Source: Deltaproteobacteria bacterium (lineage in GTDB: Bacteria; Myxococcota; B64-G9). Taken from it: a stretch of DNA of 64,000 nucleotides. Numbering within the stretch: position 1 is the stretch's first letter; the number at the start of each line of letters is the position of its first letter. Location of the stretch: the NCBI GenBank assembly GCA_030622135.1, contig JAUXGL010000001.1, positions 601-64,600 on the forward strand. Direction: 5' to 3'. A program made the translations under genes and the position numbers. The notes beneath the pieces are model-generated. The model did not search any database. It was not told the DNA's origin and saw only the letters and a list, made by a program, of their open reading frames with translations. This document shows positions 1 through 64,000 of the stretch, piece by piece.

Positions 1-360
1 GATGTCCGCGCCGTCGCCATCGGCGCAGTTGATGGTGGCATTGGCCAGCTCGGTTCCCCCTTCCAGGATGGTCACGTCGACGCTGGCCACCTGGGCGGAC
101 GTGCAGGTGCCGGCGCCGGAGAACGACCAGGTCAAGGAGATCGTGTAGCTGGAGGGTATGGCCACGCAGTGGATCAGATCGTCGGAGGTCTTGTAGCCGG
201 CATCGCAGTCGCAGATGGCCTCGCCCTCATATTCGGTGCAGGTGCCGTGCCCGTCGCAGGTAATCCCGTCGCAGGGGTCGTCTTCCTTGACGACACAGCC
301 CGAAAGTGCCAGGCCTGTCAGTATGCCTATGAGAAGTAAGCTTTTGAAATTTCCGATCAT
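1..360 (-). CDS. Secreted lipoprotein with EGF-like Cys-rich region (C-terminus truncated by window edge)
   Basis: Minus-strand ATG at 360..358 preceded by GGAGG; translates MIGNFKSLLLIGILTGLALSGC (signal peptide with lipobox) then CDGITCDGHGTCTEYEGEAICDCDAGY. High GC3. Not in ORF track because it runs off the window. Confidence 0.5.
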   Translation of the reverse strand, partial: MIGNFKSLLLIGILTGLALSGCVVKEDDPCDGITCDGHGTCTEYEGEAICDCDAGYKTSDDLIHCVAIPSSYTISLTWSFSGAGTCTSAQVASVDVTILEGGTELANATINCADGDGADI

Positions 361-439
361 CTTTCTTCCTCCTTGACTTTAGGTTTTCGTGTGGTCGAAT
401 GGATTTGACGAAAACGCGTTTAGGTATATTCTAGCGGTT

Positions 440-3400
440 TCAACCCCCGCCGCCGTTGAAAGTTCCCCTCACGGTGGTGCTTTCACTGAGGTTGGCTCCG
501 GCATTCGGGGACTCGCGATAGTCGATTTTCAGGGTGACCGATCCGGATTCCGCTCCGTCTGTGTCGGCGGCGGTGTTCTCCAGCCAGAAGCCGCCTTGCC
601 ACCCGTTCTGGAAACCGTTCACCACGGGTATTACATAGCAAATATTGTCCGTGTCGGTGCACGGGAGCTGGGTTCGCCGGTTTCTGACCTTCCTCAGCTC
701 CATGGTTGTGCCCAGTGAATCGACAACCTTCCAGGGCAAGGAGGGCATGGCATCCGTCACCTTGCCTTTTCCGTTCACGCTGGCGCTTATCTGACAAGTC
801 TGGTTCAGGGGGTTCAGGTTGTGGTCCTTGGCCGCGTACCAGAACAACTGTGAGCCCTCGTAAGGGATGTCGAACGTTTCCGGGCACAGGATACTGTGGG
901 TTTCTCCACCTCCGATACAGGAGCCGCCCCACGACAAGTGTCCCGTCCAGACCATCTTGGTCTGGGTCCAGATCAGGGTGTCCCCGTCCCAGATGCCGTT
1001 GGGCCCATCGTAGTCATTGCTGTTGTTGGCGTCCATGTACTGTTCATCCGGATCGCGTTGCCCGTCGTCGTCCTTGTCTATAAACGGCTCGCCCAGGTCG
1101 ACGAAGGGCTCGCTGGGCTCGGTGGGGTCCAGCTGGCCGTTCTGGTTATCATCCACGCCGGCGTCGATTTTCTTTCCACCGGTTGCACAGTTGTTCCCGG
1201 TAGGTTCGTCGGTGACATTCACGATGGCGTCGAACCGGTCCAGGCCGTCTTGAAAGTGGCAAACGTACTCGCTTTTTAAAACCTCGCCGAGTTCCAGGAC
1301 CCCGCTGTCGTCCGTGTCCACGCCGCTTTGCAACAGAAACCCGCCGGCGGTGCAGTTGGCCCCGGTGGGCTCACTGGTTACCGTTACCAGTGCATCGTGG
1401 CCGGCCTGGTTGCAGGTGTAATCGGTGAAGTCCGCCTCGGAAGGGTCCATTACGCCGTTTTGATTCGTGTCGGTGTAATCGAATTCTCCGTTCCCGTTCT
1501 GATCGGTGAACTGTTCTTCTCCCGAGGTGGCGGCAATGATTGTCAGCAGACCGTCACGGGGATTGCCGTCGCCGATAAAGGGCTCTCCGGCCATGGGCGC
1601 GACGTTCTTCGGCCGCGGATTGCCGGTACGAATGGTCACTGTCGCCATTCCCATGTCGCCTTGGCTCTCGGATGTCGGAGCCTCGCCGGTGATATTGCCG
1701 GCCTCGGTCCTGAAGTGGACGTTGGTGGTAAAGCCTATCTTGTTGGAGTACCGATCGGCGAGGCTGATGGTGCAGCCGGTCTCGACGAAGTCCAGAATCA
1801 GTCCGCCGATGTTGAACTTCTCGCAGGCGAAGGTGAGGTACTCCGCGTTAGGCTTGGCGCCCACGATGGCGATGGAGGGAGAGTCCGCGTCTTTTTCCAC
1901 CGTGCCCACGGTTGCGGCGGCGTTGACCGTGACCGTGGTCGCCTGGTTTCCCGCGATGAGGGTGGTGGTTACTTGACCCTGGTCGTCGGTGTGGTCGGTC
2001 CACGGATCCAGGCTGACTCCCGGCGCGAATGATAGTGTGAACACCACCTCGGCGCCTGCCGGGAAGGGCTGATCTTTCACGTCCAGGAGTTCGAACGTGA
2101 TGGTGCTGGTGTCGTCCCGGCCCGAGCCTCTCACTCCCAGCTTGATGGGATCGGCCGATACGAATCTCAAGGTTCCGAGAGCGCGAACATTGATTTCGGT
2201 CCCGCCGTAGCCGCTTTGGCCGCCGATATCTACCTGGGCCTGTATGCTGGCTTTTCCGTGGGAGGTGCCGCCGATGAAGGTGGCCGTGGCCATGCCGTTG
2301 TCGTTGGTGACGGCCTGGTAGGCGTTGGTGCCGGATTCCTGGAACCGGCCCAGGTCGGTCGAGAAGTTCACCAGCTCACCCGCTCCCGCTCTGGTTCCTC
2401 CGGTGAGATAGACCTCGGCGGTCAGGTTCGACGCGCTCACGTCGTCGGCCAGTACCTCGGTTGGGGATGCGGCCAGATCGATCGTAGGCCGGTCCAGTTT
2501 GGTGAATCTGACGTCCACGTCCGAGGCGTAATTCTCACCGTCGTTACAGAGAAAAGTGGCCTCGATATTCGCGGTGACGTTGACCTCCAGATCCGCGCTT
2601 ATCAAGGTTGCGACGGCTACAGAGTTTGTAGGATTGACCTGGCAGGCATCCGATCCGCTTTCTTCGAACGTTCCGGCGCTGGTGGTGAAAGTCACGTCGG
2701 TGCTGTCCGGCATGGTCCCACCGTCGTCCGCGGTGAGCGTTGCGGTGATGGTGCTGGTGGACAGGCCGTTCGCTGTTATGGCTTCGGGATTGGCCGTCAG
2801 GGCGATGGCGCACTGGGAAGGCGAGAACTCCACCGTGGTCTCGGACTGGTGGTTTTCACCTCCGCAGGTTACGGCGGCGGTTATTGTCGCGGTGACGCCC
2901 TGAGCGAGGTCCTCGCTTTGCAACTGGGCAGTGGCTACGCTGCCCACACTCGTGGCCACGTGGGTGTTCCCGCCTCCGACGAATGTCCCCGCGGTTGTGG
3001 AGAAGGTCACCGAGGTGTTGTCCGGCACCGATCCGCCGTCGACCGCGGTAAGCGTCGCCGCGATCTTGCTTGTCGATGTGCCGTCTGCGGAAATAACAGC
3101 GGGATCGGCGCTAACCACGATATCGCATTGGGAGGCGAAGAATTCGATTTCGACCGAAACGGCGTGCAGGTTGTACTTTTCGCAGAAGGCGGAGATCGTG
3201 GCCGTGCCGGTTTCCGTGCTTCTGACTTCGTCGCTCACCCCGTACGGGCTGGAAGCCAGCCCGATGGTAGTTTCGTCGTTGCTGAAATATCCCACACCGT
3301 CGGTGATGCTCAACTCGATGAGTGTTCCGTTGGGGAGGGGATCGCAGTTTTCATCCTGGCCGCGGGCGGACACCTTGACGGCAGCCTTTCCGTTGGCCAG

Positions 3401-3544
3401 AACCTTGGCCGGAGAGGGATTGGTGGTCAATATCAGTTCGGCCCCTTCGCCCGGTTTGCAACCTCCGTCCGAGCCGCTGCATCCGGCTGAAAGCAGGGCC
3501 AGCGGCGCGGCCAGTGCCAGGTAAATGGCAAACATTCTTTTCAT
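440..3544 (-). CDS. Giant surface lipoprotein: tandem bacterial Ig-like (Big) domains plus C-terminal thrombospondin-type-3-like Ca-binding Asp-rich repeats
   Basis: 1034 aa; N-term MKRMFAIYLALAAPLALLSAGC (lipobox). Repeated ~90-aa Thr/Ala-rich Ig-like units (TATITAAV..., TANPEAITANG...). DxDxDG-like motifs (DKDDDGQRDPDE, DDNQNGQLDPTEP). AAGGAG RBS 8 nt upstream. Confidence 0.8.
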   Translation of the reverse strand: MKRMFAIYLALAAPLALLSAGCSGSDGGCKPGEGAELILTTNPSPAKVLANGKAAVKVSARGQDENCDPLPNGTLIELSITDGVGYFSNDETTIGLASSPYGVSDEVRSTETGTATISAFCEKYNLHAVSVEIEFFASQCDIVVSADPAVISADGTSTSKIAATLTAVDGGSVPDNTSVTFSTTAGTFVGGGNTHVATSVGSVATAQLQSEDLAQGVTATITAAVTCGGENHQSETTVEFSPSQCAIALTANPEAITANGLSTSTITATLTADDGGTMPDSTDVTFTTSAGTFEESGSDACQVNPTNSVAVATLISADLEVNVTANIEATFLCNDGENYASDVDVRFTKLDRPTIDLAASPTEVLADDVSASNLTAEVYLTGGTRAGAGELVNFSTDLGRFQESGTNAYQAVTNDNGMATATFIGGTSHGKASIQAQVDIGGQSGYGGTEINVRALGTLRFVSADPIKLGVRGSGRDDTSTITFELLDVKDQPFPAGAEVVFTLSFAPGVSLDPWTDHTDDQGQVTTTLIAGNQATTVTVNAAATVGTVEKDADSPSIAIVGAKPNAEYLTFACEKFNIGGLILDFVETGCTISLADRYSNKIGFTTNVHFRTEAGNITGEAPTSESQGDMGMATVTIRTGNPRPKNVAPMAGEPFIGDGNPRDGLLTIIAATSGEEQFTDQNGNGEFDYTDTNQNGVMDPSEADFTDYTCNQAGHDALVTVTSEPTGANCTAGGFLLQSGVDTDDSGVLELGEVLKSEYVCHFQDGLDRFDAIVNVTDEPTGNNCATGGKKIDAGVDDNQNGQLDPTEPSEPFVDLGEPFIDKDDDGQRDPDEQYMDANNSNDYDGPNGIWDGDTLIWTQTKMVWTGHLSWGGSCIGGGETHSILCPETFDIPYEGSQLFWYAAKDHNLNPLNQTCQISASVNGKGKVTDAMPSLPWKVVDSLGTTMELRKVRNRRTQLPCTDTDNICYVIPVVNGFQNGWQGGFWLENTAADTDGAESGSVTLKIDYRESPNAGANLSESTTVRGTFNGGGG

Positions 3545-3701
3545 GGCGATACTCCTTGCATGAAGAAACCGCTAAAAGATGGTCGATGGTCAATGCTAGA
3601 TACTCCTATACAAAGGGATTTTATGTCAACCTGCCAGTTGAATAATTGGTTCCGGCTCGTCCGGGTCAGGAAGAACCATGATGTGGAGACGAGGTCCTGG
3701 C

Positions 3702-6110
3702 TTATTCGAACGTTCCGCTCACCGTTATGGTCTGAGTCTTGTGGACGCCGCCGCCGGGGGTTTGGTTGTAGGTGATGTCGAGCGTGATCGTTCCCGTCTC
3801 CGATGGGGTGGTGTCGGTGAGCGGGGCGCCCTTGACCGTAAACCAGCCGCAGAAACCGCCTCCGCAGTCTTCCCAGTAGCGCGTTGGGTTTACGAAGCCC
3901 CCCAGGGTGTCCGGGGCCTGCCAGGGTAGCGGCGGATCGGATACGTCCGCGGATCCCTTGCCGTCCACGGAGAAGTCGATCTGGAGTGTGGAGTTGAGGG
4001 GATTCAGGTTGGCGTCCTTGATCTCCCAGTAGAAATTCATTTCATCCCCCCGGGGGATGAGGAAGGTTTCCGGGCAGAGGGTGTTGTAGTGGTTCTGGGT
4101 GAGGCAATCTCCGGGACCGGCGAGCGCGGCGGCCTCGGTCGTCCAGAGGATGTAGGCGACGTTCCAGATGAGAGTGTCGCTGTCCCAGACTCCGTTGGGC
4201 CCGTCGTACAGCCGGTTGTCATTGGCGTCGCAGAACGGCTCGTCGGGGTCGCGCATGCCGTTGTCGTTCTCGTCGACGTAGGGCTCGCTCAGGTCGACGT
4301 AGGGCTCGCCGAGGTCGTAGTCGCCGCTGTCGTTGACGTCGTCGAACTCTTCCTCGCCGGTGGTCGCTACGAGGATCGTTACGATGCCGTCGCGGGGATT
4401 GTGGTTGTCGATGCAAGGCTCGCTCGGAAGGGGAGGAACGTCCTTCGGCCGGGGGTCGCCGGTTTGGACGCACACCGTTGCAATTCCCATATCGCTGGCG
4501 CCCTCCGAGGTTATGGCGCTGGCACCGATGGAACCCGCTTCGGTCCGGAAGATCACGTTGGTCGCGAAGCCGATCTTGTTGGAGTAGCGGTCGGCCAAGC
4601 CGATGATGCACTGGGTTTCCACGAGGTCGAGGACGAACCCGCCGACGTTGAAACGCTTGCAGAAAAAGGTCATATACTTGGCGTTGGGCTTGGCTCCCAC
4701 CACCGCGATGGGCGGGGAGACCGCTTGTAGCGTCTCGGTGCCCACGTGAGCGCTGGCGGTCACCGTCACCGTCGTGGCCGCCCGGCCCGAGTTCAGAGTG
4801 GCCGCCACCATGCCGTCGTTGTCCGTGCAGTCGTTGGGCGAGTCCAGGGTGACGCCCGGGGCATCGGACAGGGTGAACTCCACCGGCGCGCCGGAGGAGA
4901 AGGGCAGGCCCTCGGTGTCCTTGACCAGGAATGTGACCAGGCTGGATTCGTTCTTTCCCGACCCCTTGGCGCCCAGCTTATCCGGTACCGCGGAGATGAA
5001 TTCGATGCAGCCGAGTTGTCTCACGCTGATGTCGATTTTGTCGGAGGCGGCCATATTCTGGATGAGGATGGAGGCCTGCACCGGGGCGACGCCTGCCCGG
5101 TCGCCTCCGATGAAGGTGGCGCTAGCCGTTCCGCTGTCGTTGGTGTAGGCGACGTAGATGGGCCCGGCGGACTCCTGGAACCATCCCAGCTTGGTTGAGA
5201 AGGTCACCTTCTTTCCCGCTTCGGCCCGGGCATCTCCCGGTAGGAAGACCTCGGCGGTCAGGTCCACGGTGGACACGTTGTCGGCCGGCACCTCGTTGGA
5301 GGACGCCCGCAGGTACACCGCCGGCGCGTTCGATTCGCCCAGGGTGACGATCACCTGCTCGGAGTATAGCTTGGTGTCGTTGCAGGTGAAGGCGGCGGTG
5401 ACGGTCGCCCGGACGGTTTCCTGGATATCCTCGCTCCGCAGCGTGGCGGTGACCGTGCTGTTGTCGACCGTCGTGTCGTAGTTCTGTCCGCCGCTCTCGG
5501 TGAACTCGCCCCGGGTCGTTTTGAAGCTCACCGGGGTTTTGTCGAGCACGGATCCGCCGGTATCGGCGGTGAGCGTGGCGGTGATCACCGAGACGGAAGC
5601 GCCGTCGGCGGGGATGAGCGCGGGTTCGGCCAAGAGCTCGATCGCGCACTGGCCCGGCCGGCCGGGCTCGATGAACTCGATGTCGACGGGGGAGGCGGTC
5701 AGGTTGTGGGTTTGGCTGAAGGCGGACACCTTGGCCGTGCCGACCACGGTGCCGCGCACGTTCGTGCTCGCGCCGGAGTCACTACTGGTGTTGACGACTA
5801 TGGTGGTGCCGTCGTGGGAGAAGTAGCCGACCCCGGCCGGATCGTCAGAGGAATTGGCCGGATCCTGGTCGGTGATGCGGAACTCGATGGGGGTTCCGTT
5901 GGCGAAAGGCTTGCAGTTTTCGTCCCGTCCCAGGGCCACTATCTTGATGACGTCATTTCCGTTGGCCTGGGCTTCACCCGTGGCCGGGTTGGTGGTCAGC
6001 GTCAGCTCGGCTCCTTCGCCGGCCTTGCAGTCGCTGTCGCCGATGTTGCAGCCGGCGGAGAGCAGGGCAAAAAGAAACAACGCAAGGCATATCCAAGATA
6101 CCCTTTTCAT
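3702..6110 (-). CDS. Paralogous giant Big-domain surface lipoprotein with Ca-binding Asp-rich repeats
   Basis: ORF-track ORF 3702..6140; preferred start is ATG at 6110 (MKRVSWICLALFLFALLSAGC lipobox) with AAGGAG RBS. Same architecture and many identical motifs as 440..3544 (GEGAELTLTTNP, IAVVGAKPNA.Y.TF.C..FN.GG..LD.VET.C.I.LADRYSNKIGF.TNV.FRTEAG). Confidence 0.8.
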   Translation of the reverse strand: MKRVSWICLALFLFALLSAGCNIGDSDCKAGEGAELTLTTNPATGEAQANGNDVIKIVALGRDENCKPFANGTPIEFRITDQDPANSSDDPAGVGYFSHDGTTIVVNTSSDSGASTNVRGTVVGTAKVSAFSQTHNLTASPVDIEFIEPGRPGQCAIELLAEPALIPADGASVSVITATLTADTGGSVLDKTPVSFKTTRGEFTESGGQNYDTTVDNSTVTATLRSEDIQETVRATVTAAFTCNDTKLYSEQVIVTLGESNAPAVYLRASSNEVPADNVSTVDLTAEVFLPGDARAEAGKKVTFSTKLGWFQESAGPIYVAYTNDSGTASATFIGGDRAGVAPVQASILIQNMAASDKIDISVRQLGCIEFISAVPDKLGAKGSGKNESSLVTFLVKDTEGLPFSSGAPVEFTLSDAPGVTLDSPNDCTDNDGMVAATLNSGRAATTVTVTASAHVGTETLQAVSPPIAVVGAKPNAKYMTFFCKRFNVGGFVLDLVETQCIIGLADRYSNKIGFATNVIFRTEAGSIGASAITSEGASDMGIATVCVQTGDPRPKDVPPLPSEPCIDNHNPRDGIVTILVATTGEEEFDDVNDSGDYDLGEPYVDLSEPYVDENDNGMRDPDEPFCDANDNRLYDGPNGVWDSDTLIWNVAYILWTTEAAALAGPGDCLTQNHYNTLCPETFLIPRGDEMNFYWEIKDANLNPLNSTLQIDFSVDGKGSADVSDPPLPWQAPDTLGGFVNPTRYWEDCGGGFCGWFTVKGAPLTDTTPSETGTITLDITYNQTPGGGVHKTQTITVSGTFE

Positions 6111-6273
6111 GGTGATACTCCTTGCGTGAAGAAACCGCACGCAACGCTAAATACTCCTACGGAAAGGCGTTTTCTGTCAAGGATCCTGGATTCATGGATC
6201 TCCCAGGGAATCTTGCACAACTTTTCAAGGTGTGTGATAGTGATGCCCGTTATCTCTCGAAAGGGAGGCAAAC

Positions 6274-7011
6274 ATGGCAAATAGCCTGGTCCTGGCGCTT
6301 TGTGCCCAGACCTCCAGCGATAGCTTCATGATAGGGCTGATCAAGTGGATCAACCCGATTTTAGAACCCGTGGTGGTAGTGGTCCTGGTCCTGCTCTTAG
6401 TCATGTCGGCGGCCTGCTGGGGCATCATTTACTACAAGTGGCGGACTCTGCGGCACGCCCAGGAGCAGTCCATCGAGTTTCTGGAGACTTTCTGGAGCTC
6501 CAAGCGGCTGGACGCCATCTACAGCGCATCGGAACAGCTGCAAAAGAGCCCCATCAGCCTGGTATTCCGGGCCGGCTACGTTGAGCTGGGCAAGCTGAAG
6601 AAGACCCAGGCGGAGGGCGAGCTCGGCGGGGCCATGTACGATGCCATGGGCGGCATCGAGAACGTCCAGCGATCCCTGCGCCGGGCCAGCCTCTCCGAGT
6701 TGACCACCATGGAGGGCCTGGTGCCGTTTCTGGCCACCACCGGCTCCTCGGCCCCCTTCATCGGCCTGTTCGGGACCGTGGTGGGCATCATGAAGGCCTT
6801 CGTGGAGATCCGGCCGGGAACCGCCACGCTGGAGGCGGTGGGCCCGGGCATCTCCCACGCCCTGATCGCCACCGCCGTGGGGCTGTTCGCGGCCATCCCC
6901 GCGGTGATGGCTTACAACTACTTCATCCGCAGGATCAAGGTGCTCTACAGCGAGATGGACGTCTTTTCCTCGGACTTCCTCAATATCGTCAAAAGGCACT
7001 TCCTCAAGTAG
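6274..7011 (+). CDS. MotA/TolQ/ExbB family proton-channel protein
   Basis: 245 aa; three TM segments; signature GLVPFLATTGSSAPFIGLFGTVVGIMKAF typical of TolQ/ExbB. Confidence 0.85.
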   Translation: MANSLVLALCAQTSSDSFMIGLIKWINPILEPVVVVVLVLLLVMSAACWGIIYYKWRTLRHAQEQSIEFLETFWSSKRLDAIYSASEQLQKSPISLVFRAGYVELGKLKKTQAEGELGGAMYDAMGGIENVQRSLRRASLSELTTMEGLVPFLATTGSSAPFIGLFGTVVGIMKAFVEIRPGTATLEAVGPGISHALIATAVGLFAAIPAVMAYNYFIRRIKVLYSEMDVFSSDFLNIVKRHFLK

Positions 7012-7032
7012 CCCAGAAGAAGAGGCGCGACC

Positions 7033-7461
7033 ATGGGCATGACCGGGGCTTCCGATTTATCCGATCCCACCATGAGCGAGATCAACGTCACGCCGTTGGT
7101 GGACGTGATGCTGGTGCTGCTGATCATCTTCATGATCACCGCCCCGCTGATGCAGCAGGGCGTGGAAGTGGATCTTCCCCAGACCCAGGCGGAGATATTG
7201 GACACGAAGGACCAGGATCTTTTCCTGTTGTCGCTCACCAAGGACCGGAAAATCTACATCGGCAAGACCGAGATACCCCGAGAGAAACTGGAGACGTTAC
7301 TCGAGTTCAACGATAAGCTGAAGAAAGACAAGAAGCTGGATTTTGCCGCGGATCGTTCTCTCGACTACGGTTTCGTAGTCGACATAATGGCGGCGCTGAG
7401 GAGGGCGGGCATCCAGCAGGTGGGCATGCTCACCGAGCCTCCGCCGCCCGAGAAGAAATAA
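7033..7461 (+). CDS. ExbD/TolR family biopolymer transport protein
   Basis: 142 aa; N-terminal INVTPLVDVMLVLLIIFMITAPLM single TM typical of ExbD/TolR; 21 bp after previous gene. Confidence 0.85.
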   Translation: MGMTGASDLSDPTMSEINVTPLVDVMLVLLIIFMITAPLMQQGVEVDLPQTQAEILDTKDQDLFLLSLTKDRKIYIGKTEIPREKLETLLEFNDKLKKDKKLDFAADRSLDYGFVVDIMAALRRAGIQQVGMLTEPPPPEKK

Positions 7462-7497
7462 AAGAACTTTTTTCGGTGTTAATACGTTGGTAGAGGC

Positions 7498-8214
7498 ATG
7501 GACACCCGCGAACAGTACGCCTATCTAAAACCCCAGCCCATGGTGTGGATCTCCATCCTGTGCTCGGCCGTGGCCCACGCGGGGTTGATCGTGCTGTTGA
7601 TCGCCGGGGGCCTGGTCAAGGATTCCGGCACCCGGGATCGTGTCAAGATCACCGCTCTGCTTAAGAAGGGCAAGCCCCGGCCCAAGGACTGGCTTCCCCG
7701 CAAGCCCGCCGCCGCCCCGGCCTCGCCGGCCAACGCTCGTCCGCCCAAGGACGCCAAGAAGACGGATCGTAAGGCCGCCCGCAAGACCTCCTCCCGGGTG
7801 GATTATTCCAGGGACATGAATTCGGCCCTCAGCGGCCTGGCCCAGGAGGGCGGCAAGGACGAGGAGGCGGAGGGCTCCCCCGACGGCGTGGACGAGGGAA
7901 CCGCGCTGATCGCCCAGAAGGGCAACGAGTACATGACCCGGGTGTATTCGGCCGTCAAGGGGCAGTACTCGGTGCCCGAGATTATAACCGAGCGCGAGCG
8001 CATGTTTCTCAACGCCACCGTGGTTATCACCATCGACGCCCGTGGCCGGATTGAGAATCTGACCTTCGAAAAACGCTCGGGCAACCAGGTTTTCGGCTCG
8101 GCCATCGAGGCCGCCATTCGTCGGGCCGCTCCCTTTCCGTCTCCGCCCCCCGAACTGGTTGACAAGTATGCCTCGGAAGGCATAGGTATCGACTTCGATG
8201 CCCGCGGACTGTGA
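7498..8214 (+). CDS. TonB/TolA-like energy-transducer protein (N-terminal TM, Pro/Lys-rich linker, TonB-C-like domain)
   Basis: 238 aa; TM VWISILCSAVAHAGLIVLLIAGG; linker KPRPKDWLPRKPAAAPASPANARPPKD; C-terminal beta-rich domain ending PFPSPPPEL. Third gene of TolQ-TolR-like cluster. Confidence 0.6.
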   Translation: MDTREQYAYLKPQPMVWISILCSAVAHAGLIVLLIAGGLVKDSGTRDRVKITALLKKGKPRPKDWLPRKPAAAPASPANARPPKDAKKTDRKAARKTSSRVDYSRDMNSALSGLAQEGGKDEEAEGSPDGVDEGTALIAQKGNEYMTRVYSAVKGQYSVPEIITERERMFLNATVVITIDARGRIENLTFEKRSGNQVFGSAIEAAIRRAAPFPSPPPELVDKYASEGIGIDFDARGL

Positions 8215-8247
8215 GTTGGGAACATCCGTCTGCGTTGAATGGCTAAG

Positions 8248-8265
8248 CCGACAGCATGTTGTCGG
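8248..8265 (+). terminator. Possible stem-loop (CCGACA-gcatgt-TGTCGG) downstream of TonB-like gene; no U-tract
   Basis: Perfect 6-bp inverted repeat with 6-nt loop 34 nt after stop codon; lacks T-rich tail, so weak. Confidence 0.25.
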
Positions 8266-8463
8266 TGGCTCTCCATGAGCAATCCGCGCTGTAGAGGTTT
8301 TCAGTGATCACCGGAGAGATCGCAGAAACACCTCCTCCACGCTCCTCGGGCTAGGTCATATACAATGCTGCCCTGCTGACAGCGCGGAATGCTCGCGAAG
8401 AACTTGGATTGACACTGCCGTGTTCGGAATCTTATCATCAAGACCGGGAGGGAAAGGGGGGGA

Positions 8464-9033
8464 GTGAAAGAGAGCGTGGTGAATCCCCGATCTCCGTATT
8501 TACGGCTTGACGGTTTCTCCAAGGATGCGTGGGAGCTCGACGCGGAGTCCTTCGCCGCACGGTATGGGAGTGCCTTTCTACTGCACTACGGGTCTTTAGG
8601 GAAAGACAAGGAGATCGAAGATGTCGATCTGGGAGATACGCTGGTGCGGGAGTACACCGACGAGGTCGTGGAACCCCGAACCGATCCCCGGACGAACTTC
8701 CTGGTGTTCCCGGTCCGTTATAAAGCCAAAGGCAGGTTTGACCAGGCCATCTGGGTTGGCCGGGGTCGCCAGAATGACATCATCATCCCGGACGCATCCA
8801 TCTCGACCATGCACGCCTTCATCCGCAAAAACGATGCTGGCAATTTCCACCTGCAGGACATGATGTCGAAGAACGGATCCTTTGTTTACGACCAGCGGGT
8901 TCCAGCGCTGGGGACCGGTGAACCGTTGCCGTTTGGGACGGGCGACCGGATCCGCTTCGGGACGGTGAAGCTGACATTTCTGGGCGTGGCCGAGTTCATC
9001 AGCCTGGTCAACCAGCTGCTCGATGGAGGCTAG
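8464..9033 (+). CDS. FHA-domain protein
   Basis: GTG start at 8464 with G-rich RBS; C-terminal FHA motifs (WVGRGRQNDIIIPDASISTMHAFIRKN...SKNGSFVYDQRV). Confidence 0.7.
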   Translation: MKESVVNPRSPYLRLDGFSKDAWELDAESFAARYGSAFLLHYGSLGKDKEIEDVDLGDTLVREYTDEVVEPRTDPRTNFLVFPVRYKAKGRFDQAIWVGRGRQNDIIIPDASISTMHAFIRKNDAGNFHLQDMMSKNGSFVYDQRVPALGTGEPLPFGTGDRIRFGTVKLTFLGVAEFISLVNQLLDGG

Positions 9034-10181
9034 CGCCGCTTATCTTTTTTCTGGTAGAACCGGGTCAGTATGATGCCGGCGAAGAAGCCGCCGATGTGGG
9101 CACTGAGTGCGACTCCGGAGCAGGTGCCCACCGAGCCGACCACCAGGAAGGCCAGCAACTGCCAGCCGATCCAGACGCCCAGGTACAGCCAGGTGGGAAC
9201 GTGCAAGACCGTCTGGATAACGAAAGTGGGGATGGTGGCGGAGGGGTACCGGACCAAAAATGCGCCCATGATTCCGGAGATGGCTCCGCTGGCGCCGACC
9301 GCGGGGATCTCCCCGCCCAGGTTGAACAGGAAGAAGATCAGGCCGGCTGTCAATCCCAGAAGCAGGTAGGTGCCCAAGAACTTCCAGCGCCCGAAGGCGT
9401 CCTCGATGGCGCGGGCGAATATCCACAAGAAGAACATGTTTCCCAGAAGATGCAGGGCGCCGCCGTGGATAAACATGTGGGTAAAAAAGGTGTAGATCCC
9501 CTGGCCTTCGGCGATCCGCGCGGGCGTCAAGCCGAAGCGCTCGAAGGTGGCTTGGGGAGTGTCGGGGCCGGCGATCTGATAGACGTAGATCAATATATTG
9601 ACGAGTACCAGAATGACGGACACCAGGGGGAATCGCCGTATGCCCACGCTGGTTCCGAGCGGCAGGATGATCTTGGGCAGAAAGAGCGAGCCGAGCATGA
9701 CCCGCTGGCTCGATTGGCGGCCCAGGGTGGCCAGGTCCTTTAGCGACTCGCGTTTCTTAACCGTCTGGGCGATGGCTTCCCCCAGCTTTTGCATGCGCTG
9801 CGATTCCCCGGGGTCGTGCAGATATCGAACCAGCGCGGAAAGCTCGCCCCCGTCGGCCCACTGGCCCCGGCACTGGGGGCAGCGGTCCAGCTCGATGTTG
9901 GAGACTCTCCCGAAGATTTCCGCAAGCATGGTTTTTTGGCACCGGGGGCACACGATCTCGCGGTGGGGGGTCGGCTGGGTGGGTGCCCCGGCCTGGGGAT
10001 CCAGCCGGGTCACCGACTGCGGCTGGGCCATGGCCTCGCGCATGACGTCGTCCAGCTCGCTGCGGTCGAACCAGATCCCGCCGCATTTTGGGCAAACGTC
10101 CACCTCGATCCCCTGGAAGGCGACCCTATCCAGGTTGGTTCCGTCCACCGGGCAAATTAGCTGGCCGATCGTGTCTGCCAT
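9030..10181 (-). CDS. Rhomboid-family intramembrane serine protease with N-terminal Zn-ribbon domains
   Basis: 383 aa; two CxxC...CxxC Zn-ribbon units (CPVDG...CPKCGGIWFD; CPRCQ...CPQCRGQWAD); C-terminal 6-TM rhomboid core with GASGAISGIMGA (GxSG) and SAHIGGF (catalytic His). Confidence 0.8.
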   Translation of the reverse strand: MADTIGQLICPVDGTNLDRVAFQGIEVDVCPKCGGIWFDRSELDDVMREAMAQPQSVTRLDPQAGAPTQPTPHREIVCPRCQKTMLAEIFGRVSNIELDRCPQCRGQWADGGELSALVRYLHDPGESQRMQKLGEAIAQTVKKRESLKDLATLGRQSSQRVMLGSLFLPKIILPLGTSVGIRRFPLVSVILVLVNILIYVYQIAGPDTPQATFERFGLTPARIAEGQGIYTFFTHMFIHGGALHLLGNMFFLWIFARAIEDAFGRWKFLGTYLLLGLTAGLIFFLFNLGGEIPAVGASGAISGIMGAFLVRYPSATIPTFVIQTVLHVPTWLYLGVWIGWQLLAFLVVGSVGTCSGVALSAHIGGFFAGIILTRFYQKKDKRR

Positions 10182-10218
10182 CGTGGTCGGGAAGAATACC
10201 AGATATTCCCCGAGGCGG

Positions 10219-10890
10219 CTACTTGAGCTCGACGCCGGTGCGCCTTCGTTCGCGGCGGCCCTCGTAGCCGGCCTTGCGCCAGTCGCGGGGTTCGCGGATC
10301 TCGTCCATGAGGTGGAGCCGGCCCTGGGCCTTCAGCCGGTCGTAGATGCGCAGCCAGGCGCAGGGGATCTCCGGGTCGATCTCGCAGTGGCCGTCCCGGG
10401 CGCCGCCGCAGGGGCCGTTCTGCAGGCTCTTGGCGCACAGAGTGATGGGGCAGATGCTCGCGGTGACGGTCAGCATGCAGTCGCCGCAGCCCTTGCACTT
10501 CTCGCGCCAGACGCCCGGCTCGTCGGCGCCGCCCATGAAGGTGGTGGAGAGCGCCGGGATGACCGGCAGGGGGTCGAAGACGTCGGCGACCATCTGGACG
10601 CCGACACCGCAGGCCAGCGACAGGATTGCGTCGGTGCCCTCGGGGATTTCCAGGTACTCTTTGAGTAGATCGTTTTCGCATTGGCGCTCGATGGTCAAAA
10701 CGATGAACCCGGGGGGTGGGCCTTCGAAATGCATGGGGTGGGAAAGGTCCCGAGCCAGGTCGTGAGCCTCGGCGTCGCCGCCGGCCCGGCAGACGGTAAC
10801 GCAGCCGCCGCAGCCCAGGACCAGCACCTGCCGGAATCCCTCGATGGAGGCGGCGATTTCCGCGATCGGTTTGAGATCGCCGACGATCAT
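10219..10890 (-). CDS. MetV-like (MTHFR C-terminal-domain-like) Cys-rich Fe-S/Zn protein
   Basis: Preferred start ATG 10890 (GGGAGG RBS 6 nt upstream) overlapping the upstream stop as ATGA. Cys clusters LGCGGCVTVC and CKGCGDC...LQNGPCGG...GHCEID...CAW match my memory of the MTHFR_C/MetV family signature; assignment from memory only. Confidence 0.5.
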   Translation of the reverse strand: MIVGDLKPIAEIAASIEGFRQVLVLGCGGCVTVCRAGGDAEAHDLARDLSHPMHFEGPPPGFIVLTIERQCENDLLKEYLEIPEGTDAILSLACGVGVQMVADVFDPLPVIPALSTTFMGGADEPGVWREKCKGCGDCMLTVTASICPITLCAKSLQNGPCGGARDGHCEIDPEIPCAWLRIYDRLKAQGRLHLMDEIREPRDWRKAGYEGRRERRRTGVELK

Positions 10891-11252
10891 GGCGTTTGCC
10901 TCCCGGCCTGGTGGCGCGCCCGGTGGCGTGGGCACAGAGGCTCGGCCAGGTCGACGAGCTTTTCATCCAGGGCTCCGGGCAGGCCATCGGTGAAAACCGG
11001 CTGGCCGCAGACCCGGCAGCGGATCAGCTTGAGGGTGACCACCTCGTCCCAGCGGTTTTCCAGCAGGTGCTGAAACTCCACGGCGCCCTGGGGGCAGATT
11101 CTCCAGCAGGTCAGGCAGCGTGCGCAGCGAGCCATGTTGTGAAGCAGCGCGCGGCTTTCTCCCTCGTCGCGGAAATCCAGTGCCCGGGCGGGGCAGTTCT
11201 GCACGCAGGCCAGGCAGCCGTTGCACTTTTCGTTGACCTGGAAGTAGCTCAT
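10887..11252 (-). CDS. 4Fe-4S ferredoxin-domain protein
   Basis: ORF-track ORF 10887..11546 starts with low-complexity junk; preferred start ATG 11252 (MSYFQVNEKCNGCLACVQNCP...CARCLTCWRICP = two CxxCxxCxxxCP motifs). Start overlaps IclR stop (ATGA). Confidence 0.6.
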   Translation of the reverse strand: MSYFQVNEKCNGCLACVQNCPARALDFRDEGESRALLHNMARCARCLTCWRICPQGAVEFQHLLENRWDEVVTLKLIRCRVCGQPVFTDGLPGALDEKLVDLAEPLCPRHRARHQAGRQTP

Positions 11253-12016
11253 GTCTTTCGCTCCAGCATGCTCCGGCCGATGGCGCCGGCCGTGCGTTTG
11301 GTCTCTTTCGCAATCCGCCGCATGTGCTCGGTGCTCATGCTGGGAGTGAATCCAACCACCCAGATGGCCGAGATCCGGCTGCCCCCGTTGGCAATCGGAG
11401 CGGCGACCGCGCGGACGCCCGAGATGTATTCCTCGTCGTCTAGGGCATAACCTTCGAGGCGCGCCCGTTCGACTTCCTGTAGAAACCGGGTTGCGTTCGT
11501 GATGGTGTTGGCGGTGAACCGGCGAAGTTTCTTGGCGCGGATCCACCGGCCGGCTTGGTCCGCGGGAAGCGAAGCCAAAAACACCTTGCCGATGGCGCCG
11601 GCGAGCAGCGGGATCCTCGTGCCGACCGGAGCGGTGATCTTCAGATCCTTGGTGGACTCGACTATGTCGAGAATGGTGACGGTGTTGCCGGAGCGGGTAC
11701 CCAGAAAGACCGACTCCTGGGTTTCTCTCATCAGCTCCTGTATGAAGGGACGGGCCAAGTCCTTCAGATCGATCTGGGCTTCGACTGCGCGTCCCAACTC
11801 GAAGAGGGTCGGTCCCAGCGAGTACCGCTTGGTTCCTTCGTCGCGAGAGACGGCACCCACGTCATCGAGAGCCGAGACGATCCCGAAGACAGTGCTCTTG
11901 CCGATGGGAAGCTGCCGGGCCAGGTCGCTTACCGTCATGCCCGCGTCGCTCTTAGACAACAACTTGAGTATCGAAAAGGCCTTCTTGACTATGGGGGCTT
12001 TATATTTGGTGCCCAT
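11249..12016 (-). CDS. IclR-family transcriptional regulator
   Basis: Preferred start ATG 12016 (MGTKYKAPIVKKAFSILKLL...): N-terminal wHTH (MTVSDLARQLPIGKSTVFGIV) and C-terminal IclR effector domain (GVRAVAAPI). ORF-track extension to 12451 looks like non-coding read-through. Confidence 0.85.
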   Translation of the reverse strand: MGTKYKAPIVKKAFSILKLLSKSDAGMTVSDLARQLPIGKSTVFGIVSALDDVGAVSRDEGTKRYSLGPTLFELGRAVEAQIDLKDLARPFIQELMRETQESVFLGTRSGNTVTILDIVESTKDLKITAPVGTRIPLLAGAIGKVFLASLPADQAGRWIRAKKLRRFTANTITNATRFLQEVERARLEGYALDDEEYISGVRAVAAPIANGGSRISAIWVVGFTPSMSTEHMRRIAKETKRTAGAIGRSMLERKT

Positions 12017-12128
12017 TGTTCGGTATAGTGAACAAACTCCCTCCCGGTAACATATCCCAACTGGCCCATTTGTCAACATTATTATTGACATAAGGGTGTC
12101 GGGTGCTATGCTCCCGGGTGTTAGTTGT

Positions 12129-12140
12129 TCACTATAGTGA
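12129..12140. promoter_or_regulatory. Perfect 12-bp palindrome TCACTATAGTGA in the divergent IclR / AOR-operon intergenic region; related half-site TATAGTGAACAA at 12024-12035
   Basis: Read directly: ttgtTCACTATAGTGAcc at 12125-12142 and, inverted, ggTATAGTGAACAAac at 12022-12037. Candidate operator for the adjacent IclR regulator. Confidence 0.45.
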
Positions 12141-12172
12141 CCCAATGATCCTAATGACCCAAGGAGCAGGGC

Positions 12173-12433
12173 ATGCCCGTAGACGACAAGAAGCAGTCGA
12201 CCGCCGAGGATCTGCGCAAGACCCGAACGTACGGAAAGTTCCGCTGTCACAATCCCAGTTGCATGGGGCGGCTCCAACCCGAGGCTTTGCAGCAGCAGGT
12301 CAAGTGCCCCGAGTGCGGGATGGAGTTTCGGGTCCACTGGATCCGTCCGGACTTCCCCCGCATCCGCGGTCCGGTCTGGGAGGTCAACCGGAAGCTGGCC
12401 GATGAGGCTTTTTTGAAACTGGAGGAGAAGTAA
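12173..12433 (+). CDS. Small Zn-ribbon protein (CxxC...CxxC), hypothetical
   Basis: 86 aa; CHNPSC...CPEC; ends 1 nt before the AOR start, so probably cotranscribed. Confidence 0.5.
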   Translation: MPVDDKKQSTAEDLRKTRTYGKFRCHNPSCMGRLQPEALQQQVKCPECGMEFRVHWIRPDFPRIRGPVWEVNRKLADEAFLKLEEK

Positions 12434-12434
12434 A

Positions 12435-14375
12435 ATGGCACTCAATCGCAAGATCGCCTATATCGACCTGACTAGCGGCAAGATCGAGATAAAGTCTATT
12501 CCCCTGGAGGTTCGGAGGAAGTTCATCGGCGGCCGGGGTCTGGACGCCTACCTGCTTTACAACCATGCCAAAAAAGGCTGCGATCCCCTGGGGCCGGACA
12601 ACCCGCTGATCATCTCCGGCGGGATTCTGACCGCCACGCTGGCGTCGGCCACCGCGCGCACGCACATCATGGCCAAGTCGCCCCTGACCGGGCTTCTGGG
12701 CTCGTCCAACATGGGCGGCTTCTTCGCGCCCGAGCTGGCCTGGGCCGGCTTCCACCACCTGGTCATTCGGGGCCAGGCCGAAAAGCCGGTATACCTGTTT
12801 GTACACGACGGCGAGATCGAGATCCGCGACGCCCAGGATCTGTGGGGCCAGACCACCACCGAGACCCAGTGGTCCATCCGCGAGGAGCTCGCGGACGAGG
12901 AGGTCAAGAGCCTGGTGATCGGCCCGGCGGGGGAGAACCTGGTGCGTTTTGCCAACGTGATGACCGGGATCAAGAACTCCGGCGGGCGCACGGGCATGGG
13001 CTGTGTTCTGGGTTCTAAGAACCTCAAGGCGGTGGCCGTCCGGGGATCCCAGGACATCCAGATTGCCCACCCGGTGGAGGCCCTGGAGTACAACAAGCGC
13101 TTCATCGACCAGATTACCTCCTCCAAGGTCAACCAGACCCAGGGGGCCCTGGGCACGCCCTTTATCTGGGGGGCCACCAACTCCTGGGGCGGGATCCGCA
13201 CACGCAACTTCCAGTACAATCAGCTCGAGTACGCCGACGACGTGGAGCCCGAGCGCATCGACGAGATCGCCGAGGAGACCATCGGCCCCTACCACATGAC
13301 CGGCTGCTTCGCCTGTCAGGTGCACTGCCGGGCCCAGTACAAGATCCCCTCGGGGCCCTACGCCGGCAAGTACGACGAGGGGCCCGAGTACACCTCCCAG
13401 GGTGCCTTCGCCGGCGAGCCGGATTGCAAGAGCGCCGAGACGGTGCTTACGGGCAACCACCTGGTCAACCAGTACGGCGTGGACAACCTGGAGATCGGCA
13501 GCATCATCTCCTGGGCCATGGAACTGTACGAGCTGGGGATTTTAACCCGGGAGCAGACCGACGGTCTGGACCTGCGCTTCGGAAACGACCAGGCCTTGCT
13601 GGAAATGGTCCACCGCATTTGCACCCGCAAGGGCTGGCTCGGCGACACCCTGGCCGACGGGGGCGTCCCTGCCTCCGAGAAGATCGGCAAGAACTCCTTC
13701 GACTATCTCATCCAGGTCAAGGGGATGTCCAACCTCCACTCCGACGAGCGGGCCACCCCCGCGCTGGCCTTGAACATCGCCACGTCCTCGCGGGGTTCCG
13801 ACCACCTGCGCAGCCGACCGGCCATCGACCTCTATCACCTGCCCGAGAAGGTTCTGAGAAAAATCTACTCGAGTCCGGTTGCCTATGACGGACCGTTGAG
13901 CTCCGAGCACACCTCTTACCAGGGCAAGGCCTGGCAGGTCTTCTGGCAGGAGAACTGCTACATGGCGGTGGACTGCCTGGGCATCTGCAAGTACCACACG
14001 CTCTTTCTGGGGACGACGCTTCCCAATTTCGAGGACTGGCCCAAGGTCATCTATTACAACACCGGCCTGGAGTTTACCCCCCGGGAGATCTGGGATGTGG
14101 CCGAGCGCGGCAACATGATCGAGCGCCTGTTCAACCTGCGCGAGGGGCTCACCCGCGACGATCTGAAAAAGGGCGACACGCTCAACCACCGCTACTTCGA
14201 CGAGCCCTGCCGGCGCGGCGCTCCCGACGTGGTGGGCCGGAAGATCGACCGGGACAAGTTCACGAAAATGATCGACGAGTTCTACCAACACAAGGGGCTG
14301 GATCCTAAGGGCGATCCCAAGCCGGAGACGCTTTTGCGCCTGGGCCTCGAGAACGAACCGTCCCATCTGGTGTGA
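12435..14375 (+). CDS. aor: Aldehyde:ferredoxin oxidoreductase (tungsten/molybdopterin AOR family)
   Basis: 646 aa; N-term MALNRKIAYIDLTSGKIEIKSIPLEVRRKFIGGRGLDAYLLYNH is the classic AFOR_N start; Cys ligands for the 4Fe-4S cluster (CFACQVHC); C-terminal AFOR_C-like region. Confidence 0.9.
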   Translation: MALNRKIAYIDLTSGKIEIKSIPLEVRRKFIGGRGLDAYLLYNHAKKGCDPLGPDNPLIISGGILTATLASATARTHIMAKSPLTGLLGSSNMGGFFAPELAWAGFHHLVIRGQAEKPVYLFVHDGEIEIRDAQDLWGQTTTETQWSIREELADEEVKSLVIGPAGENLVRFANVMTGIKNSGGRTGMGCVLGSKNLKAVAVRGSQDIQIAHPVEALEYNKRFIDQITSSKVNQTQGALGTPFIWGATNSWGGIRTRNFQYNQLEYADDVEPERIDEIAEETIGPYHMTGCFACQVHCRAQYKIPSGPYAGKYDEGPEYTSQGAFAGEPDCKSAETVLTGNHLVNQYGVDNLEIGSIISWAMELYELGILTREQTDGLDLRFGNDQALLEMVHRICTRKGWLGDTLADGGVPASEKIGKNSFDYLIQVKGMSNLHSDERATPALALNIATSSRGSDHLRSRPAIDLYHLPEKVLRKIYSSPVAYDGPLSSEHTSYQGKAWQVFWQENCYMAVDCLGICKYHTLFLGTTLPNFEDWPKVIYYNTGLEFTPREIWDVAERGNMIERLFNLREGLTRDDLKKGDTLNHRYFDEPCRRGAPDVVGRKIDRDKFTKMIDEFYQHKGLDPKGDPKPETLLRLGLENEPSHLV

Positions 14376-14386
14376 GGAGACACGTC

Positions 14387-14884
14387 ATGGCACAAAAGAT
14401 CCTGAAGATCGAGCACGAAAAATGCACCGGCTGCCGGCTCTGCGAGCTGGTATGTGCCGTGTGGCACCACCACGTCTCCAATCCCGCCCGGAGCCGGATC
14501 CGCATCGTCAAGTGGGAGTCCGAGGGAGTCTACGTTCCCATGGCCTGCCAGCAGTGCGAGGACGCCCCCTGCGCGGCCGCCTGTCCGGCCAAGGCGCTTT
14601 CACGCAACCAGGAGACGGGCCGCGTGGAGCTGGATTACGACAAGTGTATCGGCTGCCGCACCTGTGTCTCCGTCTGTCCCTTCGGCGCCATGCACTTCGT
14701 CCCCATCGACCGCAAGGTTATAAAATGCGACCTGTGCGACGGCGATCCCCAGTGCGTGCGCTTCTGCGAGGTCAAGGCCATCGAATTCGTCGACGAAGGC
14801 GATCTGGGTCGGCACAAGGGCCGCGAGGCCGCCCGGCGCATCCACTCAGCCGACAAGAAGGCCGCCGAATTGCAATCGGGATGA
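14387..14884 (+). CDS. Poly-ferredoxin-like 4Fe-4S protein (AOR electron-transfer partner)
   Basis: Preferred ATG 14387 (MAQKILKIEHEKCTGCRLCELVC...) with GAGGAG RBS 7 nt upstream; four CxxCxxCxxxCP-type motifs; stop overlaps next gene start (ATGA). Confidence 0.8.
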   Translation: MAQKILKIEHEKCTGCRLCELVCAVWHHHVSNPARSRIRIVKWESEGVYVPMACQQCEDAPCAAACPAKALSRNQETGRVELDYDKCIGCRTCVSVCPFGAMHFVPIDRKVIKCDLCDGDPQCVRFCEVKAIEFVDEGDLGRHKGREAARRIHSADKKAAELQSG

Positions 14885-15168
14885 AGGTCACCGTCGAATT
14901 CTTGAGCTTGCCGAACGTCGCCAAGATGATCGGCGGCAAGTCGGTAGCCCACGATTTCACCGGGGGGACCATCCAGGAGCTCGTCGGGGAAGTAGCCGCG
15001 AAGTACGGCAAGCCGGTCCGCGAGTTCCTCCTGGACGAATCCGGCCGGCTGGACGCCGGCTTCCGCGTGGTCCTGAACAAGCAGGAATGGTTGAACCACG
15101 ACCAGTTGGACCGGGCGGTGCAAGACGGAGATATCGTCACCATCGCCATGCTGGTCGGCGGGGGATGA
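14881..15168 (+). CDS. MoaD/ThiS-family small sulfur-carrier-like protein (C-terminal GG)
   Basis: 95 aa MKVTVEFLSLPN...DGDIVTIAMLVGGG: beta-grasp length, terminal Gly-Gly; translationally coupled to upstream ferredoxin (ATGA). Confidence 0.7.
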   Translation: MKVTVEFLSLPNVAKMIGGKSVAHDFTGGTIQELVGEVAAKYGKPVREFLLDESGRLDAGFRVVLNKQEWLNHDQLDRAVQDGDIVTIAMLVGGG

Positions 15169-15305
15169 GCCCCGACCCTGCATGGATAGCAGACGAAAGC
15201 AACGAGGAAATCGCGTGACACATGGAGAAATTAAAATTGACTTTAAGATGACCGAGGTGTCACTTTAACTCATAATCCATGGTCGGCTTTGGTGGGAATA
15301 TGTAA

Positions 15306-15920
15306 TTGGATGAGGATAAAAGAGGGATTGCCTCCATGTGTAGCAATAAAAACCTTGAGGGGATCGAGGAAGCACTTTCCTTGAACCGGTTGGTCATGGA
15401 ACTCGCGAAGAGAGGCGAGAAATTCTTCCGGCAAACCCACCCCAACGCGTTCTTCCTGGTTGTATCCTGCCCGCGAGACGGTGTACTTCGAAACGATTCC
15501 GGTATCAGGGCGGACTCCGATTTCTTAAGACTCAAGACCGAGCTGACCACAGGCGGTACTCCTCCTCCGGCGGGAAGTCCGGCCGGAGAATGGGCCATCG
15601 AGCTGGTCAAGACGGACCGGAACGTGTACAAGTCCAAGATTACCATTGGCCGGGCGCATAACAACGACATCGTCATCCGTATAAACAAGATATCCAAGCT
15701 GCATAGCGTCTTCAATCAGGAGAGAGACGGCAGTTACTCACTAGTTGACATGGGCTCGGTCAACGGCACCACGGTCAACGACGTAAAACTGGAAAAAAAC
15801 AAACCGGTCGAGATCAAAAACGGGGATATGATCACATTCTGGCGATACCAGTTCCAGTTCGTTGAACCTGAACCTTTCCTACAGCTTCTTCGCGATCTGT
15901 CCAGCAAGACAAGCCAATAA
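15306..15920 (+). CDS. FHA-domain protein in a low-GC islet
   Basis: 204 aa; C-terminal FHA (ITIGRAHNNDIVIRINKISKLHSVFNQERDGSYSLVDMGSVNGTTVN); local GC markedly lower than neighbours; start uncertain (ATG 15306 or downstream ATG). Confidence 0.6.
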   Translation: MDEDKRGIASMCSNKNLEGIEEALSLNRLVMELAKRGEKFFRQTHPNAFFLVVSCPRDGVLRNDSGIRADSDFLRLKTELTTGGTPPPAGSPAGEWAIELVKTDRNVYKSKITIGRAHNNDIVIRINKISKLHSVFNQERDGSYSLVDMGSVNGTTVNDVKLEKNKPVEIKNGDMITFWRYQFQFVEPEPFLQLLRDLSSKTSQ

Positions 15921-16066
15921 CCGCCATTGCATTCGCGGCCTGAGCCAACACGTCGATACAGCTGAGCGTATTATTGCTTTTTCGTGGGCTCGATCGCTCG
16001 TCCGAGAACAGCGTTACGCAACTTATTGTAGGGTGTGGAAAATCCCTATAGGGTCGGTTGTTTATT

Positions 16067-18130
16067 TCATTCTCGTCGTTTCAACATCCGACGACACAAT
16101 CCCAACAGGACGGCCAGGAGACCAGTTGAGAGCGGGTTTGTCGACGCGCTGCCATACAAACCGTTGTGGCACCCGCAGCCGCCACTAATGGCCGCCTCGG
16201 CATCCGCTGCACCGCCTCCGTCCTCGAAGTTTTCGGCGTTCGTGCCGGCGTCAAAGCCCCCATCATATCCGTCGTCGTATCCGCCGTCCGGGCCCGGGCA
16301 GGATTCCCTGGCCACGACCTTGACATTGTCGAAGGACGCGCCGTCGTTTCCCCACACATACAGCGCCACTGTTCCGTTTTGCAGACCATCATCCAGGACA
16401 GCTCCCGAGAATATGTCCGTGCTATCGAGCGTCACGGTATACCGGTTATCGACGACTTCTACGCGTAGCACCATGTCGGCGTTCTGGATATACCCTCCCG
16501 AGACCGCAGCCAGCGTCGTCTCCACACCGTCTGTTATTCTGAAGAGCTTGCGGAAGTTACGCTGTCGGTCGATGTCCACCTTGTAGTAGTTGGCCTCATC
16601 CTGGTACCGAAACAACACTCCCATGCCGTCGTCGTCGGTGGTTTGCATATGGACTGAAAAAACGTAATCGTCCCAGGAAAAGGCGGCCGCATCGCTCCAG
16701 TAGGCGAAGCTTCCCTGGCGATTCTCCGTGGCCGCTGTGTCCGGGCCGCAGATGTTCGAACTCTGCGCCAGCCGGCCGTCTGACCCGTGCCAGTCAGAAG
16801 GTGCCGAGATGGTACCCCGGTCCACCACCGTCCAGCCATCAAAGTCACCATCATCGAAATCATCGATTAAGAGCGCAGGTTCTGACATGAACATTGCCTC
16901 AGTGCCGGGCTCTATTACATTCGGAGGTGAAGCGCGATCGGTGACGTCGTTTACTGTCAGTACGTAGGTAACGCACTCGGTCAGTTGCGACGTGGTCAAG
17001 GATACCGTTCTCGGGTCCATTTCCAGAAAAGCAGCCAAGACCGTCACATCGCCACTGATGTTGTAGTTTGTGACCGTGGTTGAGTTGATTTCTTCCACTG
17101 GTTCGCTGAAGCGAACCTGGACATGGTTGTCGTCGACCACCAAGACCGAATCGATAGTAGGTGGCTGGCGGTCGTCGAAAATACCCAGGTTGTAGTATTC
17201 GAACCGGTGTTGAGGATCGGTGTTGTACTGAGCCAGATAGGGTGAATAGCTACTCGCCTCCAACCGGTCTTCCGCAGGATAAAAACGAATGATTCTCAAG
17301 AAGCTGTTGCCACCGTTAGCAATCATCTGGTAGTTGCACAGCATTTGATAGACAAGATTTCCTTTTACACCGGTATCCACCCGCCGTCCCTGCCCGTCGT
17401 TGAGCACGTGCCCGTTGAACACGAAGGCAGTGTTCGAATGGTTCTTCAAAAACTCTTCCCACATGTCGTCGCCGTTGTTCTCCCTGCCGTAGTCCGTCGG
17501 CACCCAGTTTTGTCCCAATCCGCTTTGGTGATGCAGATCGTCGCTATATACGTGGGTGTGGGTGACAACCATCAACCGGTGCCGGGGGTGATTCCGCGCA
17601 ACCTGGTTGGCCCACTCCAGAACCGTATCCCGCGGCCCGAATTCCAATGCAAAGACCAGCCAGTCGACAGAACCGGCATGGAACCGGTGATAGCAATTGT
17701 CCATTTTACCCGGCTCGAAAACATCTCCGAATGTGGGCAGGTTCTCGAACTTGCTAACCGGGAAGGTTTGGTTGAACTTCGTCGTGTCGTAGGGAGCGGA
17801 ACCCAGTCCGTCGTGGTTGCCCACCGCCAGAACGTAAGGCACGACCCCGTCCAAGAGGTCCAGGCTCGTCTTGGCGTTGGCCCAGCCGGGATCATCGTTG
17901 TCGTTGGTGATGTCGCCTTCGTGCAGGACGAAGGCGATGTTCAAGGAATCCTTATTATCCACAATCCACTGAGTTTGGATGTCAAAAAGCTCCGGCCAGC
18001 CCGCAAGGCCCGGCGTGGTGTACTTCTGGGTGTCCGGGAGCAGGATGATGCTGAACGGTTCCTGGGCCGACGCTTCCTGCGGCGCGAGAAGCCAGAAAAG
18101 CAGAATGACAATTTTCCCTCTTGAGTTCAC
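16067..18130 (-). CDS. Secreted calcineurin-like metallophosphoesterase with C-terminal lectin/hydrolase-like domain and MYXO-CTERM-like sorting tail
   Basis: 687 aa; signal peptide MNSRGKIVILLFWLLAPQEASA; metallophosphoesterase motifs (GDITND, GNHD, VVTHTH, GHV.ND); C-terminus GGCGCHNGLYGSASTNPLSTGLLAVLLGLCRRMLKRRE (Cys motif + hydrophobic helix + basic end). Confidence 0.75.
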   Translation of the reverse strand: MNSRGKIVILLFWLLAPQEASAQEPFSIILLPDTQKYTTPGLAGWPELFDIQTQWIVDNKDSLNIAFVLHEGDITNDNDDPGWANAKTSLDLLDGVVPYVLAVGNHDGLGSAPYDTTKFNQTFPVSKFENLPTFGDVFEPGKMDNCYHRFHAGSVDWLVFALEFGPRDTVLEWANQVARNHPRHRLMVVTHTHVYSDDLHHQSGLGQNWVPTDYGRENNGDDMWEEFLKNHSNTAFVFNGHVLNDGQGRRVDTGVKGNLVYQMLCNYQMIANGGNSFLRIIRFYPAEDRLEASSYSPYLAQYNTDPQHRFEYYNLGIFDDRQPPTIDSVLVVDDNHVQVRFSEPVEEINSTTVTNYNISGDVTVLAAFLEMDPRTVSLTTSQLTECVTYVLTVNDVTDRASPPNVIEPGTEAMFMSEPALLIDDFDDGDFDGWTVVDRGTISAPSDWHGSDGRLAQSSNICGPDTAATENRQGSFAYWSDAAAFSWDDYVFSVHMQTTDDDGMGVLFRYQDEANYYKVDIDRQRNFRKLFRITDGVETTLAAVSGGYIQNADMVLRVEVVDNRYTVTLDSTDIFSGAVLDDGLQNGTVALYVWGNDGASFDNVKVVARESCPGPDGGYDDGYDGGFDAGTNAENFEDGGGAADAEAAISGGCGCHNGLYGSASTNPLSTGLLAVLLGLCRRMLKRRE

Positions 18131-18318
18131 GAGCCGCGATCCTGACCTTTGCTACTGACAATCGGGGTTTGGCGAGATCTCCGTAAAATGAGACGATAGC
18201 ACAAACCCGGGTTTTTGGTGTATAAATCGGCTTCTTTGCCGATCCCGCAAGTGTCCGTTTTTGTGCCGTCCGATGCCCCGGGCGTTTCACCTGGTTTTCT
18301 TACTGCTGGGATTGCTGC

Positions 18319-19533
18319 TCAGTTTTCGATTCCGAAAAAGATAGGGAAGGGGATGGCCAGGGTGTTCTCGTCGACCGCCACCGTTTCGGTGCCGCGGTAG
18401 AGGAGGACGCCCATCCGGAAGCGGTTCTGGAGGGCTTCCCGGCAGGATCGCAGCCCGGCCAGATCTCCGGGCGCGAGTTCCTTTTTCCACAACATGTCGA
18501 TGCCCACCACCCGGTACTCGCGCTCGAGGAGAAAGTCTACCTCGCGTCCGGTGCGGGTGCGAAAGGACCACAGGTAGGTGTGCCAGGGAGCCACCGAGAG
18601 GATCTTGCGGATCTCCATGGCTGCCCAGGTTTTCACCAGCTTGTCGTCCTGGTTCGCCGGAGAGATTAGGCCGGCCAGCCCCGTGTCGGTGAGGTAGACC
18701 TTGGTGGTCCGGGCCAGGCGTTTTGTCGAATTCTTCTGGTAGGGCTCGAGCATGAACGCGTGGTGGGTCCGGGTCAGGATATCGAGGTAACGCCGCAGCG
18801 AGGTGTTGGCCAGACTCACTTCCCGGCCAAGCTCCAGGGCGTTGAGAACACAACCGGTGTGCCGGCCCAGGGCCGCCAGCAGGCGGTTGAACCCGGGTGG
18901 ATTGTCGAGGTTCGCGACCTGGGGCACTATCCGTTCTAAAAGATCTTGCCGGTAGGCTTCGAACCATGCGCGGCGCCTGGAGGGGGTTTTCAAGGCAGAC
19001 AACTCCGGCAACCCGCCCGCCAGGATCTGCCGCCGGATCTCGGAAGACCGGTCCCGGCAGGTGGCTGGAATCCGCGAAAGAACGTCCTTGGTCGAGGTGG
19101 CCTCGTAGAGATGTTCGATGACTGAGGAGGAAGGCTTCTCCGCCTGCTCCGCCCACGACAACCCCAGTAACTCAAAAACGGCCACACTTCCGCCCATGTC
19201 CTCCGGTATGTCGGTTAATCCGCCAGTCTCGACCGACGCAGTCAGCAGGGCCGAGCCCGGTCTATTCACCCGCGCTTTTATGGCCGCGACCAGGCCGGGG
19301 GCTCGCTGCGCCTCCAATATGGTAACCGCCTGGCCGGCGTTGACGAGGAAGCGGTGCGGGTTTGAAAGGGCCTCATCCAGCGTCGCCCGGTGATCGAGCG
19401 ACAAAGTTTTCCGCTTCCGGTCGAGGGAGCCGGCCAGCTGGGTCTTGCCGGCGCCTCGTGCGCCCAGCAGAAAAACAAGGGGAAAACGAGAAAGAGCGTC
19501 CTTGAGGATCGGCCGCAGATGTCTGGAAATCAT
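18319..19533 (-). CDS. AAA-domain ATPase with DUF4143-like C-terminal region
   Basis: 404 aa; Walker A GARGAGKTQ near N-terminus; overall AAA_14 + DUF4143-like layout judged from memory. Confidence 0.65.
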   Translation of the reverse strand: MISRHLRPILKDALSRFPLVFLLGARGAGKTQLAGSLDRKRKTLSLDHRATLDEALSNPHRFLVNAGQAVTILEAQRAPGLVAAIKARVNRPGSALLTASVETGGLTDIPEDMGGSVAVFELLGLSWAEQAEKPSSSVIEHLYEATSTKDVLSRIPATCRDRSSEIRRQILAGGLPELSALKTPSRRRAWFEAYRQDLLERIVPQVANLDNPPGFNRLLAALGRHTGCVLNALELGREVSLANTSLRRYLDILTRTHHAFMLEPYQKNSTKRLARTTKVYLTDTGLAGLISPANQDDKLVKTWAAMEIRKILSVAPWHTYLWSFRTRTGREVDFLLEREYRVVGIDMLWKKELAPGDLAGLRSCREALQNRFRMGVLLYRGTETVAVDENTLAIPFPIFFGIEN

Positions 19534-19547
19534 GGTGTATATTTGAC

Positions 19548-19571
19548 TATCAAGCGGTCAAATTGTCAAAA
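19548..19571. promoter_or_regulatory. Operator-like motif TTGAC-N9-GTCAAATTGT (copy 1)
   Basis: TTGACtatcaagcgGTCAAATTGT read directly; second near-identical unit at 19711-19734. Confidence 0.4.
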
Positions 19572-19710
19572 TGAAAATCGGGTCCGCCGGAATCGCTCTT
19601 CTGTACTGCTGACCCCGAAAATCTTCGCGGCCCGCAAAGATTTTCTGAGTACTGCGCGGGTCATTAGGTTGCGGCGGAGCCGCGCTGTGTAATTTCTTCA
19701 AGGTAGATGC

Positions 19711-19734
19711 TTGACCGCGTGATGGTCAAATTGT
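19711..19734. promoter_or_regulatory. Operator-like motif TTGAC-N9-GTCAAATTGT (copy 2), ~110 bp upstream of thiolase operon
   Basis: TTGACcgcgtgatgGTCAAATTGT; same inverted-repeat arms and 3' extension as copy 1. Confidence 0.4.
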
Positions 19735-19842
19735 TATGAGATTCCTTTCTGCGCGGTTTCGCTTGACACCCCACGGGGCCATAGTCTATTTCTCGAACGC
19801 TTATCCTTATTTTTTCCTGCCTTTTTGAAAAGGAGATGGGAG

Positions 19843-21051
19843 ATGCAGTTCCAAGACGCCTTTATTCCCTACGGTTGTTACTGGTCCACGCCGTTTTCCA
19901 AGTGGCAGATGAGTTTCCAGACTCTCCAGCCGATTCCGTTTGCCGCCGAGATTGCCAAGCGCGCGCTCGAGGAGCGCAGCGTTCCGCTGGATGTCTTCGA
20001 CGGCGCGTGCCTGGGCCTGACCATCCCCTCCCATAGCTGTTTCTACGGGGGGCCCTGGCTGACCGGCCTGATCGGTCTGAAGGACGTTCCCGCGCCCATG
20101 TTGTCGCAGGCTTGTGCCACCGGCGTGCGTTGCATCGCCTACGCGGCCCAGGAAGTGACGAGCAAGAGCGCGGGCGTCTTTTTGGCGGTCACCGCCGACA
20201 AGTGCTCGAACGGACCCCACTTGGTCTACCCAAACCCGGAGGGCCAGGGCGGGACCCTGGACGCGGAGGACTGGGTGCTGGACAACTTCGGATTCGATCC
20301 CATCGGGCGCAAGGCCATGATCCAGACCGCCGAGAACGTGGCCAAGGAGCACGGCATCGAGCGCTCCATCCAGGACGAGGTGGCCCTGATGCGCTACGAG
20401 CAGTACAAAAACGCGCTCAAGGACGACCGGGCTTTCCAGAAGCGCTACATGATCCAGCCGATCGAGGTGAAGGACCAGCGGGGCCGCAAGGTCCTGGCCA
20501 CGCTGAGCACCGACGAGGGGATCTTCCCCACCACCACCGCGGGCTTGGCCAAGCTGAGGCCGGTGGTGGAAGGCGGCACGGTCACTTTCGGGACGCAGAC
20601 CTTCCCGGCCGACGGCAACGCCGGCCTGGTGGTCGCAACCCGGGAGAAGGCCAAGCAGCTCTCGAGGGATCCCAAGGTGGAGATCCAGGTGGTGGCCCAC
20701 GCCCAGGCCCGGGTGAAGCCGGCCTTCATGCCCATGGCCAACGGACCGGCGGTGAAACTGGTGCTGGAGCGCGCCGGTATCGGCGTCGGGGACATCAAGG
20801 CCATGACCTCCCACACCCCCTTTGCCGTCAACGACATCTTTTTATCCAAGGAGTACGGCATCGACCTCAAAGACATGAACCGTTACGGTTGCTCGCTGAT
20901 CTGGGGTCATCCGCAGGGCCCCACCGGCATGCGCGGGATCATCGAGCTGATCGAGGAGCTTACCATCCTGGGCGGCGGCTGGGGCCTGTTTACCGGCTGC
21001 GCCGCCGGGGATAGCTCCGCCGCCATGGTCATAAAGGTTGACGTGAGCTAG
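19843..21051 (+). CDS. Thiolase-family acetyl-CoA C-acyltransferase
   Basis: Preferred ATG 19843 (AAGGAG RBS 7 nt upstream; ORF track used an in-frame upstream TTG). Thiolase N and C domains; glycine-rich C-terminal motif GHPQGPTGMRG. Confidence 0.8.
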   Translation: MQFQDAFIPYGCYWSTPFSKWQMSFQTLQPIPFAAEIAKRALEERSVPLDVFDGACLGLTIPSHSCFYGGPWLTGLIGLKDVPAPMLSQACATGVRCIAYAAQEVTSKSAGVFLAVTADKCSNGPHLVYPNPEGQGGTLDAEDWVLDNFGFDPIGRKAMIQTAENVAKEHGIERSIQDEVALMRYEQYKNALKDDRAFQKRYMIQPIEVKDQRGRKVLATLSTDEGIFPTTTAGLAKLRPVVEGGTVTFGTQTFPADGNAGLVVATREKAKQLSRDPKVEIQVVAHAQARVKPAFMPMANGPAVKLVLERAGIGVGDIKAMTSHTPFAVNDIFLSKEYGIDLKDMNRYGCSLIWGHPQGPTGMRGIIELIEELTILGGGWGLFTGCAAGDSSAAMVIKVDVS

Positions 21052-21114
21052 TGCCCGTCTTAAAACTCCACTTTTCGAGGACGGCGTCGCGCCACACTTC
21101 TTAGGGAGCCCGAC

Positions 21115-21864
21115 ATGGATATCGGATTGAAAAATAAGGTGGTCTTGGTAACCGGCGGGAGCCGGGGGATTGGCGCCTCCATCTCACTGGAACTGGGTCG
21201 GCTGGGTGCCGACGTGGCCATGACCTGCCGCAGTCGGGTGGACGACGCCAACAAGGTCGCGGACAAGATCAAGGAAATGGGCAGCCGCGCCATGGTGATC
21301 CAGACGGACGCGTCCGTGTTCGTCGAGGCCGAGAAGACCGTAGACAGCGTATTGGCTGAGTTCGGGGATCTGCATGCCCTGGTGTGCAATGCCGGGGTCA
21401 CCTGGGACGGGGTGATCTGGAAGATGTCCGAGAAGCAGTGGGACACGGTGATCGACACGAACTTGAAGGGCTACTTCACTTACAACCGGGCGGCGGCCAA
21501 GATCTTCAAGGAGAAGAAGTACGGCAAGATCGTCAATCTCTCCTCCATAAACGGCCTGCGCGGCAAGTTCGCCCAGACCAACTACTCGGCTTCCAAGGGT
21601 GGGATCATCGCCATGAGCAAGGCCCTGGCCAAGGAGCTGGGCCGGTTCAACGTCAACGTAAACGTGGTGGCTCCCGGAATGGTCAAGACCGAGATGGCCG
21701 CGAACATACCGCCGGAGTTTTTAAACATCGCGGTGAATGAGACGGTGCTGGGAAGAATCGCCGAGTCGGCGGAGGTTGCCTGGGTGGTGGCTTTTCTTTG
21801 TTCGGATATGTCTCGGCACGTCACCGGCGAGGTCGTCAAAGTCGACGGCGGCCAGTACATCTGA
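21115..21864 (+). CDS. SDR-family oxidoreductase (FabG-like 3-oxoacyl/3-hydroxyacyl reductase)
   Basis: TGGSRGIG Rossmann motif, NAG, YSASKGG catalytic Tyr-x3-Lys. Confidence 0.85.
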   Translation: MDIGLKNKVVLVTGGSRGIGASISLELGRLGADVAMTCRSRVDDANKVADKIKEMGSRAMVIQTDASVFVEAEKTVDSVLAEFGDLHALVCNAGVTWDGVIWKMSEKQWDTVIDTNLKGYFTYNRAAAKIFKEKKYGKIVNLSSINGLRGKFAQTNYSASKGGIIAMSKALAKELGRFNVNVNVVAPGMVKTEMAANIPPEFLNIAVNETVLGRIAESAEVAWVVAFLCSDMSRHVTGEVVKVDGGQYI

Positions 21865-21878
21865 GAAGGGGACGCAAG

Positions 21879-23036
21879 ATGTCACGAATCGGAATCATTG
21901 GAATCGGGCATGGGAAGTTCGGGAGGCGCAGCGATGCCTCGGTGCAGGAGTTGGCCTTCGAGTCGTTTGCCGAGGCGCTTTCTGATGCGAAGATAGAGCG
22001 TAAGGACATCGATGCCACGGTGATCGGGGCGGTGCCGGAGTATCACAAGCAGCGGTCGCTGGCGGGGGCCATCCAGGAGTACCTGGAGATGACCCCCAAG
22101 CCCACCTGGCTGACCGAGGTGGCCTGTGCCTCGGGGTCGGCGGCCATCCGCACCGCTTGGATGGGGATCAAGTCGGGCCTGCACAAGGTGGTGTCGGTGA
22201 TAGGCTGCCAGAAGATGACCGAGCTGCAAACCCCGGAGATCCTGGCGCTCATGGGCCGGGTGGGTGAGGTGCAGTGGGAGTCGATTTTCGGTACCACCTT
22301 CCCGGGCTACTACGCCATGTTCGCCAACCGGCACATGCACGAGTTCGGCACCACCAAGGAGATGCTGGCCGCGGTGGCGGTGAAAAATCACTTCTACGGG
22401 GCCATGAACAAAAAGGCCATGTTCCAGAAGGAAGTGACCCTGGAAAAGTGCCTGGCCTCCGATCCGGTGGCCTCGCCCTTCGGGATCTTCGACTGCTGCG
22501 CCAACGCCGACGGGGCCGCCGCGGTCATCCTGGCCGAGGAGGAACGGGCCCGAGCCATTGCCGGGGACCGGGTCGTTTGGCTGGATGGGTTGGGCTGTGC
22601 CACCACCACCATGTCGGTTCTGCGCCGCCCCAGCCTTACGGGGATTTCCTCGGCCACCGAGGCGTCGAAGCAGGCCTACGAGATGGCCGGGGTGGGGCCC
22701 GCTGACATCAAGGTGGCCGACGTGCACGACTGCTTCACCATCGCCGAGATCATGGCCTACGAAGACCTGGGTTTTTGCAAGAAGGGACAGGGCGGCCACT
22801 TCATCGCCGAAAAGCAGTCCTACCTCGGTGGCCGGACGCCGGTGAACGTGGACGGGGGCCTGAAGTCCAAGGGACATCCCATCGGCACCACCGGCGTTTC
22901 CATGACCGTGGAGGTCGTAAAGCAACTGCGCGGCGACTGCGGGGAGCGTCAGGTCAAGGATGCCGACGTGGCGCTTACCCACAACGTCGGCGGGATCGGG
23001 CAGTACTGTTTCGTTCACATCTACAAAAAGGAGTAG
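21879..23036 (+). CDS. SCP-x/non-condensing thiolase-like protein (DUF35 partner type)
   Basis: Preferred ATG 21879 (MSRIGIIGIGHGKFGRRSD...), 15 nt after SDR stop; thiolase fold with the catalytic Cys region (CASGSAAIR), typical of SCP2-type thiolases paired with DUF35 proteins. Confidence 0.8.
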   Translation: MSRIGIIGIGHGKFGRRSDASVQELAFESFAEALSDAKIERKDIDATVIGAVPEYHKQRSLAGAIQEYLEMTPKPTWLTEVACASGSAAIRTAWMGIKSGLHKVVSVIGCQKMTELQTPEILALMGRVGEVQWESIFGTTFPGYYAMFANRHMHEFGTTKEMLAAVAVKNHFYGAMNKKAMFQKEVTLEKCLASDPVASPFGIFDCCANADGAAAVILAEEERARAIAGDRVVWLDGLGCATTTMSVLRRPSLTGISSATEASKQAYEMAGVGPADIKVADVHDCFTIAEIMAYEDLGFCKKGQGGHFIAEKQSYLGGRTPVNVDGGLKSKGHPIGTTGVSMTVEVVKQLRGDCGERQVKDADVALTHNVGGIGQYCFVHIYKKE

Positions 23037-23040
23037 GGCC

Positions 23041-23505
23041 GTGTTCGAGTGGTTTGGAAAGATCAATTTCACTCCCCATACCCGGGTGACCGAGTTTGCC
23101 GATCACCTCAAGGACGGTTACCTGATGGGCTCGAAGTGCCGGAAATGCGGCTTCGAGACTTATCCCCCGCGGGCCGACTGTCCCAAGTGCCTCAGCCCCG
23201 ACTTCGAGTTTAATGAAATCAGCGGCCAGGGCACCTTGCTAACCCACACGCAGATCACCGCCGCTCCTACCGGGTTCCAGGACATCGGTACCTACCGGGT
23301 AGGGCTTTTGGATCTGAAGGAGGGCGGCCGGCTGCTGGCCTGGATCGGCGAGAGCATCGGGGAGGACGAGGTGAAGATCGGCATGCAGCTCCAGGTGGTT
23401 CCGCGGATCTTCGAGGACACCCCGGACATCAAGGTTTATTACACCCTGGAGAAACCCGGGACGACCTGGAATAAGGCACCCAAGCCCGGCGCTGCAACCC
23501 CGTAG
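23041..23505 (+). CDS. DUF35 OB-fold/Zn-ribbon protein (BbsA/ChsH2-C-like thiolase partner)
   Basis: GTG 23041 with GGAG 7 nt upstream, 4 nt after thiolase stop; Zn ribbon CRKCG...CPKC followed by an OB-fold region. Confidence 0.7.
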   Translation: MFEWFGKINFTPHTRVTEFADHLKDGYLMGSKCRKCGFETYPPRADCPKCLSPDFEFNEISGQGTLLTHTQITAAPTGFQDIGTYRVGLLDLKEGGRLLAWIGESIGEDEVKIGMQLQVVPRIFEDTPDIKVYYTLEKPGTTWNKAPKPGAATP

Positions 23506-23581
23506 GGGCCGCTGAGTAGCACAGTTGGTTGAACCGGTTTTAAATTCCGTGCACCCAAGCAGGGTTAGCTGAGGTGAAGCC

Positions 23582-24340
23582 ATGACCATCGAAATGGAGA
23601 AAAAGAACGACGTCGCCTACATCACCCTGAGTTCCCCGCCGGTGAACATCATGACCGGCGAGACGATGAACGCCATTACCCAGGCGCTCTTGGAGATCGC
23701 CGGGGACCAGTCCCTAAAGGCAGTGGCTTTCAAGGCCGAGGGCAAGGCCTTCTCGGCCGGCGCCGACGTAAAAGAGCACCACCCGGACAAGGCCGCGGGG
23801 ATGATCGGCGCCTTCTCCCGGATGTTCACCGCCCTGGGTAACTGCGAGCTGCCGGTGGTCATGGCCGTTGGGGGCGCCGCCCTGGGCGCCGGCTTCGAGC
23901 TGGTCATGCTGGCGGATGTGCTCATCGCCAGTGACAGCGCCACCTTCGGTCAGCCGGAGATTCGCCTGGCCTTCTTCGCGCCCCTGGGGGTGGCTTACCT
24001 GCCCAAGTTGGTGGGCCCCAACCGGGCCATGGAGATCACCTGCTCGGGCCGGACGTACTCGGCGGAGAAGATGTACGAGTACGGCCTGGTTACCCGGGTG
24101 GTCAAGCCCGAGGAGATCGAGTCGGTCATGGAGGCTTACCTGGACGATATCCGCAAGGCCTCGCCCGCGGTCATACGCCTGAATACGCGGGTGCTGAAGA
24201 AAGTGCGCGATATGCCCTACGAGGAGGCCCACCAGCAGGCCGAAAAGACATTCCTGGAGGAGCTGATGAACCTCGATGATGTTCTCGAAGGGGTCAACTC
24301 TTTTTACGAGAAACGCAAGCCGGACTGGAAAAACAAGTAG
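23582..24340 (+). CDS. Enoyl-CoA hydratase/isomerase (crotonase) family protein
   Basis: 252 aa; crotonase-fold oxyanion-hole motifs (FSAGADV, AVGGAALGAGFELV). Confidence 0.85.
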   Translation: MTIEMEKKNDVAYITLSSPPVNIMTGETMNAITQALLEIAGDQSLKAVAFKAEGKAFSAGADVKEHHPDKAAGMIGAFSRMFTALGNCELPVVMAVGGAALGAGFELVMLADVLIASDSATFGQPEIRLAFFAPLGVAYLPKLVGPNRAMEITCSGRTYSAEKMYEYGLVTRVVKPEEIESVMEAYLDDIRKASPAVIRLNTRVLKKVRDMPYEEAHQQAEKTFLEELMNLDDVLEGVNSFYEKRKPDWKNK

Positions 24341-24349
24341 GGGGCGTCA

Positions 24350-25294
24350 ATGCGAATACTGGTGGTTGGTGCCGGAGCACTCGGGGGGTTGGTGGGCGCG
24401 CAGTTGACCGAAGCGGGGGAGGACGTCCTGCTCCTGGAGATCGATGAGAAGCGCGCGGACTTGCTCAACCGGGAAGGCCTCTACATAACCGAGGAAGGCA
24501 AGGGCGAGCGGAAGATCTCCGTGAGAGTCATCACCACCATGGAGGGAATCGATCCGGTCGATCTGGTCTTCGTCTCGGTGAAGACCTACCAGACCGAGGT
24601 GGCCGTCAAAGGGGTTCTGCCGGTGATTGGGGACGACACCCGGGTGTTGTCCATGCAGAACGGCATCGGCAACACCGACGTGATGGTCGGGATTCTGGGC
24701 AGGGAAAAGGTGCTCTCGGGAATAACCTACCACAGCATCCAGCACACCGGCCCCAACAAGCTGCGCTACCGGGTGGGGATCAAGCCCATCCAGATCGCTT
24801 CGTGTGAGGGCAAGTCCGGCCCCGATGTGGAGAAGATCGGCGAGGTGTTTCGCAAGGCCGGTCTGAAAACCGACGTGGTCCGCAACATCGATCACGTGAT
24901 CTGGCAGAAGCTGTTGCATAACGCCGTGGTCAACCCGGTGTCGGCCCTCACCGGCCAAAACTGCAATCAGCTGCTCGAAGACCAGGATCTCCAGGCGCTC
25001 ATGCGCGAAGTCTGCATGGAGATAATCGCGGTCATGCGGGCCCGTGGCGTGCCCATCATCAATAAAGATGACCCCTACGCGCCGGTGATCGACTCGCAAA
25101 AGGCCCTGGGAGAGAACCGGCCCTCCATGTGGCAGGATCTGGACCGGGGGCTGAAGACCGAAGTGGACGCCCTAAACGGCGCCATCGTGGCGGAGGCCGA
25201 GCGCCACGGGCTCAAGGCCCCGCTGAACTGGATGCTGGTTCGCCTGGTGCACTCGGCCGAGCGCCGGAACCAGAACAAGGAGAGTGGAGAATGA
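24350..25294 (+). CDS. Ketopantoate-reductase (PanE/ApbA) family NAD(P)-dependent oxidoreductase
   Basis: N-terminal MRILVVGAGALGG Rossmann; ApbA N and C domains. Confidence 0.75.
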   Translation: MRILVVGAGALGGLVGAQLTEAGEDVLLLEIDEKRADLLNREGLYITEEGKGERKISVRVITTMEGIDPVDLVFVSVKTYQTEVAVKGVLPVIGDDTRVLSMQNGIGNTDVMVGILGREKVLSGITYHSIQHTGPNKLRYRVGIKPIQIASCEGKSGPDVEKIGEVFRKAGLKTDVVRNIDHVIWQKLLHNAVVNPVSALTGQNCNQLLEDQDLQALMREVCMEIIAVMRARGVPIINKDDPYAPVIDSQKALGENRPSMWQDLDRGLKTEVDALNGAIVAEAERHGLKAPLNWMLVRLVHSAERRNQNKESGE

Positions 25295-26352
25295 CGACGA
25301 TAACCGGTTGGATGATGAAGGAGCCCCAAAAGCCGTTCGAAAAGGAATCCTTCGAGGCCCCCGTTCTAAAGGAGGGCGAGGTTTTGGTGGAGGTGGCCGG
25401 CTGCGGGGTCTGCCACACCGATATCTCGTTTTCTTACCTGGGCGTCAAGACCCGCAAGGAGCCGCCGCTGGTCCTGGGTCACGAGATCTCCGGCAAGGTT
25501 GTGGAGATCGCGGGCGGCGCGGACGCGTCCTTGCAGGGCAAGAACGTCCTGGTTCCCGCGGTGCTGCCCTGCGGCGTCTGCTCCATGTGCAGAAACGACC
25601 GCCGGCGGATCTGCACGGCGCAGATCATGCCCGGCAACGATTGCCACGGTGGCTTCGCCACCCACGTGGTTGTCCCGGCCAAGTTTATCTGCCCGATTCC
25701 CGACGAGGTTCTCAAGAGCCACGAGCTCTGGGAGCTGTCCATCGTCTCCGATGCCGTGACCACTCCCTTCCAGGCGGTCAAGTGCTCCCGGTTGAACGCG
25801 GGCGATCTGGCCATTTGCATCGGCGTGGGCGGGATCGGCGTCCACGGCGTCCAGGTAGCCAAGGGCGCCGGCGCCAAGGTCATTGCCCTGGACGTCGACG
25901 ACCAAAAGCTGGAGGTGGCCCGGCAGGCCGGAGCGGATGAAGTCATCAACATAAAGGGGCTGTCCGGCAAGGAGATCAAGGGCAAGGTGAAGGCGGTCGG
26001 AAAGAGCCTGGGCGCGCCCAAGGCGTTGTGGAAGATCTTCGAGACCTCCGGCACCCGGTCGGGGCAGCAGACCGCCTTCGGCCTGATGGGCTTTGGCGCC
26101 ACCCTGGCCATCGTCGGGTTCACCATGGACAAGGTGGAGGTTCGGCTCTCCAACCTGATGGCCTTCGACGCCGAGATGTTCGGCATCTGGGGCTGCGACC
26201 CGGTACTCTACCCCGAGTGCCTCGACTGGCTGGCCAAGGGCAAGATCCAGGTCAAGCCCTACGTGGAGAAGCACTCCCTCGACGAGATCAACGAAGTCTT
26301 CGAAGCCGCCCACCACGGTAAGCTGCAAAGACGCGCCGTGCTGGTCCCGTAG
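25291..26352 (+). CDS. Zn-dependent alcohol dehydrogenase (MDR family)
   Basis: Preferred ATG 25291 overlapping upstream stop (ATGA); GHEISG, catalytic Zn Cys (CGVCHTD), structural Zn CxxCxxC, GVGGIG NAD motif. Confidence 0.85.
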   Translation: MTTITGWMMKEPQKPFEKESFEAPVLKEGEVLVEVAGCGVCHTDISFSYLGVKTRKEPPLVLGHEISGKVVEIAGGADASLQGKNVLVPAVLPCGVCSMCRNDRRRICTAQIMPGNDCHGGFATHVVVPAKFICPIPDEVLKSHELWELSIVSDAVTTPFQAVKCSRLNAGDLAICIGVGGIGVHGVQVAKGAGAKVIALDVDDQKLEVARQAGADEVINIKGLSGKEIKGKVKAVGKSLGAPKALWKIFETSGTRSGQQTAFGLMGFGATLAIVGFTMDKVEVRLSNLMAFDAEMFGIWGCDPVLYPECLDWLAKGKIQVKPYVEKHSLDEINEVFEAAHHGKLQRRAVLVP

Positions 26353-26528
26353 GCGTCTGCGGCCATGCCAGGTTTCTTTTTCGAGCGGCAGTGGTTCTGA
26401 CCCATCCCCTCCAATCAAGCCTTTAAAATAATGAGACAAGCCCGGGCCCGACCGGGTCCTCCATGCGGGCACTTCACACGGCTCCGGCCGTGCAAGTACT
26501 CGTTGTTGAGAGGAAAGGAGGGACTTCA

Positions 26529-27980
26529 ATGGCCCAGAGACTTGTCCCGTTCGCGCTCTTGTTGGTTGCCCTGACCCCCGCCTGCCAGGACTACGTCTAC
26601 GAAGAGCTCCGCGGCACGGTGATCCGGGAGGTGCGGACGTTCGAAGATGTCGATGTCGCCGCGGAGGCGGACATTCTCTTCGTGATAGACAACTCCGGTT
26701 CCATGGCGGGTGAGCAGCGTCAACTTGCCGAGTCGTTTAAAATATTAACCGATGGTTTGGAGAAGAAGTTTGGAGACAAGTATCACATTGCCATCGTCAC
26801 AACCGGCATGGAGTCGGATTACTGCCCCACGGGCGAAAACGGTCGTTTCCAGGATCGAATCTGCAGGAACGTGGGGACGGACACGCTTCCCGAATACGTT
26901 TGCGAAACCCCGGAGCCGGGTGTCGATTGCCGCGTGGTGGATAGCAGCAACAGGTCGGTGTGTCTATACAACTCCGGCGAACAGAAAGGAACCTTGTTTG
27001 TGGGGGTTACGGGATGTGGTTTCGAGAGAGGGTTTGCTCCACTCCATGATGCACTTGTGAAACTTCGAGACTCGTACAATAAGGATTTCCTGCGAAAAGA
27101 CGCAACTCTGGTCGTGGTCGTCATCTCGGACGAGGACGACTGCGGTGGTGTGGGCGACGTGTACGAGTTTTCCAATGACGGCGGAAACGTCTGCTACTTT
27201 GCCGCCAAGGGTGTTGGACCCGAAGGGGAGACCTTCTACGTTGACCAGGGTGGTCGGCAGTGGCCTTACGAGCTCACTTCGGTGCAGCACTACTACGATT
27301 TCCTCATCGATGATGTGAAGGGCGGCAATAATGGAAAGGTCAAGTTCGCCGCCATTGTCGGTGTCAAAGACATAAACGATCCGTCGACAACCACCATCGA
27401 ATACCAGCAATACCAAGTGGGGGATCGATACCGCTGGGAAGTCGTGGACGCCTGTACCACGCCGAACTGCACGGGGGAACATTGCTCTGCCAAGCCCGGC
27501 ACCCGGTACATCGAGATGGCTAAGAAGTTCGGCAAGAACGGTTTTCTCGACACCATCTGTCAGGATGACTTTTCACACACCTTGGAGGAACTGGTCAAGT
27601 TCATTCCTTGCACTCGTGCGTTCAAACTGAAAGAGCCCCCTCTCGACCCCGCGCTGGCGGCCATTCTGATCGACGGCGAGGAGGTTCCACCTTATACGTG
27701 TTCGATCGAGGGACGCTTGGAGGTTTGCGAGGGAGAGGGATCTGCTTGTCCGCAGGGCAGCGAGTGTGTGCAGACCTGGGTGTACTGCGACCCGGACGAT
27801 CCCGATCCGCATCCCGAGTGTTTGTGCGATGCCAACGACGACCGGCCCTACCCGGAATGCGCTCCCCTCAATTTCACCGGCGCCACGGGCGGCATCATCG
27901 TATTTGCGGATCACTACGATCCCTGCAAGCTCATCGACGAGGGTGTGATCCACATCGAGTTTATTTACGTGATTCCGTAG
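26529..27980 (+). CDS. Secreted (lipo)protein with von Willebrand factor A (MIDAS DxSGS) domain
   Basis: Preferred ATG 26529 (GGAGG RBS); signal MAQRLVPFALLLVALTPAC; LFVIDNSGSMAGEQ MIDAS motif; Cys-rich C-terminal part. Confidence 0.7.
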   Translation: MAQRLVPFALLLVALTPACQDYVYEELRGTVIREVRTFEDVDVAAEADILFVIDNSGSMAGEQRQLAESFKILTDGLEKKFGDKYHIAIVTTGMESDYCPTGENGRFQDRICRNVGTDTLPEYVCETPEPGVDCRVVDSSNRSVCLYNSGEQKGTLFVGVTGCGFERGFAPLHDALVKLRDSYNKDFLRKDATLVVVVISDEDDCGGVGDVYEFSNDGGNVCYFAAKGVGPEGETFYVDQGGRQWPYELTSVQHYYDFLIDDVKGGNNGKVKFAAIVGVKDINDPSTTTIEYQQYQVGDRYRWEVVDACTTPNCTGEHCSAKPGTRYIEMAKKFGKNGFLDTICQDDFSHTLEELVKFIPCTRAFKLKEPPLDPALAAILIDGEEVPPYTCSIEGRLEVCEGEGSACPQGSECVQTWVYCDPDDPDPHPECLCDANDDRPYPECAPLNFTGATGGIIVFADHYDPCKLIDEGVIHIEFIYVIP

Positions 27981-28088
27981 AGAGGCTTTCCTTGCTTCCC
28001 GCGCGTTGTGCTAAATGGCGCCGCTCCGGTCAGTACCGAGTCCGAGGACCTTTCGTAGTTGCCCGAGAATGGCCTGCAGGTCCTTAGA

Positions 28089-30116
28089 TTATTTGTGAAT
28101 GAACGGGGCGGGGGAACGGGGGCCTTTGGTTAGGAAGTTTTGGATGCCGATCTTGGTGTCCTCGGTTTTTACGCATTCTCCGAACATTTCGGATTCGAAG
28201 TGGAGACCCTCCTCCAGGGGCTTGCGGCAGCCTTCGATTATGGTGCGGCAAAGAATTCGGTCGATGGCTTGGCTCAGGTGGCCCAGCTCCAGGTTGGGGA
28301 GCTTGTCGGGGGTTTCGATTGGGTCCTTGGATATGCCTTTGAGCTCGACCTGGCCTGAGGCGGCTTTGCCGGCGAGCTCGATGGCGTAGTCGATCAGCTT
28401 GTCGCCGTCCACCTCCTCGGAAAAGAGGCCCAGCTTGACGCCTTGCTCGGAGGAGATGGGCTTGCCGGTGCGGAGCAGCTCCTGGGCTTTCTGAAGGCCG
28501 ATCCAGCGGGGAAGGCGCTGGGTGCCGCCTGCGCCGGGGATTATGCCCAGGTTTACCTCGGGCTGACCGGCGGCCATTTTCATGCCTTTCTTGACCAGGA
28601 TGGTGGAGCAGCACATGGCCAGCTCGATGCCGCCGCCCAAAGCCAGGCCGTTCAGCGCGGCGATTACCGGCTTGCCCAGGTTTTCAACGGCCAGGCCGGC
28701 TTCCTTGGAACGTTCGCCGCTGTCGATGCCCTCCTGGGGGGTCTTGATCCCGGCCAGGAAGTTGATGTCGGCGCCGGAGACGAAGGCTTTGGTGCCGTAG
28801 CCGGAGAGGACCACCGCCTCGATCTTGGAGTCGTTCTTGATCTCGGAGAAGACTTGCTTCAACTGGGCAAAGACTTCGGGGTTGAGGGCGTTTAGTACTT
28901 TCGGGCGGCGGATGCGCACCCAGGCGACGTCGCCCACATCGTGGCGGCGGACGTGCATGATCTCGAAGGGCTGGTCGGCGGCGGCCTGCTTCTTTATGCA
29001 TTCGGGGACCGGGAAGCTGTCGTGGGTCTTGCTATAATCCTCGACCAGCTTGAGGGATTCTTTCGCCCCGAGCTTGTTCATGAGCCGGAAGGGTGGCTGG
29101 ATGTCCAACGCGATCTCCAGGGCCATCTCCAGGTCGGCTACGCTTACGATCCCCGAGTCGATGATCATCCCGGCCAGGCCGAAGTAGGCGCCCAGCAGCG
29201 TATCGGCGATCCTCTTCTCCTGGTCCGCTTGAAGCTCGACTTTTTCGCCGCGGCCGGCCACCTCCCACGGCTTTCCGGACGCAACCGCGTCCTTGAGCAG
29301 TTGGGGGGAGCGGAACCAGGGGATGTTGTAGCGTTGGCCCTCCATCTCGAGCCCGTGGTCGGTCAGCGGGTTGCCGCCGGTTAGGTTCATGGCGGTGAAG
29401 GAGCCGACGGCCAGGCCCAGCGTGCGGGTTCCCACCGCGTCGACCTCCTTGACTGTCCCCAGGCCTTCCTCTACGGCCAGAGCGTTGGCCAGAAACAGGC
29501 CCTCGAAGATGGGGTCGACGGCGTAGCCGTAGCGGCTGCCCACCCGGATGGGCACCTTGCCGATGCGCTCATACAGGCTCATCATGCTGTGGGTGAGCTT
29601 GGGGTCGGTGTCCTTGCCGGGGACTATCTCGATCATGGGGTTGCGCTCGGCCGGGAAGAAGTAGTGGGTTACCATGGTGCGGTTTTTCTTCGAGAGCGGC
29701 TCGAAGATGACCTCCGGCTCCAGGTGGGACGAGTTGGAGGTCAGAATCGCCGTTTCCGGACAGAGCTTCTCCACCTGCAAAAAGATCTTCCGCTTGAGGT
29801 TTAGATCCTCGGAGGCTGCCTCCACCACCAGGTCGGCGCCGCGGAGTTGCTCGTAGTCGCTGGTGAAGATGGTGTTCTCGATCATGGCCGCGCCCATCTC
29901 CGGCCTAAACGCCCCGGCCTTGACTCCCTTCTCCACCTTCTTCTTGAGCTTGGCCGCGCCTTTTTCAAGCGCCTCCGCCACCACGTCCACCACCACCACG
30001 TTGACGCCGTAGGGGTGGAAGACCTTGGTGAAGTGCAGGGCGATGTCCGGTCCGATCTGGCCGGAGCCGATGACGCCGATCTTCTTGATGGTAAGTCCCC
30101 GGAATTCGAAAGCCAT
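28089..30116 (-). CDS. Bifunctional 3-hydroxyacyl-CoA dehydrogenase / enoyl-CoA hydratase (HCDH N-terminal, crotonase C-terminal)
   Basis: 675 aa; N-term IGVIGSGQIGPDIA NAD-binding plus 3HCDH C domain; C-terminal crotonase fold (GGGIELAMCC). Confidence 0.85.
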   Translation of the reverse strand: MAFEFRGLTIKKIGVIGSGQIGPDIALHFTKVFHPYGVNVVVVDVVAEALEKGAAKLKKKVEKGVKAGAFRPEMGAAMIENTIFTSDYEQLRGADLVVEAASEDLNLKRKIFLQVEKLCPETAILTSNSSHLEPEVIFEPLSKKNRTMVTHYFFPAERNPMIEIVPGKDTDPKLTHSMMSLYERIGKVPIRVGSRYGYAVDPIFEGLFLANALAVEEGLGTVKEVDAVGTRTLGLAVGSFTAMNLTGGNPLTDHGLEMEGQRYNIPWFRSPQLLKDAVASGKPWEVAGRGEKVELQADQEKRIADTLLGAYFGLAGMIIDSGIVSVADLEMALEIALDIQPPFRLMNKLGAKESLKLVEDYSKTHDSFPVPECIKKQAAADQPFEIMHVRRHDVGDVAWVRIRRPKVLNALNPEVFAQLKQVFSEIKNDSKIEAVVLSGYGTKAFVSGADINFLAGIKTPQEGIDSGERSKEAGLAVENLGKPVIAALNGLALGGGIELAMCCSTILVKKGMKMAAGQPEVNLGIIPGAGGTQRLPRWIGLQKAQELLRTGKPISSEQGVKLGLFSEEVDGDKLIDYAIELAGKAASGQVELKGISKDPIETPDKLPNLELGHLSQAIDRILCRTIIEGCRKPLEEGLHFESEMFGECVKTEDTKIGIQNFLTKGPRSPAPFIHK

Positions 30117-30195
30117 GTCAAACCTCCATCGTTATGGGTCCAGAGTACGGAAAGTGAACCTGGCGGTTCGGCTGGTACCTCGGGGGGGGGAGATC

Positions 30196-31164
30196 TCAGA
30201 CCAAACCATTGCGTTTGCGGTAACGGATCTCGACCCGCTCGGCTTCGCCGCGCTCAAGGCCGATGCCTTCCGCAAACCGGAAGGCTTCTGCCTGCGCCGC
30301 GCTGTCCAGCTTGCCGTCCGGGTAGACGTGATCCATGGCCTGATCGATGACGAACTGCTGCGCAAAGCGCTTGAGCTCCGCCGTGCGCGCATCACCGATC
30401 TGAAATCCCTGGGCCAGTTCGGCCAGCCGGCGGGTTTCCGCCTCGGCCAGGTCCTTGTCGGCGCAAGCCAGGCCCCAGGCTATCATCAACATGGTATCGC
30501 GCACGCCGCCGCCGCTCGTCTCGGCAAGTTCGGCGGGAGACAGCGGCGGCTTTTTGGCCAGCTCGTCTATGCTGCCCAGATCGGACGAGATGAATCCGGC
30601 CAGAAACTCCTTTTCCTCGTCCGTCAGGTTACAGTCGGCCCGGGCTACCTCCACCAGCATTCGCGCCAGCACACTCCGATCATAGGTCTGGCCGACCGGC
30701 CGGTCGTTCAATAGTTTCGCAAAATTGGTCAGCACGTCGGCGGCCGCCTGCGCCGACACCCAGGTGCTCCGACTGCCGTCCCAGGCGAATTGTGCCGACA
30801 CGTTCTGGAAGGCCTGCACCACGGTGGCCTGCTTCTCGTCTTCGGAGTAGACCTGGTCGCCCTTGCTCATGGCTCTGGAAACCGCCAACTCGGCCACGAC
30901 GTCAGCTGCCTGCCCGGCGATTCCGTAACCCAGGGCACTGCTCACCAGGCGGGAGATTCCGTAGCGGATTCGCCGGGAGATGCTGTGCTTCACCGAGCGC
31001 TTAGCGGTATTGCCCAGACCACGGCCCTTCTGGATTTCGGCCTGGGCCTCAACGAGGGTGCCCGATACCGGACACTTGAACACGCAGCGCATGATACTGC
31101 CTTCCTGGTTAGCCGACTCGATCAACGCCTTGATGTTTTCGTACGTCGCTTCCGTCATGGGCAC
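30196..31164 (-). CDS. Hypothetical protein with tandem TerB-like helical domains
   Basis: 322 aa; two or three repeats resembling TerB/DjlA-N (LARMLVEVARADCNLTDEEKEFLAGFI; LMIAWGLACADKDLAEAETRRLAELAQ). Assignment by motif memory only. Confidence 0.45.
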   Translation of the reverse strand: MPMTEATYENIKALIESANQEGSIMRCVFKCPVSGTLVEAQAEIQKGRGLGNTAKRSVKHSISRRIRYGISRLVSSALGYGIAGQAADVVAELAVSRAMSKGDQVYSEDEKQATVVQAFQNVSAQFAWDGSRSTWVSAQAAADVLTNFAKLLNDRPVGQTYDRSVLARMLVEVARADCNLTDEEKEFLAGFISSDLGSIDELAKKPPLSPAELAETSGGGVRDTMLMIAWGLACADKDLAEAETRRLAELAQGFQIGDARTAELKRFAQQFVIDQAMDHVYPDGKLDSAAQAEAFRFAEGIGLERGEAERVEIRYRKRNGLV

Positions 31165-31336
31165 ACCTCTTTAGATTGGAATGTTTGGCGCTCACTTCGA
31201 GCTTACCCGACACTGTGTAAGAAATGGTGCCCGGTTGTCAAGACCGGTCAGCGCTGTCAGCGTTGGGTGGGGTTGACATCTTTCCTGAATGCTATAGGGT
31301 GTCCGTCACTCTCAATACGACAATCAGGAGATCGCC

Positions 31337-33886
31337 GTGAACCAGAGGATGATATTCCTGTTTTTGGTTGGCGTGCCCGTCTGTCTGTTTCCTCTGGCTG
31401 TGGTCGCGCAGAATTGCCCCAACCCCGTCACCATCGCCTGCGGGGACACGCCCTCCGGCAGCAACCAAAACGGTAACGACGGTCACGACAACTACGGCTG
31501 TGCGGAGTTCTCCTGGGATTTGACCGCGGCGGAGATTTATTACCGGCTCACCATTACCGAGGAGGAATTCCTCTGGATCAACCTGGAGCCGACCTCGGTG
31601 TGGGATCTGGCCCTGATTGTTCTTTCGGAGAGCGGAGGCGACTGCGGCGCGGTCCCCGTACTCTGCGTGGACGACATGCTTGACGATGATCCGGAATTTA
31701 CCTTTGTTACGCTACCGGCCGGGACCTACTACATCGTGGTGGATGGTTATAACGATGGTTACGGCACCTACGATTTGACCGTGATTTGCGAGGAGTGTAC
31801 CGACGCGGACGGGGACACCTATCCCGGCCTGGGGGTGAGCACCTGCTTTTCGGGCAACGACTGCTGTGACACCGGCGCCGAGGTTTCTTCGGGTTGCACC
31901 GTCGGAAACGCCGCAGACATCCATCCCGGAGCCCAGGAGATATGCGGCAACGGCATCGACAACGACTGCAGCGGCCATGACGATCCTTGCCCGAGCTGCG
32001 GTGCCGACGAGAATATCGCCTGCGCCGACACCAAAACGGTGGATACGACCGGCGGGGCGTCGAACTTGAGTGACTACTGCCACGGGTTGGGCGCCCACTC
32101 CGGAACCGACTGGAGCGGCCCCGAGCACATCTTTTCGTTTACGCCTACGAGCGACGCCGGGGTGGTCTTTGCGATCGACTCGACCGCCGCGCTGGACATG
32201 TTTGCCCTTCCCGACTATGGCGATCCCGCTGTCTGTAACATGGACACATGTCTTTCCATCGGGGGGAGCGGCTCGGGTTTCGCTCTCGGGAACGACCCGG
32301 TGGTCTTCTACGCCGAGACGGGGGAGACCTACTTTATTTCCGTGGATGGCAACGAGGGCGCGGCCGGTTCGTTTAACTACGACGTGGAGTGCCGGACCGA
32401 GTTTTGCGTTTCCGATGCCGACATCGCGTGCAAGCATCGCGTGTCCGGCGACACCACCGGTAAGGACAACAACGTGAGCGTGTACAAAGGCTGGGGCCGG
32501 GAGTTTCCGGCACCCGAGTATGTGTACGCGCTGAAGACCGACCTGGACGCCGACGTGGTTGTCAATCTGGACATGGAGACGGGCATCGACCTGGCCATTT
32601 TCGTGATCGAGGACAGCGGAGATGGTTGCAGCCCCGGCGATGTCCTGGCCTCCAGCGACATCGACAACGTGCGCGACAACGATTGGACCGAGTACGTTTC
32701 GTTCTCCAGCATCGGCGGGGTCGACTACTACGTGGTGGTGGATGGGCGGCCGGCCGTCGGTTATGGCGCCTTCGACCTGGACGTGACCTGCTCGGTCGAG
32801 TGCGGGGAGGGGTTCGACGACTGCGGGTTCGGTTTTTGCTTGGACGTAAGCAGCGACGTCGACAACTGCGGCGCGTGCGACAACGTCTGTGATCTGCCCG
32901 GCGTCGACCAGCACGAGTGCTTGGCCGGCGCCTGCACGGTGGTTTCCTGTGACGTCGACTACGACGACTGCGATGCAACCGACGCCAACGGTTGCGAGGC
33001 CGATCTGCTCGCCGACCGCGCCCACTGCGGCGTTTGCAACAACGGCTGCGGCGCCGACCAGATCTGCGCCGCCGGTGTCTGCCAGGACTGCGGGTTGGGC
33101 GAGATCGTTTGCGGCAACACCTGCATCGATACCGACACCGATCCGGATCACTGCGGCGTCTGCGACAACGTCTGCGACCTGCCCAATGTCGACCAGCACG
33201 GCTGCGTATCCGGCGCCTGCACGGTGGTTAGCTGCGACGCGGACTTCGATGACTGCGACTCGGACGTTTCCAACGGCTGCGAGGTGGACCTGCTTACCAG
33301 CGACGTTCACTGCGGCGGTTGCAACCAGGCCTGCGACACCGCGCAGGGGGAGGACTGCTGCGGTGGAACCTGTGCGGATCTGGATTCCAGCACCGTCCAC
33401 TGCGGCGCCTGCAACAACGCCTGCGCGGCCGGCAAGTCGTGCTGCGACGGCACCTGCGCCGATCTGAACGACGACGTTGGCCACTGTGGCGCCTGCGGCA
33501 ACGCCTGCGCGACCGGCGAGGCGTGCTGTGACGGCACCTGCGCCGATCTGAACGACGACGACGGCCATTGCGGCGCCTGCGGAAATGCCTGCGTGGCCGG
33601 ACCGGGTTGCCTGAACGGGACTTGCTGCGCCGATGCGGATTCGGATGACCACTATGACCAGGGCTGCGGCGGAGACGACTGCGATGACACCGTCGCAGCG
33701 ATCCACCCGGGCGCCGAGGAGATCTGCAACAAAGTCGACGACGACTGTAACGGAACCATCGACGACGGGGACGTCTGCAAGCGCGATGGGGGCTGCGGAT
33801 GCATGGCGATCGACGGCACCCCGGCATCCGGTTTGTTCCTGCTCCTTCTAGTCATCGGCCTGGTACGTTTCCGCGGGAGCCGATGA
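31337..33886 (+). CDS. Large secreted protein: signal peptide, pre-peptidase-C-terminal (PPC)-like domains, Cys-rich CxxCxNxC repeat arrays, MYXO-CTERM-like tail
   Basis: 849 aa; signal MNQRMIFLFLVGVPVCLFPLAVVAQ; PPC-like YY..VDGY..G.G.YDL.V units; MopE-like metal-binding motifs (DADGDTYPG..., CDDTVAAIHPGAEEICNKVDDDCNG); about 8 repeats HCGxCxNxC; C-terminus GGCGCMAIDGTPASGLFLLLLVIGLVRFRGSR. Confidence 0.75.
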   Translation: MNQRMIFLFLVGVPVCLFPLAVVAQNCPNPVTIACGDTPSGSNQNGNDGHDNYGCAEFSWDLTAAEIYYRLTITEEEFLWINLEPTSVWDLALIVLSESGGDCGAVPVLCVDDMLDDDPEFTFVTLPAGTYYIVVDGYNDGYGTYDLTVICEECTDADGDTYPGLGVSTCFSGNDCCDTGAEVSSGCTVGNAADIHPGAQEICGNGIDNDCSGHDDPCPSCGADENIACADTKTVDTTGGASNLSDYCHGLGAHSGTDWSGPEHIFSFTPTSDAGVVFAIDSTAALDMFALPDYGDPAVCNMDTCLSIGGSGSGFALGNDPVVFYAETGETYFISVDGNEGAAGSFNYDVECRTEFCVSDADIACKHRVSGDTTGKDNNVSVYKGWGREFPAPEYVYALKTDLDADVVVNLDMETGIDLAIFVIEDSGDGCSPGDVLASSDIDNVRDNDWTEYVSFSSIGGVDYYVVVDGRPAVGYGAFDLDVTCSVECGEGFDDCGFGFCLDVSSDVDNCGACDNVCDLPGVDQHECLAGACTVVSCDVDYDDCDATDANGCEADLLADRAHCGVCNNGCGADQICAAGVCQDCGLGEIVCGNTCIDTDTDPDHCGVCDNVCDLPNVDQHGCVSGACTVVSCDADFDDCDSDVSNGCEVDLLTSDVHCGGCNQACDTAQGEDCCGGTCADLDSSTVHCGACNNACAAGKSCCDGTCADLNDDVGHCGACGNACATGEACCDGTCADLNDDDGHCGACGNACVAGPGCLNGTCCADADSDDHYDQGCGGDDCDDTVAAIHPGAEEICNKVDDDCNGTIDDGDVCKRDGGCGCMAIDGTPASGLFLLLLVIGLVRFRGSR

Positions 33887-34642
33887 AGCCGCCGGGAAAC
33901 CGCTTATTGCTCATAGTCGGGGCGATTCTATTTTTGCTTTCGGCCCAGGCTCGAGGGGCCAAGAAGCGCACTTTAATTGCTCGGAGCGGCTGACCCTGTG
34001 TCGAGGCGGAGGTTCTCTCCCGTTGGAATGTATATTGTAATCTGGGTATGCACTGGTGATATTAGAACAAAATGGGAGGCGCCAGATGTGCCGCGGGCGG
34101 GGGGGGATACCCACTGACGCACAAGCTAATGCCTCCCAGTCAAGTACTAGAGCAACATCCGTGCCAAAAACCGTGCATACGTTGTTTTTTTTTCCTCTTT
34201 TAAAACAATGCATTGTGAAGGGGGAGGACACTGATCGGGGTTATGTTTACGGTAGTTATGTGGTATTAATCCCTTTTATTCTTGTAGGTTTTGTATTGAT
34301 TTTTTTTATAAACATTCGGTGGCCTATGGTAACATGGCCATAGTTCAGGGTTTTATAGTGCTGCCTATACAGGCACAATTGTAAAGTTAGACAAATAAGC
34401 AATAGGGTGCAAAAACCATGTTTTTATGGCTCTACTCGAAAACATTCATGATAACAATTAATTGCGGTGTGGCATTTTGACACTAGCCGGAAAACCGCCG
34501 TTTTTACAATAGGTTGCATTTCCACCCGAGACTTCGTTTGTAACGGGAACTACAAGGAGAATGCAATTGTCGACGAGGGGCTTCGCGCCGTGGTTGACAG
34601 ACATAACCCCGCGCGGTACAGAAACTCTCCGCGGAGGAGAAT

Positions 34643-35884
34643 ATGAGCGAAAAGAAACTGGAACAGAAGAAGATAGCCTCGGTGAAGACATTCAAGAAGA
34701 TCATGGCGGATCACTTCCTGCAGATCGACGCGGCCGCGAGGGATCCCGGGCGTAAGGTGGCTTGGTGTACCAGCGTGGGGCCGGCGGAGCTTTTGCAGGG
34801 GTTTGGGTTCGAGGTGTACTACCCGGAGAACCACGCGGCTATTCTTGGGTCCACCCGGACGGCCACGGACTATATACCCTACGCCAACGCCGCCGGGTAT
34901 TCCCCGGAGATCTGCTCCTACCTGACCGCCGACGTGGGTGCATACATGCAGGGCTTCACTCCGTTGACCAAGGTCTACGGGATCGAGAAGATCCCCAAGC
35001 CCGACGTGCTGGTCTACAACACCAACCAGTGCCGCGACGTCCAGGACTGGTTCATGTGGTATTCCCGCGAGTGGAAGGTTCCCTGCGTGGGTATCGAGAC
35101 CCATCGCGGCGTGGGCGCGGTAACCAAGGTGCACATCGATTCCATAGCCGGGCAGCTCCAAGACCTCGCCGGCAAGCTCGAGAAGATCGCCGGGCACCCG
35201 CTGGACATGGATCGGTTCAAGCAATCGGTGGAGCTGTCGCGCCGGTGTTCGGAGCTTTGGGACAAGGTGCTCCGCGCCGGTACGGCGGTGCCTTCCGCCA
35301 TCACTTTCTTCGACGGCACCATCCACATGGGTCCCGCGGTGGTCCTGCGCGGACTCCAGGTGGCGGTGGACTACTACCAGGAACTGTTGGTCGAGATGGA
35401 AGCGCGGGTGCAGAACAAGGTGGCCGCGGTCGCAGGGGAGAAGCACCGTCTTTACTGGGAAGGCATGCCTGTCTGGGGCAAGCTCAGAAACCTGTCCATG
35501 CAGTTTCTCGAGCTGCAGACCTGCGTGGTGGCGTCCACCTACTGCAACTCCTGGATTTTCAATCAGCTGGATCCCGACGAGCCCTTCGAGTCCATGGCCC
35601 GCGCCTACACCGAGCTGTTCATCGTCAGAAGCGATGCGGTCAAGGAGGACTACATTGCCCGGATGTGCGCGGACTACCGAGTCGACGGTTTCTTTTACCA
35701 CAACGCCCGCACCTGCCCGAACAATTCCAACTCCAGCTACGGAATGCCCCAGCGCCTGACCGAGCGGACCGGGAAGCCACACCTGGTCATCGACGGGGAT
35801 CTCAACGACCTGCGCTGTTACTCGGAGGAACAGGCCAAGACCAACATCGAGGCCTTTGTCGAGCAACTCGCCCAGGCAACATGA
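34643..35884 (+). CDS. 2-hydroxyacyl-CoA dehydratase / benzoyl-CoA-reductase-subunit family protein (HgdB/BcrB-like)
   Basis: 413 aa; family hallmarks including conserved Cys (WCTSVGP, ICSY, CNSW, CPNNSNS) and overall length and conservation pattern of HgdB/HadC/BcrB-type subunits. Confidence 0.7.
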   Translation: MSEKKLEQKKIASVKTFKKIMADHFLQIDAAARDPGRKVAWCTSVGPAELLQGFGFEVYYPENHAAILGSTRTATDYIPYANAAGYSPEICSYLTADVGAYMQGFTPLTKVYGIEKIPKPDVLVYNTNQCRDVQDWFMWYSREWKVPCVGIETHRGVGAVTKVHIDSIAGQLQDLAGKLEKIAGHPLDMDRFKQSVELSRRCSELWDKVLRAGTAVPSAITFFDGTIHMGPAVVLRGLQVAVDYYQELLVEMEARVQNKVAAVAGEKHRLYWEGMPVWGKLRNLSMQFLELQTCVVASTYCNSWIFNQLDPDEPFESMARAYTELFIVRSDAVKEDYIARMCADYRVDGFFYHNARTCPNNSNSSYGMPQRLTERTGKPHLVIDGDLNDLRCYSEEQAKTNIEAFVEQLAQAT

Positions 35885-36660
35885 AACTGTTCTGCGGCAT
35901 CGACGTTGGCTCGGCCGCCACCAAGGCCGTCCTGATCACCGGGTCTCTCGAGGTGCAGGGGCGGGGGCTGTGTCCCTCGGGAGCCGACTTCTCGGCCGCG
36001 GCCCGGCAGGTGTTCGACGCGGCCCTGGCCGGGGTCGGCGCCGGGGAGGCCGACGTAGAGGCGATCGTCTCCACCGGCTACGGCCGCACCAACGTGGATT
36101 TCGCCACCGCCAGGCGGACCGAGATCGACTGTCACGCTCGGGGTGCCTATCATCACTTCAAAAGGGCCATCACCGTAGTCGACATCGGTGGCCAGGACAA
36201 CAAGATCATCCAGCTCGATGCCGCGGGCAAGTGTCTCAAGTTCGCCATGAACCGCAAGTGCGCGGCCGGTACCGGCGCCTTTTTAGAGGAGATGGCCCTG
36301 CGGCTGAACGTCCCCATCGACAAGCTCTCGAAGATGGCCGAAAACAGCGCGGCCCCGGGTGTATCCATCGGCTCCTACTGCACGGTCTTCGCCATGACCG
36401 AGATTCTCTCCAAGGTGCGCGCGGGAGTGAAGACCGAGGACCTGGCCCGGGCGGCCCTGGTCTCGGTGGCCAAGCGCCTCCTGGAGACCCAGGCCATCGT
36501 CACGGACATCGTGGCCACCGGCGGCGTGGTGGCTCATAACCCGGTTCTGCGGGACATCCTCAAGGAGATTTTGAAGACCGAGGTTCATATCCCTCCGCAT
36601 CCCCAGCACATCGGAGCCTTCGGCGCCGCCCTGGTGGCCGCATCGGAGCAGAAGGAGTAA
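35881..36660 (+). CDS. Acyl-CoA dehydratase activase (HgdC/BcrAD/BadFG ATPase family)
   Basis: 259 aa MKLFCGIDVGSAATKAV (ASKHA phosphate-1 motif), cluster-bridging Cys pair, ATGA-coupled to upstream gene. Confidence 0.8.
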   Translation: MKLFCGIDVGSAATKAVLITGSLEVQGRGLCPSGADFSAAARQVFDAALAGVGAGEADVEAIVSTGYGRTNVDFATARRTEIDCHARGAYHHFKRAITVVDIGGQDNKIIQLDAAGKCLKFAMNRKCAAGTGAFLEEMALRLNVPIDKLSKMAENSAAPGVSIGSYCTVFAMTEILSKVRAGVKTEDLARAALVSVAKRLLETQAIVTDIVATGGVVAHNPVLRDILKEILKTEVHIPPHPQHIGAFGAALVAASEQKE

Positions 36661-36663
36661 AAG

Positions 36664-38769
36664 ATGGCAGACCTGAACAACCTCTTCCGCCCCCGGGGTA
36701 TCGCCATCATCGGCGCGTCCAATCGCCCGTTCACCATCGGCCACCGCATCATGGCAAATCTACAGACCTACGGTTTCAAGGGCCCCATCACCCCGGTCAA
36801 CCCCAAGGGTGGGGAGATCCTGGGCGTTCCGGTGGCCAGGTCCATAAAGGAAGTGCAGAACGACGTCGACCTGGCCCACGTCATCGTGCGCAACACCCTG
36901 GTGGCCCCGACCCTGCGCGACTGCGCCGAGAAGGGCGTGAAGGTGTGCATAATCAACACCTCCGGCTTCAAGGAGCTCAACCAGGAAGGCGCGAAGATGG
37001 AGCGGGAGATCGTCGAGATCGCCCGTGAGCTGGGCATTCGCCTCTTGGGCCCCAACTGCCAGGGGGTGATGAACACCGACTTGGAGGTGAACCTGTACTC
37101 CAACTTCACCTTCGCCAAGATGACCCCGGGCCACGTGTCCATGGTCTGTCAGGGTGGTGGTGTCGCCGAGGTAATCAACAACTACTTTGGCATGAACCAC
37201 ATCGGCCAGCGCATGTACGCTTCCCCGGGAAACGCCTGTGATATCTCCATCCCCGAGATCCTCGAGTTCTACGGCGACGATCCCGGGACCCACGTCATCG
37301 TCCTGCACCTGGAGAGCTTTGCCGATCCCCAGGAGTTTTTAGACAAGGTCCCCGCCATCACCGCCAAGAAACCCGTTCTGGCGCTCAAGTCCGGCACCAC
37401 CCCGGAGGGTGCCCGGGCGGTCTCCTCGCACACCGGTGGCCTGATGGAGCAGGACACCGTCACCGATGTGCTGTTCGACAAGTGCGGCGTCTTGCGTTTC
37501 GCCAATCTCGGCGAGCTTTGTGACACCGCCGCCGCCTTCGCCACCCAGCCGGTCCCCAGGGGCGACCGCGTGGGCATGGTTACCAACGCCGGTTCCCCCG
37601 CCATCATCGTCACCGATGGGGCGGTCAAGGCCGGCCTGAAGGTCCCCGACCTGAGCGAGTCCTCCAAGGAGTTTTTGCGGGAGAAGCTCTCGGCTATCGC
37701 CTCCATCGCCAACCCCATAGATATGATGGCCACCGCCGCGGAGGCCGAGTTCGGCGCCTCGCTCAAGATCCTGGTGGAAGACGCCAATCTCGATTCGGTG
37801 GTGGTTTGCTTCATGACCCCCTTCTTCGTCGACACTCTGGGCATTGCCAAGGCGGTGGAGACCTACGCGGCCCAGACCGACCGCACCCTGATTGCCGTGG
37901 CCATGACCGATCCCGGCGGAAAGGCGGAGTGGAGAGAGACGGTGGAGAAGGTCAGAAAGGCCGGCCTTCCGGTCTACTATTTCCCCGAGGACGCCGCCCG
38001 GGTGCTTTATCACATGAACCGTTTCCGCGCCCTCAGGGACCGCCCGCGCGAGGCCCCGCCCAGGCTGGCCGTGGACAAGAACGCGGCCCGGGGCCTGATC
38101 CAGGGCGCCCAGCGGAGCCCCGATGGTTTCATCTCCCCGGAGGACGCCGGCGCCATCCTGAAGGCCTACGGCATCAACATGGTCGCCGAGCACCGCGGCG
38201 GTACTTTCAACGACCTGAAGGCGGCCGCGGCCAAGATAGGCTACCCGGTGGTCCTGAAGGCCGAGGCTCCAACCCTGGTTCACAAGACCGAGTCTTTCGC
38301 GGTCATCTTAAACATCAAGGACGAGGCCGAGCTGAAAAAAGCCTTCGACGACCTCTATGCCCGCTTGAGGGGCGTCCTGGACTTGTCCTACCTGTTGCAG
38401 AACCAGCTAATCGGTGGCCTGGAGGTCATCGTCGGCGGCGCCCGGGCCTCCAAGTTAGGCTCCATGATCATGTTCGGCCTCGGCGGCGTGAACGTGGAGA
38501 TATTCAAGGACGTGGTCTTCAAGCTGGCTCCCCTCTGCCGTTCCGAGGCCGAGGAGATGCTTGCGGAGATCAGGTCGTCCACCCTGCTGGACGGCTTCCG
38601 CGGCCAGCCGGCGGTCGACCGCGGCGCCCTGGTCGAAATCCTGTTGAAAGTCTCCGTTCTGTTGCACGACCACCCCGAGATCGAGGAGCTTGACCTGAAC
38701 CCGGTCATGGCCTTTCCCGAAGGCCGCTCGTCCGTGGTGGTCGATGCGAGGATCAAACTGGGCAAATAG
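36664..38769 (+). CDS. ADP-forming acyl-CoA synthetase (NDP-forming; fused alpha/beta, CoA-binding + ATP-grasp)
   Basis: 701 aa; N-term RGIAIIGASNRP CoA-binding, catalytic His region, C-terminal ATP-grasp; starts 3 nt after activase stop. Confidence 0.8.
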   Translation: MADLNNLFRPRGIAIIGASNRPFTIGHRIMANLQTYGFKGPITPVNPKGGEILGVPVARSIKEVQNDVDLAHVIVRNTLVAPTLRDCAEKGVKVCIINTSGFKELNQEGAKMEREIVEIARELGIRLLGPNCQGVMNTDLEVNLYSNFTFAKMTPGHVSMVCQGGGVAEVINNYFGMNHIGQRMYASPGNACDISIPEILEFYGDDPGTHVIVLHLESFADPQEFLDKVPAITAKKPVLALKSGTTPEGARAVSSHTGGLMEQDTVTDVLFDKCGVLRFANLGELCDTAAAFATQPVPRGDRVGMVTNAGSPAIIVTDGAVKAGLKVPDLSESSKEFLREKLSAIASIANPIDMMATAAEAEFGASLKILVEDANLDSVVVCFMTPFFVDTLGIAKAVETYAAQTDRTLIAVAMTDPGGKAEWRETVEKVRKAGLPVYYFPEDAARVLYHMNRFRALRDRPREAPPRLAVDKNAARGLIQGAQRSPDGFISPEDAGAILKAYGINMVAEHRGGTFNDLKAAAAKIGYPVVLKAEAPTLVHKTESFAVILNIKDEAELKKAFDDLYARLRGVLDLSYLLQNQLIGGLEVIVGGARASKLGSMIMFGLGGVNVEIFKDVVFKLAPLCRSEAEEMLAEIRSSTLLDGFRGQPAVDRGALVEILLKVSVLLHDHPEIEELDLNPVMAFPEGRSSVVVDARIKLGK

Positions 38770-38776
38770 AGGTGTT

Positions 38777-40321
38777 ATGGCGAACTGGCTGAACCTGGGC
38801 GAGATGCTGAGACAAAACGCTCACAAGTACCCCGAGACGATCTGTCTCATGGACCGCGAAAGGTCTTTCACCTTTCCCCAGTCCAACCGGCGCGCCTGCC
38901 GCCTGGCCCACGGTTTAATGTCTTTAGGGTTGAAGAAGGGCGACCGGGTCTCTTGCCTTTTGGAGAACTGCATCGAGTTCGTGGAAATCTACCTGGCCTG
39001 CGCCAAGGTCGGCATCGTGGTGAACCCGATCAACTTCCGCGTTTCCCCGCGGGACGCTCTTTTCATCGCCAACCACGCCGAGGCCCAGGCCTTCATCGTC
39101 CACGACATCTTCACCGACACCGTCGACGGCATCCGCCGGGACTTGATTGTTCCCCAGGATCGCTGCGTGGTCGTGGGTAAGGAAAAAGACGGCTACATTC
39201 CCTACGAAACCCTGATCGACCCAGGCGACTCCTCCGAACCCCAGGTGGAACTGAAACCGTCGGACCCCTGGATCCTCCTCTACACCTCCGGCACCACCGG
39301 TCGCCCCAAGGGGGTGATGAGGTCTCACGAGTCTTACGTGGCGTTTTATTTAATCAACGCGATAGACTTCGATTTTCGCCCCGGCGACCGCGTACTGAAC
39401 ATGATGCCCCTGTGTCATGTCAACACAACCTTCTTTACCTTCACCTTCACTTACATCGGCGGCACGACCTACGTGGCCCCCGCCATGGGCTTCGACCCCA
39501 AGAAGATGTTGCAGATCGTCGGGGACGCCGGGATCAACTTCATATCTCTCATTCCCACCCACTACGCCCTGATTTTGGCCGTACCCGAGGAAGAGAGAGC
39601 GAAATACGACGTCTCCAGCATCAAGAAGCTCCTGTGCTCCTCGGCCCCCGCGAGGATCGAGCACAAGCATGGCATCATGAAGTACATGCAGGGCGTCCAA
39701 CTCTACGAAGGCTACGGCTCGACCGAGGCCGGCATCGTGACCACGTTGATGCCCGACGAGCAGCTGACCAAGCCCGGCTCAATCGGCAAGGAGTCTTTGG
39801 GCACCGACCGCGTAAAGATCCTCGACGAGGAAAAACAAGAGCTCCCCCGCGGCCAGATCGGCGAACTGTACTCCCGCGGCCCCATGATGTTCGACGGCTA
39901 CTACAAGGACCCCGAAAAAACCACCAAGTCATTCGCCGGCGAATGGTTCTCCGCCGGCGACATGGCCTACCAGGATGAGGACGGCTATTTCTTCTTAGTC
40001 GATCGCAAGCACAACATGATAATCACCGGCGGCGAGCACGTCTTTCCCTCCGAAGTCGAGAACGTACTCTGCCAGCACGAAACGGTCCTAGACGCCGCCG
40101 TAATCGGCGTCCCCCATGACAAATGGGGCGAATCGGTCCACGCCGTAGTGATATTAAAGGAAGGCTGCTCCTGCCGCGACCAGGATCTGATGGACTTCTG
40201 CCGCGACCGCTTAGCCGGTTTCAAGCGCCCCAAGACCGTCCAATTCATCGCCCTTGACGAAATGCCCCGCACCGCCACCGGCAAGATCCTCCACCGCATC
40301 CTGCGCGAACGCTGTTCTTAA
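38777..40321 (+). CDS. AMP-dependent acyl-CoA synthetase/ligase
   Basis: Preferred ATG 38777; AMP-binding motif LYTSGTTGRPKGV, YGSTE, C-terminal GKI lysine region. Confidence 0.85.
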   Translation: MANWLNLGEMLRQNAHKYPETICLMDRERSFTFPQSNRRACRLAHGLMSLGLKKGDRVSCLLENCIEFVEIYLACAKVGIVVNPINFRVSPRDALFIANHAEAQAFIVHDIFTDTVDGIRRDLIVPQDRCVVVGKEKDGYIPYETLIDPGDSSEPQVELKPSDPWILLYTSGTTGRPKGVMRSHESYVAFYLINAIDFDFRPGDRVLNMMPLCHVNTTFFTFTFTYIGGTTYVAPAMGFDPKKMLQIVGDAGINFISLIPTHYALILAVPEEERAKYDVSSIKKLLCSSAPARIEHKHGIMKYMQGVQLYEGYGSTEAGIVTTLMPDEQLTKPGSIGKESLGTDRVKILDEEKQELPRGQIGELYSRGPMMFDGYYKDPEKTTKSFAGEWFSAGDMAYQDEDGYFFLVDRKHNMIITGGEHVFPSEVENVLCQHETVLDAAVIGVPHDKWGESVHAVVILKEGCSCRDQDLMDFCRDRLAGFKRPKTVQFIALDEMPRTATGKILHRILRERCS

Positions 40322-40493
40322 GGGGTTAGAATGGGAGCTACCGCCGTGCCCTGACACCCGTTTTTGGGCCGTCGACAATGACCTCGATGATCAAGATTGC
40401 GTGCGTGCCGGGTGAGCATGGTGAAAGAATAGCATTTTCTAAGACTGCATGGTAGGAATGACGCTATTGGTAATATAAGCAAGGAGGTTATTC

Positions 40494-41795
40494 ATGCGAC
40501 GGAAAATGTTCGTACTGGCTATGTTGTTGGCACTTGGATTCGTCTTTGGATGCAGCTCCGGCGGCGGCCCGGTGAAGCTCGAGAACATCTGCGAGGAGAT
40601 GAAGGCGGCCATGTGTAGTTACCTCAAGAGATGCGATATCGAGTGGTTTCTCCAGGTCGCGACACATGAGACCTGCGACCAGATGATAAAATGCGACGAT
40701 GATGATATGGAGTTCGATGAGATGACCAAGGCGGTGGAGGCGGGGAGGATGGCATACGACGCGGACCTGGCCGGCAAGTGCCTGCGGCTCATTCGCACGG
40801 CCGAGTGTGCCGATGTCGAGGGGATCTTCGAGAACATGTCGGAAGAGTGCGAGAATGTCTTCTCCGGCCTGGTCGCCCAGGACGGAGATTGCTATCAGGA
40901 GGAAGAGTGCGCCGGGGGCCTCTACTGTGACGAGACCGTGTCGGAGTGCCCGGGCCAGTGTCAGCCGTACCAAGGCCTCGGGGATACATGCGACGACAGC
41001 AGCGAATGCGATCCGGATGCCGCCGACTGCAATTGGCAGGAAGGCGTCTGTGTGGAACTGGTCGGCACGGGGGAGAACTGCGATTACGTCGACTGCGCGG
41101 CGGGGCTGGTGTGCGACCACAACAGCAAACCGGCGGTCTGCCTTGCTCCGGCTCCGGAGGGGTCCGACTGCACGTCCTCCCGCGGTTGTCTGGGTGGGCT
41201 GCAGTGCGTGGACGGGAAATGCGCCGGCCCGGCGGGCGCGGGACAGGAATGCAACATCGGCGAGGGTTTCGAGAGATTCATGGGATTCATGTTTGCCTGC
41301 GAGCTGGGCTACTACTGCGACGCGGATGTTTTCCTGCAGCAGAGCAGCGGCACTTGCCAGTCCAAGAAGGCCTCGGGATCGGAATGCATCCTTTTCCACG
41401 AATGCAACTCCGGCCTGCTGTGCATCGGCATGCAGATAAACGAGCAGACCTTCAAGGTCATTCCGGGATCGTGCGGAAAGCCGCTCGAGGCGGGGGCGTC
41501 GTGCAACCCCGATTTCGAGTTTCCCGAATGCGACTGGGATCTCTACTGCGACGGGCATACCTCGGTCTGCACCGTCTTCCCGGGCATCGGCGATCCTTGC
41601 GTCTACGGAAATGACCCCGGGTGTTTCGGCGGCGATCTCTACTGCGATTCTTTGGCGTTGGGCGTACCCGGAGTCTGCCAGCAGAAGAAGCCGGACGGCT
41701 CCGACTGCACGACCTACGAGGAGTGCCAAAGCCACAACTGCGACATCGACGGCACCGATACCTGCCTGCCGGATGAGCGCTGTACCGCGCCGTAA
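40494..41795 (+). CDS. Cys-rich secreted lipoprotein, hypothetical
   Basis: Signal + lipobox MRRKMFVLAMLLALGFVFGC; about 50 Cys in recurring CxxGLxCD/ GxCQ patterns. Confidence 0.6.
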   Translation: MRRKMFVLAMLLALGFVFGCSSGGGPVKLENICEEMKAAMCSYLKRCDIEWFLQVATHETCDQMIKCDDDDMEFDEMTKAVEAGRMAYDADLAGKCLRLIRTAECADVEGIFENMSEECENVFSGLVAQDGDCYQEEECAGGLYCDETVSECPGQCQPYQGLGDTCDDSSECDPDAADCNWQEGVCVELVGTGENCDYVDCAAGLVCDHNSKPAVCLAPAPEGSDCTSSRGCLGGLQCVDGKCAGPAGAGQECNIGEGFERFMGFMFACELGYYCDADVFLQQSSGTCQSKKASGSECILFHECNSGLLCIGMQINEQTFKVIPGSCGKPLEAGASCNPDFEFPECDWDLYCDGHTSVCTVFPGIGDPCVYGNDPGCFGGDLYCDSLALGVPGVCQQKKPDGSDCTTYEECQSHNCDIDGTDTCLPDERCTAP

Positions 41796-41816
41796 AACCA
41801 ACCGGGGGAGAACGCC

Positions 41817-42839
41817 GTGAAGAAGCCCATCCGAGTGCTGGTCGTGGACGACTCGATAATCTGCCGCGAGGCGATCGCCATCTTGTTGAACCAGGCTCCG
41901 GACATCGACGTGGTGGGCAAGGCCGCCGACGGGCGAGAGGCCATCGACCTCAACCGGCAACTGAGGCCGGACATCATTACCATGGACGCCAAGATGCCCG
42001 GGGTGGACGGGTTCGCCGCTATCTCCGAGATCATGGCCAGCCAGCCGGTTCCCATTGTTATGGTGACTGGTTATCTAACCGCCGAGGGCGCCGGCATGAC
42101 CTTGAAGGCCCTGGCCCTGGGCGCATTGGACATCATGGAGAAGCCCGAGTTCGATGGCTCGCTGGCCTCCACGCTCCGCGAGAAGGTGAGACTGCTGGCC
42201 GGCGTCCCGGTATACAAGCGCGAACCCAAGAAGCAGCGGGAATACACGGTTATGACCACCAACGTGGAGGGCCGGGCGTCCAAGATCGTCGGCATCGTCT
42301 CTTCCACCGGCGGTCCCAAGGCGCTCTTGGAGATCCTGGCCCCCCTGCCCAAGAAGTTCAAGAGCTGCATCTTGGTTACCCAGCGCCTTCCCAAGGGATT
42401 CTCCACCGGTTTTGCCGAGTGGCTCAACGCCGAGGTGTCCCTGGAGGTTCGCGAGGCCAAGGACGGCGATCGCATCGAGCCGGGCAAGGTTCTAGTGGCC
42501 CCCAGCGGTTGCCACCTGGTCCTGCGATCGCGTGATCGGATCGCCCTGTCCGACGAACCGATGGTCGACGGCCACCGGCCCTCCGGTTCCATGATGTTCA
42601 AGTCCATCGCCCGCCGTTGCGCCAGAGACTCCATCGGAATCGTTCTCTCCGGTATCGGCGTGGACGGCGCCTCCGGCCTGCGCGAGCTGAGACAATCCGG
42701 CGGCTTCTGTCTGGCCCAGAACGAAACCAGCAGCCTCTTCTTCGACATGCCCAAGGCCGCCATCGAAGCCGGCGCCGTAAACGAGATCCTCGACATCGGA
42801 GAAATAGCCGGCTTTCTCCTCATCTGCGCCGAATCCTGA
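41817..42839 (+). CDS. cheB: Chemotaxis response regulator protein-glutamate methylesterase CheB
   Basis: GTG start; REC domain (VVDDS...D...MPGVDG) + CheB methylesterase (GIVSSTGGPKAL). No other che genes nearby. Confidence 0.85.
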   Translation: MKKPIRVLVVDDSIICREAIAILLNQAPDIDVVGKAADGREAIDLNRQLRPDIITMDAKMPGVDGFAAISEIMASQPVPIVMVTGYLTAEGAGMTLKALALGALDIMEKPEFDGSLASTLREKVRLLAGVPVYKREPKKQREYTVMTTNVEGRASKIVGIVSSTGGPKALLEILAPLPKKFKSCILVTQRLPKGFSTGFAEWLNAEVSLEVREAKDGDRIEPGKVLVAPSGCHLVLRSRDRIALSDEPMVDGHRPSGSMMFKSIARRCARDSIGIVLSGIGVDGASGLRELRQSGGFCLAQNETSSLFFDMPKAAIEAGAVNEILDIGEIAGFLLICAES

Positions 42840-42910
42840 TTTCCACCAATTATCGGCGACGTGCGGGCCGAGCCGCTCTTGCGGTGACTACTACGCCCGC
42901 ACCTAAGGTC

Positions 42911-43585
42911 TCACCGGCCCAGGGGTTTGTAGAATTCCATGCCGCCGCGGTGGCGCAGGATGCTCCGGACCAGGCCCTGGAAATCTTCCTCCGAGTCCGC
43001 TACGTTTATATCCGAGGTATCAACCACCAGAAGCGGTGTATCGGAGTAGTGGAAGAAGTAGTCGTTGTAGGTGGAAGCCAGGCGCTTGAGGTAGTCGGGA
43101 TCGAAGTTTTGCTCGAACGCTCGCCCGCGCCGCTTTATCCGGTCCAGCAGCATCTCGATGCGGGCCTGCAGGTAGACCACCAGGTCGGGTTTGAGCACCC
43201 GCGTGTCCAGGATCTGAAAGACCTGATCGTAGAGCAGCATTTCGTTGTCGGAGAGGGTTAGCTGGGCGAATATCCGGTCCTTGGAGAAAATGTAGTCGCT
43301 GAAGATGTACCGGTGGAACAGGTCGGGCTGCCAGAGATCTTGCTGCTGGCGGTATCGGCTCAACAGAAAGAAGAGCTGGGTCTGGAAGGCTAACTTTTCC
43401 TGGTTTTGGTAGAAGTCGGGAAGAAAGGGGTTTTCCTCCACCACCTCCACCACCGTCTTGGCGGGGAAGTGATCGGCCAGTCGCTGAACCAGCGTGGTTT
43501 TTCCCACCCCGATGGGACCTTCTACCGCGATGTAGGTAGGTCGGGCGGTGGTCTCCGGAGTGGCTTTCTGCCTGGCTTTTTTCAT
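42911..43585 (-). CDS. Deoxynucleoside kinase (dNK family)
   Basis: 224 aa; P-loop VEGPIGVGKTT, ERS-like and Arg-rich LID typical of dAK/dGK/dCK. Confidence 0.8.
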   Translation of the reverse strand: MKKARQKATPETTARPTYIAVEGPIGVGKTTLVQRLADHFPAKTVVEVVEENPFLPDFYQNQEKLAFQTQLFFLLSRYRQQQDLWQPDLFHRYIFSDYIFSKDRIFAQLTLSDNEMLLYDQVFQILDTRVLKPDLVVYLQARIEMLLDRIKRRGRAFEQNFDPDYLKRLASTYNDYFFHYSDTPLLVVDTSDINVADSEEDFQGLVRSILRHRGGMEFYKPLGR

Positions 43586-44226
43586 AGCTTCTCGAGTTTT
43601 TTCTCGATCAGGTGAATGAAGGTCTGCTTGCCGTCCGGGGAGCGGATGTCGAGCTTCTCCACGTTAACGCGGGTCACCGGGATGGAGTACTTCTTCTTAC
43701 AGACCTGTCCGAAGGTCGAATAATAAGCGTTCAGGCCGGTGATGAACTGCTTGTCGATGCTGCGTTCTTCCTCTCGCCCGCGGGTGCGGATCCGCTTGAG
43801 CAGCGTTTCGACGTTATCGACCTCGAGAATGACGATCAGATCGGGTTGCCTGATGTCGCGGTTGAGCTGGTCGAAATACTCGAAGTACAGGTCCAGCTCT
43901 CGGTTGTCCATGAATCCCAGGCCGTGCAGGTATTTGGCGAAGATCTCCGGATCTTCGTACAGGGTGCGATCCTGGATGCAGTTTTTGGGCACTCGGCGAA
44001 TGAGTTTGTGATGTTCCACTCGTTTGATTAGGAACTCCAGTTGCAGGGTGAACGACCAGCGCTGCATGTCGGCGTAGTAGTCCTTCAAGAATCGGTTGTC
44101 GATGACCGGTTCGTCGAATAACTCGAAGCCCAGGTTTTGGCTCACCAGCTTCGCGGCGGTGGTCTTGCCGCATCCGATGTTGCCAGCCATGGAGATAAAG
44201 AGCTTGTCGTGCAAGGGATGGTCCAA
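43582..44226 (-). CDS. Deoxynucleoside kinase (dNK family), tandem paralog
   Basis: 214 aa; P-loop MAGNIGCGKTT; 4-nt overlap with downstream paralog. Confidence 0.8.
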   Translation of the reverse strand: MDHPLHDKLFISMAGNIGCGKTTAAKLVSQNLGFELFDEPVIDNRFLKDYYADMQRWSFTLQLEFLIKRVEHHKLIRRVPKNCIQDRTLYEDPEIFAKYLHGLGFMDNRELDLYFEYFDQLNRDIRQPDLIVILEVDNVETLLKRIRTRGREEERSIDKQFITGLNAYYSTFGQVCKKKYSIPVTRVNVEKLDIRSPDGKQTFIHLIEKKLEKL

Positions 44227-44417
44227 TAAAATCTCGCCCGGCCATTATATACACCCGAACAGGGAAATCAATATCGCCCTCAGCCCATAATCTCCCAGCC
44301 CATTTCCGGTCGATCCCAACACCCTTTTCGGGCATTACCGGTGAATTGGGGTGGGTCCTAGAGAAGTTGCATCCTCCCGAGGGATTGCCTATAATTTCTT
44401 GGGATTACGTGTAGTTG

Positions 44418-46778
44418 ATGAAGGTGGTGAGGGTGGCGAACGAATCAGACGATCGTCGGGGGCATTTGCGTGTTCCCGTGAACTTGCTGGTGCGGGTCAA
44501 GTACGAGCAGGTGGGTGAATTCATGGTTCACTTTGCCACCAACATCAGCTCGGGCGGGGTATTTCTCCAGAGCCGGAAGCCCTACAAGAAGGGAACCCGT
44601 CTACGCTTCGAGATTCGGCTGAAGGGCGGGCAGACGATCCTGCGGGGCGAGGGGGCGGTGGCCTGGTGCCGTGGACCTTCCGAGGGGGAGGATAAGCCCC
44701 AGGTGCCGGGTATGGGGGTGAAGTTTGTCGCCCTGGACGATGCATCGAAGGTCCTGGTCAGAAAGATCCTCGAGATCAAGGCGGGCAAGAAGGCAACGGC
44801 GAAACCAAAACCAAAACCAAAACCAAAACCTGCCCCAGTGGACGTAGACATCGACATAGACATCGACGTGGGGGCAGAGGTTCCCGCACCCGAACAGAGT
44901 CCGACCGTCGAGGTGGGCAACGGTTTGGAGGTAGAGGCGCGGACGGGTATCGAGGTGGATATCGACGTGGATGTGGACGTCGAGGAGCCCGACGATTTCG
45001 ACGTGGACATCTCGGTGGACGACTTCGTGGATCCTGCCGAGGATCAGGTAAAGGCTGCCCGGTCGCCCACCGGGGGGGGATCCTCGCGCGTCATCGGGAT
45101 CGACCTGGGCACCACCAACTCCTGCGCTGCGGTGGTGATCGACGGAAAGCCCAAGGTGATTCCCTCCCGCAAGGGATACCGCACCATTCCCTCCATCGTG
45201 GCCTACGCCGACGACGGCCGCTTACTGGTGGGGCATTCGGCCAAGGCGCAGATGGAGTTGAACCCGCGAAACACCGTTTATAGCTCCAAGCGCCTGATCG
45301 GCCGCTCCTTCGATTCCCAGGCCGTGCAGCAGATGAAAAGCCGGTTCCACTACGAGATTATCGAGGGGCCCAAGCACGAGGCGGCCGTCCGGGTGGCGGG
45401 AAGGACCTTCAGTCTGCAGCAGGTGGCCGCGTTCATCCTGACCGAGATCCGCGACATCGCGCGTGACCTGCTCCAGGAAGAGGTAAACCGGGCGGTGATC
45501 ACCGTGCCGGCCTACTTCAACGAAAATCAGCGCGAGGCCGTGCGCGAGGCGGGCATCCTGGCCGGCCTCCAGGTGGAGCGTATCATTAACGAGCCGACGG
45601 CGGCGGCACTGGCCTTCGGGTACGACCGCGGCCTGGATCAGAGGATACTGGTGTACGACCTCGGTGGCGGGACCTTCGACGCCACCGTGCTCGAGCTGTG
45701 CGGCAACGTATACGAGGTGGTGTCCACCGGCGGCGACACCTTTTTAGGCGGAGTGGATTTCGACAATCAGCTGGTCGACTACCTGCTAGACGCTTTCTGT
45801 CGGGACATGGGTACGGTTCCCCAGTTGGACCGCTCTGCGGTGCAGCGGCTGCGCGACGCCGCCGAGCAGGCCAAGTGTGCCCTGAGCGAGAAGGAAGAAA
45901 CCATCGTCAGGATCCCCTTCTTCGCCGCAATCGATAACACCCCCAAGGACCTGGAGGTGCGCGTCACCCGGGTGCTTCTGGAGGACATGGTCACTCCCCT
46001 GGTGGAGCGGACCATGTTGGTGGCCACCAACGTGCTCGAGCAGGCCAAGCTGCGGCCCAAGCAGATCAACAACGTGCTGCTGGTCGGCGGACAGAGCCGC
46101 ATGCCGCTAATCTGGCGCCGGATCAAGGAGCTGTTCGACCGGGATCCCCACAAGGGTGTTCATCCCGACGAGGCGGTGGCCATCGGGGCGGCCTTGCTGG
46201 CCAATTCCCAGGGCAAGATCGACAGTGTGGTTCTTATAGATGTCCTGCCGGTGAGCATCGGAATCGGAATCCCCGGCGGGCGCTTCATGCGGGTGCTCGA
46301 GGGCGGGACCGCCCTGCCCACCACCAAGACCTACACGATCCGGACGTTCAAGGACGACCAGGACACGCTGGAACTAGCCGTTTTTCAGGGAGAAAGCGAC
46401 CGGGTGGTGGACAACGAGTACCTGGGGACGATGACCATATCCGGCATCACCAAGGCCCCCAAGGGTGCTGTGCAACTGGAGATCACCTTTTCCCTCGACC
46501 AGGAATGCCTGTTGAAAGTATCTTCCCGGGAACTTCAGTCGGGAAAGATCACCGAGACCCAGATGGGCGTCAAAGATACAGAGGACATCATTCGCAAGAA
46601 GCTCAAGATCCCCGAGAGCGAGATCAGCATGCGGAAGTACGGAGTCCCCCGATCGTTACGCCAGGCCGATAAAAAGCAACCGGTTGTTAGGAAGCAGCCG
46701 GGAGAAAAGGAGACAGAGGGGGAAAACTCCAAGGAAAAAGGAGGGCTTCTGGGTAAGCTGTTCGGGCGCAAGAAATAG
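44418..46778 (+). CDS. PilZ-domain / Hsp70 (DnaK-like) fusion protein with low-complexity KP and DVDID linker
   Basis: N-terminal PilZ-like ([14 protein letters not shown]...ISSGGVFL, RxxxR...D/NxSxGG). Linker (KP)n and (DID/DVD)n. From [12 protein letters not shown] onward, Hsp70 NBD motifs (DLGGGTFD) and an SBD-like region. Confidence 0.8.
44803..45010 (+). repeat. Coding microsatellite-like repeats (aaacca)n and (gacatc/gacgtg)n inside the PilZ-Hsp70 linker
   Basis: aaaccaaaaccaaaaccaaaacc and gacatcgacatagacatcgac / gtggatatcgacgtggatgtggacgtc seen directly. Confidence 0.7.
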
Positions 46779-46867
46779 GCAATCAGGTTGAATGCGGAGG
46801 GGTGTCAAGCTGGTCCAAGTAGAGAAAAGGTGGTACTGAAATATTGGAGGAGTAAGGAGGTACAGGC

Positions 46868-47488
46868 ATGGTGCAGAAAACGACAATTGTAGTGGGTGTG
46901 GCCGTTGCGCTGATGTTGCTGGCCGCCGCCCCTCCCGGGGCCGTGGATGTGTATCTCAACGGGGTGCAGATAACCGGCGCGAAGGACCAGGTGATCGACA
47001 AGGCCAAGGTTACCCTCGACAAGAACGGAAATGTGCACATCTCCGCCCCGGACTACAAGGTGCGCGAGGTGGGCGCGTCGGGTGTGGGTACCAGCCCACC
47101 GCCGGCCGCGCCGACGACCGTGGCGAACCTGAGGCACAAGTATTTCGTGGTTACCGAGGTGACTCGCTTGGGCATGACCGGCTACACCATCCAGATCATG
47201 GTCAACAACAAGTTCCTCAAGGCGCTTCCCGACACCATCTCCCAGCACGTGCTGGAGCTGAATAACTACCTCAACGAGGGCACCAATACGATCAGCTTCC
47301 GGGCCATCCGCCACCAAGGTAAATCCGCCCAGAGCATCCTGGCCTCGGACTCGTTCTCCGTCGTTCTGGGCGAGGGCAAGGGTAGGGAGGGCGGCACCCT
47401 GACCATCGACAACGTCCTGGCCGAGTTCAAGGTCACCGCCATCGATCGCGGAGAGAAGGCCAAGACGTTCACGATCAAGGCCAAATAG
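46868..47488 (+). CDS. Secreted hypothetical protein
   Basis: Signal MVQKTTIVVGVAVALMLLAAAPPGA; no recognisable domain. Confidence 0.5.
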   Translation: MVQKTTIVVGVAVALMLLAAAPPGAVDVYLNGVQITGAKDQVIDKAKVTLDKNGNVHISAPDYKVREVGASGVGTSPPPAAPTTVANLRHKYFVVTEVTRLGMTGYTIQIMVNNKFLKALPDTISQHVLELNNYLNEGTNTISFRAIRHQGKSAQSILASDSFSVVLGEGKGREGGTLTIDNVLAEFKVTAIDRGEKAKTFTIKAK

Positions 47489-47560
47489 GTTTAGTCCCCC
47501 AGTTTTCCTTGCCATGGTAGGTGCGTGCGAGTATCCTCCCGCCGGAAGGGAGGATGTCCC

Positions 47561-48760
47561 ATGCCGTCTTCGGAAGAAATCATCGAAATTACCGAGAAGT
47601 ACGGAGCTCGCAACTACAAGCCCCTGCCGGTGGTCATCTCCAGGGCCGAGGGGGCCTGGGTGTGGGACTGCGAGGGAAAGAAGTACCTGGATTTCCTCTC
47701 CGCCTACTCGGCGGTCAATCAGGGACACCGGCACCCGGTTATTGTCGGGGCCATGAAGGAGCAACTCGATCGGGTCACACTGACCTCGCGCGCCTTCCAC
47801 AACGATCAGTTGGGGCCGTTCTTGGAAGAGATCTGCAAACTATCCGGCATGGAGATGGCTCTACCCATGAACACCGGTGCCGAGGCGGTGGAGACGGCAG
47901 TGAAGATGGCGCGCAAGTGGGGATACACCAGTAAGAAGGTGGCCGAAAACCAGGCGGAGATTGTTTGCTGCACCGACAACTTCCACGGTCGCACCACCAC
48001 GGTGGTTTCCTTTTCCTCGGATGAGCAGTACAAGGAGGGCTTTGGTCCCTACACTCCGGGATTCAAGCTGATCCCCTTCGGTGATGTCGAGGCGTTCGAG
48101 AAATCCATTGGGCCCAACACGGTGGCGTTCTTGGTGGAGCCGATCCAGGGCGAGGCCGGCGTGGTGGTGCCTCCCGACGGCTACCTCAAGCGGGTAAGGG
48201 ACATCTGCACCAAGAACAACATCTTGTTGATGCTCGACGAGATCCAGACCGGCCTGGGACGGACCGGTCGGATGTTCTGCTTCGAGCACGAAGGAATCCG
48301 CCCGGACGTGCTCATGCTGGGCAAGGCCATCTCCGGCGGCCTGCTTCCGGTCAGCGTGGTCCTGGCCTCCCGGGAGGCACTCTCCGTATTTCGCCCCGGC
48401 GATCACGGCAGCACCTTCGGCGGCTGCCCCATCGGTTGCGCCGTGGCCCGGGCCGCCTTGAGGGTGATCGTGGAAGATAAGCTGCCGCAACGCTCCGCCG
48501 AGTTGGGGGCCGCATTTTCGAAGAAGCTCGAAACCCTGGTGGGAGCAAAGGTCGAGCTGGTCCGCGGCCGGGGCCTCTTTCTGGCCGTGGTGTTGAAAAA
48601 GGCTGCCGGGCCCGCCCGGGCCTATTGCGAGCAATTGCTGGAGAAGGGTCTCCTCTGCAAGGAGACCCATGAGAATATAATCCGTTTCGCTCCCCCGCTG
48701 GTGATCGATCAAAAAGACCTCGACTGGGCCTTCGAGCGGATAAAGGAAGTGTTGGGGTAG
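47561..48760 (+). CDS. rocD: Ornithine aminotransferase (class-III PLP aminotransferase)
   Basis: Preferred ATG 47561 (GGGAGG RBS); MPSSEEIIEITEKYGARNYKPLPVV is an OAT-type N-terminus; PLP Lys region DEIQTGLGRTG...LGKAISGG. Confidence 0.85.
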   Translation: MPSSEEIIEITEKYGARNYKPLPVVISRAEGAWVWDCEGKKYLDFLSAYSAVNQGHRHPVIVGAMKEQLDRVTLTSRAFHNDQLGPFLEEICKLSGMEMALPMNTGAEAVETAVKMARKWGYTSKKVAENQAEIVCCTDNFHGRTTTVVSFSSDEQYKEGFGPYTPGFKLIPFGDVEAFEKSIGPNTVAFLVEPIQGEAGVVVPPDGYLKRVRDICTKNNILLMLDEIQTGLGRTGRMFCFEHEGIRPDVLMLGKAISGGLLPVSVVLASREALSVFRPGDHGSTFGGCPIGCAVARAALRVIVEDKLPQRSAELGAAFSKKLETLVGAKVELVRGRGLFLAVVLKKAAGPARAYCEQLLEKGLLCKETHENIIRFAPPLVIDQKDLDWAFERIKEVLG

Positions 48761-48761
48761 A

Positions 48762-49193
48762 TTATTGGCAGTCGCCGAGGTAGGGGATGGTCAGGACACC
48801 GTAGTCGTTGAAGCCCGCGTAGACCTCCATATCCCAGTAGCCCTCGTGGGTGATGAGCCCGTTGCGGCAGATGGCGGTCAGTTGCAGTTCGTAGGCGCCC
48901 GGGTAGAAGTTGTCGATGAGCGGGCACATATCTTCGCAGGAGCGGTTTTCGGCGCGGAATTCCAGGTTGCCCCAGGCGTCGTAGATGTACACGTCCATGC
49001 GTGAGATCTCGGCGTCGTAGCAGGAGTCGGTGGCGCTGCCGTCCCACCGCTCGAAGGACCAACAGAACGCGATATCGCCCAGGTCCGCTCCGCAGAGGTC
49101 TCCGACGCAGTGCGGGTTCTCGTGGCCGGTTATGATGCAGGCCGGCGACAGCAGAAGCATGACCGGCAGAATGGCGATGGTTATGGCTTTCAT
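48762..49193 (-). CDS. Small Cys-containing lipoprotein, hypothetical
   Basis: Preferred start MKAITIAILPVMLLLSPAC; the longer ORF-track N-terminus is unlikely to be real. Confidence 0.5.
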   Translation of the reverse strand: MKAITIAILPVMLLLSPACIITGHENPHCVGDLCGADLGDIAFCWSFERWDGSATDSCYDAEISRMDVYIYDAWGNLEFRAENRSCEDMCPLIDNFYPGAYELQLTAICRNGLITHEGYWDMEVYAGFNDYGVLTIPYLGDCQ

Positions 49194-49448
49194 TTTCGTT
49201 CCTCCTTCGGTTCTAACTACAGCAAGTCCCATGCCAACTCTGTTTTCCTTTCTAACGGGTCATGAAAAAAAGGAAACTGTGGTTCCCGCGCTGCTCCGCC
49301 GCGGCGGAGTTGCCAGATTTTTCATGCGATCTTCCAGTTTGGAACATCGGGAGGAGCCGTTTTGTGGCCCCCCAGGATCTTTCACCCAGACTTGACCGGC
49401 CCGTTTTATAGGCAGTACACTGCTTGCAAAGTCATTGAGGAGGTTGCC

Positions 49449-51176
49449 ATGCGCACGCTGTTCTTGGGAGTTCTTGTATCGGGGTTAGCACTTGCCGGCT
49501 GTCCCGCCGGGCCGGGAGCGGTTAAAAAGGAAGAAAAGATGGAGACGAAAGTGGAGAGTACTGCCGAGGTGGAGGCTAAGCTGAATGCGTTTATAGAAAA
49601 GCACGTGGCCCGGGTGGCTCCTTTGCAGAAAGAGCTGAACCTGGCGTCTTGGGATGCCTCTACAACCGGAAAGAAGGAATCCTACGAGCTGTCCAGCCTA
49701 AAAGAGCTGGAGATTATGAAGGTGTACTCCGATCCGGAAGCGTTCAAGCTAATCAAAGAGATCAAAGCCGGTGGCCAGGTCAAGGATCCCCTATTAAAGC
49801 GCCAGCTGACCGTTTTGTACCTGGGCTTCGAGGAAAACCAGGTTCCGGCGGAGCTTTCGGAGAAGATGGTCAAGCTCTCCACCGAGATTAAGAAGACCTT
49901 CAACGACTACCGCGGGACCGTGGGGGGCCGGCAGGTCACCGACAACGACATCTACGACATTCTCAAGTCGTCGACGGATTCAAAAAAGCGCCGGGAATGC
50001 TGGGAGGCCTACAAGCAGAGGGGCGCCCTGGTGCGGGACCGGTTGATCGAGTTGGTACGCCTTCGCAACCAGGCGGCCAAACAACTGGGGTACCGGAACT
50101 ACTACGAGATGCACCTGACGCTCATCGAGCAGGACCCGGCGAAAATCCGCTCCATCTTCGACGAGCTGGCCCGGCAGACCGACGGGCCGTTTAAAAAACT
50201 CATGGAGCGGATTAACCGGAAGTTGGCGGCCCGGTACGGTATTGAGCCTGAGCAGTTGAGGCCCTGGCATTACGAGGACCCCTTTTTCCAGGAGGTACCC
50301 ACCATCGGCAAGGTGGATCTTGATTCGATGTTTTCAAAAAGCGATCCCCGGGTTCTGGTCAACGGTTTCTTCAAGGGGATCGATCTGGATCCCGCCGACA
50401 TCCTGGACCGCTCCGACCTCTACGAAAAGAAGGGCAAGATGTCCCACGCCTTCTGCATCCACATCGATCGGAAGGGCGACGTGCGCATCCTGTCCAACTT
50501 GAGAAACAGCGAAAGATGGACTGCCACCCTCATGCACGAGATGGGCCACGCGGTATACGACAAGTACATCGACCGGAATCTACCCTGGCTGCTGCGCGAG
50601 CCCTCCCACAGCTTCACTACCGAGGCGATAGCCGAGCTCTTTGGTCGCCTGACCCGGAGCCCCGGCTGGCTCGTAAAAACGCTTAAGATTCCCGAAGAGA
50701 AGATCGGGAAGGTGGCCGAAGACATTCGCTTGCAGTTGCGCATGAACATGTTGATCATGGCTCGTTGGACCATGGTCGTGGTCAACTTCGAGCGCGAGTT
50801 GTATGCGAATCCCGAGCAGGATCTCAACCAGCTATGGTGGGACCTGAAGAAGCGCTACCAGTTGCTCACCCCGCCTGAAAGTCGCAGCGCTCCTGACTGG
50901 GCCTCCAAGATCCACTTCGCCGTCTGGCCGGCCTACTACCACAATTACATACTCGGTGAGCTGATGGCCAGCCAGCTGCTCGATCATGTCGCCAAAGAGA
51001 TCGTAAAGACCGACGATCCCGCCGGGATCGACGGAGTCGGCCAGGTCGAGCTGGGCCGCTACCTGAAGGAGAAGATCTTCAAGCCGGGCAAGAGCCTGCG
51101 TTGGGACCAGCTACTCATCCAGGCCACCGGCGAATCGCTCAACCCAAAGTACTTTTCCGAACAATTCGTGAAGTAG
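49449..51176 (+). CDS. M2-like (ACE-type) zinc metallopeptidase lipoprotein
   Basis: Preferred ATG 49449 (GAGGAGG RBS); lipobox LALAGC; HEMGH zinc motif in ACE-like context (LMHEMGHAVYDKY) and downstream Glu (EAIAELF). Confidence 0.7.
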   Translation: MRTLFLGVLVSGLALAGCPAGPGAVKKEEKMETKVESTAEVEAKLNAFIEKHVARVAPLQKELNLASWDASTTGKKESYELSSLKELEIMKVYSDPEAFKLIKEIKAGGQVKDPLLKRQLTVLYLGFEENQVPAELSEKMVKLSTEIKKTFNDYRGTVGGRQVTDNDIYDILKSSTDSKKRRECWEAYKQRGALVRDRLIELVRLRNQAAKQLGYRNYYEMHLTLIEQDPAKIRSIFDELARQTDGPFKKLMERINRKLAARYGIEPEQLRPWHYEDPFFQEVPTIGKVDLDSMFSKSDPRVLVNGFFKGIDLDPADILDRSDLYEKKGKMSHAFCIHIDRKGDVRILSNLRNSERWTATLMHEMGHAVYDKYIDRNLPWLLREPSHSFTTEAIAELFGRLTRSPGWLVKTLKIPEEKIGKVAEDIRLQLRMNMLIMARWTMVVVNFERELYANPEQDLNQLWWDLKKRYQLLTPPESRSAPDWASKIHFAVWPAYYHNYILGELMASQLLDHVAKEIVKTDDPAGIDGVGQVELGRYLKEKIFKPGKSLRWDQLLIQATGESLNPKYFSEQFVK

Positions 51177-51240
51177 GCTACGGGTCATCCCGCCACTCGA
51201 CCCTGATGTGGTTTCCGTTCTTGTCTTTGTAGACCCGACC
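51174..51240. repeat. Left copy of 67-bp imperfect direct repeat (duplicate of M50 protease gene 3' end)
   Basis: 62/67 identity with 53521..53587. The five mismatches fall mostly at codon third positions of the protease reading frame. Confidence 0.85.
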
Positions 51241-51271
51241 CCATTTTTCGACCTTGAATATGCGCACGGAT

Positions 51272-52252
51272 CTATATCCCCAGAATGCGGCCGATCGCCT
51301 TGGCTAGATCGGTAAACTCCTTGCGAGCCCTGGCCACAGCCTGAATCTGTCCACCACCGATTCCGTCGGCCTGCTTGAGATCGAAGATTGGCTTGCGAGC
51401 TTGCTGTGCGAGCGGCACCAGGCTCGCGAAGTGTTTCAGCAATGCGATGCAATGGGGGTCCCTGTCCACGCTCGCTGGCCAGCGTTTCTCTGGTGTCTGG
51501 AGCACCTCATGGTGGAACACTGATGGGATCTGGCTCGCCCAACGCTGGTACCCGCGCACAGGTCTGTCCGACCGTGCAAGGTGCTGCTGTACGATGTACC
51601 CTCTTGGCAGGAACTCATGCGCAACCGGGCGTGGATCAGTCCGCTCGGCGGCGCGCTGCCAGTCTTTGCGCCAATCCCTCATCACAGGTCCCACGTTCCG
51701 GAGCCCCTGGAGGCTGAACAAATCCGGAGCGACCGGCAGGATAACCACGTCTGCGGCCAGGAGCGCTGCCCGGTTGAGCGCCCCCAGGTTGGGTCCGACG
51801 TCGAGCAGCAGCACATCGGCTTCGACCTTCTCCGCGGCGATGTCCGCAAGCCGCTGCAGGGCAGTAGCCACGTGGAGAGCCTTCTCATTGTCAGATTGAT
51901 GGATCTGCCCCCAGCTCTCCGCCAAAGGCTGCTCGAACCGGCCCAGCGCCAAGTCTCCAGGAAGAACCCAAAAATCATCGGCGATCTGGACCGGGGCTGG
52001 ATCCACGATGTCGCCCTTGCCGCGGCGGACCAGATCGATACACCGGGCCACGGTCGTCCCTCTAGGATCTTCAGACTCCCAGAGATCGACGAGACTCTCT
52101 TCGCTGAGACAGATGGCGGACAAGTTGCACTGGGGATCGTAGTCCAAGGCGATCGTCTTGAATCCCTGGCGAGCAAGTATGTGAGCGATGTTGAAGGTCA
52201 GGGTGGTCTTTCCCACTCCGCCCTTGTTGTTGAACAGGACAAGCGATTTCAA
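51272..52252 (-). CDS. ParA/MinD-like P-loop ATPase with C-terminal extension
   Basis: 326 aa; deviant Walker A NNKGGVGKTT; 4-nt overlap with upstream AlbA_2 gene. Confidence 0.75.
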   Translation of the reverse strand: MKSLVLFNNKGGVGKTTLTFNIAHILARQGFKTIALDYDPQCNLSAICLSEESLVDLWESEDPRGTTVARCIDLVRRGKGDIVDPAPVQIADDFWVLPGDLALGRFEQPLAESWGQIHQSDNEKALHVATALQRLADIAAEKVEADVLLLDVGPNLGALNRAALLAADVVILPVAPDLFSLQGLRNVGPVMRDWRKDWQRAAERTDPRPVAHEFLPRGYIVQQHLARSDRPVRGYQRWASQIPSVFHHEVLQTPEKRWPASVDRDPHCIALLKHFASLVPLAQQARKPIFDLKQADGIGGGQIQAVARARKEFTDLAKAIGRILGI

Positions 52253-53442
52253 GTATGACTCCGAATTGTGATGACCGTGTAGCCATCCGTCCTCACTTCG
52301 AACGGCGGGTTGCCATTTTTTTCTAGAAGTCGGCGCACCCGTTGGATGCCGCGACCCAGGCGCTCGACATATCCCAACTCGACCAGCAGGTTGGTGATGG
52401 TCGGATTCCGGTAGTCGGCCTGATCCCCGAATTCACCCTCCTTGGCCTGGCCATACGGACCACCCGGGTTGTAGAACTCGATCCGATCCTTGAACCAATT
52501 AATTCTGCCGGGCGCGTTCGTCCCCTCGTACAGCCTGTGCTGGACCTGGTTCCGCGCAAGCTCCCTCAGAGCCTCGACCGGATACTCCGGCGGGTACGGG
52601 GTTCGGATTCCCTGCTCCTTGGCCACCACCTGCGAGTTGTTGGCATTCAACTGAGCCCAGATGGTCTCCAGTTGGTCACACAGGTCTCCGGTGATGGTGC
52701 GTCGGCTTGTCACGGTCGAATCGACATCGACGCCATCGTAGCGCGCGAACTCCACGAGCGCCCCTGGCAGGTAGGTCAATGGATCCACACCGTACACGAG
52801 GACCGCGGCAGTGGTGGGCACCCAGATTCCGTCCACCAAGCGGGCCAGGTTCTTCTGCCCAAGCCATTTCTCGAACTCGGGGAAGGTCTGGTCATCCTCG
52901 TCCGAGTGCCGGGCGACATCGTACCGCTCCCGGAGTTTGCGCAGCGCCAGGGCGCCCAGGTCTGACCCGCGATGCGGCCTGATATCGAAGGGTTGACGAC
53001 CCTCGGGACGTCGTTCGTTTAATCGGACTCGATCTGCCTCGGTGGCTCGTTGGGTCGAGGTGCCCACTCGCACCCAGGGAACACCATTGACCTCGACCAC
53101 GGGCGGAACGGGATATGGCTGGACGCGGACCACGAGTATTTCACAACCAGCGATGTCGGCCTTCTGCACCCCGAACGAAGGGTTGGGGAGAATCTTCGTA
53201 GATTTCAACCTGTTGACAACTCTCTGGATGGCTTCGTCGGAGGCATCCGTCCCGACAGGTTCGCCCCTCTTGTTCACTCCGATGAGAATGACACCCGGAC
53301 GCCCACTGTCGCCGAGGTCGTTGGAGAAAGCGCATGCGGACCTGACCACGTCGTCGCTATCCGATTCTTTCCACTCAGACCATTCGCTCTCGCCAGCCAA
53401 GGCTTCTTTAACTATGGCCAGTATTTCGCCCGCTCCAGACAT
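52249..53442 (-). CDS. Schlafen-like AlbA_2 + HATPase_c_4 (RecG-C-terminal-like) putative DNA-binding ATPase
   Basis: 397 aa; N-terminal AlbA_2-like (EWKES...SACAFSNDLGDSGRPGVILIGV); C-terminal GHKL-like segment (ALRELARNQVQHRLYEG...RIEFYNPGG). Confidence 0.7.
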   Translation of the reverse strand: MSGAGEILAIVKEALAGESEWSEWKESDSDDVVRSACAFSNDLGDSGRPGVILIGVNKRGEPVGTDASDEAIQRVVNRLKSTKILPNPSFGVQKADIAGCEILVVRVQPYPVPPVVEVNGVPWVRVGTSTQRATEADRVRLNERRPEGRQPFDIRPHRGSDLGALALRKLRERYDVARHSDEDDQTFPEFEKWLGQKNLARLVDGIWVPTTAAVLVYGVDPLTYLPGALVEFARYDGVDVDSTVTSRRTITGDLCDQLETIWAQLNANNSQVVAKEQGIRTPYPPEYPVEALRELARNQVQHRLYEGTNAPGRINWFKDRIEFYNPGGPYGQAKEGEFGDQADYRNPTITNLLVELGYVERLGRGIQRVRRLLEKNGNPPFEVRTDGYTVITIRSHT

Positions 53443-53520
53443 ACAGGAATTGAACCAGTTTTTTCAACTTCGAGCAAGGATCTAGACATTGGTACCCCGT
53501 TTCTTAGGCTCCCGTTGGGG

Positions 53521-53587
53521 TAGGCTACGGGTCGTCCTGCCACTCGACTCTGATGTGGTTTCCGTTCTTGTCTTTGTAGACTCGACG
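53521..53587. repeat. Right copy of 67-bp direct repeat = authentic 3' end of M50 protease gene
   Basis: Encodes ...VYKDKNGNHIRVEWQDDP* on the minus strand. Confidence 0.85.
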
Positions 53588-54364
53588 GGTCCCTTGTGGG
53601 GGCGCCGGTTGGTCGGGGTCGAGGATTTCCCAGTCGGTGCCGGGAACCCGGAAGCCCGCCGACTCGGCGAAGCGCCGGAAAGGATCGAGCACCGGGCGGG
53701 TGTGCCGCGGGGCGTCCTGGTAGCCGGGATCGCCCAGGTACTGCCGGGCCCGGGCGGCGCCTTCCTCGGCGAAGGCCAAAAACAGCAGGAAAGCGGCCAG
53801 CACCAGGAACCACCCGGAGTAGATCACCCCGAAGACGGCCAGGGCCATGGCCAGCCAGCGAGCCACGCGGGCCGCCACGGTGGTGGCTCGGTAGAAGCCC
53901 ATCTTTCGGGCCAGGTAGGCCCGAAGGATTCTCCCTCCGTCCATGGGCAGGGCGGGTAGCAGATTGAAGGCGCCCAGCATCAGGTTGATCTTGGCGAGGA
54001 GCCAGAGCGTGTAGTTGCCGGTGAGCCAGGCGGCGACGCCGATGGCAACCGCCAGGATCAGGCTTACCGCCGGGCCCGCGGCGGCCATGAGGATCTCGTC
54101 GCGAGTGGTCTTCGGCGCGGACGTCATTCGGGCCATTCCCCCGAAGGGATACAGGGAGATGTCCATGATTTTCATTCCCAGCGAACGGGCCGCCAGGGCA
54201 TGTCCAAGCTCGTGCAGAATTACCGAGATGAATACGGCGATCGTTACAACCAGGCCGTACACTCCGCCTCCGGTGAAAAGCACTATCGCCAGGAATATCA
54301 GTAGGCTAATGTGCACCCGGATGGGGAATCCAAAGATACTGCCCATGTAGTACGACCAACGCAT
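53525..54364 (-). CDS. Site-2 protease family (M50) zinc metalloprotease
   Basis: 279 aa; HELGHAL zinc motif in TM helix, multiple TMs, LDGG motif. Confidence 0.8.
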   Translation of the reverse strand: MRWSYYMGSIFGFPIRVHISLLIFLAIVLFTGGGVYGLVVTIAVFISVILHELGHALAARSLGMKIMDISLYPFGGMARMTSAPKTTRDEILMAAAGPAVSLILAVAIGVAAWLTGNYTLWLLAKINLMLGAFNLLPALPMDGGRILRAYLARKMGFYRATTVAARVARWLAMALAVFGVIYSGWFLVLAAFLLFLAFAEEGAARARQYLGDPGYQDAPRHTRPVLDPFRRFAESAGFRVPGTDWEILDPDQPAPPQGTRRVYKDKNGNHIRVEWQDDP

Positions 54365-54505
54365 CTTTTCTCCTGCCCCTATAATGTAAGGCCTGGGGGT
54401 AGGATTTCAAGGGCTATTGGAGGGACAACGTCGTTTGTTTTTCATCTTGCTTGTCCCATTTGGACATGTTAGACAAAACGACTCTTTGTTTGCGGGAGAT
54501 CTTGC

Positions 54506-55951
54506 GTGGACGAGTCAGAGCGGGACCAGCCGGAAAGCGATATAGACGAGGCGGAGCGGGCCGAATTCCTGGCGGCCATGCAGCAGGAGATCGAGGTTGC
54601 TCATGCCGGGAGCGGTGAGATTGTCACCGGCGCCATTATTTCCATCGGCTCGGATTTTGCCTTCATCGATCTGGGCACCAAGAGCGAGGGGGTCATCTCG
54701 GTCGAGGAGATCCGGGAGGAGGACGGCTCGCTTCCCGCCGTGGGGGCCGAAGTAGAGGCCTGTGTTCTTTCCTCCGGGCCCGATGGCCTGATTCTTTCCA
54801 AGCGTCTGGCCAAGGGGATCCGTGACCGGGAATTCCTGCAGGAGGCGGCCCGCAACCGCATCCCCGTCGAGGGGAGGGTGGTGGGAAGAAATAAGGGCGG
54901 ATTCGAAGTGGATGTGGCCGGGTTGCGGGCCTTCTGTCCCGTGGGGCAGATCGAGCTGCGCTTTTGCGAAGATCCCGACGTGCATCTGAACCAGAAGCAT
55001 GCCTTCCTGATTACCAAGTACGACGACAGCGGGCGCCGGCCGGACGTGGTGGTTTCCCGCAAAGAGCTTCTGCAGGCCGAGGCGGACAAACTGGCCGAAG
55101 AGCTGCGCGAGACCCTGAAAGAGGGCGATGTGGTTGCCGGAACGGTACGGGCCATCAAGGACTTCGGTGCCTTCGTGGATCTGGGAGGGCTGGAGGGGCT
55201 GCTGCATGTCTCCGAGTTGTCGCACCAGCACGTCGACGATCCCAAGGAGATGTTGAAGGTGGGCGAGGAAATCCATGTGCAGGTGCTGTCCATCAAGCCG
55301 GGAGACCGGATCTCGCTGAGTCTCAAGAGGCTGGAGGCCGACCCCTGGGACGATGCCATGCTCTCCTTTCCGGAGGGGAGCCGGGTCCGCGGCAAGGTGG
55401 TGCGACTGCAACCCTTCGGTGCGTTCGTGGAACTGGTGCCGGGAGTGGACGGACTGATTCACGTCTCGAACTTTAACTCGCCCGAACGGGTGGGACATCC
55501 CCGGGAGGTACTCGAGCAGGGCCAGGAAGTGGATGTCGAGGTGCTGTCCGTTGATCCCCAGAACCGCAGGATCGGCCTGGCCCGGGTGCCCTCCGACGGA
55601 GAGTTCGGCTCCATTCCCGTGGTGGGAGCGGTGCTGGAAGGCAAGGTGGACAAGGCGGTCAACTTCGGGGTGTTTGTAACCCTGGGGCCCGGTCGCAAGG
55701 GCCTGGTTCCTAACATAGAAATGGGCACATCCAAGGGAGCGGACCACCGCAAGCAGTTCCCGCCGGGCACGCCCATGAAGGTCAAGGTGCTGGAGGTGAC
55801 CGACAACGGCCGGAAAATCCGGCTCAGCCTCAAGGCGGCCCGGGAGGCGCAGGAAAGGGCCGAGTTCGAAGGATATGTTCAACAGGACGCCAAGGATTCC
55901 TCCGGTGGTTTCGGTACCCTGGGGGATATCTTGAAAAAGAAGATCACCTAG
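54506..55951 (+). CDS. S1 RNA-binding-domain protein (ribosomal protein S1-like, several S1 repeats)
   Basis: GTG start; at least five S1-like repeats (G.V..I..FGAFV.L..G..GL.H.SE). Confidence 0.8.
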   Translation: MDESERDQPESDIDEAERAEFLAAMQQEIEVAHAGSGEIVTGAIISIGSDFAFIDLGTKSEGVISVEEIREEDGSLPAVGAEVEACVLSSGPDGLILSKRLAKGIRDREFLQEAARNRIPVEGRVVGRNKGGFEVDVAGLRAFCPVGQIELRFCEDPDVHLNQKHAFLITKYDDSGRRPDVVVSRKELLQAEADKLAEELRETLKEGDVVAGTVRAIKDFGAFVDLGGLEGLLHVSELSHQHVDDPKEMLKVGEEIHVQVLSIKPGDRISLSLKRLEADPWDDAMLSFPEGSRVRGKVVRLQPFGAFVELVPGVDGLIHVSNFNSPERVGHPREVLEQGQEVDVEVLSVDPQNRRIGLARVPSDGEFGSIPVVGAVLEGKVDKAVNFGVFVTLGPGRKGLVPNIEMGTSKGADHRKQFPPGTPMKVKVLEVTDNGRKIRLSLKAAREAQERAEFEGYVQQDAKDSSGGFGTLGDILKKKIT

Positions 55952-55998
55952 CGTAGGTCTCAGGCAGACGCTGTGTCTAACCACACAGGGGAGACAAC

Positions 55999-56496
55999 AT
56001 GGTAAACCCGAAGATACAGATCAAGACCAACTTGGGCGACATCGAGGTGGAGCTGGATGCGGGGAAAGCTCCCCTTAGCACGGCGAACTACCTGCAGTAT
56101 GTAAAAGACCGGCACTACGCCGGCACCGTGTTTCACCGGGTGATCCCCGGCTTTATGGCTCAGGGCGGTGGTTTCGACAAGAGCTTCAACCAGAAGCCCA
56201 CCCGTGACCCCATCAAAAACGAAGCCGAGAACGGCCTGAAGAACCTGCGCGGCACCCTGGCCATGGCCAGGACCAACGAGGTGAACTCGGCCACCTCCCA
56301 GTTTTTCATCAACCTGGCCGACAACTCCTTTTTGGACAACGGATCGCGCGACTTCGGCTACGCCGTTTTCGGCAAGGTGACCGGGGGCATGGACGTGGTC
56401 GACAAGATTGCAGAGACGCCCACCGGTTCCAAGGGCTCTTTCTCCAAGGACTGTCCTCAATCAGACGTTGTCATAGAGTCGGTTGAGACCCTGTAA
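55999..56496 (+). CDS. ppiB: Peptidyl-prolyl cis-trans isomerase, cyclophilin type (cytoplasmic)
   Basis: 165 aa; [27 protein letters not shown] cyclophilin signatures. Confidence 0.9.
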
Positions 56497-56510
56497 GCAA
56501 GGAGACGATC

Positions 56511-57095
56511 ATGAAAAGGCTCGCTATCGTTATCGCGCTGACCGCATCCGTCCTGTTTGCCGGCACCGCCCTGGGCGCCGACAATAAGGCCGCCAAGAAG
56601 GGCAATCCCGCGGTGGTGATCAAGACCAGCATGGGGACCATCGAGGCGGTTCTTTACAAGGACAAGGCTCCCATCTCGGTAGAGAACTTCCTCAAGTACG
56701 TAGAGGACACGCACTACGACGGTACCATCTTCCACCGGGTCATCCCCAACTTCATGATTCAGGGTGGCGGCTTCAATGCCAAGTTCAGTCAGAAGAAGAC
56801 CCGCGACCCCATCAAGAACGAGGCCAAGAACGGCCTGAAGAACGAGCGCGGCACCTTTGCCATGGCCCGCACCAGCCAGGTCGATTCGGCTACCTGCCAG
56901 TTCTTCATCAACCTAAAGCACAATAAATCCCTCGACAACGACGCCCGCGGCTTCGGCTACGCCGTTTTCGGCAAGGTGACCCGGGGCATGGACGTGGTCG
57001 ACAAGATTGCCAAGGTCCAGACCGGCGCCAAGGGCTCTTTCTCCCGCGACTGCCCCAAGGAAGACATCACCATCGAGTCCGTCCGCGTAAAGTAG
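56511..57095 (+). CDS. ppiA: Peptidyl-prolyl cis-trans isomerase, cyclophilin type (secreted)
   Basis: 194 aa; signal peptide [23 protein letters not shown]; cyclophilin signatures. Confidence 0.9.
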
Positions 57096-57236
57096 GCCCT
57101 TGGTGAGGGCACATCGATAACAGGTATTCGATATTGCGCTTGTTGGTCTGACCTACGCCGCAAACGGCGCGGAAGCTGACCCTGGGGCCACCGGCCCGGC
57201 CAGCCAAGAGCCCGCTTCCGGCAGACGACGGCTTCT

Positions 57237-57548
57237 TTGCCGATCCCGTCCGAGTTCGACTGCATGGATGAGCCGCCCGTGGTCGAGGAGAAAACTCGGG
57301 ACAAAAGCAAAGAGGTCTGGCAACCCAGGAGCCTCCCGGACCTGCTTGAACATTTCGAAGTGTTTGAATTGTCTCACAACAAAGTTGAATCGTTACCAGC
57401 CTCCGAGGCTAACGTATCATCCCAAGAGGCAATTGGAAAATCATGTAAAAGAATTTGGCCTTTTGTGGCAACAATGATTTCAGCTGTCTTGGGTATCCTA
57501 GGAATTTTAGTTTGTTGTTTAATCAATTTGTTAAGATACCAATCATAA
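57237..57548 (+). CDS. Possible small C-terminally membrane-anchored protein spanning the GC-rich to AT-rich junction (doubtful)
   Basis: 103 aa; first ~20 codons have host-like high GC3, the rest lies in AT-rich DNA; C-terminal TM WPFVATMISAVLGILGILVCCLINLL. May be a disrupted host ORF fused to island DNA. Confidence 0.25.
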   Translation: MPIPSEFDCMDEPPVVEEKTRDKSKEVWQPRSLPDLLEHFEVFELSHNKVESLPASEANVSSQEAIGKSCKRIWPFVATMISAVLGILGILVCCLINLLRYQS

Positions 57549-57998
57549 CCTACATTTCGCAAGTCACGGAGGGTGTTCTGGGGAGAATTTCCTCGTACTA
57601 TGATAGAGGGTCCATCAGGCGTAGACTGACGGGTCCATGTCGAGGAGACGGAGGAGTTGTTTTTGTATACCAGAGAGCTCGATAGGAAACGTGGCCATCT
57701 CTTTTCCTCTTTCGAAATCATACCAGCAGACGTCGCTGAACTGAATGTCATTTCGAGGAGCGCAGCACGGTGTCGTTGACCCCTAGGTTCGGTCGAGGAT
57801 GCCGGCAGGGGCGGAGTGTGCCTGGATTCACGTCTTTTCTCGTAGTCGTGCCTGAGATTGTCGTCGCTGGGCTTGATTCATAAGGTTGAATCGTGGTCTG
57901 TTTCCAAATTGGAACTCGATGGAAGGAGTGACTCGGAGGAAAAGGTCCTTTATTACACCTATCCCTTACGCCACGATTATCTGACGAAGGGGTTGACC

Positions 57999-58649
57999 AT
58001 GAAGAAAAAGCGCAAACTAAACATTCTTGTGTCTTCGGTAGTGTATGGGTACGAAGACCTGCTGGAGAGCGTGTATTCGCTCCTGGAGACCTTCGGATAC
58101 AAAGTGCTCATGTCGCATAAGGGCACCGTGCCGATCGATCCGGACATCTCGGCAATGACCAGTTGCCTGGAAGCGGTCAAGAGGTGCGACCTATTCCTTG
58201 GCATCATTCTGCCACGATATGGATCAGGGAAAGAGCAGAAAGGCGGTCTGTCCATAACCCATCGCGAAGCACTGCACGCCATCAAAATGAACAAACCCCG
58301 CTGGTTTCTTGTCCATGAGCACGTTGCCATCGCCCGCCAGCTTCTTGATCCGTACCGCGACGAGACGAAGAAGCCAGAGTTCAAACTCAAACGTGGCACC
58401 ACTTTCAAGTCGACGTCGATCCTTTCCGATTTGCGCGTCCTTGAATTGTATGAAGCCGCCATGCGGCATAACGTGCCCGAGATCGCACACCGCAAAGGGA
58501 ACTGGGTGCAGTCCTACGGGCCGGACGACGATGCGCGTCTCTTCGCCACGGCGCAGTTCCGTCGCCACAGGGAATTGGCTGAGAAGTACCTGCCCAAGCT
58601 GGAAGACACGGGAGCGATTCGGGATCGGGTAGAGGGATGCAAATCATGA
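57999..58649 (+). CDS. DUF4062/TIR-like small protein (candidate defence effector or sensor)
   Basis: Preferred ATG 57999 (MKKKRKLNILVSSVVYGYEDLLESVYSLLETFGYKV...). Pattern hydrophobic-ISS...DL.E.R/ES...L, flavodoxin-like size, resembles DUF4062 as remembered. Overlaps the next gene by 13 nt. Confidence 0.55.
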   Translation: MKKKRKLNILVSSVVYGYEDLLESVYSLLETFGYKVLMSHKGTVPIDPDISAMTSCLEAVKRCDLFLGIILPRYGSGKEQKGGLSITHREALHAIKMNKPRWFLVHEHVAIARQLLDPYRDETKKPEFKLKRGTTFKSTSILSDLRVLELYEAAMRHNVPEIAHRKGNWVQSYGPDDDARLFATAQFRRHRELAEKYLPKLEDTGAIRDRVEGCKS

Positions 58650-60028
58650 GATCTGACGTCCTCCATGTGATCGAGAACGGGGAGTCCGAGACCGCTGAGT
58701 TCAAGAGTTCTCGCAGTTCGTTCGAGGCACTTGCACGAGCCGTCTGCGGGATGCTCAACCAGCAGGGAGGTGTACTTCTTTGGGGTGTCGATGATACCGG
58801 GCAGCTGACGGGCGTGGAAGATGCCGAGGCCCAAGCAGAGGACCTGACGCACTTTCTGATGCGTCACATGAACCCACGCCCCTTGCTTTCCGTCTCGGTG
58901 CATGAGGCCAAGGGCAAGCCGATCATCATGGTTGATGTGCCCTCGGGTTCGGACAAACCATACTCGCTGGGCCGGCAGATTTTGGTCCGCATCGGGAGCA
59001 GAACGATGCGCGCCGGTGTGGACGAAAGTGCGGCTTTGGTGGAGCAGAGCGCGATAGAGCTGGAACGCTGGGAGCGTGAACCCATGCCCGGCTTTGCGGT
59101 GGAAGACTGCGATGTTGATGAGCTTGAGAAAGCAAGATCCGAGATCGCGCAAGCAGGGCGATTCGGAATCGATGCTCCTGCGAGTGACGAAGAACTGTTG
59201 CAACGTCTCTATCTGTGGCGCAACGGACAGGTCACGAATGCCGGTGTTGTCCTTTTCGCATCTCAACCGCGCATGTGGGTGCCTAACGTCTTCGTGCGTG
59301 TTGTGTCCTACGCTGAAGGCAAGGCTGGGCCCATCGCCAACGATGTGATCGTGGATGGTCCAGCCGTCCGATCTCTGCGTGAGGTCGTGACAATCATTCA
59401 GCAACGCACCGGTTTCTCCGGTAGGTTCGTGAAGGGCAAACTGAAACGCGAAGATCGGCCTGCGTATTCCGTGTTCGCCCTGAGGGAGGGACTGGTGAAT
59501 GCCATCACTCACCGGTCTTACGAGGTCATAGGCGGCAGTGTGTGCGTGGAGATATTCCCAGATCGTCTCGTCATCCGCAATCCGGGCAGACTGCCGGACG
59601 GGTGGACAGCACAAGACCTGCGACGCGTGCACGGGTCGCATCCATTCAACCCGGACATTGCCCAAGTGTTTCTCCTGCGCGGGCTGATGGAACAGCTTGG
59701 GATGGGGACACAGAAACTGATGGCCGCGTGCAAGGAACTGGGCGCCAAACTGCCGGTTTGGCGCGTCGAACAGGGCACTGTGGCACTGACGATCTTCCAG
59801 GCACCCGAACCGGAGGCGGCAGACGTGCTGACAGGGCGTCAGGCCGAATTCGTTGGCTCGCTGATGGCTGGAGCTGAGTTCAGAGCTGCCGATTATTTGA
59901 GCGCTACCGGTATGAGTGAGCGCCAGGGGCGGCGTGACCTGGCTGAACTGGAGAAACGGGGGATCATCGAACGCCACGGCAAGGGACGGGCCACGGTGTA
60001 TAGACGGACTGACGGGGGTCGCTCATGA
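58637..60028 (+). CDS. Schlafen-like AlbA_2 + HATPase_c_4 + C-terminal wHTH protein (RecG-C-like putative regulator/ATPase)
   Basis: 463 aa; AlbA_2-like (ETAEFKSS...LARAVCGMLNQQGGVLLWGVDDTGQLTGV), GHKL-like (NAITHRSYEV...VCVEIFPDRLVIRNPGRLPDG), wHTH (DYLSATGMSERQGRRDLAELEKRGIIERHGKGRATVYRR). Same layout as 52249..53442. Confidence 0.7.
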   Translation: MQIMRSDVLHVIENGESETAEFKSSRSSFEALARAVCGMLNQQGGVLLWGVDDTGQLTGVEDAEAQAEDLTHFLMRHMNPRPLLSVSVHEAKGKPIIMVDVPSGSDKPYSLGRQILVRIGSRTMRAGVDESAALVEQSAIELERWEREPMPGFAVEDCDVDELEKARSEIAQAGRFGIDAPASDEELLQRLYLWRNGQVTNAGVVLFASQPRMWVPNVFVRVVSYAEGKAGPIANDVIVDGPAVRSLREVVTIIQQRTGFSGRFVKGKLKREDRPAYSVFALREGLVNAITHRSYEVIGGSVCVEIFPDRLVIRNPGRLPDGWTAQDLRRVHGSHPFNPDIAQVFLLRGLMEQLGMGTQKLMAACKELGAKLPVWRVEQGTVALTIFQAPEPEAADVLTGRQAEFVGSLMAGAEFRAADYLSATGMSERQGRRDLAELEKRGIIERHGKGRATVYRRTDGGRS

Positions 60029-60324
60029 TGCCAGTCCGGCCAAATCCGGCCAGAATCGGCCACCCCCTGAATGTCCACCTTAGCCGGTGTTGTAACCCAT
60101 TTCCGAGGTGTGCTGCGTGCCCCGCAATTTGTTACAGTGCACGCAGTTACGGCGACTGCGTCGCGAAACCAACAGAATTCGGCCAAATCCGGCCACATTC
60201 GGCCACGTTCGGTTTACGCACGAAGGGCAGATCGCGAACGCAACGAGAATCTGACCCGGATTACACCGATGACACGACTTGGCGCCTCCATTGACGAGGG
60301 CCGTCTGAACGGCTGGTTGGGCTA

Positions 60325-61029
60325 CTACCGGCTGGACGCTTGGCGAATAGCTTGCGGTTGAGCGGGGATGCGGGCGATGACCAGGGCCAGGGTTTCGTCT
60401 TCGGACAGGCGCCAGAAGATGTCCGGCCGGGCGCCGTCTCTGGATTTCACCACGGCTTTCTTCCAGGTGCGGGAACCGGTCGGATCTAGGGAGAGGACGT
60501 TGACGCTCTTGGTGCTCTGGTGGAATCCGGTTCTCTGGGCCTTGAGCACGGCTTCCTTGATGCACCAGATCACCGTGCCGGCTTTGTGCTTCCAGTCGTC
60601 GGGGAACTGCTCGATCAGCTCGCGCTCCTGGTCGGTGTAGAAGTCCTCGTAGAAGTTCCGCGACCGGTCCGCCACCACCTCGATGTCCGCGCCGACGGTT
60701 CCCTCCTGGTCGGGGCAAACGGCGCACAGGGCCCGTTCGCCGGAATGAGAGATGGAGAGCGAGACCGGGAGGTGGGTTCCCTCGATGGTCAGGGGTTGCG
60801 GCCAGCCGTCCGGCGCCCGTTTGATGTGGATGAGTTTTTGCGGGGGCAGGTCTAGGGCCAGGTCGCCGGCGGTTCGTTCCAGCAGGGTCTTGGCGGCGGC
60901 TCTTCCCAGCAGCCACTGGCGGTAGCGTCCCGGATGGCGGTAGCGCCGGCCTTCGTGGACCTCAAAGAGGCATAAAAACTCTTGATCGTTCAGCCCGGGC
61001 CCGGGTCTGGCCAGCAGCCAGCGGATCAT
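60325..61029 (-). CDS. 4'-phosphopantetheinyl transferase (Sfp/PfaE-type)
   Basis: 234 aa; GADIEVV and [10 protein letters not shown] PPTase motifs; 4-nt overlap with the upstream PKS gene. Confidence 0.75.
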
Positions 61030-64000
61030 TGGTCTTCTTCTTCGGGTTCCAGCCCGGAGCGAACATCGTTCGGAAGCGCATTGGGCATTGGCGATGTGCG
61101 GTAGCCGTCGAGCTCCACCAGAACGAAGCCACGCTCGTCTACCACCTGGATTCCGTATTGGCCGTGATTGCCGCCGTTCTGCGGAACCACATGGGCGGTA
61201 ACCTTACCGCGATCGCCCTCGGGGACGCGATTGATCTTCATCTTGCGGACTCCGGCGGGAAGACCGAGCTTGTTGCTGGAGGAGGCCTCCATGATCCCGG
61301 CCGCCTGGAAGGCCAACTCGGTGAACATGGGGGCCGCGGAGAGGTTGCCCGGCTTGGCCAACGGGGGCAGCTCCGTTCCGGAACGCATCCAGCCGGACAT
61401 TTTACCGTTACCGTTCGCGGTCACCTTATCGAGCACCTGGAAGCTGGGGCCGTGGAAGTACGCTCGGTAGATGGCTTCCCGGCTGATACGGCGGGTGTCT
61501 CCATTTCCGGGTGGGTCCATCCGTACCTCGGGCATGTCCACGTCCAGGCGTACCTTGGCACGAAAATGGCGGGTGGTCTGCTGCTTTCCGCCATGCAGGT
61601 TGCGAGTGGTCTCCATGGTTGCCAGAAACAGCCGGCCCTTTCCGTCCCAGGTGGGCAGCATGCGCACGGTGGCCGTGCGGGGCTCGTCTCGGTAGAACTT
61701 CAAGGGTGCGTCGAAGGACAGATCCTCGATGGCCACCACGGTCAGGTCCGGGCGCATCAGGCCGGCGGCCTCGGCGAAGGTCTCGATGGCCATCACCCCG
61801 GGCAACACCGGTAGCCCGTCGATGCGATGATCGTCCAGGTAACGGTCGCGTGACGGATCGAAGCCGACCCGGAGGCGCAGCCCGTCCGCCAGGGTCCAGT
61901 CCAGCACCTCGCCGAGTAGCGGAAAGCGTTTCGGGTTGTCGGTGAGCCGGCTGCGTATGATCTGCATGTCTACGCCTTCCAGTCTCAGGCTCTCGGCCAG
62001 TAGGCCCAGGGAGCGCGCCACCACCAGCTCTCCCGAGTGTCCGCTCGAGAACACCCGGCGCACGGACGTCGCGCCCTCCCGCTGGGGGATCAGGTTGATG
62101 CCGACGGCGTCCAGTTGCTTGGGCACCGACCCCCGCGTGGCCATACCCACGCCGTCCCAGCCGCTGAATGCCAGGGTGAACACCTGCAGGTCGGGGCGAG
62201 TGCGCTTCAGGTAGGTCGTGGTCTTGGCCATCAGATCGTTGGCGGCCGAGTAGTCGGTCTGCCCGGCGTTGCCGAAGCGACCGGCGACGGACCCGAAGAG
62301 CATGATCCCCTTGACCGGTACGTTCCGGGTGGCGCGGAGCAGGGAATGGAGCCCGTACACCTTGACGCCCAGGATGAGATCGAAAGATTCCCGGGTCTTC
62401 TTGGCGATGCCCTGGCTGTGCTCCAGCCCGGCCGCGTGCAGGATCAGATCGATCCGCCCGTGGGCATCTTTGATCTTTTGCACGGCCCGGGCGGTGGCTT
62501 CCGCATCCGTCACGTCGAAGGCCAGGGAATGAGCTTCGCCGCCCTGTTTTCTCACGTTCTCCAGGTTCGAAAGCGCCGCGGCCTTCCGTTCGACCTGTCG
62601 CAGCGCCTTCTCCACCTGGACCGGCGTGACCCGTTCACCCTGTTGTTTCATACGCTCGATGAGCGTCGCTTTCAGGGCATCCCGGTTTTCGCGCAGGGCC
62701 AAAACGTCCGGGTCGTCCTGTGGGGGAGCCGGAACCAGATCGGCCAGGTAGTAAGTGCCGCCGAGATGTCCGGCCAGATCGCCGGCGATCTGACCGGTGA
62801 TGTCGCCGGCCCCGCCGGTGATCAGGACCACCGGATTCTTTTCCAGTGGGGCCTGTTCGTCGGGAACAAACTCGCTTAGCCCCACGCCCCAGCGACGGAT
62901 CCCCCGCCGGCCCACTTCCACGACTCCGCCGTCGCGCTCCGCCTCTTCGACTAATGTGGTTGCGATTGTGCTCGCATTCACGTCTTCGGGCAGATCGACC
63001 ACCTTGCAAAGCGTCCGGGGCCACTCGCGGGAAAGTGCTTTGACCAGCCCGGTGGTTGCGCCGGACGCCGGATCCAGAGACCCTCCGCCCGGACGTAGTC
63101 CCAGGTGTCCACCCATCCGGGTGGCACACACGAAGAAGCCGCCTTCCGTATTCGAAAGATGCTCGTCAAGTACCTGGGCTACCCTGAAGGGCATACGTGC
63201 CCGTCGATCGATAGCGCTCTTGAATGCCTGGGTATCCTCGGTGTCCGGCGGCACCGCATCGGAGAGCGCCGAAAGGATCCAGACCCCTTTCGGCGGCCCG
63301 GCCTGGCATGCTTGCCTGATTCTCTCGGCCACGGCGTCCGGATCGCCGGAGTCATCAATCCGCAGCGGATCCCCGCCCCGCACCCGCAGCGCTTCTTCGA
63401 TCGCCGCGGCCGCACCGTTAAAATCACCGATGATGAACGACCGGCCGGCGGGATTCACTCCGGTGGGCAAACACTCCCGGGCCCGCGGCCTCCCCACCAA
63501 CACCGGTGCCAGATACCGCATCGATTCCGACTCCGTCGCCACACTGTCCAGCGGTTCGATCGTCGGCGCGCCTTCTTCCGGCTCTTTTGGGTCTTCTTTT
63601 GCGGGTGTCGTTCCCATCTTGTCTTGTGCAAACTGGATGACATGATTGAGCGTAGGATATTCCGACAGTTTCAGGTCGTCCTGCTTGGGGATGTTGAAGG
63701 CCGCTCGCACCTCCGAGAACATCTCGGCCTGCTTGACCGTGTCGATGCCCAGATCCGCTTCCAGATCCAGATCGAGGTCGAGCATATCCGTAGGATAACC
63801 GGTCTTATCGGAGACAATGGCCAGGACCTTGTCCTTGATCGCTCCTATATCTGCTTTGGGGCGATCGGCTTCAACCCGGTCGCTTTGTTGTTTGCTTTGT
63901 TGTTTGCCGTCCTGTTTTTTAGGGCCTTCCTCGCCGGCTTGAGGGTGAACCTGAACGTTGACGGTCTCTTTCTCAGGCTCTTTTGCGGGCGCGTCCGGCG
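61026..64000 (-). CDS. PfaA-like PKS/PUFA-synthase C-terminal part: ACP - ketoreductase - PKS-type dehydratase (N-terminus beyond window)
   Basis: Reading frame is open to the window end. ACP motif [14 protein letters not shown]; KR ([16 protein letters not shown]); DH ([11 protein letters not shown] HxxxGxxxxP, HGPSFQ). Confidence 0.75.

Follow-up and report, generated by a model that had tools for sequence, protein, structure and literature searches.

A Deltaproteobacteria bacterium (Myxococcota; B64-G9; assembly GCA_030622135.1) carries an operon for an enzyme of the oxygen-sensitive iron-sulfur "radical" acyl-CoA type, whose characterized relatives have two kinds of catalytic subunit. The operon lies in a 64-kb stretch of contig JAUXGL010000001.1 that was analyzed as a whole (the window), and it encodes one kind of catalytic subunit together with an activase. 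We propose, with moderate confidence, an ATP-activated, [4Fe-4S]-dependent, ketyl-radical-type enzyme resembling (R)-2-hydroxyacyl-CoA dehydratases that would work with a HadB-like alpha subunit only, probably as an alpha2 homodimer, and with no beta subunit. The same arrangement is present in several hundred genomes of uncultured anaerobes, so the operon probably represents a known class of enzymes in a form not studied before; in the literature searched we found no biochemistry for any clade member.

Four tightly packed genes fill window positions 34643-40321 of the plus strand, behind a presumed promoter region:

34232..34642, plus strand: upstream intergenic region, presumed operon promoter region (sequence read directly)
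34643..35884, plus strand: HGD-D subunit of the HadB/HgdA/BcrB (alpha, substrate-binding) type, 413 aa (Pfam, PDB profile search, AF2, Foldseek)
35881..36660, plus strand: ASKHA-type ATP-dependent activase ("archerase"), 259 aa (Pfam, NCBIfam TIGR00241, PDB matches)
36664..38769, plus strand: acyl-CoA synthetase, ADP-forming (NDP-forming), its alpha and beta domains fused, 701 aa (Pfam)
38777..40321, plus strand: AMP-forming acyl-CoA ligase, 514 aa (Pfam, NCBIfam)

A Shine-Dalgarno sequence, GGAGGAG, stands just 5' of the ATG at 34643, and the intergenic DNA before the gene measures ~410 nt; no convincing sigma-70-type site was seen on the plus strand, and no Rfam family matched in the 64-kb window. 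The ATG of the activase gene overlaps the TGA of the HGD-D gene (ATGA). Gaps of 3 nt and 7 nt precede the synthetase and AMP-ligase genes, the latter with the ATG at 38777 as start (an in-frame ATG at 38744 is a possible alternative). A sequence-only reading had described just this layout, a single 413-aa subunit of the catalytic family, then its activase, then two acyl-CoA-forming enzymes, and the open reading frames, coordinates and Pfam domains agree with it.

The catalytic subunit and its activase

The 413-aa protein is one HGD-D domain (PF06050, residues 45-409, E = 2.8e-59), and not a fusion of both subunit types, a case that the sequence-only reading had raised. The PDB profile search ranked HadB alpha first (1.4e-65), followed by MbdO (8.5e-43), BzdO (8.5e-31), DCCP (3e-7) and HadC (0.017). 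The AF2 model is confident (pLDDT 91.9) and has the HGD-D fold of two Rossmann-like domains; Foldseek placed it nearest to HadB (3O3M_A; TM 0.89-0.92, rmsd 2.2 Å), with BzdO/MbdO at about 0.85, DCCP at about 0.75 and beta-type subunits at about 0.70. Because HadB alpha leads in both sequence and fold by a wide margin over BzdO/MbdO, DCCP and the beta-type subunits, the protein belongs to the HadB/HgdA/BcrB/BzdO alpha type, not the HgdB/HadC type, and the label HgdB-like that it had first been given must be replaced. To judge from its equivalog score (NF052455, 210.1 bits against a cutoff of 750), it is a relative of HadB rather than its ortholog. The equivalogs of class I benzoyl-CoA reductase also stay far below their cutoffs (TIGR02260, BcrB, 148.6 against 486.55 bits; TIGR03191, 85.1 against 448.6 bits).

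The closest known system is thus HadBC/HadI, the (R)-2-hydroxyisocaproyl-CoA dehydratase of Clostridioides difficile (3O3M, 4EHT; 27% identity and TM about 0.9 for HadB), which we compared along with its relatives HgdAB/HgdC, FldBC/FldI and LcdAB/LcdC. Common to HadB and the operon protein are the three [4Fe-4S] Cys positions and the YPEN glutamate. HadB has Cys at the aligned positions of C91, C130 and C358, and BzdO has there its [4Fe-4S] ligands Cys95/128/380 (PMC11971306); the three are kept in 120/121, 121/121 and 121/121 ortholog sequences, respectively, and would hold a [4Fe-4S] cluster that leaves one iron free.

The activase matches PF01869 BcrAD_BadFG (E = 1.9e-49) and reaches 227 bits with TIGR00241, above the 125.4 cutoff; its PDB matches are MbdQ (1.8e-48), HadI (1.1e-47), HgdC (1.2e-40) and DCCP-R (3e-30). 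Cys127 (KCAAGTG) and Cys167 (YCTVFA) each belong to a motif that the alignments with MbdQ and HadI show as conserved, and going by the HgdC structure we take them to be the cluster-bridging ligands. With one activase gene, the activase is presumably a homodimer, and it resembles the homodimeric activators HadI and HgdC; the single gene of homodimer type is another trait in common with the HadBC systems.

One HGD-D gene with one ASKHA reductase gene is likewise the arrangement of DCCP/DCCP-R of Carboxydothermus hydrogenoformans (6ENO, 7YYL) and of E. coli YjiM/YjiL (PMC7317905). Since DCCP has been proven to be a homodimer, there is a model for an HGD-D enzyme made of one kind of subunit, and the gene organization here (one gene of each) is compatible with a homodimer served by a homodimeric reductase. 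Could the operon then encode a DCCP/YjiM-like reductase of small molecules, unrelated to CoA esters, with the ligase genes as mere neighbors? We consider this extremely improbable. HadB is far closer than DCCP (225 versus 33 bits; TM 0.9 versus 0.75), the similarity to DCCP being remote (E = 3e-7) and limited to the C-terminal half; the DCCP/YjiM equivalog NF040772, again over the C-terminal half only, gives 52.8 bits against a cutoff of 350. The 7-Cys motif of DCCP/YjiM (CX19CX18-19CX29CX166-170CX32-34CX32C, with six [8Fe-9S] ligands) is incomplete in our protein. Furthermore, the channels of DCCP are narrow and the molecules that it reduces are small, whereas the operon protein aligns with the HadB-like N-terminal region and has linked CoA ligases, which are tightly coupled in most loci as they are here.

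Search for a beta partner

Unlike HadBC, the operon lacks a HadC/HgdB-type beta subunit, the obligate homologous partner that dehydratases of the HadB/HgdA/FldB/LcdA kind have encoded beside alpha. We found no second HGD-D gene in the 64-kb window when all six-frame ORFs of at least 40 aa were searched with the family HMM: there was a single match (2.4e-171), and the next best had an E value of 1.2. As positive controls, the same HMM finds beta-type subunits at 2.6e-26 (L079) and 2.6e-17 (L090). The absence of a second catalytic subunit from the window, already claimed by the sequence-only reading, is thereby confirmed.

The comparison was then widened to 84 loci from different species, with flanks of up to 10 kb on each side (shorter at contig ends). 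The HGD-D/activase pair is their conserved core, with CoA ligases next to it in most. The HGD-D gene is the sole one in 83 of the 84 loci, and one activase gene overlaps or adjoins it in 75, the exceptions being mostly contig ends. Distant clade members with 39-49% identity (P0133, P0122, P0124, P0127) likewise have a sole HGD-D gene, and P0141, at 37% identity and with neither C42 nor C301, sits in a canonical operon of activase, beta and alpha genes. No fewer than 583 species genomes contain a close relative (62-79% identity), and the module at this identity is spread over Myxococcota, Desulfobacterota, Planctomycetota, Chloroflexota, Acidobacteriota and some archaeal MAGs, a range unlike that of the HadBC hosts, which are Clostridia. 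This conservation suggests that the module may have moved between phyla as a unit; if so, it moved without a beta gene.

A possible objection is that the enzyme is a heterodimeric dehydratase or reductase of the canonical kind, with its beta gene at some other place in the genome, beyond the 64 kb inspected here and the 10 kb or less per side inspected in other loci. Locus L079 does show that canonical HGD-D genes can share a genome with the single-subunit gene. However, the characterized HAD and BCR enzymes encode alpha and beta side by side (PMC7317905), as does control locus L090, and the beta gene is missing from the neighborhood in all but one of our loci, in at least six phyla, with the activase almost always adjacent. 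It is the compact module that recurs beta-less across distant phyla, including PanE-HGD-D fusions directly before the activase, and we therefore hold a distant beta gene to be very improbable. These comparative data strengthen the single-subunit interpretation. The sequence-only reading had proposed a non-canonical enzyme with one kind of subunit and its own activase, acting on a CoA thioester; the core of that proposal stands, and the interpretation as a whole is supported in part.

Gene context, substrate and CoA activation

A 2-hydroxyacid dehydrogenase gene, of PanE/ApbA type or GlcD type, accompanies the pair in 39 loci: a PanE/ApbA gene is adjacent in 14, and GlcD-FeS-CCG dehydrogenase genes lie directly 5' in 25. 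In P0122, P0125 and P0139 PanE is fused to the HGD-D protein. These recurrent genes and fusions point to an (R)-2-hydroxyacyl-CoA substrate and to dehydratase rather than reductase chemistry; from this context we predict that the HGD-D protein probably carries out a syn-elimination of water from (R)-2-hydroxyacyl-CoA. The substrate had been called an unknown CoA thioester; a CoA thioester it still appears to be, with the field now narrowed to this class. The pathway logic would be that of HadBC (2-oxoacid to (R)-2-hydroxyacid to CoA ester to enoyl-CoA), with different components. In HadBC-type pathways the 2-hydroxyacid dehydrogenase belongs to the 2-Hacid_dh family, whereas here the linked enzyme is PanE/ApbA-type or GlcD-type, and CoA activation falls to ligases instead of a CoA-transferase. 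One locus (L091) has an adjacent acyl-CoA dehydrogenase.

Two genes elsewhere in the window are relevant here:

24341..25294, plus strand: PanE/ApbA-family 2-oxoacid reductase (Pfam ApbA, ApbA_C; NCBIfam TIGR00745, 258 bits)
28089..30116, minus strand: FadJ-like bifunctional 3-hydroxyacyl-CoA dehydrogenase / enoyl-CoA hydratase (Pfam 3HCDH_N, ECH_1)

No closely related PanE or GlcD gene adjoins the operon in the window. The only ApbA-like gene is 9 kb off in a separate upstream operon (19825-26352: thiolase, SDR, thiolase/DUF35, ECH, ApbA, Zn-ADH); it matches the ApbA domain of fusion P0122 at 6e-30, against 1e-47 to 1e-72 for the adjacent ApbA genes of other loci, and is thus a more distant paralog with a weak link to the HGD-D operon. 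The FadJ-like gene is divergent and 4.5 kb 5' of the operon, and in L003, L005, L006 and L032 an ortholog is placed likewise, an association found mainly in Myxococcota loci. Its product is a possible downstream partner that would take an enoyl-CoA product into beta-oxidation.

The 701-aa protein has the architecture of ADP-forming acyl-CoA synthetases (Pfam CoA_binding (CoA_binding_2), Succ_CoA_lig and ATP-grasp_5) and an SSHTGG stretch; among NCBIfam models it scores highest with those for ADP-forming 4-hydroxybutyrate- and acetate-CoA ligases, far short of the cutoff in every case. The 514-aa ligase has AMP-binding (2.3e-84) and AMP-binding_C domains and the motif YTSGTTGRPKG, and comes closest to the PRK06187 fatty-acid-CoA ligase subfamily (445.6 bits against a cutoff of 476). 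Among the 47 loci with at least 6 kb of downstream sequence, the ADP-forming synthetase ortholog follows the pair in 23 and the AMP-ligase ortholog in 25; both are found in 15, the ADP-forming enzyme only in 8, the AMP-ligase only in 10 and neither in 14. This mixed pattern is better explained by ligases that can stand in for one another in substrate activation than by two that are both required to make and recycle; it gives no support to the earlier suggestion that the two ligases make and recycle the thioester.

The proposed reaction would begin with a carboxylic acid, most likely an (R)-2-hydroxy acid (in other genomes supplied by the adjacent PanE/ApbA-type or GlcD-type dehydrogenase), which the AMP-forming ligase and/or the ADP-forming synthetase would convert to its CoA thioester. 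Ferredoxin or flavodoxin would reduce the homodimeric activase, and ATP hydrolysis would drive one low-potential electron into the C91/C130/C358 [4Fe-4S] cluster. The cysteine-free iron would bind the thioester carbonyl, a ketyl radical would form, and the 2-hydroxyl would leave, aided by the conserved E62; 2-enoyl-CoA would be released and the electron recycled. The enoyl-CoA might then be hydrated and oxidized by the neighboring FadJ-like enzyme, or reduced. For the ADP-forming enzyme we infer a direction: it may cleave an acyl-CoA end product with ATP gain.

Additional cysteines and the reductase alternative

Relative to HadB, the HGD-D protein adds C42, C301 and C392. In a comparison of 120 orthologs, C42 and C301 are conserved in the clade and C392 in close orthologs only. 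These cysteines bear on another explanation, in which the alpha-type subunit would be an ATP-driven reductase of a difficult acyl-CoA (aromatic, dienoyl or otherwise unsaturated), with stoichiometric ATP use by the activase and with the extra cysteines holding a second cubane (a DCCP/BzdN-like [8Fe-9S] electron store) or serving as a thiol hydrogen donor. In its favor, the class I benzoyl-CoA reductase subunits MbdO, BzdO and BcrB are the next-best matches and second-closest structures (the equivalents of Cys95/128/380 and Glu65 are conserved here), and MbdQ is no more distant from the activase than HadI is. In the alignment C301 takes the place of a double-cubane ligand of DCCP/YjiM (motif Cys 5), and C130 and C358 take those of motif Cys 4 and 7. 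Where BzdO has Trp46, the residue that occupies the site of the lost sub-cluster (PMC11971306), the operon protein has G46. Xanthine-dehydrogenase-family Mo enzymes neighbor the pair in several loci.

We nevertheless judge a reductase rather unlikely. First, class I benzoyl-CoA reductases need an [8Fe-9S] partner (BzdN/MbdN/BcrC) and two different ATPase subunits (BzdPQ/MbdPQ/BcrAD), whereas the operon has one HGD-D and one activase gene. Second, E62 aligns with BzdO Glu65, but the other member of the proton-donor pair at the aqua-[4Fe-4S] cluster, His131 (PMC11971306), is not conserved: V133 takes its place. MbdO, itself such a reductase subunit, also has no His at the aligned position. Third, the genes that recur beside the pair encode 2-hydroxyacid dehydrogenases instead of ring-cleavage or dienoyl-CoA enzymes, and there are no aromatic-degradation genes near the operon. 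Finally, motif Cys 6, the sixth ligand of the double cubane, is absent (region F326-V328 in its place). C392 belongs to an insertion that DCCP and YjiM do not have, and relatives at 44-49% identity do not conserve it. As for position 42, about 20% of the three-Cys alpha-type representatives have a Cys there, and so does MbdO, which shares the Gly of G46 as well.

Returning to the dehydratase that we prefer, its extra cysteines have putative roles only. The clade might be an evolutionary intermediate between homodimeric double-cubane proteins and heterodimeric HAD/BCR enzymes, in which C42, C301 and one more residue (C392 or non-Cys) would ligate a site that takes over the electron storage of the missing beta subunit, a speculation that we regard as quite unlikely. 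In BzdO the acyl pocket, which is the space of the lost second cubane (PMC11971306), is lined by residues whose positions coincide with, or are close to, those of C42 and C301. Reductase chemistry therefore keeps some probability, and the active site may differ from that of HadB.

Operon layout and the search for a partner gene

The four ORFs read from the sequence alone are present as described, including the overlap of the activase ATG with the preceding TGA (as ATGA) and the gaps of 3 and 7 nt before the synthetase and ligase genes; the first gene encodes the dehydratase-family (HGD-D) protein:

34643-35884, plus strand, HGD-D protein, 413 aa (PF06050, residues 45-409, E 2.8e-59)
35881-36660, plus strand, BcrAD_BadFG ATPase (activase), 259 aa (E 1.9e-49)
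36664-38769, plus strand, ADP-forming acyl-CoA synthetase architecture, 701 aa (CoA_binding, Succ_CoA_lig, ATP-grasp_5)
38777-40321, plus strand, AMP-binding ligase, 514 aa (another in-frame start is possible, ATG 38744)

A ribosome-binding site (GGAGGAG) precedes the first ATG of the operon, and ~410 nt of intergenic DNA lie upstream. No Rfam family matched anywhere in the 64-kb window, and promoter- or terminator-like matches around the operon were not above shuffled background.

We built a family HMM from 96 diverse full-length members and ran it on the six-frame ORFs (>=40 aa) of the window, which covers 34.6 kb upstream of the HGD-D gene and 23.7 kb downstream of the operon. It found this one HGD-D gene (2.4e-171; next best E 1.2) and no second subunit gene in the window, while beta (partner) type subunits at two loci of relatives in other genomes were detected as controls (2.6e-26 in L079, 2.6e-17 in L090); the earlier claim that the window holds no second catalytic subunit is thus borne out.

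The ortholog set is very large and tightly conserved (120 database clusters, 63-92% identical). A tblastn search (E <= 1e-3) of a GTDB-based collection found relatives in at least 583 species genomes, with identities of 62-79% among the best 80. The closest among the matches listed (79%) belong to uncultured Myxococcales/Myxococcota; other hosts are Desulfobacterota, Planctomycetota, Chloroflexota, Acidobacteriota and a few archaeal MAGs, and close relatives in these genomes span at least six phyla.

In a comparison of 84 loci (83 related loci and the window, with flanks of up to 10 kb on either side), 83 carry a single HGD-D gene. The exception, L079 from an Acidobacteriota MAG, has a separate, divergent, adjoining canonical set (5299-9998, minus strand) with an alpha-type gene (2e-93), the beta-type gene (2.6e-26) and two activases, so both architectures coexist in one genome. 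An activase lies within 8 kb of the HGD-D gene in 75 of the 84 loci; five of the nine loci without one are explained by contig ends and one by a split gene. The activase of L072 (11237-12029) and of L066 (7405-8191) appears as two overlapping ORFs, a frameshift or assembly error in these MAG contigs.

It could be objected that a beta subunit is encoded elsewhere in the genome; to our knowledge, every characterised family member that converts CoA esters requires a second homologous subunit relaying or storing the electron. On the other side stand the near-universal solitary genes, and four distant clade members that are also alone with an activase (P0133, P0127, P0124 and P0122, at 39, 44, 47 and 49% identity); we regard a remote beta gene as improbable. 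At 37% identity, P0141 belongs to a canonical operon (activase, 378-aa beta and 407-aa alpha subunit). P0136 (36%) is alone and has neither extra cysteines nor a neighbouring activase gene, and the single-subunit clade therefore has no sharp limit; this protein also breaks what might have been a perfect correlation between extra cysteines and the single-subunit architecture.

Subunit type, activase and conserved cysteines

The sequence-only reading called the HGD-D protein an HgdB/BcrB-like dehydratase-family subunit; the family holds, and the type is corrected by profile and structure searches. The best match of a profile of 60 orthologs was HadB (1.4e-65), which is the alpha-type component of 2-hydroxyisocaproyl-CoA dehydratase, followed by MbdO at 8.5e-43, BzdO at 8.5e-31 and the double-cubane cluster protein (DCCP) at 3e-7; the beta-type matches were HadC (0.017) and MbdN (0.1). 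Foldseek with a confident AlphaFold2 model (pLDDT 91.9, pTM 0.90) gave the same order: HadB (TM 0.89-0.92, rmsd 2.2 A), MbdO/BzdO (~0.85), and, lower, DCCP (~0.75) and HadC/BzdN/MbdN (~0.70). The protein is of the substrate-binding (alpha) type. It reaches none of the NCBIfam equivalog cutoffs (HadB 210 against 750 bits, BcrB 149 against 487, double_cubane 53 against 350), which makes it related to these enzymes without being an ortholog of any of them. A fusion of both subunit types, raised earlier as a finding that would overturn the single-subunit reading, is ruled out by the one HGD-D domain (residues 45-409).

The activase scores above the TIGR00241 cutoff and matches MbdQ (1.8e-48) and HadI (1.1e-47) about equally, then HgdC (1.2e-40) and DCCP-R (3e-30). 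Its Cys127 lies in a conserved KCAAGTG motif and its Cys167 in a CTVFA motif; going by the HgdC structure, these are presumably the two cysteines holding the bridging [4Fe-4S] cluster. The single activase gene implies a homodimer, like the activators of 2-hydroxyacyl-CoA dehydratases (HADs) and DCCP-R and unlike the heterodimers BcrAD and BzdPQ.

Six cysteines of the HGD-D protein are conserved:

Cysteine conservation in the HGD-D protein, counted over 120 orthologs
C42, 119/121
C91, 120/121
C130, 121/121
C301, 121/121
C358, 121/121
C392, 116/121

C91, C130 and C358 align with HadB cysteines and with BzdO Cys95, Cys128 and Cys380, which are [4Fe-4S] ligands (PMC11971306), and E62 aligns with BzdO Glu65. 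At the places of C42, C301 and C392 HadB differs, with Ser, Pro and Ala. In the AlphaFold2 model all six cysteines sit at strand ends or helix starts, the usual ligand places in this fold.

We mapped the cysteines onto the seven-Cys double-cubane motif (PMC7317905). C301 and C358 align with motif Cys 5 and Cys 7 in both DCCP and E. coli YjiM, and C130 with Cys 4 in the YjiM alignment only; motif Cys 6 has no counterpart in either alignment, the invariant stretch L325-R329 standing there, and C392 falls within a three-residue insertion missing from DCCP and YjiM. The alignments thus rule out a full motif with C301, C358 and C392 as Cys 5, 6 and 7: the last ligand corresponds to C358, Cys 6 has no equivalent, and C392 belongs to the insertion. 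One HGD-D gene with one activase gene is already known from DCCP/DCCP-R, a proven homodimer, from YjiM/YjiL and from fused forms, all of them in double-cubane or fused sequence clusters (PMC7317905, PMC9351452). That shared layout would suit a DCCP-like small-molecule reductase, an explanation we consider very improbable; the cysteine motif, in which the clade departs from DCCP, and the NF040772 score rule out DCCP membership.

C42 lies where the first strand ends and would by topology occupy the place of BzdN Cys36, the N-terminal halves being not alignable. MbdO and ~20% of ordinary three-Cys alpha-type representatives likewise carry a cysteine at position 42, and C392 is not retained in relatives at 44-49% identity; C301 is the one extra cysteine that is genuinely specific to the clade. 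In BzdO, Trp46 and the benzoyl ring occupy the former place of the second cubane, a space lined by Trp46, Tyr97, Leu302 and Leu383 (PMC11971306). Trp46 is replaced here by the invariant G46, Tyr97 by Y93 and Leu383 by N361; C301 is close in sequence to the expected Leu302 position, in a stretch that itself has no alignment. The occurrence of C42 elsewhere, the loss of C392 and this pocket comparison weaken a double-cubane reading. The extra cysteines would thus serve as the lining of a changed acyl pocket or as ligands of a further metal site, and we think it doubtful that a second cluster or metal site is present. In P0142 (413 aa, locus L088, on a short contig with no activase) C91, C130 and C358 are replaced by Q, G and N while C42, C301 and C392 are retained, a hint that these last three may be a separate unit.

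Neighbouring genes and the proposed reaction

The sequence-only reading had the two ligases making and recycling one thioester. Where 6 kb or more of downstream sequence is available (47 loci), both are present in 15, the ADP-forming enzyme alone in 8, the AMP-ligase alone in 10 and neither in 14. This either/or pattern argues for alternative makers of the substrate thioester and against an obligatory make-and-recycle pair; ATP recovery by the ADP-forming enzyme is possible. Of the earlier interpretation, the partner-less architecture stands and the make-and-recycle role is not supported.

Clustering of all neighbouring ORFs revealed recurrent partners. A strongly similar PanE/ApbA-family 2-oxoacid reductase is adjacent in 14 loci, and forms the N-terminal part of a fusion with the HGD-D domain in P0122 (locus L087), P0125 and P0139. 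The P0122 fusion retains C42, C91, C130, C301 and C358; in P0125 and P0139 all cluster cysteines are gone, so these two may be catalytically inactive or scaffold versions. In 25 loci the gene immediately upstream encodes a ~900-aa protein (GlcD-type FAD oxidase, 4Fe-4S dicluster, two CCG domains), whose architecture is that of a putative D-2-hydroxyacid dehydrogenase; examples, mainly from Desulfobacterota MAGs, include L017 (7272-9980), L013, L018, L023 and L026. The PanE/ApbA and GlcD-type families interconvert 2-oxo and D-2-hydroxy acids, and one or the other marks 39 of the 84 loci. In L091 an adjacent gene encodes an acyl-CoA dehydrogenase. Genes of the xanthine-dehydrogenase molybdoenzyme family (Fer2, FAD_binding_5, MoCoBD) lie near the HGD-D/activase pair in several genomes (L083:3-3770, L087:11019-14757 and ~7 loci).

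No PanE/ApbA or GlcD-type gene adjoins the operon in the window, where the following genes may bear on the pathway:

19825-26352, plus strand, operon of thiolase, SDR, SCP2-type thiolase with DUF35/ChsH2-like, enoyl-CoA hydratase, PanE/ApbA and Zn-ADH
24341-25294, plus strand, the only ApbA-like gene in the window, a more distant paralog (6e-30) in that separate operon
28089-30116, minus strand, FadJ-like 3-hydroxyacyl-CoA dehydrogenase/enoyl-CoA hydratase

The 19825-26352 operon, which shows synteny to L003 and L006, resembles a beta-oxidation module for side chains or branched acids, and in Myxococcota it may have a functional connection with the HGD-D operon. The FadJ-like gene is found in syntenic position in L003, L005, L006 and L032, all Myxococcota loci, and its enzyme could feed an enoyl-CoA product into beta-oxidation.

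HADs and class I benzoyl-CoA reductases (BCRs) are the textbook cases of ATP-driven 'electron archery' into Fe-S clusters. The enzyme of the operon most likely works like a HAD. An ATP-stoichiometric reductase, which the matches to MbdO and BzdO would accommodate, seems unlikely. For the HAD-like reaction we infer steps 1, 3 and 4 from homology and context. One of the two ligases would turn an (R)-2-hydroxy acid into its CoA ester (step 1), and the reduced activase, with ATP hydrolysis, would pass one electron into the C91/C130/C358 cluster (step 2). The thioester carbonyl, bound on the free iron, would become a ketyl radical and, with E62 as acid, the hydroxyl group would be eliminated, the enoyl-CoA released and the electron recycled (step 3). 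The product would then undergo FadJ-type hydration and oxidation, or reduction (step 4). Because there is no beta subunit, the second alpha copy of a homodimer would have to supply the relay or storage cluster, implying half-of-the-sites behaviour; alternatively, the extra cysteine site could serve in place of the second alpha cluster.

Relation to known enzymes and other features of the window

The CoA-ester-converting enzymes characterised so far are all alpha-beta heterodimers (HadBC, HgdAB, FldBC, LcdAB, BcrBC, BzdNO, MbdON; PMC7317905, PMC11971306), and the clade fails this defining feature of HADs and BCRs. By keeping the catalytic-type subunit and dropping its partner, it poses the question of how an energised electron is delivered and retained without the beta cluster. 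An evolutionary path from homodimeric double-cubane proteins to heterodimeric enzymes has been proposed (PMC11971306), for which the clade is a candidate link. It probably also marks an unrecognised 2-hydroxy/2-oxo acid route in uncultured anaerobic Myxococcota, Desulfobacterota, Planctomycetota and Chloroflexota, and its putative radical dehydratase of two genes (enzyme and activase) could be easier to express. We found no description of a large partner-less alpha-type clade tied to CoA ligases and 2-hydroxyacid dehydrogenases in a literature coverage that was incomplete, with subscription journals mostly outside it; for single-subunit HadB-type enzymes only the DCCP and BzdNO papers surfaced, and a prior description is possible.

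Elsewhere in the window, a tungsten-type aldehyde:ferredoxin oxidoreductase (AFOR_N, AFOR_C; 12435-14375, plus strand), with a divergent IclR-family regulator (11249-12451, minus strand), suggests anaerobic metabolism in this Myxococcota-like genome. Genes for large cysteine-rich proteins (Stig1/MXAN_6577-like and Dickkopf_N-like repeats) lie on either side of the operon (31337-33886 and 40494-41795, both plus strand); the second is overlapped almost fully by a 490-aa opposite-strand ORF (40488-41960), so that its coding strand is assigned by domain match alone. A CheB methylesterase gene (41817-42839) lies upstream of a gene (44415-46778, plus strand, 787 aa) in which an N-terminal PilZ (c-di-GMP-binding) domain is fused to an Hsp70/DnaK-like ATPase. 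A polyketide-synthase-like fragment (PP-binding, KR, PKS dehydratase; 61026-63998, minus strand) runs off the window end.

Follow-up and report, generated by a model that had tools for sequence, protein, structure and literature searches.

A CsdK-type PilZ-Hsp70 from an uncultured Myxococcota lineage, with a predicted lidless chaperone body and a length-variable tether

In the 64-kb window studied here (the whole stretch of DNA that was analysed, 64,000 nucleotides), one open reading frame runs without interruption on the + strand from 44415/44418 to 46778, and it raises the question of whether a PilZ domain is really fused to an Hsp70 in a single polypeptide, as the original prediction had claimed, and of what such a protein might do. 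Profile searches bear out the fusion. The N-terminal region matches PilZ (PF07238) with 44.2 bits against a cutoff of 22.5, over aa 12-116 of the 786-aa form and profile positions 1-98 of 102, and also matches the NCBIfam profile TIGR02266 (a PilZ-type "M. xanthus paralogous domain") with 86.6 bits against a cutoff of 68.7; HSP70 (PF00012) is matched with 537.7 bits at aa 225-716. The gene occupies 44418-46778, stop codon included, and two starts have been annotated for it, ATG 44418 by JGI (P0121, 786 aa) and GTG 44433 by NCBI (P0001, 781 aa), the two products being 100% identical. GTG 44433 is probably the better start; close homologs (MAN.../MAD...) begin at this position too, and an SD-like AAGGTGGT is located upstream of it at 44421-44428.

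The fusion had been described as unusual, which does not hold, since it is found in several hundred protein clusters and about 40 species-representative genomes, all of them Myxococcota where named, and two such proteins of Myxococcus xanthus, CsdK1 (Mxan_3778) and CsdK2 (Mxan_6605), already appeared in the literature in 2023 under the name PilZ-DnaK chaperones (Seidel et al., PLoS Genet, PMC10313047). The present gene is a CsdK-type PilZ-Hsp70 and belongs to a family that is widespread in myxobacteria and, as far as sampled, confined to the Myxococcota. Two homolog searches were performed, one from the protein encoded by this gene and one from the Myxococcus-clade homolog L020; PF07238 and PF00012 occur together in nearly all of the best 120 clusters in each, and the search from L020 returned PilZ plus HSP70 architectures only among its best 120. 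According to the available text of Seidel et al., CsdK1 and CsdK2 are induced at 37 C, are repressed by CdbA, keep the small PilZ protein CdbS stable during heat stress, and are redundantly required for its accumulation; it is the DnaK part of CsdK2 to which CdbS binds, and DnaJ1, GrpS, and Hsp20_1 co-purify with CdbS (PMC10313047).

With two M. xanthus homologs, P0227 and P0243, the present protein shares 48% identity over the nucleotide-binding domain (NBD) plus the substrate-binding beta-sandwich (SBD-beta) and 44% over PilZ; both homologs are of equally lidless length and carry a terminal GGFWSFVKKALGRK. In a neighbor-joining tree built from the NBD plus SBD, the clade of the gene groups with Anaeromyxobacter-type sequences, and the protein falls outside both of the Myxococcaceae/Archangiaceae paralog clades that reflect the CsdK1/CsdK2 duplication. 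As a result, this member of an uncultured clade is probably a co-ortholog, rather than an ortholog, of CsdK1 or CsdK2, and carrying function over from M. xanthus means extrapolating across ~50% identity. The protein should not be filed as DnaK proper, and it is below every DnaK and HscA equivalog cutoff, scoring 577.2 versus 648 and 563.1 versus 822.55 for DnaK (NF001413 / TIGR02350) and 440.9 versus 708.55 for HscA (TIGR01991). The name "CsdK-type PilZ-Hsp70" fits, whereas "DnaK" and "TIGR02266 family protein", the label that NCBI gives to homologs, describe the gene poorly.

The original prediction saw a complete Hsp70 NBD together with a substrate-binding region, and most of that body can indeed be recognised. 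Alignment to E. coli DnaK (2kho) and the PF00012 match place the NBD at residues 219-592 (45087-46208, + strand), where the equivalents of DnaK D8, K70, E171, D194, T199, and D201 (D224, K286, E387, D409, T414, and D416) are invariant in the family, those of the J-domain-contact residues R167, N170, and T173 are invariant or near-invariant, and the AF2 pLDDT exceeds 90. A hydrophobic interdomain linker, VVLIDV (46227-46244, + strand), corresponds to VLLLDV at residues 389-394 of DnaK, with L601, D603, and L605 being invariant among 66 homologs. SBD-beta follows at residues 605-712 (46245-46568, + strand; strands at 609-712 with pLDDT above 90). Compared residue by residue with 2kho, its pocket remains hydrophobic but its arch is changed, DnaK M404 being replaced by proline and A429 by phenylalanine (P614 is near-invariant in the homologs), so client specificity may differ.

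What did not stand is completeness. The Pfam match covers profile positions 1-496 of 599 and hence ends before the SBD-alpha lid. Only a stub of lid helix A is present, followed by a disordered Lys/Glu-rich tail (46569-46730, + strand); AF2 gives a seven-residue helix at 717-723 and then pLDDT values below 50 at 740-771. In E. coli DnaK, ~249 residues come after the interdomain linker, which begins at position 389 of 638. The homologs have 129-210 residues in this region, all too short for a lid, and the lid is thus absent here by Pfam extent and AF2 and, by homolog length, family-wide. The full model superimposes on ATP-state, domain-docked DnaK (4b9q) with a TM score of 0.80 and on lid-truncated BiP with ~0.89-0.91. 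Judged from its sequence, then, the Hsp70 part conserves the ATPase residues, the interdomain linker, and SBD-beta and lacks the alpha-helical lid.

The PilZ domain spans residues 9-118 in the 781-aa numbering (44457-44786, + strand), as delimited by PF07238, TIGR02266, and AF2. Besides passing both profile thresholds, it carries the two hallmarks on whose absence the original prediction would have fallen, namely RxxxR as R-G-H-L-R within RRGHLR (44457-44471, + strand) and (D/N)xSxxG as N-I-S-S-G-G (44541-44558, + strand), both read directly from the translation. Across 66 homologs, conservation is at least 90% at R9 and R13 and complete at N37, S39, and G42; counted from the first residue of each motif (positions 9 and 37), the two are 28 residues apart, a spacing that is constant across the PilZ-Hsp70 family and that RxxxR keeps from NxSxxG in most of the best 120 clusters. 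A PilZ-only AF2 model (pLDDT 84.9) is a beta-barrel with five long strands (16-21, 42-46, 56-62, 68-80, and 93-101) and a C-terminal helix (103-123), and its top 11 Foldseek matches in the PDB are PilZ proteins. Both halves of the c-di-GMP motif thus appear intact and under selection, and the N-terminal domain looks to be a c-di-GMP-receptor-type PilZ. The protein may be, as had been proposed, a "second-messenger-gated chaperone".

Between the two domains, residues 119-218 (44787-45086, + strand) form a linker that is predicted to be disordered on the basis of composition and homolog comparison, with AF2 pLDDT values below 50 at 120-155 and 161-210. Its description as low-complexity needs qualification: repeats and disorder are there, but the linker is not pure, since (KP)5 and runs of alternating Asp and hydrophobic residues are accompanied by two conserved islands, one of which is PTGGxSSR, and alternating acid/hydrophobic islands are conserved in the linker across the family. 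The proposal that it is encoded by short DNA tandem repeats is confirmed by TRF, which finds the hexanucleotide AAACCA x4.8 at 44802-44830 (100% matches, score 58; encoding (KP)5), the 12-bp unit GACATAGACATC x2.2 at 44841-44867 (encoding DIDIDIDV), and a coding 12-bp unit x2.8 at 44948-44980, all on the + strand. The entire 64-kb window has only seven tandem arrays with a score of 45 or more, and these three, clustered in ~180 bp, are among them. In alignments with relatives that are ~80-86% identical, 47 of 135 columns are gapped in the linker versus none of 615 in the folded domains; the KP run varies in length in relatives P0002-P0004, and linker length ranges from 42 to ~500 aa across the family. 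The linker therefore appears to be a hotspot for length change. The length variation foreseen by the original prediction is accordingly seen between relatives but not between strains, the linkers being identical in both assemblies in which this exact gene occurs.

The last segment of the protein is a conserved basic/hydrophobic motif at the extreme C-terminus (46731-46775, + strand), which was recognised by comparison of homolog clusters and with MinD. Of 110 full-length homolog clusters, 84 have it, in each case with no more than 0-8 residues between it and the C-terminus, with the variants GGFWGKLKSLFKR and GGRFWSFLKRVVGK in Myxococcaceae/Archangiaceae. The E. coli MinD membrane-targeting sequence (MTS) is KGFLKRLFGG (PMC5471200), and the GLLGKLFG of the present protein equals MinD GFLKRLFG at five of eight positions, while the A. 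oryzae homolog P0085 carries GFLKRLFG exactly (8/8). By its sequence the motif resembles the MinD MTS, and it would also fit an Hsp70-client-like peptide.

Directly downstream of the gene, a conserved 206-aa open reading frame (46868-47488, + strand) is preceded by a strong SD of its own and begins with a signal-peptide-like segment. It is included in the JGI annotation; by tblastn, 11 related loci have a counterpart of 44-76% identity in the same downstream position, and the + frame scores far better than the overlapping - frame. Pfam and NCBIfam profile searches with it gave zero matches. A scan for a terminator between the two genes detected none, and they may be co-transcribed. Upstream, the divergent intergenic region contains a candidate sigma-70-like promoter, TTGTCG-17-TAAAAT (9/12; 44204-44232, + strand), which is weakly indicated given that the consensus scan found three sites versus 0.9 expected from shuffles. 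The 64-kb window contains no gene for a J-domain protein or GrpE (dnaJ, grpE) and no second PilZ gene.

We favor the reading, to which we assign a probability of about 0.62, that the gene encodes a CsdK-type PilZ-Hsp70, that is, a non-canonical myxobacterial DnaK paralog to which a long, disordered, and length-variable tether attaches a c-di-GMP-receptor-type PilZ domain. Such a protein would be a chaperone or holdase that is driven by ATP, depends on a J-protein and GrpE, and serves a narrow range of clients, a role modelled on that of M. xanthus CsdK1/CsdK2 in acting on CdbS under heat stress. The lidless state would permit fast binding and release of clients. Binding of c-di-GMP to the tethered PilZ domain might then modulate the site or the targets of chaperone action, perhaps by altering the contacts of PilZ with the Hsp70 body or with partners, and the terminal motif might either recruit the protein to a membrane or bend back to occupy the protein's own substrate cleft. 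The AAACCA and 12-mer repeats would be the footprint of replication slippage in a linker whose length is weakly constrained.

Each of these assignments can be read differently. PilZ might be a protein-protein adaptor rather than a c-di-GMP sensor, tethering the Hsp70 to one particular partner or client much as Xanthomonas/Pseudomonas PilZ proteins bridge PilB and FimX, with c-di-GMP having no role or an indirect one (e.g. via CdbS). The structural comparison leans this way, in that the best folds for the PilZ model are XAC1133 and XC1028 (7lkm, 4fou, and 3dsg; TM 0.55-0.64), which are also the sole sequence-level PDB matches of the N-terminal domain and whose PDB titles mention "trivial c-di-GMP binding activity", and the true binders MotI (5vx6), YcgR (5y6g), and PA4608 (1ywu) rank lower. 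The closest solved folds are thus those of non-binders, and one paralog clade, of Myxococcaceae homologs, retains the PilZ domain with a disrupted RxxxR; both observations speak against a c-di-GMP role. In the available text of PMC10313047, moreover, CsdK1 likewise lacks an intact RxxxR, and the R38A motif mutant of CsdK2, in which the bipartite motif is otherwise intact, keeps its interaction with CdbS. The Xanthomonas adaptors, however, lack both motif halves (FVKSGG versus NISSGG), whereas here RxxxR at 90% or more, the invariant N, S, and G, and the constant spacing have persisted across ~50% sequence divergence, which would be hard to explain without ligand binding. On balance we regard a pure adaptor as unlikely. 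An even smaller chance, very low in our estimation, attaches to the idea that the linker repeats are a phase- or length-variation device, with slippage tuning tether length between strains and hence the coupling of PilZ to Hsp70. The perfect AAACCA array, the clustering of arrays, the many in-frame indels precisely in the linker among close relatives, and the family-wide range of lengths are what such a device would produce; but each repeat unit is a whole multiple of 3 bp long, so that slippage can alter length only and never switch the gene off, the two independent assemblies are identical, and variation between species rather than within a population is normal for disordered linkers. A regulated-switch role for the repeats would be a proposal beyond a slippage footprint.

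For the C-terminal motif, a tentative refinement of the preferred CsdK-type reading, compatible with it and in our view possible rather than probable, is that a MinD-type amphipathic MTS helix replaces the lid and, under control of PilZ and c-di-GMP, recruits the chaperone to the inner membrane, where it might serve the envelope, motility, or secretion machinery. The constant terminal position and the partial or exact matches to MinD point in this direction, as does the AF2 tail, a short, low-confidence helix (773-776, pLDDT ~51) that is undocked, as expected of a helix that forms upon membrane contact; in cyanobacteria, DnaK paralogs associated with membranes are known, at least from the available text on DnaK3 (PMC4297356). 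Amphipathicity gives a divided answer. The best hydrophobic moment (muH) of this protein, 0.51, is near the 0.55 of the MinD MTS, and Myxococcaceae versions such as FWGKLKSLFK reach 0.76 and beat shuffled sequences (p ~0.04-0.06); yet muH is indistinguishable from shuffles both here (p ~0.30) and for the family consensus (p 0.40), and the last 16 residues of homologs are marginally more amphipathic than the preceding 44 (median muH 0.51 versus 0.48). Some PilZ-Hsp70 clades, furthermore, lack the motif, and the available text of PMC10313047 reports no loss of accumulation for the C-terminally tagged CsdK1-mVenus and CsdK2-HA. An alternative that we judge improbable is that the motif is a pseudo-substrate, tethered in cis or in trans in the substrate cleft, which the absence of a lid leaves open, thereby causing auto-inhibition or oligomerisation, a state from which clients, PilZ, or c-di-GMP would release the protein. 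DnaK clients reportedly follow a rule (Ruediger et al. 1997) of a Leu-rich hydrophobic core with basic flanks, and the hydrophobic core and basic flanks seen here, in the pattern KK-GLFGRLFG-RKK, fit it, G, R, K, L, and F making up 71% of the last 14 residues across the family; the lid-truncated BiP entries 7a4u and 7a4v among the PDB matches are titled as an oligomeric state. A pseudo-substrate, on the other hand, would not need a strictly terminal position, and the AF2 tail is an undocked, low-confidence helix rather than an extended strand.

Returning to the CsdK-type reading, these threads could be joined in a broader proposal, which we consider doubtful but worth stating, that in PilZ-Hsp70s, including CsdK1/CsdK2, a MinD-like C-terminal targeting helix has taken the place of the lid and that c-di-GMP acting through PilZ, perhaps together with the linker islands, controls membrane recruitment or access to the cleft. 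The protein would then be a second-messenger-switched, membrane-proximal chaperone, a mode of regulation that, to our knowledge, has been described for no Hsp70. The C-terminal tags of CsdK1-mVenus and CsdK2-HA would, if this were true, have masked the targeting helix, and the motif in any case warns that C-terminal tagging may not be neutral. PilZ-Hsp70s would be among the few examples of a core chaperone with a second-messenger receptor built into the same chain, and the family is not limited to fruiting myxobacteria but reaches well into Myxococcota lineages that are uncultured. The lid that is missing throughout the family, the MinD-like motif, and linker islands within a tether that varies more than ten-fold in length offer experimental handles in M. 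xanthus, for which genetic tools are in place. The available text of PMC10313047 makes no mention of the missing lid, the MinD-like motif, or the acid/hydrophobic linker islands; the words "lid" and "amphipathic" are absent from it, and "membrane" refers to blotting membranes and one cited title.

Among known systems, CsdK1 and CsdK2 are the nearest, sharing an N-terminal PilZ, an NBD, a conserved interdomain linker, and an SBD in a single polypeptide as well as the TIGR02266 label, and CsdK2 also shares the intact bipartite motif, as described in the available text of PMC10313047. The M. xanthus proteins P0227 and P0243 likewise lack the lid and have a basic/hydrophobic C-terminal end. They differ in having a Pro/Ala-rich linker of ~460-500 aa, compared to the acidic one of ~100 aa with a (KP)5 run found here, in the type of C-terminal motif, in gene neighborhood, and in belonging to Myxococcaceae/Archangiaceae rather than to the different, uncultured Myxococcota clade of the present gene. 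E. coli DnaK (2kho and 4b9q) is 42-44% identical over ~510-520 aligned columns and has the same catalytic and J-domain contact residues, VLLLD-type linker, and SBD-beta fold; the present protein is distinguished from it by the additional PilZ domain and linker at its N-terminus, the missing lid, the Pro/Phe arch, and the absence of dnaJ and grpE nearby in the 64-kb window. The Xanthomonas PilZ proteins XAC1133 and XC1028 have the same beta-barrel and long C-terminal helix, but are stand-alone adaptors that do not bind c-di-GMP, whereas both halves of the motif that they lack are kept here. The MinD MTS resembles the terminal motif in its position at the extreme C-terminus, its G-hydrophobic-hydrophobic-x-basic-L-F-G pattern, its basic flanks, and its muH, although its host is a ParA/MinD ATPase, not an Hsp70, and the amphipathicity of the putative MTS in the present protein does not exceed that of shuffles. 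Cyanobacterial DnaK3, a specialised DnaK paralog reported in the available text of PMC4297356 to be concentrated at (thylakoid) membranes, lacks a PilZ domain and differs in its C-terminal region; its likeness is functional only and depends on the putative MTS. Finally, engineered lid-truncated Hsp70s (Mycoplasma DnaK 5obu, BiP 7a4u, and AMPylated/truncated BiP 6eof) have the same body of NBD plus SBD-beta only and superimpose on our model with TM scores up to ~0.9 and rmsd values down to 2.1 A; those are laboratory constructs, whereas the lidless state predicted here is natural and conserved throughout the family.

The PilZ and Hsp70 domains of the original prediction are indeed carried on one polypeptide, encoded by a single uninterrupted ORF on the plus strand that runs from 44415/44418 to the stop codon at 46776-46778. 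Pfam places PilZ (PF07238) at residues 12-116 with 44.2 bits against a gathering cutoff of 22.5, and HSP70 (PF00012) at residues 225-716 with 537.7 bits; the NCBIfam model TIGR02266, a PilZ-type "Myxococcus xanthus paralogous domain", scores 86.6 bits (cutoff 68.7). All three profiles are thus matched above their cutoffs, and the earlier observation is real and correct in its reading of the domains. A chance ORF or pseudogene is ruled out because more than 100 alignment columns are invariant across approximately 50% divergence. JGI calls the start at ATG 44418. In the NCBI call (P0001, 781 aa) it is GTG 44433; the nearest homologs also start at the equivalent position (MAN.../MAD...), and AAGGTGGT is located 4 nt upstream of this GTG. 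Residue numbers given here, other than the Pfam domain bounds, follow the 781-residue form that begins at GTG 44433.

A predicted model of the PilZ domain alone has a pLDDT of 84.9, and its fold is confirmed by the fact that its top 11 matches in the PDB are PilZ proteins. In the AlphaFold2 model of the full-length protein, which was computed from a 66-sequence alignment (mean pLDDT 81.6, pTM 0.71), this unit consists of strands at residues 16-21, 42-46, 56-62, 68-80 and 93-101, together with helices at 27-37 and 103-118. The c-di-GMP-binding hallmarks claimed for the N-terminus are present in the translation, RxxxR lying within RRGHLR and NISSGG conforming to (D/N)xSxxG. Conservation of RxxxR is 90% or more among homologs down to approximately 48% identity, and Asn-37, Ser-39 and Gly-42 are invariant in them, so that neither the profile failure nor the absence of motifs that would speak against a PilZ assignment is seen. 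Binding of c-di-GMP by this domain is well supported, as a prediction, by such motif conservation. Both fold and sequence, however, place the Xanthomonas type IV pilus PilZ proteins (7lkm, 4fou and 3dsg) nearest among solved structures. These are protein-protein adaptors that do not bind c-di-GMP, and they have FVKSGG where the window protein has NISSGG; experimentally verified c-di-GMP binders (MotI, YcgR, PA4608 and the PilZ domain of BcsA) rank below them in the PDB fold comparison. In one paralog clade of the Myxococcaceae and Archangiaceae (loci L025, L028, L036 and L038), RxxxR is broken by one or two inserted residues, as in RRSPQQARK, with NxSxxG and the remainder of the protein being retained. 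This disruption agrees with the published description of CsdK1, one of two PilZ-DnaK chaperones in M. xanthus; that paper reports that the first half of the c-di-GMP motif is missing from CsdK1 and that the full motif is present in CsdK2 (PMC10313047). Loss of RxxxR from a domain that is otherwise kept implies a PilZ role that is independent of c-di-GMP.

The AlphaFold2 model assigns a pLDDT above 90 both to the Hsp70 nucleotide-binding domain (NBD, approximately residues 219-592) and to the interdomain linker and substrate-binding beta-sandwich (SBD-beta, 600-712). Its best fit in the PDB is to ATP-state, domain-docked DnaK (4b9q; TM 0.80 on the target, 517 columns, 43% identity). Moreover, the model superposes on lid-truncated or AMPylated BiP with TM values of approximately 0.89-0.91 and an rmsd down to 2.1 Å, whereas undocked, ADP-state DnaK (2kho) fits poorly, with an rmsd of 17.9 Å. 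Residue-level alignment to E. coli DnaK locates equivalents of Asp-8, Lys-70, Glu-171, Asp-194, Thr-199 and Asp-201, as well as of the J-domain contact residues Arg-167, Asn-170 and Thr-173, and the interdomain linker reads VVLIDV rather than the VLLLDV of DnaK. The ATPase and allosteric apparatus is intact, its catalytic, J-domain contact and interdomain linker residues being invariant or near-invariant in the 66 family members. Hydrophobicity of the SBD-beta pocket is also kept relative to DnaK (I401 to I, F426 to I, V436 to L, I438 to L). The arch residues differ: A429 is replaced by phenylalanine, and M404 by a proline that is near-invariant among family members.

The C-terminal part had been described as a complete Hsp70, and in this respect the original prediction fails, because the alpha-helical lid is absent. 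Coverage of the Pfam HSP70 profile ends at position 496 of 599, and SBD-beta is followed by only 66 residues, predicted to be disordered, in which the model contains a seven-residue helix (717-723), a disordered tail and a short, low-confidence helix (773-776). Every homolog has only 129-210 residues C-terminal to the interdomain linker, and the lidless state is universal in the PilZ-Hsp70 family. In keeping with the missing lid, the protein reaches none of the NCBIfam equivalog cutoffs for DnaK and HscA; taken together, the scores and the missing lid rule out canonical DnaK and HscA, and the window protein is an Hsp70 but not DnaK proper.

At the extreme C-terminus (46731-46775) lies a conserved basic/hydrophobic motif. 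The pattern [LIFM][LFIG]x[RK][LIFMW][LFI][GSRA] is found among the last 30 residues in 84 of the 110 full-length clusters, ending 0-8 residues short of the terminus, with GGFWGKLKSLFKR and GGRFWSFLKRVVGK as variants in the Myxococcaceae and Archangiaceae and GGFWSFVKKALGRK in M. xanthus. Leucine/phenylalanine cores with basic flanks are the classic client pattern of DnaK. Because the motif also fits this pattern, it might serve as a tethered pseudo-substrate, to which the lidless cleft is open, just as well as a membrane-targeting element. The latter reading comes from its resemblance to the membrane-targeting sequence of E. coli MinD, KGFLKRLFGG (PMC5471200), of which GFLKRLFG is found exactly in P0085, the homolog from Anaeromyxobacter oryzae. 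On the Fauchere-Pliska scale the tail of the window protein has a hydrophobic moment of 0.51, compared to 0.55 for MinD, a value that does not stand out from those of its shuffled residues (p about 0.3), and on the Eisenberg scale it ranks approximately 164th among the 771 windows of the protein. Amphipathicity is consequently not counted as evidence for the window protein; the Myxococcaceae tail variants reach 0.75-0.76 (p about 0.04-0.06 against shuffles). The tail is undocked in the AlphaFold2 model.

The linker between PilZ and the NBD (44787-45086) is disordered in the AlphaFold2 model, with pLDDT below 50 at residues 120-155 and 161-210. The short DNA repeats that it was said to contain are present as AAACCA in 4.8 copies with 100% matches (44802-44830), GACATAGACATC in 2.2 copies (44841-44867) and a 12-mer in 2.8 copies (44948-44980), and all of these units are multiples of three bp. 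Only seven tandem arrays in the whole 64-kb window score 45 or more, and three of them fall in the linker, so their clustering is not background. When the protein is aligned with relatives of approximately 80-86% identity, 47 of 135 columns in the linker are gapped compared to 0 of 615 in PilZ, NBD and SBD-beta, and the copy number of the (KP)n and DID runs differs among these relatives. The linker does change in evolution through in-frame gain and loss of repeats. The proposed variation in its length is thus seen between relatives but not within a population: both assemblies that carry the gene, the NCBI MAG contig and JGI 3300040951 (Ga0451374_12503), encode an identical protein, and the two indicate neither within-population copy-number variation nor a regulatory role. 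In the family as a whole the linker spans from 42 to approximately 500 residues, the longer value being that of M. xanthus (26% proline, 18% alanine). Despite this variation, the linker always contains alternating acidic/hydrophobic islands, as in the window protein, the Myxococcus-clade homolog L020, L028 and the M. xanthus homolog P0227; the M. xanthus linker contains (E/D)F(D/E)LDL, of the EFDLDL type, in 7-8 copies.

The genomic neighbourhood is uninformative on function. Two tandem deoxynucleoside kinase (PF01712) paralogs lie divergently upstream (42911-44226, minus strand) and are conserved in that position in four related loci (L004, L005, L009 and L010), and a CheB gene is found in the upstream flank. 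Downstream, a 206-aa ORF (46868-47488, plus strand) with a signal-peptide-like N-terminus and its own strong SD begins 89 nt past the stop codon with no terminator between the two, as far as promoter and terminator scans, which were weak and served as hints only, can indicate. This ORF matches no Pfam or NCBIfam model, yet it is kept in the same position in 11 related loci at 44-76% identity; a 331-aa minus-strand ORF that overlaps it (46805-47800) is probably spurious. Genes for ornithine aminotransferase and then an M2/M3-type peptidase follow. Within the close clade, 7-11 loci share this gene order, which Myxococcaceae lack, and this confined synteny is not functionally suggestive. Six-frame ORFs of the 64-kb window include no gene for a J-domain protein (sought with an approximate query) or GrpE and none for a further Hsp70 or PilZ protein; the window also lacks tRNA genes and Rfam families.

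Elsewhere in the window, an 84-bp unit is tandemly repeated 2.4 times at 33397-33600 (TRF score 317, 87% matches). One frame of its consensus encodes the Cys-rich unit HCGACGNACAAGKACCDGTCADLNDDD, and the array is probably part of a Cys-rich repeat protein; at 40494-41795 lies another Cys-rich ORF, which has a Dickkopf_N-like match. The plus-strand cluster at 34643-40321 encodes an HGD-D (2-hydroxyacyl-CoA dehydratase-type) subunit, a BcrAD/BadFG activator ATPase, an ADP-forming acyl-CoA synthetase (CoA_binding and ATP-grasp_5) and an AMP-binding enzyme, and looks like a module of anaerobic acyl-CoA metabolism. Two minus-strand genes at 51272-53442 overlap by 4 bp and may form a regulatory or defence-like module; one encodes a ParA/MinD-like P-loop ATPase (AAA_31/CbiA), the other a Schlafen AlbA_2/HATPase_c_4 protein.

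The fusion had been thought unusual, but it is common within the Myxococcota and has already been published. Nearly all of the best 120 matches from a search of approximately 5.8 billion protein clusters have the PF07238 and PF00012 architecture; those that are named come from Myxococcota (Anaeromyxobacter, Vulgatibacter, Myxococcales and others), with annotations of "TIGR02266 family protein" or "molecular chaperone DnaK". A second search seeded with a Myxococcus-clade homolog added 231 matches with E < 1e-100, including Myxococcus xanthus, M. fulvus, Corallococcus, Archangium, Hyalangium and Pyxidicoccus. Scanning one genome per species finds the fusion in approximately 40 Myxococcota genomes, matches outside this phylum (Planctomyces, Campylobacterota) covering the Hsp70 part only, at 32-37% identity, so that the distribution is phylum-restricted. 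PilZ proteins with DnaK or DnaJ domains were listed in an earlier systematic study (PMC8316039), and the fusion is a known, recently described kind to which the window protein adds one member.

What such proteins do is described for CsdK1 and CsdK2, named "two unusual PilZ-DnaK chaperones" in M. xanthus by Seidel et al. 2023. According to that paper (PMC10313047), both accumulate at 37 °C and upon depletion of the nucleoid protein CdbA, and CdbS, a small PilZ protein, accumulates through their redundant action. Its accumulation disturbs chromosome organisation and speeds up cell death. In CsdK2 it is the DnaK part to which CdbS binds, and a DnaJ, a GrpE and an Hsp20 co-purify with CdbS. Heat induction and a chaperone role towards CdbS as specific client are properties of these homologs. 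The PilZ domain of the window protein would bind c-di-GMP and thereby alter localisation, activity or the choice of partner; the C-terminal motif may target the membrane or fill the cleft, and absence of the lid might permit fast client exchange. The comparative features of the family make the question of c-di-GMP control testable. Two M. xanthus homologs, P0227 and P0243, share 48% identity with the window protein over NBD and SBD-beta and 44% over PilZ; the Arg38 numbering used by Seidel et al. matched neither of them to Mxan_6605 (CsdK2) or Mxan_3778 (CsdK1), the annotated starts being different. Neighbour-joining on the Hsp70 part places the window protein in an uncultured clade (nearest species-level relatives 68% identical) that groups with Anaeromyxobacter-type sequences. 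Because this clade lies outside both Myxococcaceae/Archangiaceae paralog clades, the tree points to a co-ortholog of the CsdK pair rather than an ortholog of CsdK1 or CsdK2. Neither "lid" nor "amphipathic" appears as a word in the CsdK paper, and the lidless state, the C-terminal motif and the linker islands are features that go beyond both the original prediction and that description of CsdK1 and CsdK2.

Follow-up and report, generated by a model that had tools for sequence, protein, structure and literature searches.

In the window, the 64 000 nt stretch of DNA analysed here, a two-gene cassette is present as extra DNA in an ancestrally tight, convergent junction between an M50 protease gene and an M2 peptidase gene. 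The two genes, encoding a Schlatpase and a ParA-like ATPase, form one conserved, translationally coupled operon that recurs across many phyla. We tentatively favour, at a little under even confidence, the reading that a candidate module for defence or addiction was taken up here through host recombination, which was anchored on an incoming copy of the target-gene end and displaced the resident end as an orphan.

Structure of the cassette

The features of the junction are as follows.

49362..51176, plus strand: M2/M3-type peptidase gene, a 604-aa ORF (called as 575 aa from 49449)
51173..51239, minus strand: left repeat, displaced orphan of the M50 3′ end (ending RVYKDKNGNHIRVEWRDDP and a stop), with no M50 body joined to it
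51240..51271, minus strand: 32-nt spacer from the ParA stop codon to the orphan repeat, forming the distal end of the insert
51272..52252, minus strand: ParA/Soj-type deviant-Walker-A ATPase, 326 aa, starting at a TTG that overlaps the upstream gene's stop codon (TTGA)
52249..53442, minus strand: Schlatpase, 397 aa, in which a nuclease-like Schlafen/AlbA_2 domain at the N-terminus is followed by a GHKL ATPase, without a C-terminal HTH
53443..53519, minus strand: 77-nt leader, running from the right repeat with its M50 stop codon to the start of the Schlatpase gene
53520..53586, minus strand: right repeat, the functional M50 3′ end, covering the final 20 codons, the stop codon and 5 further nt
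53525..54364, minus strand: M50 (site-2 protease family) target gene, 279 aa

Between the repeats, the 32-nt spacer is followed by the genes for the ParA-like ATPase and the Schlatpase and then by the 77-nt leader; the extra DNA at the junction (51240–53586, 2347 bp) comprises these four parts and one repeat copy. The ORF list and Pfam gave no further ORF with a family match between the repeats, bearing out the earlier note's account of only two overlapping genes, without an integrase; the overlap is of 4 nt (TTGA). Five independent assemblies (L001–L005), all of the same population, share this structure, and the GC content of the cassette (0.57–0.64) is like that of its surroundings. The flanking products matched Peptidase_M2 (2e-30) and Peptidase_M3 (1e-20) on one side and Peptidase_M50 (4.7e-25) on the other, and M50 homologues with the same C-terminal tail motif exist. 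No terminator-like site was found in the 32-nt spacer, which showed no similarity to the same region of the closest module copies (L071/L077). The 77-nt leader is not conserved with these copies either, their upstream region being their own, and it yielded no consensus promoter or terminator, which makes read-through from M50 into the cassette likely.

Predicted proteins

The ParA-like protein matched AAA_31 (1.6e-24) and CbiA (4e-14), and fell far under the cut-offs of the NCBIfam partition equivalogs (65 against 180 bits). Its AF2 model (pLDDT 89.5, pTM 0.89) is a single full-length ParA fold, for which the best structure match was 3pg5 DIP2308 (E 8e-19, TM 0.70), followed by Soj, ParA, McdA and MinD. 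The Walker A motif KGGVGKT and D37/D151 were invariant or nearly so across 44 homologues.

The name Schlatpase denotes a supradomain of SLFN AlbA_2 and GHKL ATPase, including SLFN-pAgo (RzAgo), of which 60 692 proteins have been counted, most of them stand-alone small forms (10.64898/2026.05.29.728809). The protein of the window matched SLFN_AlbA_2 (2.7e-14, residues 18–133) and HATPase_c_4 (7.5e-16, residues 313–390). Foldseek with its AF2 model (pLDDT 86.6) gave 3lmm DIP2311 as best match (E 9e-19), alongside SLFN11/13/14/12/5, the SAMD9 tRNase domain and histidine-kinase CA domains. Residues E18, E23, K25, D69, E294, N298 and G363-R364-G365 were invariant in 48 homologues.

Distribution of the module

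The Schlatpase–ParA pair spans eight or more phyla and Methanosarcinales, with ParA lying 0–30 nt downstream of the Schlatpase in 63/80 GTDB species-level loci; the pair was also found at L071, L075, L077, L078 and L161. Identities across module homologues ranged from 35 to 71 % for the Schlatpase and from 40 to 82 % for ParA, and the closest homologues (70–82 % aa) lie in another organism, in a different gene context. Similarity was higher to Acidobacteriota (58–59 %) than to named Myxococcota (51–52 %), so the module does not track the apparent taxonomy of the host. The earlier note had considered the pairing not to be a named system and had proposed looking for copies in other genomes. The former agrees with PADLOC 2.0, which has no model for a ParA and Schlafen-like pair, and with a literature search that found no paper joining 'Schlafen' with 'ParA-like'; the latter recovered the pair in many phyla.

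One Thermoanaerobaculia subclade has kept the Schlatpase and lacks ParA, which argues that ParA is no obligatory antidote. The Schlatpase gene was not found on PLSDB plasmids, INPHARED phages or IMG/VR viral contigs, and its absence from the PLSDB plasmids means that the module is missing there too. Defence genes are frequent among its neighbours. The cassette behaves as a discrete unit, as seen in L133 and L135, where it occupies different positions of one and the same island: the two copies are 86 % identical in nucleotide sequence over a stretch that begins ~25 nt ahead of the start codon and ends 16 nt beyond the stop codon.

Insertion site and repeats

Synteny of M50 and M2 was seen in L006, L007, L010, L011/12, L165 and L166. 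In L166 (M50 84 % aa; tail intact) the M50 stop codon is followed by 12 nt and then the M2 stop codon, L006 aligns across the site with window positions 51181–53611 missing, and in L007 the two genes are adjacent. These empty junctions in close relatives identify the cassette as an insertion, the outcome that the earlier note had named as confirmation of an insertion. The junction is an insertion hot spot, and other cargo occupies it elsewhere: an AAA_14/DUF4143 ATPase in L165 (PADLOC PDC-S01 match, 3e-27), a ParE toxin in L011/12 and a hybrid histidine kinase in L010. No repeats were found around any of these.

A repeat search of the window returned a direct-repeat family of 67 nt (51173–51239 and 53520–53586), identical at 63/67 positions (94 %), with a start-to-start spacing of 2347 nt and a 32-nt identical core; flank-versus-flank BLAST scored the pair at 101 bits (E 1.8e-25). 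The repeats described in the earlier note are therefore real, but its frame (51174–51240 and 53521–53587) is one base off and gives 62/67. Its description of the two copies holds. The right copy encodes the true M50 C-terminus, as ORF 53525–54364 ends in RRVYKDKNGNHIRVEWQDDP and a stop, and the left encodes nearly the same peptide in the same frame, with three synonymous changes and one replacement (Q to R), matching M50 residues 261–279 at 94.7 % (tblastn). The right repeat has the identical sequence in L001/L002. At 3/4 differing sites the left, displaced copy has the state of the relatives L165 and L166, and three of the four derived states lie on the selected, functional copy and not on the orphan; this fits the suggestion that the target came in with the new DNA in a version of its own. 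The M50 tails of homologues P0242–P0250 read EWRDG. The left repeat includes the M2 stop codon TAG (51174–51176), so both flanking genes remain intact.

At about 14 other unrelated loci, in hosts that include unrelated bacteria and an archaeon, the module or a lone Schlatpase gene likewise lies between direct repeats of local host sequence (25–296 bp). Flank repeats of at least 40 bits occurred at 7/54 real modules versus 0/312 controls (Fisher P 1e-6), the controls being random same-size segments from related loci, not other recently acquired accessory genes; in none of them did a direct match between the two flanks score above 34 bits. Within 3.5-kb flanks, direct repeats were found at 10 pair loci (the window is the eleventh) and 5 solo-Schlatpase loci, versus 2 trivial inverted ones. 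About 80–85 % of module copies have no repeats, and none bracket the second Schlatpase module in the window.

Where present, the repeats are local gene ends, such as the 3′ end of a sigma-54 activator (L105), the 5′ end of SpoU (L130/L164), the 5′ end of a DUF1156 methylase (L135) and the 3′ end of an SNF2-NOV_C helicase (L158), and their sequence, length (25–296 bp) and target type differ in every genome. The L135 repeats diverge by 15 %, with 20 synonymous codon differences to 1 non-synonymous, and those of L158 by 12.5 % (22:11), with 28/37 differences at third positions. Together with the 3:1 ratio in the window, these patterns indicate that the repeat copies are homeologous. Near-identical pairs were also seen, at L130 (198 bp, 99 %), L104 (48 bp, 100 %) and L144 (25 bp, 100 %).

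No integrase remnant was found inside the cassette, no recombinase in Pfam tables covering about 44.4–61.6 kb of the window, and no tRNA gene in the window. Around 11 other copies bracketed by repeats, none of the 82 ORFs lying within 6.5 kb matched Phage_integrase or Resolvase, and no shared end motif or terminal inverted repeats were found at module ends. The earlier note had likened the repeats to the footprint of a site-specific integrative element and had offered a choice between a decayed integrative element and a compact accessory module. The absence of a recombinase and of a shared end motif, with repeats and targets that vary per genome and other cargo at the same site that has no repeats, speaks against such an element or its remnant and agrees with the accessory module.

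Origin and function of the cassette

The cassette may represent a two-component conflict module of the anti-phage/abortive-infection or addiction type. SLFN-GHKL and Schlafen effectors work in defence, and characterized Schlafen domains cleave RNA, not DNA (10.64898/2026.05.29.728809; PMC13462974). The Schlafen domain would cut RNA, probably tRNA, with the GHKL ATPase gating assembly of the nuclease in the manner of SLFN-pAgo and Cash, and the ParA/Soj-type ATPase, from a family that binds DNA as an ATP dimer, could act as a sensor, a tether or an antidote silencing the nuclease. The cassette would have arrived on DNA of a related genome in which it already lay downstream of M50, and this DNA would have brought along a separate allele of M50's final 62 nt together with both stop codons. 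This short homology may have served host recombination as an anchor. A circular or permuted fragment could have gone in by insertion-type (Campbell or 'ends-in') recombination; alternatively, homology-facilitated illegitimate recombination, for which orphan displacement has a precedent (PMC5361080), could have set the second joint immediately upstream of the resident tail. The incoming tail would have completed M50 and the resident tail would have been pushed to the far side, to lie as an orphan beside M2, with neither integrase nor transposase taking part. The diverged gene-end duplicates that often bracket other Schlatpase cassettes may reflect the same process combined with lateral spread that is frequent; a possible added factor is selection against cells that lose an addictive module through recombination between its repeats.

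Such anchor-dependent insertion accounts for spread among relatives, not for first arrival at a new locus. First arrival is covered by duplication of the target in situ, which needs no prior homology and which we consider unlikely overall: insertion at staggered breaks 67 nt apart, whether transposition-like, by NHEJ capture or by replication template switching, with fill-in giving identical copies that later diverge. The variable repeat length and the near-identical pairs at L130, L104 and L144 agree with this, and the repeats in the window differ at too few sites (4) to tell it from anchored insertion. However, the patterns at L135 and L158 are impossible if the orphan decays neutrally, and on this reading strongly diverged pairs would reflect later allelic replacement of the functional gene through homologous recombination. 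The derived states on the window's selected copy also count against it, as does the failure to find a transposase, terminal inverted repeats or a fixed duplication length. Somewhat less probable again is that the Schlatpase, with or without the DNA-binding ParA ATPase, drives its own spread and leaves long variable duplications, through homing-like break-and-copy or a 2.35-kb circle maintained by ParA. The repeats do go with the Schlatpase gene, whether or not ParA accompanies it, in at least 12 unrelated lineages against 0/312 controls, other cargo at the M50/M2 site lacks them, and there is no recombinase nearby. The discrete, promoterless unit at different positions of one island (L133, L135) likewise favours self-driven spread and is not obviously predicted by random host recombination, although deletion bias could trim the flanks. 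Nevertheless, the ends have no conserved sequence that a protein could recognize, the known Schlafen specificity is for RNA, most copies (the window's second module included) lack repeats, and searches of plasmids, phages and viral contigs did not find the family.

Attachment sites of integrative elements are known to share identity blocks of tens to hundreds of bp, and the imperfect repeats with their 32-nt core could be read as attL and attR of a decayed or non-autonomous, CIME-like element whose tyrosine or serine integrase is elsewhere or lost. A conserved gene's 3′ end as target, with the gene restored, is the classic integrase footprint, yet we give this only a slim chance: there is no room between the repeats for an integrase or its remnant, none was detected around this cassette or the 11 other bracketed copies, the window has no tRNA gene, and targets and repeat sequences that differ in every lineage would demand a different resident integrase per host. 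An ancient, fixed local duplication without mobility, in which the genes are resident and the repeat is a relic of an old rearrangement, would suit the matching GC content and the presence of the cassette in all five population contigs. It is refuted by the empty sites (L166, L006, L007); the other cargo (L165, L010, L012), the different context of the closest homologues and a module similarity at odds with host taxonomy also count against it, leaving it a negligible chance.

Comparison with known systems

Integrase-mediated genomic islets and CIMEs share with this cassette the flanking direct repeats, duplicated gene end and restored target gene; here, however, there is no integrase or shared att core, and targets vary. 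Neisseria minimal mobile elements are variable cargo between conserved genes, swapped by homologous recombination, and resemble the M50/M2 pair, with its varied or absent cargo in relatives and no mobility genes. They are not known to leave a target duplication, whereas at M50/M2 one cargo type does. In Rhs/CDI/T6SS effector–immunity arrays, incoming DNA is anchored at a resident gene end, cargo is inserted and the old 3′ piece is moved downstream as an orphan without a recombinase (PMC5361080), as we propose here. The anchor in our case is any adjacent gene (M50, SpoU, sigma-54 activator, methylase or helicase) rather than a conserved toxin core, the cargo is not a toxin tip with an immunity gene, and the mechanism is inferred.

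With ParABS the module has in common the ParA/Soj fold and deviant Walker A motif, but it has no ParB, parS or replicon, and its ATPase gene lies downstream of, and overlaps, a Schlafen-GHKL gene. The best structural matches, DIP2308 (PDB 3pg5) and DIP2311 (PDB 3lmm; longer, at 583 aa) of C. diphtheriae, are structural-genomics proteins of unknown function with 17–23 % identity to the window proteins, and their tags, only three apart, suggest that both families adjoin in an actinobacterium. Cash (CRISPR-associated Schlafen) tRNA nucleases (PMC13462974), mammalian SLFN11/13/14 and the SAMD9 tRNase share the Schlafen-fold nuclease domain and its N-terminal acidic pair, E17/D22 in CbCash (PMC13462974) and invariant E18/E23 in the window family. 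Their regulators differ, a GHKL ATPase with a ParA-like partner here replacing the Csx15 cA4 sensor or SF1 helicase, and the window module has no CRISPR linkage. Among known Schlatpases, the window protein, whose activity is predicted, differs from some in that it is not fused to an Argonaute, NACHT or R-M component and lacks a C-terminal HTH. It has the same two Pfam domains in the same order, predicted Schlafen and Bergerat folds that agree, the invariant acidic and ATP-binding residues and the stand-alone small form, and it belongs to a family that is horizontally mobile and often found beside defence genes.

Structure of the cassette

A repeat search of 49000-56000 found a single outstanding family of direct repeats, two 67-nt copies at 51173-51239 and 53520-53586 that agree at 63/67 positions with a spacing of 2347 nt. 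The repeat pair that the earlier note had reported is real, although it was placed one base too far to the right, hence the 62/67 quoted there. On the minus strand, the right copy forms the final 20 codons and stop of a Peptidase_M50 gene, and the left copy, a displaced M50 3' end that we call the orphan, encodes the same peptide except for one replacement (CAG>CGG, Q>R), the other differences being synonymous (CGA>CGG, AGA>AGG and GAC>GAT). The stop codon of the convergent M2/M3 peptidase gene (TAG, 51174-51176) falls within the repeat and both peptidase genes are therefore intact. The stretch between the repeats contains just two ORFs that match protein families, one for a ParA-like ATPase and one for a Schlatpase, that is, a Schlafen domain and a GHKL ATPase in one protein.

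Features between and beside the repeats, from left to right
32 nt, spacer between the left repeat and the ParA-like gene
51272-52252, minus, ParA-like gene, 326 aa
52249-53442, minus, SLFN_AlbA_2 + HATPase_c_4 (Schlatpase) gene, 397 aa, with a 4-nt overlap (TTGA) with the ParA gene
77 nt, leader between the Schlatpase gene and the right repeat
53525-54364, minus, Peptidase_M50 gene, 279 aa, the target gene

The GC content of the cassette is that of its surroundings, and scans in and beside it detected neither a consensus promoter or terminator nor an Rfam family or tRNA. Five independent assemblies of the window's population have the identical cassette structure. A locus of this population (L002:7500-7900) shows 9-bp and 40-bp deletions in M50, the latter frameshifting, with the rest of the sequence identical; here either the allele is pseudogenised or the assembly is in error.

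The two cassette proteins

The Schlatpase carries PF04326 followed by PF13749 in one polypeptide, at 54.2 and 58.4 bits against Pfam gathering scores of 25.3 and 26. Its AlphaFold (AF2) model (pLDDT 86.6) matches PDB 3lmm (C. diphtheriae DIP2311); in its N-terminal part the similarity is to Schlafen domains (SLFN11/13/14/12/5) and to the SAMD9 tRNase, in its C-terminal part to histidine-kinase/PDK ATP-binding (CA) domains, so that the model predicts a Schlafen fold joined to a Bergerat ATP-binding fold. Residues E18, E23, K25, D69, E294, N298 and G363-R364-G365 are invariant among 48 homologues of this putative nuclease and ATPase. The E-x4-E spacing is that of the Schlafen acidic pair, as in SLFN13. 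The acidic residues used by CbCash are E17/D22 (PMC13462974). The combination of AlbA_2 and GHKL was named 'Schlatpase' in a 2026 preprint, which counts 60,692 such proteins, mostly small and stand-alone, and describes no partner gene conserved with the SLFN-pAgos (10.64898/2026.05.29.728809). Among the candidates scored, homologues of our 397-aa protein at E<=1e-10 numbered 948, with identities of 50-71% and hosts in many phyla.

The model of the ParA-like protein (pLDDT 89.5, pTM 0.89) is a single ParA/Soj fold along its entire length, with 3pg5 (C. diphtheriae DIP2308) as the best structural match, followed by Soj, ParA, McdA and MinD. The deviant Walker A motif KGGVGKT (K10-T16) and the Walker A'/B aspartates D37 and D151 are conserved, and by both motif and fold the protein belongs to the ParA/MinD (SIMIBI) ATPases. 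Judging by their locus tags, DIP2308 and DIP2311, the ParA-like and Schlatpase families may be neighbours in Corynebacterium too.

A conserved, widely distributed operon

Searching with alignment A2 yielded 80 loci from GTDB species representatives; a single Schlatpase protein as query gave none. A full-length ParA-like homologue lies 0-30 nt downstream of the Schlatpase in 63/80 loci, and 2 more end at contig edges. The hosts are Acidobacteriota, Planctomycetota, Myxococcota, Chromatiaceae, Chloroflexota, Verrucomicrobiota, Alpha- and Gammaproteobacteria and Methanosarcinales. The pair is one conserved, widely transferred operon. Copies elsewhere, which the earlier note had proposed to look for, were found in many phyla, repeat-bracketed loci included. 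In the closest copies of the module (L071/L077; 70-71% and 79-82% amino acid identity), which belong to another organism, an IgGFc_binding gene lies upstream of the pair; the noncoding DNA flanking these copies bears no relation to that of the window, so it does not define the ends of the module. The Schlatpase query had no match in PLSDB plasmids, and only negative or trivial results among INPHARED phages and IMG/VR contigs.

A Thermoanaerobaculia/Acidobacteriota subclade (L072, L073, L082, L083, L085-L087, L101, L117 and L126) has kept a solo Schlatpase that lacks ParA; its position is syntenic (PspA - AAA upstream) with that of L078/L089, where ParA remains, an arrangement that implies a secondary loss of ParA in this subclade. 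Separately, Thiocapsa sp. KS1 (L075/L108) carries the module at L075:8001-10188 beside glmS, in a variable region that also has a gene for a PemK toxin and an IS110 transposase, and its ParA is broken into ORFs of 274 aa and 59 aa.

The M50-M2 junction in relatives

Relatives sharing the S1 - M50 - M2 - aminotransferase synteny were obtained from a metagenome scan with M50 and from look-ups of M50 homologues.

Content of the M50-M2 junction in relatives (amino acid identity of M50 in brackets)
L166 (84%): empty, with the M50 stop, 12 nt and the M2 stop; M50 tail intact
L006 (86%): empty, lacking window 51181-53611 and also the last 28 M50 codons
L007 (59%): empty, M50 and M2 genes adjacent
L165:4818-6143 (83%): 441-aa AAA_14/DUF4143 ATPase, matching PADLOC candidate defence gene PDC-S01 at E 3e-27
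L011/L012 (64%): ParE toxin
L010 (54%): hybrid histidine kinase

The empty site that the earlier note had named as confirmation of an insertion was found in three relatives (L166, L006 and L007), and the cassette has been inserted at a junction whose content varies. This junction acts as a small hot spot for defence/accessory genes. No flanking direct repeats surround the other cargo at L010, L012 and L165.

The C-terminal tail motif of M50 (..VVEWRDGP) is conserved in the family and is therefore ancestral. Where the window's two repeat copies differ, the left copy has the relatives' state at 3 sites, including the R in EWRD, and the functional copy at 1. As a guide to which copy is native to the window, this 3:1 pattern is compatible with several models.

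At L006:10180-10200, which corresponds to window 51181-53611, M50 ends in ..WEVIDPD* and the window-type 'TAG C CTA' stop-to-stop junction is still there; the missing 28-codon tail could be an independent 84-nt deletion or the scar of an imprecise cassette loss. The same relative has an additional 133-aa ORF (L006:8934-9335) separating M50 and S1, where ~580 bp are missing from the window, and L165 has a 132-aa gene, annotated PilZ, at that position.

The window itself holds a second Schlatpase, 3.5 kb from the cassette, encoded by a 463-aa Schlafen-GHKL gene (58637-60028, plus) that overlaps a 263-aa DUF4062 gene (57858-58649, plus), in a low-GC patch (0.46-0.52 at 57250-58000). The region 57101-60324 is variable, as its 3.2 kb are represented in L006, the closest relative, by 2.7 kb of unrelated genes (611-aa and 301-aa ORFs). 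No flanking direct repeats were found around this second module, and PADLOC matched in it only the Schlafen-GHKL region common to pAgo-associated proteins. Directly downstream of this Schlatpase, CGGCCA(A/C)AT(C/T) recurs with a 10-nt period, 3-4 repeats in two clusters (60037-60063 and 60170-60216), which could be protein-binding iterons.

Flanking repeats at other loci

For each locus, the 800 nt upstream of the Schlafen start were compared with the 800 nt downstream of the ParA stop, and a direct repeat of at least 40 bits was scored as positive. Eight loci other than the window were positive.

Direct repeats flanking the cassette at other loci (length, identity and gene end where assigned)
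L091, Archangium: 126 bp, 92%
L104, Myxococcales: 48 bp, 100%
L105, Planctomycetia: 179 bp, 96%, 3' end of a sigma-54 activator gene
L106, Chromatiaceae: 34 bp, 94%
L130 (= L164), Acidobacteriota: 198 bp, 99%, first ~190 nt of a SpoU methylase gene
L135, Planctomycetaceae: at least 166 bp, 85.5%, 5' end of a DUF1156 methylase gene
L142, Methanosarcinales: 33 bp, 94%
L144, Anaerolineales: 25 bp, 100%
L158, solo Schlatpase (3.5-kb flanks): 296 bp, 87.5%, 3' end of an SNF2-NOV_C helicase gene

Positives made up 7/54 loci with complete flanks and 0/312 controls of the same size (maximum 34 bits; Fisher P 1e-6), the controls being random segments of the same loci rather than other recently acquired (young) islets. 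With 3.5-kb flanks, the solo-Schlatpase loci L087, L156, L157, L158 and L159 were also positive, and inverted matches numbered 2, both trivial. In L106, L142 and L144 the short repeats resemble hairpins and may be REP-type elements. The repeat sequence differs from locus to locus, each being a piece of the adjoining host gene, and in the window, L105, L130/L164, L135 and L158 a displaced fragment of the neighbouring gene lies beyond the cargo alongside an intact copy of that gene. Bracketing by diverged duplicates of local gene ends recurs.

The 141-bp 'flanking repeat' of L156 was not counted, as it consists of a C-terminal HTH tail and terminator common to tandem Schlatpase paralogues. At that locus (L156:5418-8494), Schlatpases of 512 aa (with a Fic-like_C HTH tail) and 405 aa stand in tandem before an AAA_21 (AbiEii-like) ATPase gene, with the same HTH-tail-plus-terminator sequence copied after both. 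In L164:6801-8004, the same locus as L130, the Schlatpase is split into two ORFs (198 aa + 221 aa) by a frameshift or an assembly error.

The cassette is a discrete unit. Two Planctomycetaceae species, L133 and L135, share it at 86% nucleotide identity (9906-12115 in both) in the same island at different sites: the L133 copy comes after a large upstream gene and well ahead of the DUF1156 gene, and the L135 copy lies within the DUF1156 5' end, with the duplication. Similarity begins ~25 nt ahead of the Schlafen ATG and ends 16 nt past the ParA stop, and from these tight boundaries it follows that the unit holds little beyond a ribosome-binding site. Expression is probably by read-through, from M50 in the window. 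The cassette adjoins a DUF1156 methylase gene in L133, L135 and L155 (in L155 just past the ParA stop), which suggests a recurrent association with DUF1156-type systems.

Recombinases and cassette ends

A Pfam scan of 82 ORFs lying up to 6.5 kb from 11 positive loci gave no match to Phage_integrase or Resolvase and recovered spiked lambda Int, XerD and resolvase baits. A phmmer/jackhmmer search of 8603 ORFs with XerD and gamma-delta resolvase sequences also gave zero matches, an uninformative result as XerD missed lambda Int. Pfam tables listed no recombinase in ~17 kb around the window cassette, nor did the gene tables of L001, L164, L161 and L078, and the sole entry of this kind in that of L075 was an IS110-family transposase ~6 kb upstream. 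No significant inverted repeats or direct similarity between the inner ends were found at 9 loci, no shared motif downstream of ParA at ~60 loci, and no transposase family match for either cassette protein. The cassette has no recombinases and no defined ends.

The site-specific integrative element proposed in the earlier note is not supported by these results, since no recombinase was found near the repeat-bracketed copies, these copies share no att core, and integrase remnants were found neither within or near the window cassette nor around the 11 other repeat-bracketed copies. The data do support its broader reading of an inserted accessory cassette carrying its own copy of the target.

Origin of the flanking repeats

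We infer that the cassette would have entered by anchored host recombination with displacement of an orphan. Incoming DNA from a related genome would bring the cassette and, with it, that genome's allele of the neighbouring gene end, recombination with the chromosome through gene-end homology would be either insertion-type (Campbell/ends-in) or homology-facilitated illegitimate, and the resident gene end would be pushed aside and left as the orphan. The same displacement logic has been proposed for orphan modules in Rhs/CDI/T6SS arrays (PMC5361080). The L135 copies, at 15% nucleotide divergence, show 20 synonymous and 1 non-synonymous codon differences, and those of L158 show 22 and 11, with 28/37 differences at third positions. 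Judged from these substitutions, both pairs are clearly homeologous and would derive from different alleles under purifying selection; because the differences are mostly synonymous or at third positions, in situ duplication followed by simple orphan decay is excluded as the source of the pattern at these two loci. The four differences in the window (3:1; calculated chance of at least 3/4 at third positions, 0.11) are too few to discriminate between models.

Host recombination covers spread among relatives, not the first arrival at a new locus, and we leave room for a mechanism of in situ duplication or for mobility specific to the cassette. Both would fit the tight boundaries of the unit and the presence of repeats around no other cargo than this at the M50-M2 site. 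The furthest-reaching version, in which Schlatpase genes, alone or with the ParA partner, form a hitherto unrecognised, self-spreading class of promoterless, ORF-sized cassettes in bacteria and archaea, inserting into operons without integrase or transposase by nuclease/ATPase-driven homing-like transfer or as a small ParA-maintained circle, and creating or carrying long, variable target duplications of 25-300 bp, appears to us distinctly improbable. Under anchored host recombination, persistence of the repeats might be explained, as speculation, by counter-selection, as repeat-mediated loss of an addictive module would be selected against and repeat-flanked copies would persist.

Function, significance and comparison with known systems

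Schlafen nucleases were first shown to have a role in prokaryotic immunity in 2026 (10.64898/2026.05.29.728809; PMC13462974), and the ~60,000 Schlafen-GHKL proteins of bacteria are for the most part unstudied and stand-alone. The conserved form with two genes, a Schlatpase and a Soj/ParA-type ATPase, occurs in at least eight bacterial phyla and in Methanosarcinales and is missing from every defence catalogue searched here, which makes it a concrete candidate system with a possible non-segregation role for a ParA ATPase. We infer a two-component conflict system, in which a Schlafen RNA nuclease would be gated by the GHKL ATPase and controlled by the DNA-binding ParA-type ATPase. Frequent defence neighbours are R-M methylases, DUF1156, SNF2-NOV_C helicase, AAA_21, PDC-S01 and ParE, together with the second Schlatpase and its DUF4062 gene at 3.5 kb in the window.

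The recurrent target duplications without a recombinase are an unexpected feature, and such diverged duplicates provide a clear natural footprint of small accessory modules entering chromosomes. Should host recombination be responsible, they would be a countable genomic signature of anchor-dependent illegitimate insertion; should they be cassette-specific, they would point to a new mobility mechanism.

As at the hot spots of 'minimal mobile elements', the same conserved gene pair at the M50-M2 junction encloses differing or no cargo among relatives. The window cassette shares with integrative elements its flanking direct repeats at a conserved gene end, but lacks both a recombinase gene or remnant and a recurring att core or target. 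Unlike the short, fixed-length duplications of transposons and IS, those described here span 25-296 bp and vary by locus, with no TIRs or transposase. In contrast to ParABS, the partner of the ATPase is a Schlafen-GHKL protein instead of an adjacent ParB/centromere-binding gene, and the ATPase scores 65 bits with NCBIfam ParA_partition against a cut-off of 180, all NCBIfam partition equivalogs being far under their cut-offs. PADLOC 2.0 has no model for the pair; in PADLOC-DB 2.0 the Schlatpase matches only the shared region of pAgo-associated proteins and ParA yields just a 37-residue P-loop match to PDC-M28B, and our literature search found no publication joining 'Schlafen' with 'ParA-like'. 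Together, the two genes represent an uncharacterised variant of the Schlafen-GHKL systems recently recognised in prokaryotes.
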